Positions 1-32,000 of a stretch of DNA of 32,000 nucleotides are shown here, one piece after another. Position 1 is the stretch's first letter; each line of letters opens with the position of its first letter. The notes beneath the pieces are model-generated. The model had not been told where the DNA came from. It worked only from the letters and a program-made list of their open reading frames with translations, and searched no databases. Source of the DNA: an uncultured Erysipelotrichaceae bacterium (GTDB lineage Bacteria > Bacillota_I > Bacilli_A > Erysipelotrichales > Erysipelotrichaceae); the NCBI GenBank assembly GCA_942492995.1, contig OW818653.1, positions 1,740,001 to 1,772,000 of the forward strand, given 5' to 3'. The position numbers and the translations under genes were made by a program.

Positions 1-1
1 A

Positions 2-709
2 CCAGGAAGAATCAACTGTAATACAGGATTTATGTTTACAGGAGGCGCATTACGTTATATTCAGAATGTGGCGATGAAAGAAGAACTTCAAAAACGTTGT
101 CCAACTGATATCAGTATTGAGAATGATGGTAAATGTGCAGCACTTGCGGAATTATGGAAAGGATCGCTTAAAGATTCTGAACATGGTTTAGTTTTAACAT
201 TAGGAACTGGAATTGGTGGCGGTGTTATTGTGAATGGTAAACTACTTAGAGGGAATAACTTTGCGTCAGGTGAGTTATCAAGTTTCCCTACTACAATCTT
301 ACCGATTAATGATCCTGTAAATTTCTGGGCGAATATTAATGGAACACGTGGTTTAACACGCGTTTATGAAGAACGCAAAGGTTTAGATAAAGATTCAGTT
401 AATGGTAAAGCATTCTTTATCGCAGTGAATGATAATGATGAAGTTGCGATAAATGTATTAGAAGAATTTGCGTCTAATTTTGCGAATGCGATTTTTGCGA
501 TTCAAACTGTATTGGATACAGAAAAAGTAGCGGTTGGTGGAGGAATTAGTTCTCAAGATCGTCTAATTGAAGCGCTTAACCGAAAGGTATCTGATTTGTT
601 TGATTATTATGGTAAATATACGCCTATTTTAAAACCAGTCGTTGTACGTTGTGAGTTTGGGAATGATTCGAATTTAATTGGAGCACTCTATCATCACATA
701 TATGAATAA
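2..709 (+). CDS. ROK-family sugar kinase/regulator, C-terminal part (5' end outside window)
   Basis: The frame stays open from the window edge (PGRINCNTGF precedes the Met at 32). It carries the glycine-rich ROK motif LGTGIGGGVIVNGKL and C-terminal VGGGIS...NLIGAL. The stop at 707-709 is followed by a hairpin plus T-run. Confidence 0.8.
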   Translation, partial: PGRINCNTGFMFTGGALRYIQNVAMKEELQKRCPTDISIENDGKCAALAELWKGSLKDSEHGLVLTLGTGIGGGVIVNGKLLRGNNFASGELSSFPTTILPINDPVNFWANINGTRGLTRVYEERKGLDKDSVNGKAFFIAVNDNDEVAINVLEEFASNFANAIFAIQTVLDTEKVAVGGGISSQDRLIEALNRKVSDLFDYYGKYTPILKPVVVRCEFGNDSNLIGALYHHIYE

Positions 710-739
710 GACAAGCACATAATGGCTTGTCTTTTTTTT
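709..739 (+). terminator. Rho-independent terminator after the ROK gene
   Basis: agacaagc (709-716) pairs with gcttgtct (725-732) and is followed by ttttttt (733-739). Confidence 0.7.
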
Positions 740-747
740 ACTATTTA

Positions 748-879
748 CTATTCATCCCCATAATCTTCTTCTTGTGTTGGAACCTTCATGTCATTCGGAT
801 GTGAATCCTTAGAAAATGTCCCAACAATGATATAGAATAGTACGGGTATGAGTATAATCCAGAATATAAAGTCCCCCAT
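748..879 (-). CDS. Small membrane protein, 43 aa (below the ORF-track cutoff)
   Basis: Hand translation gives MGDFIFWIILIPVLFYIIVGTFSKDSHPNDMKVPTQEEDYGDE. ATG is at 879-877 and TAG at 750-748. A strong SD (caGGGGGGaactt) lies directly upstream. The product is one hydrophobic helix plus an acidic tail. Confidence 0.5.
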   Translation of the reverse strand: MGDFIFWIILIPVLFYIIVGTFSKDSHPNDMKVPTQEEDYGDE

Positions 880-1000
880 AAGTTCCCCCCTGTTTAATAT
901 AATACACCAAAATACTTGTATTGTAATAACAACTCGTCATTAATCTATACCGTTCATTTTTGGTGGATAATATGAGACTTTTTTTATTGAACACGATACA

Positions 1001-2194
1001 ATGCATAGTATGAAACAGGTTAAATTACACTATTCAATTGAGTTCATTAGTACATTACTAACCCAATGGGTTTTTACCTTAACACCCATCTATTATGTAT
1101 TGAAAGGTCAGTTCAATCCACTTCAACTTATACTGATCGGAGTTGTATTAGAATCAACGGTATTGTTGTTTGAAGTTCCAACTGGATATCTTGCGGATCG
1201 TAAGAGTCGTGTTCTATCGTTTGCGATTGGGTATGGTTTAATGGGATTAAGCTTTGGGATATTAGTGTATCAACCGAATTTTATCTTTAGTTTGATGTAT
1301 TCTTTCTTATTGGGCTTAGGTTATACCTTTGTGAGTGGTGCACAAACGGCATGGATATTAGATGAATCAGAAGAATCAACTCATCAAACAATCTTAATTA
1401 AGGCAAGTCAATATGGATCTATTGGAGGTATCGTTGGAATTGGTTTAGCGGTTATCATCTCGCTTAATACATCAATTGAAGCATCGATATTCATCTCTGG
1501 TTGTGGACTTGTGTTGTTAAGTTTAGGGATATTAGTGTTCGCAAAAGAAACGAACTATGTTAAACACAATAATGTTCATAGTAATGAATCAAATCTAATT
1601 ACACAAAGTATTAATCTAATAAAATCGAGTTCAATATTAAAATCATTAATCATAATTGCGCTATTCTATGGTTTTGCGAGTGAAGGGTTTGATCGTTTAT
1701 GGGGATTAAAAGTCTTTGGGTCGAATCAACTCACTGAGATTGAGAGTGTATGGGTCATTGGTGGTTTAACCGCAATCGTTTATTTTGTGCATGTGTTTAT
1801 GATGAAGATGATTGAAAATCGAGTTAAGAAACCAATACTATTTATTATTATCCTTAATTCAATCTTAGTATTTACCATAATACTCTTTGCGCAAAGCAGT
1901 ACTATTCCATTTCTTTTATTGTTTTATTCATTGAGTAGTACCTTACGTTCAATTAACTATCCAATGTTTAGTATATTAAACAATCAATACCTTGAATCAT
2001 ATGGTCGTGCTACACTCTTATCATTCTTTGGTCAAATGGATGCGTTAGGACAGATTGTAGGTGGACTCATAATCGGCTTCTTTGCGAATCAATATGGGGT
2101 TGAATGGGGATTGATCCTTACGGCTCTCTTACATTGTATGATTGTATATGCGCTTATTCGCTTTAACCAAATTAGACAAACAAAAAGCCAGTAA
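1001..2194 (+). CDS. MFS transporter (drug/H+ antiporter-like)
   Basis: 397 aa with about 12 hydrophobic segments and the MFS motif-A-like GYLADRKSR after TM2. The start could be Met 1001 or Met 1010. Confidence 0.8.
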   Translation: MHSMKQVKLHYSIEFISTLLTQWVFTLTPIYYVLKGQFNPLQLILIGVVLESTVLLFEVPTGYLADRKSRVLSFAIGYGLMGLSFGILVYQPNFIFSLMYSFLLGLGYTFVSGAQTAWILDESEESTHQTILIKASQYGSIGGIVGIGLAVIISLNTSIEASIFISGCGLVLLSLGILVFAKETNYVKHNNVHSNESNLITQSINLIKSSSILKSLIIIALFYGFASEGFDRLWGLKVFGSNQLTEIESVWVIGGLTAIVYFVHVFMMKMIENRVKKPILFIIILNSILVFTIILFAQSSTIPFLLLFYSLSSTLRSINYPMFSILNNQYLESYGRATLLSFFGQMDALGQIVGGLIIGFFANQYGVEWGLILTALLHCMIVYALIRFNQIRQTKSQ

Positions 2195-2205
2195 CGGCTT
2201 TTAAT
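2183..2205. terminator. Bidirectional hairpin between convergent genes
   Basis: aaaagcc (2183-2189) pairs with ggctttt (2196-2202). It overlaps the stop codons of the MFS gene (+) and the 84-aa gene (-). Confidence 0.5.
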
Positions 2206-2455
2206 TTGAATCGGTTGATTCTGTGTGTTCAGTGAATTCCACATCGATCACATCACCCATGTTTTTAGGTTTGGATGGTGTAGGTTCTTGTGTATATGTT
2301 CTAAATGTTTTTGGTCTAAAGCGTAATCCTCTGAACCAATAAATAATGAATCCAAAATAGATAATGTATCCAATTAATGGGTTAAACCGAAAGATTGTGT
2401 TTAAGATAAGATTTAATACAATAAAGTAAAGAATATATTTAAATAGTGAAATCAT
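2201..2455 (-). CDS. Small membrane protein (2 TM, Pro/Thr/Lys-rich acidic tail), function unknown
   Basis: 84-aa ORF with SD aaaggaac 5-6 nt before the ATG. It starts 11 nt downstream of the preceding gene, so the two are probably co-transcribed. Confidence 0.6.
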   Translation of the reverse strand: MISLFKYILYFIVLNLILNTIFRFNPLIGYIIYFGFIIYWFRGLRFRPKTFRTYTQEPTPSKPKNMGDVIDVEFTEHTESTDSN

Positions 2456-2466
2456 AGGTTCCTTTC

Positions 2467-2883
2467 TTAAGAACGTCTATCGAATGCGACATGACAATGT
2501 GGGCACGTTATTTCAATCTTGCCTCGACCTTTTGGCACACGAAGTGTACGATGACATCTTGGACATTGAACATGTTTGAATTGTTTCTGTGTTAAGTTTA
2601 GTTTAATGAGATTGTATCGTGTCTGTATAGGACGAATTAGACTCATAAACTTTAGATTTTCTTTTTGTCTAACGTATATTTTTTTAGAAAAAGCACGATA
2701 GAGTACGATTAAGCTTAATGCATAGACAATTCCAGTAATAATAAAGCTACGATTAAATACAATACCACCAATTAATGAAATTAATATAGAGGTAATAAGT
2801 AGAGCGAAGTTGAGTTGATCTGATCCATATCGTCCGCTCATAAAGCGATAAAGTGAATATTTAAGTTTCTGTAACATAGTCAT
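2467..2883 (-). CDS. Membrane protein with C-terminal zinc ribbon
   Basis: 138 aa. N-terminal YRFMSGRYGSDQLNFALL is followed by two TM helices. The C-terminus has CPRC...17 aa...CPHC (CxxC-N17-CxxC). Confidence 0.7.
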   Translation of the reverse strand: MTMLQKLKYSLYRFMSGRYGSDQLNFALLITSILISLIGGIVFNRSFIITGIVYALSLIVLYRAFSKKIYVRQKENLKFMSLIRPIQTRYNLIKLNLTQKQFKHVQCPRCHRTLRVPKGRGKIEITCPHCHVAFDRRS

Positions 2884-2991
2884 CTTTCTTGTTTAACAAT
2901 GCTCATCATAAATCCTCTGTCAACAATATACAAGTATTTTCATGATGAAAGTTTTGTCACAAATATGAAGATGAATGTTTTAGGAGAATGC

Positions 2992-3020
2992 TTGTTTCAC
3001 GCGTATCATAATGATAAAAT
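2992..3020 (+). promoter_or_regulatory. Candidate sigma-A promoter for the riboswitch-nrdDG transcript
   Basis: TTGTTT (2992-2997), 17-nt spacer, TAAAAT (3015-3020). Confidence 0.45.
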
Positions 3021-3034
3021 AAAACCACCAAAGA

Positions 3035-3185
3035 AGTTTAAGGTCACAATGTGTGAAAAGGGAAGTAGGTTAAATGCCTACACGGTCCTCGCCGCCGTAT
3101 AAGGGAGTCACCTTCATATGCCACTGTATTAACGGGAAGGCGAAGTGTGATGATAATCTTGAGTCGGAAGACCTGCCTTAAATGA
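3035..3185 (+). promoter_or_regulatory. Cobalamin (B12) riboswitch
   Basis: Conserved core strings are present: aaGGGAAgtaGGTtAAAtgCCtacaCGGTCCtcGCCgcCGTA, GCCACTGtattaacGGGAAGGC, and the B12 box AGTCGGAAGACCTGCC at 3162-3177. It lies in the 5' leader of nrdD. A weak candidate terminator lies at ggaagc (3195-3200) / gcttttt (3220-3226). The expression platform is not resolved. Confidence 0.8.
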
Positions 3186-3268
3186 ATGTGTGTTGGAAGC
3201 TTACGAGAGATAAGCATCGGCTTTTTATTATGCACATTTTCTCGGAATTTGGGTGGGAGAGGGACATT

Positions 3269-5518
3269 ATGCTAGAGTCAGTTATTAAAAGAGATGGAAG
3301 AAGAGTTGATTATAGTCTTGATCGTATTGTGTCTGCGATTGAAAAAGCAGAAAGACAAATGATTGAACATAGACCTTCTATTGCGCAAGAGATTGCGAAG
3401 AAAGTTGAAGTTAAACTTGAGTCGATGAATGTAGAATCAGTATCAATCGAGAAGATTCAAGATATCGTTATTAAGTGTTTGAAAGAGAATCAAGCTTTAG
3501 AATGTGCAAGTATCTATGAGAAGTATCGTAAAGAACGTACACATCAACGTGAAATTCGTGGTTCTTTAATGAAATCGATAGAAAAGATGACGTTCCAAGA
3601 GAATAGCGATGAAAAGCGTGAAAATGCGAACATTGATGGAAATACTTCCATGGGAATGATGTTGCAATATGGTTCGACTGTCTCAAAGAATTTTGCGAAA
3701 CACTTCTTATTAAAAGATGAACACAGTGATTTACATGATTCTGGTGCGATTCATATACATGATTTAGATTTCTATGCGATGGGGACATTAACCTGTTGCC
3801 AAATTGATTTATCAAAACTGTTTAACTCAGGATTTTCAACGGGTCATGGATCACTTAGAGAACCGAATGATATCAGTTCATATACAGCACTTGCGGCAAT
3901 CGCAATTCAATCCAACCAAAATGATCAACACGGTGGGCAGAGTATTCCTTCGTTTGATTATGATATGGCGGATGGTGTCCGTAAGACATTTAAGAAGTTA
4001 TTAGCGTATGATTCAGAAATATTAAGGGATGATTTATCTGAACTAGAGCTGACATTTATACAAGAATATACCTTAGAAGATTATAATCCAACGGTAGTGT
4101 TTGATACACCTAGACTTAATACATTGATTCATCGTGTGTATAAACAAACAATTAAGAAGACATACCAAGCGATGGAAGCTTTAATCCATAATCTTAATAC
4201 CATGCATTCTAGAGCTGGAGCACAAGTACCATTCTCAAGTTTAAACTTTGGGACGGATGTGAGTGTTGCGGGTAGACTAGTGAGTGAACAACTTCTTTTA
4301 GCGCATGAATCTGGATTAGGTAATCATGAAACTCCAATTTTCCCTATTCTTATCTTCAAGATAAAAGAAGGGGTGAATTTCGAAGAGAACAGTCCTAATT
4401 ATGATTTATTTCGATTAGCACTTAGAGTTAGTTCAAAACGTTTGTTCCCAAATTTTAGTTTCTTAGACGCACCATTTAATGCGAAATATTATCAAGCAGG
4501 AAAAGTCGAAACAGAAGTTACATACATGGGTTGTCGTACACGTGTAATTGGGAACCAATGTGGAATTGAACAAGTTAAAGGAAGAGGTAATTTATCTTTT
4601 ACAAGTATTAACTTAGTACGACTTGGAATATTACATGGAATCGTACAAGGTAAAGAAGCGAACTGGAATGAATTCTATTCTGCGCTTGATCATGTGTTAG
4701 ATTCTGTCCTTGATCAATTACTCATTCGATTAGCCTACCAAGCCAATAAGAAAGTTCGTAATTTCCCATTCCTTATGGGTCAAGGTATTTGGCAAGGTAG
4801 TCAAAGACTTGAGTTGGATGATTCTGTACAATCTGTATTAAGCCAAGGCACATTAAGTATTGGATTTATCGGTTTAGCTGAATGTTTAAAGGCAATGACT
4901 GGGTATCATCACGGTGAAAACAAAGATGCCCAACAAATGGGTTTAAGCATTATCAATCATATGTTTATCTATTGTGAATCTAAATCTAAACAATTAAATA
5001 TGAACATTAGTTTACTTGCGACACCTGCAGAAGGATTATCTGGACGTTTCACGATGATTGATCGCGAGAAGTTTGGAGTTCTAGAAGGAATTACAGATCG
5101 TGAATTCTATACGAATTCATTCCATGTGCCAGTACATTATAAATGCACTATGGAACATAAACTTTCGATAGAAGGTCCTTACCATGCGATTACTCCAGCT
5201 GGACATATTAGCTATGTTGAGATTGATGGCGACCCTAGTCATAACTTAGATGCGATGGAAGATATTGTACGTATGATGCGTAAGGCAAATATTGGCTATG
5301 GCTCTATTAATCATCCATTAGACCATGATCCTGTATGTGGATATCGTGGTGTCATTAAAGGCGATGTTTGTCCAAAGTGCAATCGTAATGAAAATGATGG
5401 GATAGCGTTTCAACGTATACGTAGAATTACAGGCTATTTAGTCGGAACACTTGATCGTTTTAATAAAGCTAAATTAGCGGAGGTAAATCAACGTGTCCAA
5501 CACCGTTCGATTGGCTAA
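3269..5518 (+). CDS. nrdD: Anaerobic ribonucleoside-triphosphate reductase (class III)
   Basis: N-terminal ATP-cone (VIKRDGRRVDYSLDRIVSAIEKA), a C-terminal Cys cluster (CGYRG...CPKC) and the glycyl-radical motif RIRRITGYLVG. The start is chosen at MLESVIKRDG, which follows SD gggagaggga. The 3182 start of the ORF track lies inside the riboswitch leader. Confidence 0.95.
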   Translation: MLESVIKRDGRRVDYSLDRIVSAIEKAERQMIEHRPSIAQEIAKKVEVKLESMNVESVSIEKIQDIVIKCLKENQALECASIYEKYRKERTHQREIRGSLMKSIEKMTFQENSDEKRENANIDGNTSMGMMLQYGSTVSKNFAKHFLLKDEHSDLHDSGAIHIHDLDFYAMGTLTCCQIDLSKLFNSGFSTGHGSLREPNDISSYTALAAIAIQSNQNDQHGGQSIPSFDYDMADGVRKTFKKLLAYDSEILRDDLSELELTFIQEYTLEDYNPTVVFDTPRLNTLIHRVYKQTIKKTYQAMEALIHNLNTMHSRAGAQVPFSSLNFGTDVSVAGRLVSEQLLLAHESGLGNHETPIFPILIFKIKEGVNFEENSPNYDLFRLALRVSSKRLFPNFSFLDAPFNAKYYQAGKVETEVTYMGCRTRVIGNQCGIEQVKGRGNLSFTSINLVRLGILHGIVQGKEANWNEFYSALDHVLDSVLDQLLIRLAYQANKKVRNFPFLMGQGIWQGSQRLELDDSVQSVLSQGTLSIGFIGLAECLKAMTGYHHGENKDAQQMGLSIINHMFIYCESKSKQLNMNISLLATPAEGLSGRFTMIDREKFGVLEGITDREFYTNSFHVPVHYKCTMEHKLSIEGPYHAITPAGHISYVEIDGDPSHNLDAMEDIVRMMRKANIGYGSINHPLDHDPVCGYRGVIKGDVCPKCNRNENDGIAFQRIRRITGYLVGTLDRFNKAKLAEVNQRVQHRSIG

Positions 5519-6005
5519 CATAACATCCAATAGTTCTGTGGATGGATTAGGGTTACGTACTGTTGTATGGTTTCAAGGTTGTGTACATAATTGTGTGGGA
5601 TGTCATAATCCGCAAACACATGATGTGAATGGTGGATATGAAATCGAGATTGATCAATTATTAAATGAGATTCGTGCATTAGGAAATAAGAAGATTACCT
5701 TCTCTGGTGGAGATCCGTTCTTACAGAACCAAGCTTTATATAATCTATGTGAAGTTCTAATTAAAGAGAATTATAATATTTGGATTTATACAGGTTATAC
5801 CATAGAAGACTTGATTAAACACCCTCTTAATCAATCGATATTAGAGTGTACGGATGTATTAGTCGATGGTAAGTTTATACAAGAATTAAAGGGGATTGAT
5901 AATATCTTTAAAGGATCATCAAACCAAAGAGTGATTAAACTAAAAACGTATTTTAAAACATTGAATTTAGAAGAATCGATTCTAACATTTAACTTTATGG
6001 AATAA
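5493..6005 (+). CDS. nrdG: Anaerobic ribonucleotide reductase activating protein (radical SAM)
   Basis: VWFQGCVHNCVGCHNPQTH carries the CxxxCxxC cluster. It uses a GTG start 9 nt after GGAGG (5479-5483) and overlaps the nrdD 3' end by 26 nt. Confidence 0.9.
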   Translation: MSNTVRLANITSNSSVDGLGLRTVVWFQGCVHNCVGCHNPQTHDVNGGYEIEIDQLLNEIRALGNKKITFSGGDPFLQNQALYNLCEVLIKENYNIWIYTGYTIEDLIKHPLNQSILECTDVLVDGKFIQELKGIDNIFKGSSNQRVIKLKTYFKTLNLEESILTFNFME

Positions 6006-6037
6006 AAAACTTCTTTGAAAAAATAAGAAGTTTTTTA
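6006..6037. terminator. Bidirectional rho-independent terminator (nrdG / convergent ATPase gene)
   Basis: aacttctt (6008-6015) pairs with aagaagtt (6025-6032). It is flanked by an A-run upstream and a T-run downstream. Confidence 0.7.
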
Positions 6038-6076
6038 ATAAGTACAGGTCAATAGTTATTAGGTGAAGTAAGGATA

Positions 6077-7483
6077 CTACTTATTTAGTGAGTCATACAA
6101 TTCTGTCATTTCGGTAAATGTCACAAGATTTATGTTTTTAAATTGAGCGGATCTTTCGATGCAGTTTTGAGTGAATCCTGTTTTGGAAAAAACAAAATAA
6201 TGGTTTTCTTGATAATTAAATAACTTACTTCTTTCGATTAATGTTTCTAATACACTTATATCTATTTTTTCATTAGTCCATTTACATTCACAGAAAATAG
6301 CGGAATTATTGTCAGAACAAATGATATCTATCTCAATTTCACACTTGTTTTTTGAATCATTTCCCCACCAACGGCCTAAACTTAAGAAGGTAAATGGAGC
6401 TAAGTTGTGAATGTTTAGTTGCCATAGATATTGTTTACATATTTCTTCGAATATTGAGCCCATATATGTATTTAATTGGTCGATTATAAGTTGATAAGTA
6501 GAATCAATTAAATCTTTTTGAATTATAGACATATTTGTTGGAATGAATCGATACCAAAATTTAAATAGATTATCTGAAATTAGATAGATAGTTTTGCGTG
6601 TAGAGGAATCGCCATATGGTGATTCTTTAATTATTATACCGAGAGATATTAAGTTACTTAGATACATAGAACAAGCACTTGTTTCAATCTGAACTTTTGA
6701 TGAAATTTCTGATAATTTAGTACTTCCTGTTGCGACTGCGGAAACAATCGCATTATAAATTGCAGGTTCACGTACTTCTTGAAGTAATAAATTTCTTGGT
6801 TCTTCAAACAAGTATGCATTTGGATTAAGTAATTTTTGTTTGATATTTTGTTCAAGTGTGATGGAATCGTCCATTTGATGTAAATACTGTGGTGTTCCAC
6901 CAATTATTCCATAAAGCATAGACATTTCAAAATCAGTGAAATTTGTAAAATACTGTCTACTTTCAAAGAAGTTAAAAGGGAGTATTTTAAACTGTGCTGT
7001 TCTTCTTCCGTAAAGAGGGCTGTTATAACCTAAAACGTGTTCTTCCATAAACGACATGGATGAACCACATAGGATAAGAAACAGTTTAGATGATTCTTTA
7101 TACTTATCGATTAGTAGTTGTAAGATAGACGCGATTGATTTTTCTGATTTAGCGAGATACGGATATTCGTCAATGATGAATATTATTCTTTTTTCTTCTG
7201 AAAGATTAAAAACATATTCAAATGCGGATTGATAAGATTCAAAAGTAGGGGATACAGTTAATCCCATTGTTAAACTAAAAATACTTTTACTCAAGTTTTC
7301 AAGATTTTGTTTAGAATTTGACTCAATTCCAGTAAAACTAATTGTAGTTTTTTGCTTAGAAAACTCATTCAAAAGTGTTGTTTTACCGACTCTCCTTCGA
7401 CCATAAACGACAGGAAATTGAAATTTATTTGTATTATAGAGTTTTTCTAATTCAAAAAGTTCCTTTTTTCGACCAATAAACAT
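6077..7483 (-). CDS. AAA-type ATPase with C-terminal DUF234 / PD-(D/E)xK-like module
   Basis: Walker A VYGRRRVGKTTLL and Walker B IIFIIDEYPYL. The C-terminal EIEIDIICSDNNSAIFCECKW has a D...ExK nuclease-fold pattern. SD aaaggag precedes the ATG. It is a monocistronic unit. Confidence 0.8.
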   Translation of the reverse strand: MFIGRKKELFELEKLYNTNKFQFPVVYGRRRVGKTTLLNEFSKQKTTISFTGIESNSKQNLENLSKSIFSLTMGLTVSPTFESYQSAFEYVFNLSEEKRIIFIIDEYPYLAKSEKSIASILQLLIDKYKESSKLFLILCGSSMSFMEEHVLGYNSPLYGRRTAQFKILPFNFFESRQYFTNFTDFEMSMLYGIIGGTPQYLHQMDDSITLEQNIKQKLLNPNAYLFEEPRNLLLQEVREPAIYNAIVSAVATGSTKLSEISSKVQIETSACSMYLSNLISLGIIIKESPYGDSSTRKTIYLISDNLFKFWYRFIPTNMSIIQKDLIDSTYQLIIDQLNTYMGSIFEEICKQYLWQLNIHNLAPFTFLSLGRWWGNDSKNKCEIEIDIICSDNNSAIFCECKWTNEKIDISVLETLIERSKLFNYQENHYFVFSKTGFTQNCIERSAQFKNINLVTFTEMTELYDSLNK

Positions 7484-7511
7484 TGTTGACTCCTTTCATA
7501 ACTAATATACG

Positions 7512-7549
7512 ATTTACTAAATTATACATTAGTAAATATATTCTTTCAA
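7512..7549 (-). promoter_or_regulatory. Near-consensus promoter of the ATPase gene with a palindrome centred on the -10 box
   Basis: On the minus strand: TTGAAA (7549-7544), 17-nt spacer, TATAAT (7526-7521). The inverted repeat ATTTACTAA-N8-TTAGTAAAT spans 7512-7537 and encloses the -10 hexamer. Confidence 0.55.
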
Positions 7550-7570
7550 TAATTCTTTTTTTCATTAAGA

Positions 7571-7593
7571 TTTTTAAAAAGGCTTTAAGCCTC
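7571..7593 (-). terminator. Terminator of the rmuC operon
   Basis: The minus strand reads aggcttaaagcct followed by ttttt, immediately after the stop at 7601. Confidence 0.55.
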
Positions 7594-7600
7594 TTATTGT

Positions 7601-7915
7601 TTATGCAAAATGTGTATTGCGTATCTTCCATTTCTGTAATGCGATACCAACCCAGAAACTATAGATACCTAATGTAATAATGATTAATAAGAACCATTTA
7701 ATCCAGTTCCCAAACAATCCAAGGGCAGTCCCATCGAATCGTAATCGTTTTCCTTCGATTACAGTATGATCTGCCATCCATTTAAGGTATATAACAATTG
7801 CCCATGGATAACAAATACCGAATGTTAATACAGTAATTAGGAATTCAAGGATACTGATACCGATTAAACCGAATAAGCCTCCATCAAAGTACGAATCATT
7901 CATCGGTTGGGTCAT
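7601..7915 (-). CDS. Small membrane protein, DUF898 (YjgN)-like repeat
   Basis: 104 aa. It has TFGICYPW and TLGIYSFW motifs separated by RLRFDG, the pattern I associate with DUF898. An alternative start at 7903 (MNDSY) is 11 nt after GAGGA. It overlaps the rmuC 3' end. Confidence 0.6.
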   Translation of the reverse strand: MTQPMNDSYFDGGLFGLIGISILEFLITVLTFGICYPWAIVIYLKWMADHTVIEGKRLRFDGTALGLFGNWIKWFLLIIITLGIYSFWVGIALQKWKIRNTHFA

Positions 7916-9182
7916 CCTCGATTAATACTTCAGGTTTAATTTCTAAGGTAGATACATTCTTAAGTTTCTGTTGGATCTTACGCGTACGTACACCAACAAG
8001 TTTATCGAGGTCTTCACTGGTCTTATTTAAGCGATCTTGAGCACTCTGCAATACGTTCCCAAAGGTCTCAAATTCAGCTTTAACTGAAGATAGGATATTC
8101 CATACTTCGCCACTTCTCTTTTGAATGGCGAGGGTTTTAAAGCCCATTTGTAAGCTATTAAGCAATGCGGCCATTGTGGTAGGACCGGCAATGTTTATTT
8201 GATAATCTCTTTGTAGTATTTCGACTAAACCACGTTGTACAACTTCCGCATATAACCCTTCTGTTGGTAAGAAGAGAATCGCAAATTCAGTAGTATATGG
8301 AATACGTACATACTTTTCTTTAATGTCTTTCGCAAAACTCTTAATTTTAATCTCGAGTGCTTTCCATGAGGATTCGATAAGAACTTTATCCCCAACTTCA
8401 CTCGCATTAATTAAACGTACATAGTCTTCAGTAGGAAACTTAGAGTCAATCGGTAAGTAAACTGGACCACTATCATCCCCTGGCAATTTTACCGCAAATT
8501 CGACAGGATTCTTAGAACCTGGAATTGTCACAAAGTTTTCTACATACTGTTCAGGGGATAGGATTTGTTCAAGAATAGAACCCAACTGTATTTCACCTAA
8601 CATACCACGTGTTTTAACGTTGGATAATATCTTCGTTAAATCCCCAACTTCTACGCCTATTTTACGCATTTCGCCTAATCCCTTATACACAGCTTCAAGC
8701 TGTTCAGATACTTGTTTAAAGGATTGTGAAATACGATCTTCTAATGTCTTCTGTAATTTCTCATCAACCGTCATACGCATTTCATCCAACTTCTTACTGT
8801 TTTCTTCTTGTAAGGAAGTTAAACGTTTTTCAATGGTTTCACGTATTTGGTTCAACTTCTGTTCATTGGTTAACCCAGTATTCGTTAACGTCTGGTTCAT
8901 TTGATTCAATGTCGTATAAACCGTATTCTGTAATTGTTCCTGATTGGTCTTTAAGAGTGATGTCAATTCGGTTAAACGTTTATCTAATACCGTATTCGTT
9001 TCTTTATTACTGTTGCTTAGTACATTACTAAAGGTACTAAGTGATCTCTGATTATCATCTTTAAGATCATTTTCCATATCTCTTAATTCAGTCTTTAATC
9101 CATCATTATTTGGTTTCTTTACCAATAATAGAATTAATAATATAACAATTATCCCAATTCCAATCAGTGTAATATACTCCAT
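7896..9182 (-). CDS. rmuC: DNA recombination protein RmuC
   Basis: 428 aa. An N-terminal TM helix and a long coiled-coil (Q/E/L/K rich) precede an RmuC C-terminal core (FAILFLPTEGLYAEV...INIAGPTTMAALLNSLQMGF). SD aaagggga precedes the ATG. Confidence 0.9.
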   Translation of the reverse strand: MEYITLIGIGIIVILLILLLVKKPNNDGLKTELRDMENDLKDDNQRSLSTFSNVLSNSNKETNTVLDKRLTELTSLLKTNQEQLQNTVYTTLNQMNQTLTNTGLTNEQKLNQIRETIEKRLTSLQEENSKKLDEMRMTVDEKLQKTLEDRISQSFKQVSEQLEAVYKGLGEMRKIGVEVGDLTKILSNVKTRGMLGEIQLGSILEQILSPEQYVENFVTIPGSKNPVEFAVKLPGDDSGPVYLPIDSKFPTEDYVRLINASEVGDKVLIESSWKALEIKIKSFAKDIKEKYVRIPYTTEFAILFLPTEGLYAEVVQRGLVEILQRDYQINIAGPTTMAALLNSLQMGFKTLAIQKRSGEVWNILSSVKAEFETFGNVLQSAQDRLNKTSEDLDKLVGVRTRKIQQKLKNVSTLEIKPEVLIEDDPTDE

Positions 9183-9192
9183 GTGTTCCCCT

Positions 9193-9690
9193 TTATTTCT
9201 CTATATAAGGACCATATCGATTATCATATGGTGTTCCTGGTAATGCCATTAATATCACAACCGCTAAATTTCCAATCCATGGGATTAGATTAAATAATAA
9301 GAATAAACCTGATCGATCTTGATCATGTAAACGTCGTATTGAGATGGATAAGATTGGGAATAAAATGAATCCCGAATATACGATCGAAAGCATCAGCAAC
9401 AAGACCATAATAATTGAAGATAATATACTCTCGATTGTGATAGAGAGTAAGACTAATCCAATTAACATGAATCCACTTACGATTAGTAAATTTACTAACA
9501 TGAACATCCAATAATGTTTACGATCACATCTTCCATTAAAATCGACATAGTGTTTAATCGCATCAATATAATAAATAAAAATAGAAGATTTCGGTAAGTT
9601 TGCGTCTATTTCAAAAGGTTTTCCACAATGATCACAGAACTTAGCGTTTGTGTTTGTTTCGCCCCCACAGGTTGTACATATTTTCGCCAT
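9193..9690 (-). CDS. Zinc-ribbon + DUF805 membrane protein
   Basis: N-terminal CTTCGG...CDHCG zinc ribbon, then a DUF805 body with the hallmark [10 protein letters not shown]. The start is chosen at MAKICTTC (ATG 9690) 5 nt after GGAGG. The 9702 start of the ORF track is a GTG inside the SD. Confidence 0.8.
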
Positions 9691-9740
9691 AAAATCCTCC
9701 ACTTTTACTATACACTATAATGCGAATAATCTCATAATCA

Positions 9741-9768
9741 AAGACATTTTTCATCGAAGTGGTATAAT
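9741..9768 (+). promoter_or_regulatory. Candidate extended -10 promoter for udp
   Basis: aaGACA (9741-9746), 16-nt spacer, TGgTATAAT (9760-9768). Confidence 0.45.
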
Positions 9769-9802
9769 ACTTGTACAGATTATTAGACTCAGGAGGAACA
9801 AT

Positions 9803-10573
9803 ATGTCTACAGTCTATTCAGAAAAAGAATATCATGTTCAATTAGAAAAGGGAGATGTTGGGGAATACGTTATATTACCTGGCGATCCTGGTCGTTGTGA
9901 GAAGATTGCGCAGTACTTTGATAATCCAGCTCATGTGATGACCAATCGTGAATATGTTACTTATACAGGTACATTAAATGGTGTTAAAGTTAGTGTTACT
10001 TCGACAGGAATTGGCGGACCTTCCGCTGCGATTGCGCTTGAAGAATTGATTCATTGTGGTGCTCATACCTTTATTCGTGTTGGGACATCCGGTGGTATGC
10101 AAGAAGAAGTATTGGGTGGTCATGTCGTTATTGCGACAGGTGCGATTCGATTAGATGGGACAAGCAAAGAATATGCGCCAGTTGAATTTCCTGCAGTAGC
10201 GGATTTTGATGTAGTGTACGCATTACGTGAAGCTGCGAAAGAATTGAACATTCCAAGTCATACAGGTGTTGTTCAATGTAAGGATAATTTCTATGGTCAA
10301 CATTCTCCTGAATCGATGCCTATCGCGTCTGAGTTACATGCGAAATGGGAAGCTTGGATTCGTGCAGGTGCTCTGACTTCAGAGATGGAATCCGCGACGT
10401 TATTTATCGTTGGTTCAACTCGTCGTGTACGTGTAGGGTCTGTATTGTTGGTTGTGGCGAATCAAACACGTCGTGCAATGGGCTTAGAAGATATTCAAGT
10501 TCATGATACAGAAGCTGCGATTCGTGTTGCGATTGATGCGCTTAAAAAATTAATTGAACAAGATAAGAAATAA
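9803..10573 (+). CDS. udp: Uridine phosphorylase (PNP/UDP family)
   Basis: 256 aa and collinear with E. coli Udp as I remember it ([42 protein letters not shown]). ATG is 6 nt after AGGAGG (9791-9796). The ORF-track N-terminal extension overlaps the divergent gene. Confidence 0.85.
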
Positions 10574-10590
10574 TACGTTAATTTAAACCA

Positions 10591-10623
10591 AAGTCCTTAA
10601 GTAAACATTAAGGACTTTTTTTC
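10591..10623 (+). terminator. udp terminator
   Basis: aagtccttaa (10591-10600) pairs with ttaaggactt (10608-10617), followed by a T-run. Confidence 0.7.
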
Positions 10624-10630
10624 TATTCAT

Positions 10631-10658
10631 AAAAAAACAAACATATTTCTATGTTTGT
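10631..10658 (-). terminator. Terminator of MFS permease copy A
   Basis: The minus strand reads acaaacat-agaaat-atgtttgt followed by ttttttt. Confidence 0.65.
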
Positions 10659-10679
10659 CTGATAAATTAGATTTAATTA

Positions 10680-11936
10680 TTATTTCTTTTTAATCATCTT
10701 CGCAAATACGATAACTAACACAACACCGATAAATCCACAGAGTCCACTAACGATGAAGTACGCATTATATCCGCCTTGTGCACCGAATGTGTTCCACAAG
10801 AAGGTATTAGCGATTGGAATCAATACATCTGGTAGATAACCGATGAAGGATACAACACCAATTGCGGTTCCTAGAATGAATGCTTCAAGTTTATAATCAC
10901 CTAAGAGTGACCAATAGGTTCCACGAATCGTATAGAAGAAGATTGCGAGTACGACGACCAATGGGAAGAAGATTGCTTGACCTAAACTAACAGGTAATAG
11001 AGCAGCTAGAATTAAACAACTACTTGCGATAACTAATGCGACAATCTGGACATTTGTACGTCCGAATTTATCTGCGAGTAATCCACCTAAGAATCCACCA
11101 ATTGGACGCATCCATAATACAACGACCATAATTGATGCGACTGTGACTGAACTTAATCCAACGTTGGATTCTAAGAAGCCACCGATATAATATACTGTCC
11201 AGAATACGATATATCCCATGAAGATAATCGCGCCATGTAAGTAAACATATTTATTCTTAAATAACATTCTAACGTATGACCATTGGAATTTATTTGCTTT
11301 ATCATCAACCGCATTCGCTTTAATAATCTTCTTATCATCTTGTACGAAAATCATAACGAGTGCAGAAACAGCTAGTAACATAATCGAATACATATAGATA
11401 ACAGCGATGAGTGCTTCACGTTTTGTGTTTAGATCAATCGAATCTTGTAGGATACCAGAGAAGATGAATAACGCTAAACTTGCAAGAATCGCTTCTACTA
11501 ATCCACGTCCACCATCTAAGATACCAAAGAACTTACCTTGTTCATTATCCGTTCCTAATAAACGAACAATTTTCATATGCGCACTCCAGAACGTAAAGAC
11601 TGAGAAGAAGCCCCACAATCCGAATATTATTACAACATTGTCATAACTTGGGATTTGTGCAAACCATAAGCCACCTAAGCCAGTGAAGAACAATGATACA
11701 GCTAATAATTTCTTAGCAGAGAATAAATCACTAAGGTAACCACTCGGTGCATAACCGAATACGAAGACAAGACCGATAACCGAATACATTGTATTAAGTT
11801 GAGGTAATGTCATATTGAAGACTTGTAACATACTTTCTTGATACCCTTGTTTCAAGAAGATAAGAGGGTAAATAGAACCTGCCGCTAATACTACGAGAAA
11901 TAATTGAAAATACTTTTTAAACTGAGCCTTGTTCAT
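10680..11936 (-). CDS. MFS permease, copy A (paralog of 14720..15994)
   Basis: 12-TM profile. It aligns end to end with the permease at 14720..15994 (50 of the first 70 residues identical by hand count). The start at MNKAQFKKYF follows SD gaaaggaa and matches the paralog N-terminus. The ORF track starts 8 codons earlier (11960) with no SD. Confidence 0.85.
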   Translation of the reverse strand: MNKAQFKKYFQLFLVVLAAGSIYPLIFLKQGYQESMLQVFNMTLPQLNTMYSVIGLVFVFGYAPSGYLSDLFSAKKLLAVSLFFTGLGGLWFAQIPSYDNVVIIFGLWGFFSVFTFWSAHMKIVRLLGTDNEQGKFFGILDGGRGLVEAILASLALFIFSGILQDSIDLNTKREALIAVIYMYSIMLLAVSALVMIFVQDDKKIIKANAVDDKANKFQWSYVRMLFKNKYVYLHGAIIFMGYIVFWTVYYIGGFLESNVGLSSVTVASIMVVVLWMRPIGGFLGGLLADKFGRTNVQIVALVIASSCLILAALLPVSLGQAIFFPLVVVLAIFFYTIRGTYWSLLGDYKLEAFILGTAIGVVSFIGYLPDVLIPIANTFLWNTFGAQGGYNAYFIVSGLCGFIGVVLVIVFAKMIKKK

Positions 11937-12038
11937 TGGTTTCCTTTCGTTATGCGACATGTTGATTATCTATTATTTACGATCGCACTTACTACTATTT
12001 GTATCTAATAATATGAAATATTAGTTACTTTCGTTCTC

Positions 12039-12067
12039 ATCGTAAACGCTTACATTTTTCTTGTCAA
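12039..12067 (-). promoter_or_regulatory. Candidate promoter of permease copy A
   Basis: On the minus strand: TTGACA (12067-12062), 17-nt spacer, TACGAT (12044-12039). Confidence 0.45.
12041..12054. promoter_or_regulatory. cre-like (CcpA) box overlapping the promoter
   Basis: The minus strand reads TGTAAGCGTTTACG, matching 13 of 14 positions of the cre consensus TGWAANCGNTNWCA. It covers the spacer and -10 of the promoter above. Confidence 0.55.
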
Positions 12068-12106
12068 GATAATTTTCTATTATATAGTAAAATAATAGAT
12101 GTAAAC

Positions 12107-12118
12107 GGAAAGTTTTCC
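12107..12118. promoter_or_regulatory. GGAAA-N2-TTTCC inverted repeat (candidate operator, site 2)
   Basis: ggaaagttttcc lies about 45 bp upstream of the copy-A -35 box. It has the same core and spacing as the centre of the 12980-13019 palindrome. Confidence 0.4.
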
Positions 12119-12155
12119 ATTATTTGAGAGAAATATCGATAATTATTGGTTTGAA

Positions 12156-12179
12156 ATAAAAAGTTCCGGGTTGGAACTT
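12156..12179 (-). terminator. rpiR-family gene terminator
   Basis: The minus strand reads aagttcc-aaccc-ggaactt followed by tttatttc, 25 nt after the stop at 12204. Confidence 0.6.
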
Positions 12180-12203
12180 ATAATGTATTATTTTACTAAT
12201 ATA

Positions 12204-12905
12204 TTATCCATGCATCAATTTCTGGATAACTTCTTCTATAAAGATAAAGAAGATTGTACGTGTTTTCTCATGTGGCATAAGATCACTGGATTGATTGTAC
12301 TTGGATAACCAGAATAGATTATCACATGAGTTAACTAATGATGGATTGTACTCTTCAGATACGACTAGGACAGTACATCCTTTTTCTTTTGCGCTAAGGT
12401 AAATATCTTCGAATGATTTAAATGTACCTGTTGTCGTAAAGATAACCAATAGACTCTTATTATCTGCCATGTTCTTAACAGATAGAACATCTTGCATAGC
12501 AATAGAATATTTATTCGTAATAGTATGTAGTTTATATTCGAAATAGGTTGCCGCAATATAGGAAGGTCCATATCCAAATAGAATAATACGTTCATGTTTA
12601 TTAATCATATCAATAAAATCATCCACAATCTTTGGATCGAAGTCATCAATGAATTGTTTAAGTCGTACTAACTCATTTGATTCATACTTATCGTTCGTCG
12701 TTTCGCCATAGAGAAAACTCATGAACTGTTTATAATTCTTAAAACCTAACTTCTTAACTACTTTGGATATTTTCGAGATAGAACATCCACAAAACTCTGC
12801 AGCTTGAGTAATTCTAATGTTTGGGACAGTTAGAACTTTTTCGTTAAGCGTGTTATAGATCTCTTTCTCTAATGGATTCAAATTATTAATATCGATATTT
12901 ATCAT
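12204..12905 (-). CDS. RpiR/MurR-family transcriptional regulator (HTH + SIS domain)
   Basis: 233 aa. The N-terminal HTH is ITQAAEFCGCSISKISKVVKKLGFKNYKQF. The C-terminal SIS-like fold is RIILFGYGPSYIAATYFEYKL...LLVIFTTTG. Confidence 0.85.
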   Translation of the reverse strand: MINIDINNLNPLEKEIYNTLNEKVLTVPNIRITQAAEFCGCSISKISKVVKKLGFKNYKQFMSFLYGETTNDKYESNELVRLKQFIDDFDPKIVDDFIDMINKHERIILFGYGPSYIAATYFEYKLHTITNKYSIAMQDVLSVKNMADNKSLLVIFTTTGTFKSFEDIYLSAKEKGCTVLVVSEEYNPSLVNSCDNLFWLSKYNQSSDLMPHEKTRTIFFIFIEEVIQKLMHG

Positions 12906-12932
12906 GTGTTTTTTCTACTTTTCTCTGTTAAA

Positions 12933-12961
12933 ATTCTATCATTTTACTTACTTTTAGTAAA
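12933..12961 (-). promoter_or_regulatory. Candidate extended -10 promoter of the rpiR-family gene
   Basis: On the minus strand: TTTACT (12961-12956), 17-nt spacer, TGaTAGAAT (12941-12933). Confidence 0.4.
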
Positions 12962-12979
12962 GGTAACATTATTCTTATT

Positions 12980-13019
12980 CATTTACATATAGTGGAAACT
13001 TTTCCACTATATGTAAATG
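12980..13019. promoter_or_regulatory. Perfect 19+19 bp palindrome (candidate operator, site 1) between divergent promoters
   Basis: catttacatatagtggaaa-ct-tttccactatatgtaaatg. All 19 arm positions were checked pairwise as complementary. The centre is GGAAA-N2-TTTCC. Confidence 0.8.
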
Positions 13020-13031
13020 TAAACGCTATGA
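13018..13031. promoter_or_regulatory. cre-like box upstream of the operon promoter
   Basis: TGTAAACGCTATGA matches 13 of 14 cre consensus positions. It is centred about 30 bp upstream of the -35 box. Confidence 0.45.
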
Positions 13032-13055
13032 ATGTAAAATTTCTCGTTTTTTGTG

Positions 13056-13084
13056 TTGACAATTGAATTCTTTGAACATAGAAT
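13056..13084 (+). promoter_or_regulatory. Promoter of the oxidase-etf-kinase operon
   Basis: TTGACA (13056-13061), 17-nt spacer, TAGAAT (13079-13084), about 50 nt before the ATG. Confidence 0.65.
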
Positions 13085-13134
13085 GTGTATGTAAGCATTA
13101 ATGGATTTAATAAAAGCGATATGCGGAGGAAATA

Positions 13135-14607
13135 ATGGAACAAAAAGAATTAATTGAAGGATTGCTTAAAATAGTTGGAATCGACCAAATCAATACAGGT
13201 CATGATGATTTATATGACGCATCAGCGGATCGTTATAAGAAATATGCGAAAGCAAGAAAAGTATTGGATGTACCTCTACCTCTCGCAATCGTTTATCCAG
13301 CGAACACAGAAGAAGTCAGTAAACTATTAGTATTCTGTAACGATAATCTAATCAATGTGATTGCGCGTGGTGGTAAAACTGCGACTGAAGGTGGATTAGA
13401 GAATTGGAAAGAAACGACGATTGTTATTGATACAGAGTTATTAAATAAAGTAATTAAGATTGATGAATACAATATGCAAGCAACTGTTCAAGCAGGTGTT
13501 CGCCTACAAGACCTTGAAGACTTAGTTCGTTTAAAAGGACTAACAACAGGACATTCACCTCAATCAAAACCTGTCGCAAAATACGGTGGGTTAGTCTCAA
13601 CTCGTAGTATCGGACAATTCTCCACATTATATGGTGGAATTGAAGATATGGTAGTTGGACTTGAATGTGTGTTCCCAAATGGACATATCTCACGAATTAA
13701 GAATGTATCAAGAAGAGCTGGCGGACCAGATATCCGTCACATCGCTATAGGGAACGAAGGGACTTTGTGTTATATCACAGAAGTTACCATCAAACTATTC
13801 AAATTCTTCCCTAAGAATCACCAATTCCATGGTTACTTAATTAAAGATGTCGCAAGCGGTATTGAGATCTTGCGTGAAGTTATGGTAAATGGATATCGTC
13901 CTTCAGTTGCCCGCGTATATTCTGAAGAAGATGCGTACCAACATTTCTATCATTTCTATAAAAATAAATGTGTGTTAATTTTTATGGCTGAAGGCAATGA
14001 ACATATCGTGAATGCGACGTCTGTAGGTATTAATGAAGCGATTGAGAAGTTCAAGGATAGTATCGTTGAGAAGGTTGATCCTCAATTGATTCAGAATTGG
14101 TTCAATCACTTAAATTGGTCACAGAAGGATATTGATGATGAGTATGAAGGTATGGTGGAAAATGATTCACATGCTGGATTTACAACAGAAATATCTGCGG
14201 ATTGGGAAACCATTCCAAAGATTTATGACAATGTCATGAATCGTGTCAGAAATGAATTTGATCGTGCACATGATCTAACAATGTTGGGTGGACATTCATC
14301 CCATAGTTATATCAATGGAACAAATATGTACTTTGTGTACAACTATAAGATTAATTGTGAGCCTGAAGATGAAATGCGTATTTATCATCACCCACTTCAA
14401 ACGATTATCGTTGAGGAAACCTTAAAACTAGGTGGATCAATGTGTCATCATCATGGGATTGGTAAGTATCGTAGTCAATGGTCGAAGGAAGAACATGGAT
14501 CAGCGTTCTTTATGTTAGAAAAACTTAAAGAAGCATTTGATCCAAAAGGTATTATGAACTTTGGGACTATTTTCCCTCAAGAAGAAGGTATGAAGTTCAT
14601 TAAGTAA
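13135..14607 (+). CDS. FAD-linked oxidase/dehydrogenase (FAD_binding_4 + C-terminal oxidase domain; AGPS/GlcD-like)
   Basis: 490 aa. The FAD-binding PCMH-type region is VYPANTEEVSKLLVFCNDNLINVIARGGKTATEGG...RAGGPDIRHIAIGNEGTL. The C-terminal CHHHGIGKYR resembles the HHHGVGK of alkyl-DHAP synthase. SD gcggagga precedes the ATG. Confidence 0.85.
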   Translation: MEQKELIEGLLKIVGIDQINTGHDDLYDASADRYKKYAKARKVLDVPLPLAIVYPANTEEVSKLLVFCNDNLINVIARGGKTATEGGLENWKETTIVIDTELLNKVIKIDEYNMQATVQAGVRLQDLEDLVRLKGLTTGHSPQSKPVAKYGGLVSTRSIGQFSTLYGGIEDMVVGLECVFPNGHISRIKNVSRRAGGPDIRHIAIGNEGTLCYITEVTIKLFKFFPKNHQFHGYLIKDVASGIEILREVMVNGYRPSVARVYSEEDAYQHFYHFYKNKCVLIFMAEGNEHIVNATSVGINEAIEKFKDSIVEKVDPQLIQNWFNHLNWSQKDIDDEYEGMVENDSHAGFTTEISADWETIPKIYDNVMNRVRNEFDRAHDLTMLGGHSSHSYINGTNMYFVYNYKINCEPEDEMRIYHHPLQTIIVEETLKLGGSMCHHHGIGKYRSQWSKEEHGSAFFMLEKLKEAFDPKGIMNFGTIFPQEEGMKFIK

Positions 14608-14719
14608 ATTTGTATTATAATTCGCTGATTCATGCATGTACTTTGTTTGCGTAAATAATAGGGGAAAGCGCAAGAATGGTTAGTGATTTAGGCGAGTAAA
14701 TAATAAACAAGGAGGGCCT

Positions 14720-15994
14720 ATGAGCCAGGAAAAATTTAGAAAGTATTTTCAGTTCTTTTTGGTAGTATTAGCTGCGGGATCAATTTATCCGTTGATCTAT
14801 TTGAAGGGTGGCTATCAAGAAACAATCTTGCAAGTCTTCAATATGTCTAATGCTCAACTCAATTCTATGTATACAATTCTAGGTTGGGTATTCGTCTTTG
14901 GTTATATTCCAAGTGGAATCTTGAGTGATCGTTTCTCAGCTAAAAAGTTGTTAGCGATGTCATTATTCTTCACAGGTTTAGGCGGATTATGGTTTGCGCA
15001 AGTTCCTAATTACGAATTTGTCATGGTCATCTTCGCTGTTTGGGGTTTCTTCTCAGTGTTTACGTTCTGGAGTGCTCACATGAAGATCGTCAAATTGTTG
15101 GCGACTGAAAAAGAACAAGGAACATTCTTCGGTATCTTAGATGGTGGTCGTGGCGTTGTCGAAGCATTACTAGCTAGTTTGGCGCTCTTTATCTTCTCTG
15201 GTATCTTAGGCAGTAGCGTTGAAGTTATTGATAAACGTGCAGCTCTTATTGCGGTTATCTACATGTATTCTGCAGTCTTACTAGTTACATCTGTACTTAT
15301 TTGGTTCTTTGTACAAGATGATAAGAAAGTATTAGCACTTGATACAGATAAGAAAGAAGCACTTAAATCTCCTGCTTTCAAATTCTCTGAATTAGGTAAC
15401 TTATTCAAAAACAAAAAAGTATATCTTCTAGGCTTCATAATCTTCATGGGTTATGCAGTGTTCTGGACATACTACTACTTATCATGGTTCTTAGAAGTTT
15501 ACGTTGGTATCGATCCTGTATCAGTTGCTGGTACAATGGTTGTCGTATTATGGATGCGTCCAGTTGGTGGTTTCATTGGTGGTTACTTAGGGGATAAAAT
15601 CGGTAGAACTACAGTTCAAATGATTTCATTAACTGGAGCTGCTGCTTGTTTAATCGCTATCTCTACAATTCCTGTTACAGGTAACACTGGTTTATTCCAA
15701 CCAATTATTATTCTATTAGGTATCTTCTTGTATGCAATTCGTGGTACTTACTGGTCACTATTAGGCGATTTAAAATTAGATGCGTTGATTCTTGGGACTG
15801 CGATTGGGGCTGTTTCCTTCATTGGTTACTTACCTGATATCATTCTTCCTTCATTCAATACATTCTTATGGGCAACGTTTGGTGATATGGGTGGCTTTAA
15901 TGCTTACTTTATCTCTAGTGCAATCTTAGGTATTATTGGTGTAGGTTTAGTCTTCGTTTTCAGAAATATTATTAATAAAGAAAACAAAGCTTAA
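14720..15994 (+). CDS. MFS permease, copy B (paralog of 10680..11936)
   Basis: 424 aa with a 12-TM profile and SD aaggaggg. It shares long identical blocks with copy A (FLVVLAAGSIYPLI, SLFFTGLGGLWFAQ, FFSVFTFWSAHMKIV, IRGTYWSLLGD). Confidence 0.85.
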   Translation: MSQEKFRKYFQFFLVVLAAGSIYPLIYLKGGYQETILQVFNMSNAQLNSMYTILGWVFVFGYIPSGILSDRFSAKKLLAMSLFFTGLGGLWFAQVPNYEFVMVIFAVWGFFSVFTFWSAHMKIVKLLATEKEQGTFFGILDGGRGVVEALLASLALFIFSGILGSSVEVIDKRAALIAVIYMYSAVLLVTSVLIWFFVQDDKKVLALDTDKKEALKSPAFKFSELGNLFKNKKVYLLGFIIFMGYAVFWTYYYLSWFLEVYVGIDPVSVAGTMVVVLWMRPVGGFIGGYLGDKIGRTTVQMISLTGAAACLIAISTIPVTGNTGLFQPIIILLGIFLYAIRGTYWSLLGDLKLDALILGTAIGAVSFIGYLPDIILPSFNTFLWATFGDMGGFNAYFISSAILGIIGVGLVFVFRNIINKENKA

Positions 15995-16011
15995 TATTTA
16001 AGGAAAAAATA

Positions 16012-16803
16012 ATGAAATTAATTTGCTTAGTTAAGTTTGTGCCAGATGTGGATAACTTCAAATATGATTTTGAGAAGAATGTACTTATTCGGGAGAATAC
16101 GGATTTAGTCCTTAACCCGGATGATGCGAAGGCAATTGCGTTCGCGCTCAAAGTGAAAGCGCTTAACCCGGAAATTACGGTTGAAATTTTAAGTATGGGA
16201 CCTAAGAATGTAATTCCAAAGTTAGAAGATCTCTTGCGATTAAAGGTAGATAAAGCAACACTCATCTCAGATTCATTGTATGTAGGTAGTGATACTTACG
16301 TTACAAGTCACATCTTAGCTAAGCATATTAGTTCATTAGATTATGATTGTATACTAACAGGAACGCATTCACTGGATGGTGATACGGCACATGTTCCAAG
16401 TCAAATTGCGGAACTCTTATCGTACCCGCATTTATCCAATGTCGTAGAAGTTAATAATTTTAATTCAACTCTATTTAATGTATGTGTTGATAGTGATAAC
16501 TTTATCGAAACGTATGAAGTGTCTCTGCCAATGGTATTAAGTTTTAGTAAAGAATCGAAGCTTAAATTACCGTATATTAAGTATGAAGATATCAATCGAG
16601 ATGTTAGTAATAAACTACAGATTATCGATAATACGGTATTAAATTTCGATAAGAAACAAGTTGGACTCGAAGGATCACTGACTAAAGTTATCCGTTCGTT
16701 TGTCAAACAGTTTGATAAAAAAGAAAAATTGATTGTACAGTGTGATGAGGAAGGTGTATCAAGCGTATATCGTTTCTTGAAACATTTAGGGTACATCAAA
16801 TGA
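16012..16803 (+). CDS. etfB: Electron transfer flavoprotein, beta (small) subunit
   Basis: 263 aa. It has N-terminal ICLVKFVPD and LNPDDAKAIAFAL, the SLDGDTAHVPSQIAELL segment, and GSLTKV near the C-terminus. Confidence 0.85.
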   Translation: MKLICLVKFVPDVDNFKYDFEKNVLIRENTDLVLNPDDAKAIAFALKVKALNPEITVEILSMGPKNVIPKLEDLLRLKVDKATLISDSLYVGSDTYVTSHILAKHISSLDYDCILTGTHSLDGDTAHVPSQIAELLSYPHLSNVVEVNNFNSTLFNVCVDSDNFIETYEVSLPMVLSFSKESKLKLPYIKYEDINRDVSNKLQIIDNTVLNFDKKQVGLEGSLTKVIRSFVKQFDKKEKLIVQCDEEGVSSVYRFLKHLGYIK

Positions 16804-17741
16804 AACGAGTGTTAATCTACTTTGATTATGAACAGAGTGAGAATTCACTTGAGTTGATTGGGGTTGCGTCACGGATTTATCCGAATGAAGAGATTATCAT
16901 TGATGCGATTAATCAATCAAATAAGAATGAAGAGCTTAATAATAAAGTTAATACAATTATTAATTGTACGTTAGATGCGTATGATTACATTAATATCACA
17001 AAGCTTATAGAAGAAGTTCACGCTAAATATAATTACCAATGTATTTTATTTCCGTCGAGTAAACATGGAAGAATCATTGCGCCAAGAGTTGCGATGCGTC
17101 TTCATTTAGGGTTAGTCGCAGATATTACGGACATTCAGATTAATAATGGGAAGTTAGAGATTATTCGTCCTGCGTATGGTGGGAAGATCATGGCTTCGAT
17201 TGAATGTACAAAAGAAACACTTATGATGAGTGTAAGACAGAATGTGTTTAAGCAGAGTAATTATCCTAATAGAATAAGTAATATCGAGAATATTAAATTA
17301 ATCGATTATGTACCAAATCAAATAAAATTGATTGGCAAAGTAGAAAAAAAAGATTTAGTTCAAGATATTCGCCAAAGTGATGTATTAGTTTCTGGTGGAT
17401 ATGGTATTGTGGAAAACTTTAATCAGATTTATGCACTTGCGGATTTGTTAGATGGACATGTTTCAGCAAGTCGCAAAATCGTTGATCATGGGGTTGTGTC
17501 AAGGAAGATACAGGTAGGACAATCGGGTAAAACAGTGAGTCCAAGGTTGTATATTGCGCTTGGGATAAGTGGATCAACGCAGCATATTGAAGGATTACGA
17601 AATATTGAGACAATTGTCTCTGTGAATTCAGATGAGTATGCACCTCTTAATAGTATTGCGGATGTGGTAGTACTTGGGGATGCGGTGGAGTTTACGAATC
17701 GATTAATCGATAAAATAAAAAAAGAAAGAAAAGGAATATAA
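16800..17741 (+). CDS. etfA: Electron transfer flavoprotein, alpha (large) subunit
   Basis: 313 aa. The C-terminal FAD-binding signature is VGQSGKTVSPRLYIALGISGSTQHIEGL. The start overlaps the etfB stop (ATGA). Confidence 0.85.
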   Translation: MKRVLIYFDYEQSENSLELIGVASRIYPNEEIIIDAINQSNKNEELNNKVNTIINCTLDAYDYINITKLIEEVHAKYNYQCILFPSSKHGRIIAPRVAMRLHLGLVADITDIQINNGKLEIIRPAYGGKIMASIECTKETLMMSVRQNVFKQSNYPNRISNIENIKLIDYVPNQIKLIGKVEKKDLVQDIRQSDVLVSGGYGIVENFNQIYALADLLDGHVSASRKIVDHGVVSRKIQVGQSGKTVSPRLYIALGISGSTQHIEGLRNIETIVSVNSDEYAPLNSIADVVVLGDAVEFTNRLIDKIKKERKGI

Positions 17742-17742
17742 T

Positions 17743-18522
17743 ATGCAACTTACAGATTTCAATATGGATATGTTTTCGCTTAAAGGCAAAAACGCAATCG
17801 TAACAGGTGGGAATAGTGGTTTAGGTCAAGCGTTCTCTACAGCTTTAGCAAAAGCTGGCGCAAACGTAATGGCAGCGAGTCTTATGGATGATGGTGGAGA
17901 AACGCGTAAATTAGTTGAAGATGCTGGTGTTAAATATCATCATACATTTGCGGATATTACGGCAGATGGTGAATGTAAACGTGTAGTGGATGAATGTGTT
18001 AATACGTTTGGTAGTATTGATATTCTTGTTAACTGTGCTGGTATTTGTATCAATATCGAAGATGTGACTCAATTTACACGTAAAGAATGGGACAAAATGG
18101 TTTCAGTTAACTTAACTGCAGCTTTTGAAATGACTCATGAAGCTTGTAAGTATATGATTAAACAAAAGAGTGGAAAAATTGTTAATATCGCTTCATTGTT
18201 CGCGTTCTTAGGTGGACAATGGTCTCCTGCGTATGCAGCTACTAAACACGGTATCGTTGGTTTAACGAAGTCTATGTGTGATGAGTTAGCACAATTCGGC
18301 ATTCAAGTGAACGCTATTGCGCCAGGTTATTTCCAAACTAAGTTAACTGTTAAGACACAAAGCGATCCAGTTCGTAATGGACAAATTCTTGCGCATATTC
18401 CTGCTGGTCGTTGGGGTTATTTAGCTGATTTAATGGGTACTTGTGTATTCCTATCAAGTTCTGCAGCGAATTATGTAAATGGCGCTACGATTGTAGTGGA
18501 TGGCGGTTACTTATTAAGATAA
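17743..18522 (+). CDS. Short-chain dehydrogenase/reductase, KduD/gluconate-5-dehydrogenase-like
   Basis: 259 aa. It has the cofactor motif TGGNSGLGQA, NCAG, and the catalytic Y-x3-K (YAATK). The N-terminus resembles E. coli KduD (FSLKGK.A.VTG...GLGQ). Confidence 0.85.
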   Translation: MQLTDFNMDMFSLKGKNAIVTGGNSGLGQAFSTALAKAGANVMAASLMDDGGETRKLVEDAGVKYHHTFADITADGECKRVVDECVNTFGSIDILVNCAGICINIEDVTQFTRKEWDKMVSVNLTAAFEMTHEACKYMIKQKSGKIVNIASLFAFLGGQWSPAYAATKHGIVGLTKSMCDELAQFGIQVNAIAPGYFQTKLTVKTQSDPVRNGQILAHIPAGRWGYLADLMGTCVFLSSSAANYVNGATIVVDGGYLLR

Positions 18523-18562
18523 TGATGCGTTAAGCATCATTTTTAACTCGGAGGGTTAGCGA

Positions 18563-19990
18563 ATGAATAAATATTTAATTGGGGTTGATAGTGGTTCGCA
18601 AAGCACAAAAGTCTATATCTATGATCAAGATGGAAATGTTGTTTGCGGAGCAAGTGAACCTTTAAAACCGATGATGAGTCGTAAACCTGGTTATGTTGAA
18701 CATCCAGGGGATGACTTATGGGATAGTTTAAAAGTCGTATTAAAAAAATTGATGCATGAATTCAAAGGTGATCCGAAGGACATCGTTGGTTTAGGAATCT
18801 GTTCGATTAGATGTTGTCGAGTATTTATGGATAAAGATGGATCATTGGCTGAACCGATTATGAGTTGGATGGATGTCAGAGCGTATGAAACCTATATTGA
18901 TGATACACGTATCGCATATACAGGTTCTACATCTGGTTATTTAACCTTCAGATTAACGGGTGAAATCAAAGATACTGTTGCGAATGCGTATGATTGGCAG
19001 TTCCCTACGGATTTAGATACCTGGGAATGGTCAAAAGATGATGCTCATTTCAATAAGTTTAATATCCCTAAAGAAAAGCTATTTGAACTTCAACTCCCTG
19101 GCACAATCTTAGGTTATGTCACGACTAAAGCTGCGATTGAGACTGGTTTACCTATTGGTTTACCGATTGTCGCAACTGCGAATGATAAAGCTGTAGAAGC
19201 GCTTGGTTCAGGTTTAATTGAAGCGAATGTTGGTTTAGTGTCATTAGGTACGTATATTACTTCCATGGTATTTGGTGATAAGAATGTTAAGAACTCATCT
19301 AATTTCTTTACGAACTTATCCAACTTACCATACAAATATCTTTATGAGAGTGGTGGTATTCGTCGTGGTATGTGGTTGATTTCTTGGTATAAGAGTATTA
19401 TCGGTGAAGAGTATGCGAAGAAAGCTGAAGCTGAAGGCTTTATGGTAGAAGATTACTTAGCGAAAGAAGCTGAACTCTTATTACCTGGATCTGATGGTTT
19501 ATTTACCATTCCTGATTGGTTAGCTCCTGCAACGCAACTTTATCGTAAAGGTGTGATTCTTGGGTTTGATGAACGTCATACCAGAGGTCATATTTATCGT
19601 TCCCTTTTAGAAGGTATTGCGTTAACGCTTAAGAACAGTTATGACGCAATGTGCAATGAATTAGGTTCTACGCCAACTAAGATTATTGTCTCAGGTGGTG
19701 GATCGAATAGTGACTTGTACATGCAGATTATTGCGGATATCTATGGTGTTCGTACCGTTCGTAATGTCGTGAATGGCGCAGCTTCTTTAGGTGCGGCAAT
19801 CTCAGTAGCGGTTGCGACAGGTGTCTATCATGATTATGAAACAGCAGTTCGTAAGATGATTAAACAACGTGATGAGTTTACTCCAAATATGGCGAATCAT
19901 GACGCGTATAATCGTATAAATGGTGTTTATCGTAAATTGCCTGGTCTATTAGAAGCACCATTAAAAGAAGTTTTTGAAGCACTTAAATAG
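18563..19990 (+). CDS. FGGY-family carbohydrate kinase
   Basis: 475 aa. The N-terminal YLIGVDSGSQSTKVYIYD is the phosphate-1 motif of actin-fold kinases. The C-terminal VSGGGSNSDLYMQIIADIYG is an FGGY signature. SD ggaggg precedes the ATG. Confidence 0.85.
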   Translation: MNKYLIGVDSGSQSTKVYIYDQDGNVVCGASEPLKPMMSRKPGYVEHPGDDLWDSLKVVLKKLMHEFKGDPKDIVGLGICSIRCCRVFMDKDGSLAEPIMSWMDVRAYETYIDDTRIAYTGSTSGYLTFRLTGEIKDTVANAYDWQFPTDLDTWEWSKDDAHFNKFNIPKEKLFELQLPGTILGYVTTKAAIETGLPIGLPIVATANDKAVEALGSGLIEANVGLVSLGTYITSMVFGDKNVKNSSNFFTNLSNLPYKYLYESGGIRRGMWLISWYKSIIGEEYAKKAEAEGFMVEDYLAKEAELLLPGSDGLFTIPDWLAPATQLYRKGVILGFDERHTRGHIYRSLLEGIALTLKNSYDAMCNELGSTPTKIIVSGGGSNSDLYMQIIADIYGVRTVRNVVNGAASLGAAISVAVATGVYHDYETAVRKMIKQRDEFTPNMANHDAYNRINGVYRKLPGLLEAPLKEVFEALK

Positions 19991-19993
19991 TCA

Positions 19994-20785
19994 ATGAAGC
20001 CTTATATTCTATTGACCAATGATGATGGGATTTATTCGCCAGGACTCTTAGCCCTTGCGGAAGTTCTCATTGATATAGCGGATGTGTGTATCGCAGCACC
20101 TATCCACCAACAAACGGGTATGGGGAGATCTTTTCCTAGGGTTCCGGATAATGGAATCATTAAGCAAATTCCTCTCACTTTGAACAATCGAACAATTCTC
20201 GCTTATGGGATTCATGGATCTCCTGCGTTTGTGGTAGCTCATGCGATGTTAGAGTGTGTTGATCGAAAACCTGATCTTTGTATATGTGGAATCAATTATG
20301 GTGAGAATCTTGGTTTATCGCTTACCTGTAGTGGTACGGTTGGGGCTGCGTTTGAAGCCAACAGTCACGGAGTTAATGCGATAGCTTTCTCTAAAGCATT
20401 TGATCTCGATAAACAACACAATGAAGTACTCGAACCAATTAATTGGGATATTGATAAGAAGATTATTCGTAGAATAATTGAACAAATTCTATTATCTGGT
20501 TTCCCTAACGATATATGTCTCTATAATGTGAATTTACCAAAAGTAGTTAATCCTAATACTGGAATCCGTCTAACCAGACAAAGTAGAATGAATTACTCTG
20601 AGTTTGATAAAGTACGTAAGCGCAAATTATTTGAACCTTATCACTTAACGAGTAGTATCTCTCAAGACTTTAGTCATTTAGATAAACATACAGATATTTA
20701 TACTGTTGCGGTAGATAACTTAGTGTCTATAACACCAATACGTTGGGATATATCGATTGATGATTCGATTGAGTTCCCAATGTAA
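19994..20785 (+). CDS. SurE-family 5'/3'-nucleotidase / phosphatase
   Basis: 263 aa. It has ILLTNDDGIYSPGL, CGINYGENLG and SGTVGAAFEA, the three conserved SurE blocks. It starts 3 nt after the kinase stop. Confidence 0.8.
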   Translation: MKPYILLTNDDGIYSPGLLALAEVLIDIADVCIAAPIHQQTGMGRSFPRVPDNGIIKQIPLTLNNRTILAYGIHGSPAFVVAHAMLECVDRKPDLCICGINYGENLGLSLTCSGTVGAAFEANSHGVNAIAFSKAFDLDKQHNEVLEPINWDIDKKIIRRIIEQILLSGFPNDICLYNVNLPKVVNPNTGIRLTRQSRMNYSEFDKVRKRKLFEPYHLTSSISQDFSHLDKHTDIYTVAVDNLVSITPIRWDISIDDSIEFPM

Positions 20786-20790
20786 TTCCG

Positions 20791-20855
20791 GAAAGTGCAT
20801 ATTGAAAAGTCCTTTTAAGTAATTAACTTTAGGGAAGTTTCATAGGCACTTTTTT
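20791..20855 (+). terminator. Probable operon terminator (long interrupted hairpin + T-run)
   Basis: aaagtgcatat (20791-) pairs with ataggcacttt (-20851) with one bulge, followed by ttttttt. The loop is large (about 45 nt) and partly self-paired. Confidence 0.45.
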
Positions 20856-20993
20856 TATCATTATGGGTAATATATTTGTATTTTTAAATCGTTTATTGAT
20901 AAATTTGACTTAATTTATAGAATAATGTAGTTAAATGAAATGTAATAATATTCTTTTATAAACGAAGGATAAAAACGATTTAAAGAGGTAAAA

Positions 20994-21632
20994 ATGAAGA
21001 AATTGGTAATATTTGATATGGACGGATTATTACTTGATACAGAGAAGCTTTATCAAAAATACTGGTTTCAAGTTATTAAAGAAAACAATATTGGAATGAC
21101 AGAAGATGAGTTAAGAACGATTATTGGAATGAGTTTTGATCAAACTAAACAGTTTTTTCTTAAATATTTAAATTCAGAAGATGAATTTTATGAATTTAGA
21201 AAAAGAAGAGAAGTAATTTTTTGGGAAGAGATTGGGAAGTACGGTGTGCCAGCGAAAGAAGGAGCATTTGAAATTCTTAAACACTTAAATCAAAAGAATA
21301 TTCAAACTGCTTTAATTACATCAACCGAAGAGACAAGAGCAAAGAAGTTGTTAGCGTTGGCGGGATTTGAACATAGTTTTGACTACATGGTATTTAGTAA
21401 TATGGTAACAAAAACAAAACCTGATCCTGAAGTTTATCACTTCCTTCAGAAACAAACAGAAATTCCAAAATCAGAATGGTTAGTTTTTGAAGATTCTTAT
21501 AATGGAATAAAGGCTGCGAACAATGCGGATGTTGATGTGATTTGGATTAAAGATTTAGCTGGCTTAAATGATGATAATGTTAGTTATATTTCGTCTTATG
21601 ATTCTTTATTTGAAGTAATTGATACATTGTAA
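20994..21632 (+). CDS. HAD-superfamily phosphatase/phosphomutase (subfamily IA, beta-PGM-like)
   Basis: 212 aa. It has VIFDMDGLLLDTE (motif I DxD), ITSTEE (motif II) and FEDSYNGIKAANNA (motif IV). SD aaagagg precedes the ATG, and it has its own terminator. Confidence 0.85.
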   Translation: MKKLVIFDMDGLLLDTEKLYQKYWFQVIKENNIGMTEDELRTIIGMSFDQTKQFFLKYLNSEDEFYEFRKRREVIFWEEIGKYGVPAKEGAFEILKHLNQKNIQTALITSTEETRAKKLLALAGFEHSFDYMVFSNMVTKTKPDPEVYHFLQKQTEIPKSEWLVFEDSYNGIKAANNADVDVIWIKDLAGLNDDNVSYISSYDSLFEVIDTL

Positions 21633-21641
21633 ATAGATAAC

Positions 21642-21669
21642 AAAGTTTATAAGAAATTATAAACTTTTT
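21642..21669 (+). terminator. HAD gene terminator
   Basis: aaagtttata (21642-21651) pairs with tataaacttt (21658-21667), followed by tt. Confidence 0.7.
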
Positions 21670-21676
21670 AAATGAC

Positions 21677-21714
21677 TGTACAATAGTATACAAATAATTT
21701 GAAATGTATAGACA
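21677..21714. promoter_or_regulatory. Two imperfect GT-N-AC type palindromes (candidate GntR/HutC operators)
   Basis: TGTACAatagTATACA (21677-21692) and TGTATAGACA (21705-21714) lie in the PTS leader. They resemble the GGTnTAnACC-type boxes of HutC-subfamily regulators. The promoter was not located confidently. Confidence 0.3.
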
Positions 21715-21769
21715 AATGAAAAAGTGTGTGATATTGTGTGAGTAGATTTACAAAAAGGTGGAAAATAAT

Positions 21770-22168
21770 TTGAGAAAAATACTAATTTGTACCCATGGTG
21801 AAATGGCTAATGGAATTATAAATTCACTAGAATTAATTGCTGGTGAAGTTAAAAATGTGAAAGCCTTATCGGTAAACATGGAAGATACGATTGAAGAAAT
21901 AAAATCAAGGATTGAAGATTTTATTAACAAATGTTCACCAGAAGATGACAAAGTAATTCTTACTGATATACCAGGTGGAAGTACAACTCAAGCATCATTC
22001 TATTTTATAAGTACTGAAAAGAGAGTGCATGTGTTAACAGGGTTGAATTTAGGGTTATTACTTGAGATATATCTCTCTAGTGAAGAAGATACAAAGACAC
22101 TTCTTACAAATTCATTACAAGCTGGGAAAGAAACGTTGAACTATTTAAATAGTACATACGAACTTTAA
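21770..22168 (+). CDS. PTS mannose/fructose/sorbose family, EIIA component
   Basis: The N-terminus ILICTHGEMANG carries the phospho-His context. I prefer the TTG start at 21770, 8 nt after AGGTGG (21756-21761). The ORF-track GTG at 21758 sits inside the SD. Confidence 0.8.
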   Translation: MRKILICTHGEMANGIINSLELIAGEVKNVKALSVNMEDTIEEIKSRIEDFINKCSPEDDKVILTDIPGGSTTQASFYFISTEKRVHVLTGLNLGLLLEIYLSSEEDTKTLLTNSLQAGKETLNYLNSTYEL

Positions 22169-22190
22169 AAAAAAGAAAGGAGAAAAGAAA

Positions 22191-22676
22191 ATGATCAAAT
22201 TGCTAAGAGTAGATGATCGGTTAATTCATGGTCAAGTTGCGATGGTATGGACGTCGTACCTTCAAGCAAACTTATTAGTAGTTGCAAATAATAAAGCAGC
22301 TACGGACCCTATGACTAAGATGGCTTTAAGTTTAGCTAAGCCTCCAGGAGTAGATTTGGAATTTAAGAGTATACAAGACGCGGTTGTTTACTTAAATGAC
22401 TCTACTTTAGCGAATCGGAAGATTTTTGTAGTTGTAGAAAATACGGATGATGCAAAAGTTCTCTGTGAACATGTAGGAGAAATCAAAAACGTAGTTTTTG
22501 GCGGAATTAGAAAATCTGGAGAGAAGAAAATAATGGATCGACAAGTTTTTCTAGATAAAAAAGATTTAGAGAACTGGCGTTCAATGGTTTCGTACGGGAA
22601 AGAAGTCCAAATTCAAGTTGTTCCTTCAGAGAGAAAAATATCATTATCTGAAGCCGAAGTCATTTTTAATAAGTAA
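22191..22676 (+). CDS. PTS mannose family, EIIB component
   Basis: 161 aa. LLRVDDRLIHGQV is the hallmark EIIB-Man active-site His motif. Confidence 0.9.
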   Translation: MIKLLRVDDRLIHGQVAMVWTSYLQANLLVVANNKAATDPMTKMALSLAKPPGVDLEFKSIQDAVVYLNDSTLANRKIFVVVENTDDAKVLCEHVGEIKNVVFGGIRKSGEKKIMDRQVFLDKKDLENWRSMVSYGKEVQIQVVPSERKISLSEAEVIFNK

Positions 22677-22692
22677 ATAAAGGAGGAAAATT

Positions 22693-23424
22693 ATGATTTA
22701 TTTACAAGCATTTTTGTTAGCGCTGCTTGCTGGGTTTGCTCAATGGGATAGTCGTATTGGTGGTCAAAATATGTTGGATCGTCCAATCGTAACAGGACCA
22801 ATTGTTGGTTTAATACTCGGTGATTTACAAACTGGAATTATAATGGGTGGAACATTAGAACTTGTTTGGATGGGTATCGTAAATATTGGTGGAGCAACTC
22901 CTCCAGATACAGTAACAGGTGGAATACTTGGGACTGCATTCGCGATTTTATCAGGTTTAGATACCGCTACAGCTGTTGCTGTCGCGTTACCAATAGCATT
23001 ATTGGCACAATCATTAGGTATATTTGCTCGAGTTATCAATGCAACATTCAATCACAAAGCTGATGAATATGCAGAAAAAGGTGATTGGAGAGGTATTGAA
23101 AAAATTCTATGGACTGGTGCTGCATTATTCTTTATATTCTCGTTCACACCAGTTTTCTTAGGAGTAGCATTTGGATCAGATGTTGTTGCTAATATCGTAG
23201 CATTCATTCCAGCTAAAATACTTCAAGGTTTAAGAGTTGCGAGTGGATTGTTGCCTGCATTAGGGATGGCAATTTTAATGAGATTTATATTTGATAAGAA
23301 CAGTGCTGCATTCTTATTCTTAGGTTTCGTATTAGCTGCGTTCTTAAACGTAAGTACAATTGGTGTTGCGATTGTTGGGGCTATTGCTGCAGCGTTACAT
23401 TACCAATCGTTAGTGAGTAAATAG
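22693..23424 (+). CDS. PTS mannose family, EIIC component
   Basis: 243 aa and polytopic. It shows typical EIIC-Man blocks (RPIVTGPIVGLILGD, GGTLELVWMG). SD aaaggagg precedes the ATG. Confidence 0.9.
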   Translation: MIYLQAFLLALLAGFAQWDSRIGGQNMLDRPIVTGPIVGLILGDLQTGIIMGGTLELVWMGIVNIGGATPPDTVTGGILGTAFAILSGLDTATAVAVALPIALLAQSLGIFARVINATFNHKADEYAEKGDWRGIEKILWTGAALFFIFSFTPVFLGVAFGSDVVANIVAFIPAKILQGLRVASGLLPALGMAILMRFIFDKNSAAFLFLGFVLAAFLNVSTIGVAIVGAIAAALHYQSLVSK

Positions 23425-23433
23425 GAGAATAAT

Positions 23434-24237
23434 ATGAGCAATAAAATTGAAAGAAAAGATTTGATGAAAGTATTCTGGCGTTCGCTAGCGTTACAAGGTT
23501 GTTTCAACTATGAACGTATGCAAGCCATTGGTTACGCATATGCTATGATTCCCGTTCTTCGTAAACTTTACCCAACTGAAGCTGGAATGTCTGAAGCACT
23601 TAAAAGACATGTTGGTTTCTTTAATACATCACCACAAACAGTTTCCTTTATTTATGGAGCAACAATTGCGTTAGAAGAACAAAATGCCACTACTGAAAAC
23701 TTCGACACAGACGCAATTAACTCTATTAAAGCTGCCTTAATGGGGCCTTTAGCGGGTATTGGGGATTCATTCTTCTGGGGTACATTTAGAATTATTGGAG
23801 CAGGTGTTGGAGCATCATTAGCAATTACAGGTAATATTTTAGGGGCCATTCTATTTATATTAATCTACAATGTTCCACATTATCTACTACGCTATAATGG
23901 ACTGTTTATTGGTTACAATAGCGGTGTATCCTTCTTACAAAATGCATTCGCATCCGGCACAATTGAAAAATTAACTGGAGCTGCTAAAGTTATGGGATCT
24001 GTTGTGGTAGGTGCATTGATTGCATCTATGGTTAGAATTAGTACACCATTTGTTTTAACTCTTGGTGAAACTACACTAGAAGTTCAAACAATTTTTGATG
24101 GTATTATGCCAAAATTACTACCTTTAGGCTTAACATTCTTAATCTTTGGATTAGTAAGAAAAGGTTATAAGACTACAACATTGATGTTAATTTTATTAGT
24201 AGTTGGTATTGCAGGTGTCTATTTAGGAATTCTATAA
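23434..24237 (+). CDS. PTS mannose family, EIID component
   Basis: 267 aa. FWRSLALQGCFNYERMQAIGYAYAMIP and FFNTSPQ are typical EIID-Man N-terminal blocks. Confidence 0.9.
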   Translation: MSNKIERKDLMKVFWRSLALQGCFNYERMQAIGYAYAMIPVLRKLYPTEAGMSEALKRHVGFFNTSPQTVSFIYGATIALEEQNATTENFDTDAINSIKAALMGPLAGIGDSFFWGTFRIIGAGVGASLAITGNILGAILFILIYNVPHYLLRYNGLFIGYNSGVSFLQNAFASGTIEKLTGAAKVMGSVVVGALIASMVRISTPFVLTLGETTLEVQTIFDGIMPKLLPLGLTFLIFGLVRKGYKTTTLMLILLVVGIAGVYLGIL

Positions 24238-24238
24238 T

Positions 24239-25312
24239 ATGAATACAATTCTCGGTTACATCCAAGAAATAGAAAACTCATGTTTAGAGATTATAGAAAA
24301 CAGAAAGAACTTTAGTAAACCATTTGTTGATTATCTAAAAAATAAGAATATTGATGAACTTATTTTTCTTGGATCTGGTACTTCTTGTCATGCAGCGATG
24401 GTCGCAAAACCATTGATTGAAGATGTTTGTAAGTTAAAGGTTGTAACCGGATTTCCTACAATATTCATTAATCAGACAAAGAAGTTGAATAAGAATAGTA
24501 TTGTTATTGGAATTTCACAGAGTGGGAATAGTAGTTCTACAAAGAATGCACTTTCTTATTCTAAAGAGTTAGGTGTAAGCACGATGTTGTTTACATCTAA
24601 CTTAAATAGCTTTATTAAAAGTGAATCAGATGTTGTAATTGAAATTGCTTGTGGAGATGAACGTGCTGTAGCGAAAACTATGGGATACCAAGCAACAATC
24701 GTTACGTTATGGATTTGTGGATTAGAATGGGCTTTACAATCAAATCTTATTAACGAAGTTGAATATCATAAATATATCGAAGAGTTAAAATTGACAGTTT
24801 TGAATATTAATACAATTATTAATCAATCGACTGAATGGTATAAAAGAAATGAATCTGAATTATTACATGCAAATCATTATATGGTTGTTGGTTGTGAGTC
24901 TCAATATGGGAATGTTCTTGAAGGCGCTTTAAAGTTAGTTGAAACGGTGAGAATACCAGTAGCTGGATATGAGTTAGAAGAATTTATGCATGGTATTTAC
25001 AATGCGATTAAAGAAAATTCGTATTTAATTTATATTGGACATTCTAGTAAGTACTTAGAACGTATGTTAAAACTCAAGAATTATTTAAGTAAAAAGACAG
25101 AGTATCAATATCTAATCTCAAAGAAACATGAAATAGAAGTAAGTGTTAGAGATTGTAATTTAGATTTCGTTGATAATAAATACTTTTGCGGAATAGAATA
25201 TATTGTACCATTTCAAATAATCTGTCATTATTTACCTATATCAAAGGGAATTGATCCTTTTATATCAGGTGACCCTAATTTTCATAAATCATTAAGTAGT
25301 AAAATAGTTTAA
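24239..25312 (+). CDS. Double-SIS-domain sugar-amine phosphate deglycase/deaminase-isomerase (FrlB/GfrF/AgaS-like)
   Basis: 357 aa. The first SIS domain is FLGSGTSCHAAMVAKP...GISQSGNSSST and a second is MVVGCESQYGNVLEGALKLVET. It starts 1 nt after the EIID stop. Confidence 0.8.
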   Translation: MNTILGYIQEIENSCLEIIENRKNFSKPFVDYLKNKNIDELIFLGSGTSCHAAMVAKPLIEDVCKLKVVTGFPTIFINQTKKLNKNSIVIGISQSGNSSSTKNALSYSKELGVSTMLFTSNLNSFIKSESDVVIEIACGDERAVAKTMGYQATIVTLWICGLEWALQSNLINEVEYHKYIEELKLTVLNINTIINQSTEWYKRNESELLHANHYMVVGCESQYGNVLEGALKLVETVRIPVAGYELEEFMHGIYNAIKENSYLIYIGHSSKYLERMLKLKNYLSKKTEYQYLISKKHEIEVSVRDCNLDFVDNKYFCGIEYIVPFQIICHYLPISKGIDPFISGDPNFHKSLSSKIV

Positions 25313-25319
25313 TGTGATT

Positions 25320-25352
25320 GTCCACCACCGTGCTTAATTTTAAGTGGTGGAC
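25320..25352 (+). other. Intercistronic 9-bp GC-rich hairpin (weak terminator/attenuator)
   Basis: gtccaccac (25320-25328) pairs with gtggtggac (25344-25352), followed only by attt. Confidence 0.4.
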
Positions 25353-25380
25353 ATTTAACATATAGAAAAGGATTTGCAAA

Positions 25381-26103
25381 ATGGATTCTATAGATAAACC
25401 ACTCTATAAACAGATTGAAGACTTTGTTTTAGATCAAATTGATAAAGGTGTATACACCGAAGGTGAAGCAATACCAACTGAGGTTGAGTTCTGTAAGCTT
25501 TTTAACACAAGTCGTGCAACTGTAAATAAAGCATTGAACATTTTAGCGTACAATGGAGTAATTTATCGTACAGCTGGAAAAGGTACATTTGTTCGTATGT
25601 ATTCTGTAGATAAGCAAATGAAAAAGCTTATGGGCTTTACAGAACAAATGAAGATGATGAATGTTGAATCTTCTACAGAAATAATCGGTTATTCAAGGGT
25701 TAAAGCGGATCGACTTCCTAAAGTAAAAGAAATTTTTAAATTAGAGAATGACGATTTTATTCATAAGATTGAAAGAATTCGTTATGTTGAGAAAGATCCT
25801 ATTGCTGTTGAGTGTATTCACATAAATCCTAAAGTAGTTGGTAATTTAAATGTTGAAGATATCCAAGGTTCATTATATAAGTTCATTGAAGATATGTTAG
25901 GTGTAAAAATCGGTTCTTCTACCTTTGTTATTTCAGCAATTATTGCTAATGATGAGATTAAAAAAATGTTTCCATGTGAAGTTGATGTTCCAATTTTAAA
26001 ATACGAACAAGAGACTTTTCTCTTGAATGGACAGCTTTTTGAATTTAATGAAATATATTATTTGTCTAATAAATATCAATATAAAGGAAGTAACTTTCGG
26101 TAA
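25381..26103 (+). CDS. GntR-family regulator, HutC subfamily (wHTH + UTRA)
   Basis: 240 aa. PLYKQIEDFVLDQIDKGVYTEGEAIPTEVEFCKLFNTSRATVNKALNILAYNGVIYRTAGKGTFV is the GntR wHTH. The C-terminal part has UTRA-like length. Confidence 0.85.
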   Translation: MDSIDKPLYKQIEDFVLDQIDKGVYTEGEAIPTEVEFCKLFNTSRATVNKALNILAYNGVIYRTAGKGTFVRMYSVDKQMKKLMGFTEQMKMMNVESSTEIIGYSRVKADRLPKVKEIFKLENDDFIHKIERIRYVEKDPIAVECIHINPKVVGNLNVEDIQGSLYKFIEDMLGVKIGSSTFVISAIIANDEIKKMFPCEVDVPILKYEQETFLLNGQLFEFNEIYYLSNKYQYKGSNFR

Positions 26104-26108
26104 AATTT

Positions 26109-26555
26109 ATGACTGAACAGAAGTTCGTTGAATATTTGAATCCAAAAGATGGGAAGACTTATTTAGTAACAGAAAAAGAATCGCGTGAAATTAGATTGTT
26201 TTCTGTTCGTTTCCTATTCGTATTATCGTTCGCATTAGTTTTATATCTAACTAATTATTTTCAATTAATTTATATCGTTATTTTTTCGATTTTGACTGTT
26301 CTAGTTTTAGAAGTAATGAATTTTAGATTCAGAGTTAAACTTTTCTCATTAAGGTTTCCAACGAAGTCAGATAGTAAGAAAATAGAAAAAACAAAATATA
26401 GTTTAATACGATCAATCATTTATTTCATAATAGGATTAGTAATAATAATATATTCAGTAATTCAATATGGTTTTAAACTAGAAATCTATTCTTTGTTTAT
26501 ATATGCAATTGGACTCTCATTTGTGTTTCAAGCATATAAATTTATGAATAAATAA
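26109..26555 (+). CDS. Hypothetical membrane protein (4 predicted TM)
   Basis: 148-aa ORF with hydrophobic segments, starting 5 nt after the regulator stop. There is no recognisable motif and the SD is weak. Confidence 0.55.
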   Translation: MTEQKFVEYLNPKDGKTYLVTEKESREIRLFSVRFLFVLSFALVLYLTNYFQLIYIVIFSILTVLVLEVMNFRFRVKLFSLRFPTKSDSKKIEKTKYSLIRSIIYFIIGLVIIIYSVIQYGFKLEIYSLFIYAIGLSFVFQAYKFMNK

Positions 26556-26568
26556 AGGAATTAAGAAA

Positions 26569-28176
26569 ATGGAAAATTATCGATATGCAATGAGCAAAAG
26601 AGGCATGGTTTCTTCAGCTCATACTTTAATTTCATCTACAGGGATAAATATTTTAAGAAATAACGGTAATGCGATGGATGCGGCAGTATCTATGGCATTA
26701 ACAGCTTCAGTTGTTTTACCTGATATGTGTGGAATTGGTGGAGATACATTTTTGTTATATTTTGATAAGAAAACAAAAAGTGTATATGCATTGAATGGAA
26801 GCGGTCCTATGGGGTCTGCATATAACAAAGATTTCTATAATAGACTTGGTTATAACATTAATCCAGAACATGGCATTTTATCGATATCAGTACCTGGTTC
26901 CGTTTCTGCGTTAACTCAAGGATTAAATCGATTTGGTAGTATGCAATTTGGTGATTGCGCAAAAGATGCGATTGAATATGCTTCAAATGGTTTTCCAATA
27001 GGAAAGAAAACAAGTGAGTATATTTCTAAAAAAATTGACTTAATTAAAAACTCTAAAGCATTATCAGATATATTTCTTGATCAAGACAATAATGAAAAAT
27101 CTGTGCATAGTGTAGTTAAAAATGAGAAATTAGCCAATACATTAAGAAATATAAGTCAAAATAAGGAAGATTATTTCTACAGTGAGTTATCTAAGATATT
27201 TGTTCCTGAGTTGAATAAATTAGGCGCAAATTTCAATTTAGAAGATTTTACTAATTATAAGGCTGAGTGGGTTGAGCCCATTAAGATTAAATATAGAAAT
27301 CACGATATCTATCAAACGCCTCCAGTAAGTCAAGGTATTATTCACCTTGAAATGCTAAATATTCTGAGTAATTTTGATATGACTAATTATGGAAGAAATT
27401 CATCTGATCAAATACATACAATGGTAGAGTCTAAAAAACTTGCGTTTGATGATAGAATCAAGTATTTTGGTGATCCAAAATTTATCGCTAATCCAATTGA
27501 AGAGATATTATCTAATGAATATTGTCATCAAAGATCACAATTAATATCAAAGATTAAATCAATAAATATTGAAAAAAATCTTTTAAATCACCATGATAAA
27601 CATACAACATCATTAGTTGTTGTAGATTCGCATGGAAATGCTTGTTCATTAATTACTAGTATTAGTGATGCTTTTGGTTCAGGAATTATGGATAATGAGA
27701 CAGGAATCCTTTGGAACAATAGAATTGGCACTAATGCGAATCTTATAGAAAATCATCCCAATTGTGTTGGTTCAGGTAAACGTACAATGAACACATTAAA
27801 TACATATATGATTCTAGATAAAGATGGTAATTGTCGTTACTTAGGGAATACACCAGGTGGGGATAATCAACCTCAATGGAATACACAGATGGTTGTTAAT
27901 TTACTTGATAATAAATTAAATGTCTTAGATTCGATAAATCAACCAATGTGGTATGATTCGCAATCAACCAATCCATTCAATAAATCAATCGAAAATATCC
28001 TCTTTATAGAAAAAGGGATTAATCAAAATGTTGTTGATGAATTAATACAAAAGGGACATAGTGTCAAACTGATTGATCGATGTAATAGTGCTGTTCAACT
28101 AATTGAGATAAGAGAAGATGGTGTTTTATGTGGCGCAACTGATCATAGAGCAGAAGGGGTAGTAATTGGTTACTAA
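26569..28176 (+). CDS. Gamma-glutamyltransferase family (Ntn hydrolase), no signal peptide
   Basis: 535 aa. It has N-terminal GMVSSAHTLISSTGINILRNNGNAMDAAV and the autoprocessing/nucleophile context DKHTTSLVVVDSHGNA. It also has C-terminal TPGGDNQPQ and GATDHRAEG. SD aaagga precedes the ATG. Confidence 0.85.
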   Translation: MENYRYAMSKRGMVSSAHTLISSTGINILRNNGNAMDAAVSMALTASVVLPDMCGIGGDTFLLYFDKKTKSVYALNGSGPMGSAYNKDFYNRLGYNINPEHGILSISVPGSVSALTQGLNRFGSMQFGDCAKDAIEYASNGFPIGKKTSEYISKKIDLIKNSKALSDIFLDQDNNEKSVHSVVKNEKLANTLRNISQNKEDYFYSELSKIFVPELNKLGANFNLEDFTNYKAEWVEPIKIKYRNHDIYQTPPVSQGIIHLEMLNILSNFDMTNYGRNSSDQIHTMVESKKLAFDDRIKYFGDPKFIANPIEEILSNEYCHQRSQLISKIKSINIEKNLLNHHDKHTTSLVVVDSHGNACSLITSISDAFGSGIMDNETGILWNNRIGTNANLIENHPNCVGSGKRTMNTLNTYMILDKDGNCRYLGNTPGGDNQPQWNTQMVVNLLDNKLNVLDSINQPMWYDSQSTNPFNKSIENILFIEKGINQNVVDELIQKGHSVKLIDRCNSAVQLIEIREDGVLCGATDHRAEGVVIGY

Positions 28177-28716
28177 ATGAAATTAATAAGTGAAATATTC
28201 GTATCGTTTTTCAGAATAGGATTATTTACCTTTGGTGGTGGGTATGCGATGCTTCCGATTGCGAAAAAAGAAGTAGTAGATAAAAGAGGATGGATTACAA
28301 ACGAAGAGTTAATCGATTTTTATGGTATTGCTCAAGTAAGTATGGGTATTATAGCGATTAATACATCAGTGTTAATTGGATATAAAGTTAATAAGAAAAT
28401 TGGTGGTATAGTAGCTGGGCTTTCATCTATGTTGCCTTCAATAATTATTATATTAATCATCGCTATATTCATAGAGAATATTCTAAGTTTTCCATTTGTT
28501 ATAAATATGTTCGCAATGATAAGAATTGTTGTTACTGCACTAATAATTAATACGACTATTTCATTAAGTAAGAAAGGTATTACTGATTTGAATGGTGTAT
28601 TTATATTTATTGCATCATTTATACTTATAACCTTTATTGATTTATCTCCAATTTATATCGTGATATTAGCAATCCTAGCCGGTATACTTTTATACCCAAA
28701 GAAGGTGAAATCATGA
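28177..28716 (+). CDS. Short-chain CHR (chromate ion transporter) family protein, partner 1
   Basis: 179 aa. FFRIGLFTFGGGYAMLPI is the CHR signature. It starts directly after the GGT stop. Confidence 0.85.
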   Translation: MKLISEIFVSFFRIGLFTFGGGYAMLPIAKKEVVDKRGWITNEELIDFYGIAQVSMGIIAINTSVLIGYKVNKKIGGIVAGLSSMLPSIIIILIIAIFIENILSFPFVINMFAMIRIVVTALIINTTISLSKKGITDLNGVFIFIASFILITFIDLSPIYIVILAILAGILLYPKKVKS

Positions 28717-29255
28717 TTTATCTAATCTTAGTATTTGAGTTTTTAATTATTGGTACATTTTCTGTAGGCGGAGGCTTAGCGACACTTCCATATCTATATT
28801 CACTTGCGGAAAGATATACATGGTTCAATAAAACTACATTAATTGATATGATCGCAATATCAGAATCAACACCTGGTCCGATTGGTATAAACATGGCAAC
28901 GTTTGCTGGTTATAAAGCTGGAGGTATTCCAGGAGGTATATTAGCAAGTATTGCAGTTGTTGTTACTGGAACAATATTCATGTTAATCATTTCTAAATTC
29001 TTAGATAAATTCAAAGACCATATATTACTTAAAAAAGCATTTTATGGAATTAGACCTATGGTTGCTGCTCTTATAGCTTATGCTGGATACGAGATGTTTA
29101 AAATCACAATCCTTAATGGTGATGCACTTAATTTAAACTTTGTTGCTTTGGGAATATTTGTAGTAACTTCTATTATTTTGATGAAAACTAAAATATCACC
29201 TATTCTTCTGATATTGTTTGCGGCTATTTTAGGAATATTTATACCAGTTGTTTAA
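28713..29255 (+). CDS. Short-chain CHR family protein, partner 2
   Basis: 180 aa with IGTFSVGGGLATLPYL. It shares an ATGA overlap with partner 1. Confidence 0.85.
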   Translation: MIYLILVFEFLIIGTFSVGGGLATLPYLYSLAERYTWFNKTTLIDMIAISESTPGPIGINMATFAGYKAGGIPGGILASIAVVVTGTIFMLIISKFLDKFKDHILLKKAFYGIRPMVAALIAYAGYEMFKITILNGDALNLNFVALGIFVVTSIILMKTKISPILLILFAAILGIFIPVV

Positions 29256-29278
29256 TCTTGGAAAAGTGTGTGTAAAAC

Positions 29279-29316
29279 AAAAATAGATCAGTCTCAGGAG
29301 GATTGATCTATTTTTG
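29279..29316 (+). terminator. Terminator after the CHR pair
   Basis: aaatagatca (29281-29290) pairs with tgatctattt (29304-29313), followed by tt. Confidence 0.7.
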
Positions 29317-29465
29317 TGATACTACTATTAGGAAGTAAAATTGAGGGGATACTTCCTATATGTAATATCGTACATCTATGAGAAAACTTTAGAAATTTCA
29401 GATTAATTCTAAAGCACTTTAATTGTAGCGAGTACGGATAATTACACAAGGAATGTAAACATAAT

Positions 29466-29489
29466 TAAAAAAAGCCCTCTTTTAGGGCT
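29466..29489 (-). terminator. Terminator of the minus-strand PTS operon
   Basis: The minus strand reads agccct-aaaag-agggct followed by ttttttt. Confidence 0.65.
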
Positions 29490-29523
29490 AAATGAGATTT
29501 ATGTGCATTTAATTATACATTTA

Positions 29524-30042
29524 TTATTTTTTAACAGTTTTTAAAATCAAATTCGAATTATCGATTTCTTTTAATGTTTCGACATGTGTGATTTCAAAAT
29601 CATTTGAGTTAGTAACAATCACAGGAGTTGTAACTTTATATCCTAAAGTAATTAATTTCTTAAGATCAAATGTTATTATTGGATCACCTTTTTTAACAAT
29701 TTTACCTTCAGTTACTAATGCTTTAAAGTGTTTACCTTTTAAATTAACAGTATCTATCCCAATATGAATAAGTACTTCTAATCCGTTAAGGTTAGTTAAT
29801 CCTATCGCATGTAAAGTAGGAAATAACATTGTGATCGTACCGTCCATTGGTGCATACACTGTATTATCAATGGGCTCAATCGCAAATCCTTTTCCAAGAA
29901 TTCCACTCGAAAAAGTTTTATCATCAACTCGGTTTAATTCTATAAAGTTTCCTTCTAGAGGCGAATAAATATCAACTTGATTTGAGATTTCACTTTCTAT
30001 TTTCTTTTCATTAAAAAGTGTATTTAATATATTTTTGAACAT
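29524..30042 (-). CDS. PTS glucose-family EIIA component (Crr-like)
   Basis: 172 aa and collinear with E. coli Crr as I remember it (FSSGILGKGFAIEP, APMDGTI, LHAIGL, VLIHIGIDTVNLKG). SD aaggag precedes the ATG. Confidence 0.85.
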   Translation of the reverse strand: MFKNILNTLFNEKKIESEISNQVDIYSPLEGNFIELNRVDDKTFSSGILGKGFAIEPIDNTVYAPMDGTITMLFPTLHAIGLTNLNGLEVLIHIGIDTVNLKGKHFKALVTEGKIVKKGDPIITFDLKKLITLGYKVTTPVIVTNSNDFEITHVETLKEIDNSNLILKTVKK

Positions 30043-30067
30043 AGAATAATTCTCCTTAAATAAATAG

Positions 30068-30910
30068 TTATACTTTGTATTGTAAGATGAATTCGTTTAA
30101 TCTCTTTGTAGAATAAAGAATGAGTGTTTCTTTGTAATAATGCTTGAAACCCGACATATTCGCAAAACTAGATAATGGTTCGTCATTAGAATGATTTATA
30201 CGCAAATCTAATACATTGTCGATTAAATCTTGAATGAATGTTACTGGGATGTTGTATTCTCCATGCCCTGGGAAAATCGAGGAAAATAGATGAACTTTTG
30301 ATTGAAGTTTTCTAAGTGAATTTAGATAAACAAATAATGGTTCTTGGTTATCCATCATATAATAAACATTATATTTCATGACTGAATCACCGGTAAATAG
30401 ATGTCCGTTTTTTGGATCATACAATGCGATAGAACCACTTGAATGGCCAGGGATCGATATTACTTCAATCTTTCGATCACCTAGATCAAATATATATCCA
30501 TCATCTATCAATGTATACTTTGTATCAAAAATTGAGTGTTTGAAATAATCCTCAATATCCATTTCGTCTTTAAGTTTAGAATTTGGTTTATTTAAGCGAT
30601 AATTTAATTGTTCAGTTTTATAGTCTAATCTGTCATTTTCTGCAAGATTCTTATAATCATAAGTAGAAATATGAACTTCATCGAATAAGAAGTTACCAGA
30701 AGCATGGTCTACATCTGAATGACTATCAACAACAAAATAAGGTAAATCAGTTACTTGTTTAATAATGTCTTTAAAATCAGTAAATCCAAATCCTGTATCA
30801 AATAGCAGAGCTTTTTCAGTTCCAATTATTAAATATTTATTAATTGATTGGACATCTTTTATACAGTACAAATTATCATCTATTTTAATCAATTCATGGG
30901 TATAACTCAT
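30068..30910 (-). CDS. MBL-fold metallo-hydrolase (variant first metal motif)
   Basis: 280 aa. It has VVDSHSDVDHASGN (HxDxDH in place of HxHxDH), IPGHSSGS, FTGDS and FPGHGE. SD aaaggag precedes the ATG. Confidence 0.8.
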   Translation of the reverse strand: MSYTHELIKIDDNLYCIKDVQSINKYLIIGTEKALLFDTGFGFTDFKDIIKQVTDLPYFVVDSHSDVDHASGNFLFDEVHISTYDYKNLAENDRLDYKTEQLNYRLNKPNSKLKDEMDIEDYFKHSIFDTKYTLIDDGYIFDLGDRKIEVISIPGHSSGSIALYDPKNGHLFTGDSVMKYNVYYMMDNQEPLFVYLNSLRKLQSKVHLFSSIFPGHGEYNIPVTFIQDLIDNVLDLRINHSNDEPLSSFANMSGFKHYYKETLILYSTKRLNEFILQYKV

Positions 30911-30931
30911 GATTTTTCTCCTTTATAAGAT

Positions 30932-30960
30932 ATCTCCCTATAGAATTTCTATAGGGAGAT
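30932..30960 (-). other. 12-bp perfect hairpin between EIIC and the MBL gene
   Basis: atctccctatag (30932-30943) pairs with ctatagggagat (30949-30960). There is no clear T-run, so it may be a stabiliser or processing site, or a weak terminator. Confidence 0.4.
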
Positions 30961-30973
30961 TATCACACACTAC

Positions 30974-32000
30974 TTATTTATCGTTTTCACCGTATCCAGT
31001 ATCATCAAAGCCTAACATCCATGTAGCAACCATAGTAACAACGATAGTTAGAACAATTGCGCCAATAGCAAAATAGAAGTTATTTGATCCATTAGGGTCA
31101 ATGAAGATAGGAAGAGTAAAGAATGATGGTGCACCGAAGGAATATACTTTAACTCCGAAGATGGCACAATAGATACCATTCACAATACTACCGATGAAGA
31201 CTGCGATTAATGGTTTCTTTAGTTTTAAAGAAATACTATACATTGCAGGTTCACTAATACCAGCTAAGAATGAAGTAATTGCGGTTGAAGCAGATACACC
31301 TTTAAGATTCTTGTTTTTAGTTTTTAGGAATACAGCTGCAGAGACAGCGAATGCGGTAAAGTTAACACCTATAAATGCTGGTAATAATAAGTTATCAAAG
31401 CCTAATGTTTGGAAATTAGTAATAATAATTGGGAGTAATGCTAAATGTGTTCCAGTTAATAATAAGATTGGAGCAATAGCGCCCATAACTAATATTCCAA
31501 GCCAAGGAGCAACATTATAAATCGATGTTAATCCAGATCCAAGGGTTTTACCAAACCAAGTACCAAGAGGACCTGTAACGATTAACATTACTGGTACCAT
31601 TACAAGTACAATCAATAATGGTTTAAATACATATTTAACAGCCGAAGGAACATATTTTTCTACGAATTTTTCAACCCATGACATTGCATAGATTGTTAAG
31701 ATAATTGGAATAAGTGAAGATGAATAGTTTACAAGTGTCATTGGTAAACCAAGTAAAGTAACTGGGGCACCTGTTGTAACAATCGTTAGAATAGTAGGAT
31801 GTAACATAACGCCTGCTAAGAAAATAGCTAATACAGGGCTTGTTTTAAAGCGTAGTGCGGAAGTGTAAGCTAATAGGAATGGTAAGAAGTAAAATGCGAC
31901 GTTTGATACAGCATTGAATACAACGTAGGTATTACTTTCTTTTGATAATCCTAAATAACCAGCAACAATTAATAATGCACTTAGTAAACCACTCGCAATA
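30974..32000 (-). CDS. PTS glucose/beta-glucoside-superfamily EIIC (probably EIIBC), 5' end outside window
   Basis: The frame stays open upstream of the Met at 31807 to the window edge (hand translation ...IASGLLSALLIVAGYLGLSKESNTYVVFNAVSNVAFYFLPFLLAYTSALRFKTSPVLAIFLAGVMLHPT...). The sequence is polytopic and EIIC-like throughout. Confidence 0.8.
   Translation of the reverse strand, partial: IASGLLSALLIVAGYLGLSKESNTYVVFNAVSNVAFYFLPFLLAYTSALRFKTSPVLAIFLAGVMLHPTILTIVTTGAPVTLLGLPMTLVNYSSSLIPIILTIYAMSWVEKFVEKYVPSAVKYVFKPLLIVLVMVPVMLIVTGPLGTWFGKTLGSGLTSIYNVAPWLGILVMGAIAPILLLTGTHLALLPIIITNFQTLGFDNLLLPAFIGVNFTAFAVSAAVFLKTKNKNLKGVSASTAITSFLAGISEPAMYSISLKLKKPLIAVFIGSIVNGIYCAIFGVKVYSFGAPSFFTLPIFIDPNGSNNFYFAIGAIVLTIVVTMVATWMLGFDDTGYGENDK

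Follow-up and report, generated by a model that had tools for sequence, protein, structure and literature searches.

The seven co-oriented genes at positions 13135–20785 of the window (the whole 32-kb stretch of DNA analyzed) constitute a genuine operon, which is the anaerobe counterpart of the ygc cluster of E. coli K-12 (ygcW-ygcU-ygcS-ygcR-ygcQ plus yqcE-ygcE). The operon probably degrades a small glycerol-like compound, and a flavoenzyme related to alkyl-dihydroxyacetone-phosphate synthase (AGPS, EC 2.5.1.26; PDB 4bby and 2uuu) probably hands the electrons to its own Etf. The existence of the E. coli cluster contradicts the initial annotation, in which the arrangement was regarded as having no precedent among the systems compared. 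On the other hand, full-text literature searches gave no characterized ortholog, in agreement with its view that the genes match no pathway already characterized, and no assigned function for the ygc cluster was found in the searchable literature. The ygc cluster has long been annotated, and ygcU is carried by 4963 of 5426 complete E. coli genomes. In addition, PMC8085971 lists yqcE-ygcE among the CRP-activated genes of E. coli, which is a point for the catabolic character of the cluster.

All seven genes lie on the + strand, and their open reading frames were found exactly at the positions first reported. The intergenic gaps in operon order are 112, 17, −4 (an ATGA overlap of etfB and etfA), 1, 40, and 3 nt, and the tight junctions described earlier (the overlap and the 1- and 3-nt gaps) were thus recovered. 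A σ70-type promoter-like site, TTGACA-17-TAGAAT (13056–13084, + strand; 11 of 12 consensus matches), was the top-scoring one across 10400–21800, although promoter-like sites as a class were not enriched in the region (44 observed versus 53 expected). A GGAGG ribosome-binding site is present at 13125–13129, upstream of the oxidase gene. At the other end, folding predicted an intrinsic terminator consisting of a long hairpin and a U-run (20790–20861, + strand). The hairpin at 20790–20854 had a folding energy of −21.5 kcal/mol (z = −4.5), none of 200 shuffles was equally stable, and UUUUUUU (seven U) follows it directly. A simple terminator scanner made no call here; the comparison with shuffles nevertheless confirmed the hairpin and T-run noted at the operon end.

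The domains of the operon proteins were assigned using Pfam and NCBIfam models. The first gene (13135–14607, + strand) encodes an AGPS-like FAD-linked oxidoreductase with FAD_binding_4 and FAD-oxidase_C domains, an ortholog of YgcU. Its closest solved relative was AGPS (164 bits over both the FAD and cap domains), which was also the best solved relative by fold, if marginally, whereas LctD (83 bits) and GlcD-type enzymes aligned with the FAD domain only. GlcD was the top NCBIfam match, at 136 bits far below the cut-off of 568. The C-terminal CHHHGIGK of the oxidase aligned to SHHHGVGK of AGPS, and R260, Y399, and H438–440 correspond to R419, Y578, and H615–617 of AGPS; these residues were invariant in all 86 family members. 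The AGPS-like C-terminus (HHHGIGK) was therefore confirmed, as was the assignment of the enzyme to the AGPS type rather than to lactate or glycolate dehydrogenases. AGPS is redox-neutral overall, so that the conservation of its residues is no proof of a dehydrogenase. Residue 46 of the oxidase aligned to residue 203 of AGPS, and the oxidase has no counterpart of the N-terminal ca. 160–200 residues of AGPS. Structural modeling of the oxidase gave a poor result (pLDDT of 63), and the pocket features were therefore unusable.

The oxidase gene is followed on the same strand by genes for an MFS permease (14720–15994; MFS_1), which showed weak matches to the ACS, OPA, and lactate-MCT subfamilies, the small subunit EtfB (16012–16803; ETF domain), and the large subunit EtfA (16800–17741; 313 aa; ETF and ETF_alpha). 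EtfB scored 82–105 bits against five bifurcating Etf beta subunits and 39 bits or less against canonical ones. The top solved relatives of EtfA were the EtfA subunits of bifurcating Etfs (131–143 bits), and it has no N-terminal ferredoxin domain. Judged from these alignments, the EtfAB of the operon resembles the bifurcating type. The next gene (17743–18522, + strand; adh_short) encodes a KduD/IdnO-like short-chain dehydrogenase (SDR), an ortholog of YgcW. The best match was indeed KduD, as had been proposed, although the scores against the KduD models (315.5 and 281 bits) were below the respective cut-offs of 369 and 339. The kinase (18563–19990, + strand; FGGY_N and FGGY_C) is a class A member of the FGGY family and a homolog of YgcE. 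It reached no equivalog cut-off; the best model was XylB (176 bits versus 380), and the GlpK models gave about 120 bits. The last gene (19994–20785, + strand) encodes a SurE-family phosphatase (TIGR00087; 150.6 bits, cut-off of 135.1).

The conservation of the gene set was examined in 80 related loci. In every one of the 55 loci for which 6.5 kb or more of sequence was available beyond the oxidase gene on its downstream side, genes for EtfB, EtfA, the SDR, and the FGGY kinase were beside it, which supports the proposal that they form a single functional unit. These loci are spread over at least four phyla (Bacillota, Spirochaetota, Chloroflexota, and Desulfobacterota were sampled), and related clusters also occur in Fusobacteriota, Pseudomonadota, and Actinomycetota. 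In anaerobes, the AGPS-like flavoenzyme, the KduD-like SDR, and the FGGY kinase are always accompanied by a dedicated EtfBA; a regulator of the phosphosugar type and diverse uptake systems go with them. However, the aerobic relatives (Vibrio, Streptomyces, Bacillus, and Priestia) retain the SDR, oxidase, and kinase in a cluster without Etf, so that Etf cannot be upheld as a universal part of the system. Etf was thus found in the clusters of strict anaerobes, together with the FixCX-like YgcNO in E. coli, and in none of the aerobes' clusters; this pattern would be expected if the electron acceptor alone changes. SurE, which the initial annotation had included in the system, is accessory. Of the 80 loci, 18 carry it, and its occurrence is linked to one of the two classes (A and B) into which the kinases of the related loci split (17 of 31 class A loci versus 1 of 31 class B loci). 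The cluster of locus L039 has a His_Phos_1 phosphatase. No aldolase, isomerase, or epimerase was conserved with the cluster in any of the 80 loci, which extends the absence observed in the operon to the whole set, and no further catabolic enzyme conserved with it was found there.

A gene for an RpiR/MurR-type regulator (12204–12905, − strand) is divergent from the operon. Its SIS domain scored 37.7 bits against a cut-off of 25, and its HTH_6 domain just missed the cut-off (26.6 versus 28.3 bits), largely bearing out the RpiR regulator claimed upstream. An RpiR homolog adjoined the oxidase gene in 62 of the 72 loci having upstream sequence; at this position, E. coli, Enterococcus, and S. clavuligerus have GlpP-like antiterminators. 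A palindrome with 20 paired bases per arm (12978–13021) lies between the rpiR and operon promoters, and the predicted operator core GGAAACTTTTCC (12994–13005) is inside it. In 53 of 77 loci, the 400 bp upstream of the oxidase gene contained a GGAAA-N2-TTTCC core, as compared with 8 matches in 1.23 Mb elsewhere. The divergent RpiR gene and this operator are usual companions of the cluster. In the whole 32-kb window, GGAAA-N1-4-TTTCC occurred only twice, and the other predicted copy, GGAAAGTTTTCC (12107–12118), is upstream of a second MFS gene (10680–11960, − strand; MFS_1), which has its own promoter-like site at 12067–12039. The product of this gene is a paralog of the operon permease with 65% identity, as expected from the second permease copy described earlier. 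Since the order <MFS <rpiR OX> was also seen in six Erysipelotrichaceae loci and the operator is shared, the second permease probably belongs to the regulon of the operon.

The cluster MFS permease was present in 50 of 80 loci. BCCT transporters were found in 22 loci, OsmF/OpuC-type ABC systems in 11 or more, and Opp-type ABC systems in about 8 of the 80. The Enterococcus substrate-binding protein scored 322 bits against B. subtilis OpuCC, and BCCT and OpuC/OsmF transporters recurred across several phyla. This recurrence suggests a substrate with a cationic group and argues against the plain polyol, sugar, or sugar acid proposed at the outset; there are hints that the substrate has a cationic (quaternary ammonium-like), glycerol-like character. 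Betaine-type transporters, which could serve another purpose, were found neither in the window nor in the E. coli cluster. The transporters of the E. coli cluster are MFS types.

We consider it an evenly balanced proposition that the operon is catabolic, of the YgcU/YgcW/YgcE type, and controlled by RpiR and that it follows the overall scheme given here; the order of the steps and the nature of the substrate within the scheme are much less certain. The sequence of steps suggested at the outset, with Etf driving an unfavorable oxidation, would be reasonable. The imported substrate would be a small molecule ending in a glycerol-like vicinal diol, and in many lineages it probably bears a cationic or betaine-like group. 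From the activities of related enzymes we infer the order SDR, kinase, and flavoenzyme. The SDR would oxidize the penultimate CHOH, like KduD and gluconate 5-dehydrogenase, and the FGGY kinase would phosphorylate the terminal CH2OH to give a DHAP-like ketol phosphate or a glycerol-3-phosphate-like intermediate. This phosphorylated intermediate may act as the inducer, which the SIS domain of RpiR would sense; in E. coli, Enterococcus, and Streptomyces, a GlpP-like antiterminator would do so instead. The Tyr, HHH, and Arg apparatus of the AGPS-like flavoenzyme would then enolize the ketol phosphate, which would be oxidized or cleaved at the carbon adjoining the ketone. The dedicated bifurcating-type EtfAB would accept the two electrons and transfer them to NAD+, possibly together with reduced ferredoxin as in Ldh-Etf, whereas they would reach quinone via YgcNO in E. 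coli and housekeeping acceptors in aerobes. The carbon would leave as a triose-phosphate-level compound, so that no aldolase or isomerase would be needed. SurE may have an optional role in dephosphorylating a by-product or intermediate that carries a phosphate. An operon-encoded phosphatase (SurE here and His_Phos_1 in L039) is difficult to reconcile with a glycolytic phosphate ester as the product.

Plain polyol catabolism is possible, if doubtful. The FGGY kinase would phosphorylate a simple polyol or ketose, such as glycerol or a tetritol, and the flavoenzyme would oxidize a secondary alcohol like glycerol-3-phosphate dehydrogenase or Brucella EryB, with Etf as the acceptor, no leaving group being involved. 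Glycerol and erythritol kinases are members of the FGGY family, the GlpK models matched the kinase at ca. 120 bits, and glycerol-3-phosphate-responsive (GlpP-like) antiterminators and SIS regulators occur beside the cluster. The MFS-type rather than betaine-type transporters of E. coli also agree with such a substrate. Furthermore, the potential of the DHAP/glycerol-3-phosphate couple is about equal to that of pyruvate/lactate, and confurcation as in Ldh-Etf would therefore be sensible with a bifurcating-type EtfB. However, the betaine-type transporters recurring in several phyla are left unexplained, and the GlpF-type channel through which glycerol usually enters is absent. None of the isomerases and epimerases required by tetritol and pentitol routes is conserved, the strictly conserved AGPS-type enolization residues are unlike a GlcD-type alcohol dehydrogenase working by hydride transfer, and the role of the SDR, which would feed in or interconvert a related substrate, remains vague. 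It is very improbable that the operon combines an Lct-type 2-hydroxy-acid (lactate/glycolate) dehydrogenase-Etf and a permease with unrelated sugar genes. LctB, LctC, and LctD were all detectable as relatives, the top NCBIfam match was GlcD (far under its cut-off), and the operon MFS weakly matched the lactate MCT model. Nevertheless, AGPS covers both domains of the oxidase and the LctD/GlcD type only one, the oxidase has HHHG in place of the GEHG motif of GlcD, and a conserved Tyr occupies the position of the second metal-binding His. In addition, EtfA is 313 aa long versus 418 aa for LctC and is missing the ferredoxin domain of the latter, none of the 55 loci lacks the SDR or the kinase, and neither a lactate racemase nor an LctP-type permease was near the cluster in the 80 loci.

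The flow of electrons could also be reversed, which we regard as unlikely. The bifurcating-type Etf would take electrons from the NADH of the SDR step and pass them to the flavoenzyme, which would reductively remove a leaving group beside the ketone, like Bcd-Etf or CarCDE; it would also resemble E. coli FixABCX/CaiA, whose substrate is a quaternary ammonium compound. The Etfs most similar to EtfB and EtfA are those of bifurcating complexes that work reductively (CarD/E and C. difficile Bcd-Etf), the FixC/FixX-like YgcN/YgcO are paired with the E. coli cluster, and an NADH-making SDR with an NADH-using Etf would make the pathway redox-balanced and possibly energy-conserving. The aerobes' clusters without Etf are, however, easier to reconcile with a dehydrogenase having alternative acceptors, and the acetol-phosphate-like product would not be a central metabolite and has no conserved enzyme to use it. 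A redox-neutral exchange of the AGPS type is quite improbable. The C1 substituent of a DHAP derivative would be replaced by another, an ether-linked solute or lipid precursor possibly being made or remodeled, and Etf would merely keep the flavin oxidized. It agrees with the invariance of all the AGPS catalytic residues and with AGPS as the solved relative closest in sequence and, by a small margin, in fold; the kinase, a ketoreductase-type SDR, and the phosphatase could make DHAP and, after the exchange, reduce and dephosphorylate. On the other hand, the AGPS N-terminal region is absent, no lipid-synthesis genes were near the cluster in the 80 loci, and CRP activation, substrate-responsive regulators, and importers point to catabolism. 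The tight co-conservation of Etf in anaerobes and the Etf-quinone oxidoreductase-like pair in E. coli argue for real electron flow.

With AGPS, the oxidase shares both aligned domains and the catalytic Arg, Tyr, and His residues, and both enzymes probably handle a DHAP-like ketol phosphate. AGPS acts on long-chain lipids, whereas the oxidase is encoded beside Etf, kinase, and SDR genes in a catabolic operon and most likely acts on a small soluble substrate, passing electrons on. The likely model for the exit of these electrons is LctBCD of Acetobacterium woodii, an electron-confurcating lactate dehydrogenase/Etf complex (PDB 7qh2). In both systems, a single anaerobe operon brings together a flavoenzyme of the VAO/GlcD superfamily, a permease, and EtfBA of the bifurcating type, but the catalytic domain of the oxidase is not LctD-like, the operon EtfA has no ferredoxin domain, and an SDR and an FGGY kinase accompany the flavoenzyme here versus a racemase there. 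In the Brucella erythritol pathway, the FGGY kinase EryA is followed by EryB, an FAD-dependent polyol-phosphate dehydrogenase of the GlpD type, a fold distinct from FAD_binding_4. Phosphorylation followed by flavoenzyme oxidation of a polyol phosphate would be a common feature, but the oxidase here has FAD_binding_4, and the isomerases and racemase required by the Ery route are not conserved with the operon. In E. coli cai/fixABCX, Etf (FixAB) and FixCX serve quaternary ammonium metabolism with BCCT uptake. BCCT and OpuC-type transporters likewise recur beside the related clusters, whereas the chemistry is unrelated, and the 80 loci show no conserved CoA transferase/ligase or acyl-CoA dehydrogenase-type enzyme beside the cluster. 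The ygc set of E. coli (ygcW-ygcU-ygcS-ygcR-ygcQ, ygcP-ygcO-ygcN, and yqcE-ygcE) differs in gene order, in having no SurE, in the addition of YgcN/YgcO, in the antiterminator YgcP in place of RpiR, and in a strongly divergent Etf (28% identity for EtfA; no match at E ≤ 1e-5 for EtfB). It nevertheless has an EtfBA pair and MFS permeases within one cluster, and its three enzymes are similar to those of the operon over their full lengths, with identities of 56% for YgcU, 60% for YgcW, and 47% for YgcE.

All seven genes assigned to the operon in the initial annotation were recovered as plus-strand ORFs with exactly the coordinates claimed. By ORF listing and profile searches, they encode an AGPS-like FAD-linked oxidoreductase carrying both the FAD_binding_4 and FAD-oxidase_C domains (window 13135-14607; hereafter, the oxidase), an MFS permease (14720-15994), EtfB (16012-16803), EtfA (16800-17741), a KduD-like SDR (17743-18522), an FGGY kinase (18563-19990), and SurE (19994-20785). 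The junctions were as tight as described, with gaps of 112, 17, −4 (an ATGA overlap), 1, 40, and 3 nt. The TTGACA-17-TAGAAT sequence was present at 13056-13084 and outranked every other promoter-like site there; promoter-like sites as a class were not enriched in the operon region. The terminator placed after surE was convincing, since a long hairpin (−21.5 kcal/mol, z = −4.5) was followed by seven U residues; a simple terminator scanner overlooked this hairpin. No significant RNA structure was found in the 112-nt gap between the oxidase and MFS genes (z = −0.46), and an Rfam search gave no match anywhere in the operon. Profile searches also located the divergent rpiR gene (12204-12905) and the second permease copy (10680-11960, 65% identical to the operon permease) upstream of the operon, as had been reported.

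The flanking parts of the window contained further features. A cobalamin riboswitch (RF00174, 98.6 bits, 3024-3194, plus strand) lies directly before nrdD and nrdG (3182-5518 and 5493-6005), which suggests B12-dependent control of the class III (anaerobic) ribonucleotide reductase. A uridine phosphorylase ORF on the plus strand (9650-10573) has a GTG start and overlaps the convergent DUF805 ORF (9193-9702, minus strand) by 53 nt. Because its profile match begins only at residue 60, the true start is probably located further downstream. On the plus strand at 21758-26103, genes for mannose-family PTS components IIA, IIB, IIC, and IID are followed by those for a two-SIS-domain protein and a GntR/UTRA regulator; this resembles a PTS operon of the amino-sugar or fructosamine type and has no relation to the oxidase operon. 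Beyond it (26569-29255, plus strand), a gamma-glutamyltranspeptidase gene precedes two tandem chromate-transporter-family half genes, an unusual pairing.

With the oxidase as query, species-representative genomes yielded 274 confirmed relatives, and the best 80 of the 274 loci were retained. The co-occurrence search proposed in the initial annotation gave a uniform result: etfB, etfA, and the SDR and FGGY kinase genes were beside the oxidase gene in all 55 loci of the best 80 that had at least 6.5 kb of downstream sequence. A divergent rpiR was found in 62 of the 72 having upstream sequence. The best 80 of 274 were sampled from Erysipelotrichaceae, Clostridia, Spirochaetota, Chloroflexota, and Desulfobacterota, and the trio of SDR, oxidase, and FGGY kinase is kept together in seven or more bacterial phyla, nearly every E. 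coli genome among them. Oxidase identity was 74-91% over four phyla among the best 80 of 274, where the nearest relative was that of an Erysipelothrix sp. MAG (91%), and it was still 56-75% in Fusobacteriota, Bacilli, Vibrio, Streptomyces, and E. coli. At the same best-80 loci, EtfB (39-59% identical) and EtfA (37-50%) have drifted far faster than the adjacent oxidase, and the FGGY kinases fell into two classes with approximately 70% and 46% identity to the window kinase, a member of class A. The gap between the oxidase (74-91%) and Etf (37-59%) identities, together with the two kinase classes, suggests that a strongly constrained oxidase spread horizontally with exchangeable partners. When the neighboring ORFs in the best 80 of 274 loci were clustered, neither an aldolase, an isomerase, an epimerase, nor any further catabolic enzyme proved to be conserved, which extends to these relatives the absence noted in the window. 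The only other recurring neighbors were transporters, SurE, and an FAD_binding_2 flavocytochrome-c-like protein (seven loci).

The oxidase was then searched against a plasmid collection, a few records of which are mislabelled chromosomes, and against all complete E. coli genomes. Only 30 records of the plasmid collection had true oxidase orthologs; matches on rhizobial plasmids were rejected as orthologs because they were distant GlcD-type proteins. The oxidase showed 56% full-length identity with YgcU, whose gene was present in 4963 of 5426 complete E. coli genomes, and the window SDR and kinase showed 60% and 47% full-length identity with YgcW and YgcE, respectively. The E. coli genes are arranged in three blocks, ygcE (FGGY)-yqcE (MFS), ygcW (SDR)-ygcU-ygcS (MFS)-ygcR (EtfB)-ygcQ (EtfA), and ygcP (GlpP-like antiterminator)-ygcO-ygcN (FixX/FixC-like). 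As in this cluster, the YgcU, YgcW, and YgcE orthologs of the window are clustered with an EtfBA pair, and the genes are syntenic. Unlike the E. coli cluster, the window lacks the FixC/FixX-like YgcN/YgcO and the GlpP-like YgcP, none of which was recurrent in the best 80 of 274 loci, and RpiR holds the regulator position. The initial annotation matched the gene combination to no familiar system; it is nevertheless not without precedent, being the anaerobe version of the long-annotated ygc cluster. The description of an uncharacterised Etf-coupled catabolic system stands. A full-text literature search found no functional study of ygcU, ygcW, ygcE, or an AGPS-like oxidase with Etf, and just two relevant mentions. 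YgcU was still an unassigned "FAD-binding oxidoreductase" in a 2026 paper. The yqcE-ygcE operon is among the CRP-activated operons (PMC8085971), which points to catabolism.

In PDB searches, the top match of the oxidase was AGPS (alkyl-DHAP synthase, an ether-lipid enzyme), with 164 bits over the FAD and cap domains. LctD of the lactate dehydrogenase/Etf complex LctBCD, D-LDH, and D-2-hydroxyglutarate dehydrogenase aligned in the FAD domain only, with at most 83 bits; the LctD alignment was limited to oxidase residues 49-223. Arg419, Tyr578, and His615-617 of AGPS correspond in the alignment to R260, Y399, and H438-440 of the oxidase, and all five residues were invariant in 86 of 86 aligned family members, including those of E. 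coli, Vibrio, Streptomyces, Bacillus, Enterococcus, and Ilyobacter. The AGPS-like character proposed initially is thus borne out. In contrast to AGPS (658 aa), the oxidase (490 aa) is without approximately 160-200 N-terminal residues, a region that helps form the AGPS lipid tunnel, and its residue 46 aligns with AGPS residue 203. Because the catalytic residues are kept but this region is missing, the oxidase appears from its sequence to be AGPS-like in its catalytic apparatus, yet not an AGPS. The GlcD/D-LDH-type catalytic domain has a metal site made up of His, His, and Glu-His, with a GEHG motif. The oxidase differs from LctBCD in having HHHG instead of GEHG, and a conserved Tyr sits where the second metal His would. 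An AlphaFold2 model of the oxidase, built on a shallow alignment, had a pLDDT of 63, and a Foldseek search of the PDB with it placed AGPS first and D-LDHs nearly equal (TM 0.66 versus 0.61). This ranking adds little, because the model is of low confidence and the D-LDHs follow closely.

EtfB scored 82-105 bits against five solved bifurcating small subunits (CarD, CdEtfB, LctB, AfeEtfB, and 7koe_A), compared with 39, 25, and 21 bits against canonical Etf beta subunits, and the top four matches of EtfA were all from bifurcating Etfs. By this comparison of scores, EtfAB appears to group with the bifurcating (group 2) Etfs. Unlike LctC (418 aa), EtfA (313 aa) consists of the ETF and ETF_alpha domains only, without the N-terminal [4Fe-4S] ferredoxin domain. 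The trio occurred without a cluster Etf in aerobic or facultative relatives, namely Vibrio pelagius, two Streptomyces, B. thuringiensis, and Priestia megaterium. A dedicated Etf was found in the clusters of anaerobes and also of Enterococcus, and E. coli has an extra FixCX-like pair. Such a distribution would be expected of a flavoenzyme that is a true dehydrogenase and has its electron acceptor fitted to the lifestyle.

The window SDR scored below the KduD equivalog cut-offs (NF005390, 315.5 bits against 369; TIGR01832, 281.1 against 338.85). Its nearest families are KduD and gluconate 5-dehydrogenase, which oxidise the CHOH adjoining a terminal CH2OH. The FGGY kinase was below every equivalog cut-off (XylB, GlpK, LsrK, GntK, AraB, FucK, and RhaB); XylB was the best model, with 175.9 bits against a cut-off of 380.25, and the others were lower. 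A search of the kinase against the PDB gave no close solved structure, the best match having 108 bits. In general, FGGY kinases typically phosphorylate a ketol end. By analogy, we infer that the SDR would make the ketol end for the kinase, and this end would resemble DHAP, the core of the AGPS substrate.

SurE was above the cut-off of TIGR00087 (150.6 against 135.1 bits), the SurE 5'/3'-nucleotidase family. Although surE lies in the operon, it was present in only 18 of the best 80 of 274 loci, and in 17 of 31 loci with class A kinases versus 1 of 31 with class B. This tight link to one of the two kinase subclasses indicates that SurE is an accessory of a sub-variant and not part of the core. 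A phosphatase gene often follows the kinase gene, being surE in these 18 loci, a His_Phos_1 gene in L039 (15796-16443), and, beyond the terminator in the window, a HAD gene. The last encodes a HAD_2 phosphatase (20994-21632, plus strand) with its own promoter-like site at 20896-20923. Three unrelated phosphatase families (SurE, His_Phos_1, and HAD_2) thus occupy this one position, depending on the genome. Where a locus had no recognised transporter, the genes after the kinase gene were heterogeneous, with no common theme save one more phosphatase.

The RpiR protein was above the cut-off for the SIS domain and marginally below that for HTH_6 (26.6 against 28.3 bits). Between the two divergent promoters, at 12978-13021, is a palindrome whose arms each have 20 paired bases. 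Its core, GGAAA-N2-TTTCC, was found within 400 bp upstream of the oxidase gene in 53 of 77 loci and eight times in the remaining 1.23 Mb, and it appears to be a conserved operator at which the RpiR protein presumably acts. A second core, GGAAAGTTTTCC, at 12107-12118, closely precedes the promoter-like site of the separately transcribed second MFS gene. Since this predicted operator precedes the gene and the motif occurs only twice in the 32-kb window, the second MFS paralog probably belongs to the same regulon. GlpP-like antiterminators were found in the clusters of E. coli, Enterococcus gilvus, Enterococcus raffinosus, and S. clavuligerus. RpiR/SIS regulators are sensors of phosphosugars. Because the regulators are either RpiR/SIS or GlpP-like, the inducer is probably a small, glycerol-3-phosphate-like phosphate ester, for which the product of the kinase is the simplest candidate. 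The conserved operator and these regulators offer direct handles on the inducer.

Among the best 80 of 274 loci, MFS transporters were found in 50, BCCT transporters in 22, OsmF/OpuC-type ABC transporters in at least 11, and Opp-type ABC transporters in about 8. BCCT or OpuC-type transporters were in or adjoining the cluster in Erysipelotrichaceae, Clostridia, Spirochaetota, Enterococcus, and Vibrio, and the Enterococcus binding protein matched B. subtilis OpuCC, the glycine betaine/carnitine/choline-binding protein, with 322 bits. This match and the recurrence of such transporters suggest that the substrate bears a quaternary-ammonium-like group. Unlike these relatives, the window and E. coli have MFS permeases only. 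In Vibrio and Priestia, the trio is adjoined by genes for an aspartase/fumarase-like lyase and a betaine-aldehyde/succinate-semialdehyde (BADH/SSADH)-type aldehyde dehydrogenase, and in one Streptomyces an aldehyde dehydrogenase gene alone directly precedes the trio. These aerobe loci (L084:14258-17148, L087:1-2674, and L085:6599-8068) also have IclR or LysR regulators and YgcS-like MFS permeases, and in aerobes a second substrate fragment may be consumed as well. The FAD_binding_2 protein, which resembles flavocytochrome c and fumarate reductase (TIGR01813, 360 bits), is encoded in or beside an OsmF/Opu-type ABC operon adjoining the cluster in Spirochaetes and Clostridia (L010:18186-19523, L011, L013, L030, L038, and L046) and upstream of rpiR in L014. 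Its role may be that of an enoate-type reductase, with either the same compound or one derived from it as substrate. Several candidate substrates were considered but found no support. Carnitine lacks the primary hydroxyl that an FGGY kinase would need, and neither CoA-dependent nor BKACE enzymes occur; for glycerophosphocholine, a three-enzyme, ATP-using route is unlikely given simple cleavage by a GlpQ-type diesterase; DHPS is anionic and unsuited to BCCT/OpuC transporters; and the isomerases required for tetritols and pentitols are not conserved.

We infer the following class of substrate and order of steps. A compound with a glycerol-like end would be imported, and oxidation by the SDR and phosphorylation by the FGGY kinase would give a DHAP-like ketol phosphate. 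The AGPS-like flavoenzyme would then oxidise or cleave this ketol phosphate at the carbon adjoining the ketone, electrons would pass to the bifurcating-type EtfAB, and a triose-phosphate-level product would enter glycolysis. We give this catabolic scheme about an even chance. A plain polyol-phosphate dehydrogenase system is a lesser but real possibility. Reductive, NADH-driven cleavage would use the same proteins with the electrons running the other way, and we consider it improbable. A redox-neutral exchange of the AGPS type would suit the retained catalytic residues. It is argued against by the catabolic context, in which, unlike the acyl/alkyl exchange of ether-lipid synthesis, the oxidase shares an operon with Etf, a kinase, an SDR, and importers. 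A redox role is preferred mainly because of the lifestyle-dependent Etf pattern, and the exchange seems very improbable. As for an Lct-like 2-hydroxy-acid dehydrogenase, the HHHG motif, the Tyr in place of the second metal His, and the shorter EtfA set the system apart from LctBCD, and we regard this explanation as extremely improbable.

A bolder and, in our estimate, unlikely reading is that the trio performs oxygen-independent cleavage of glyceryl ether or ammonium bonds, with AGPS chemistry reversed. AGPS catalyzes a redox-neutral acyl/alkyl exchange on acyl-DHAP by a rare covalent flavin chemistry. In the reverse case, the kinase and SDR would turn a 1-substituted glycerol, possibly a deacylated betaine-lipid head group (glyceryl-trimethylhomoserine) or an amino- or ammonio-propanediol, into a 1-substituted DHAP. 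The flavoenzyme would enolise this compound, trap it on flavin N5, and expel the substituent, so that triose phosphate is formed and electrons pass to Etf. Glyceryl ether and ammonium links are non-hydrolysable, and such cleavage, if true, would amount to an enzyme reaction of a new kind. Abundant betaine and ether head groups would then have a new fate, the conserved E. coli cluster would gain a function, and eukaryotic AGPS would have an ancestor-like counterpart activity in bacteria.

Identification of the substrate would fill a gap among uncharacterised E. coli genes and would probably reveal a new flavin reaction. The oxidase has AGPS-type catalytic residues yet is linked to an electron-transfer flavoprotein. 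If the clue from the betaine transporters is right, an unknown route would exist in guts and sediments for the degradation of a cationic glycerol-like compound. Compared with systems of known function, the cluster would combine an Etf-coupled dehydrogenase of the VAO/GlcD-superfamily type, as in Ldh-Etf, with polyol-type kinase and SDR steps.
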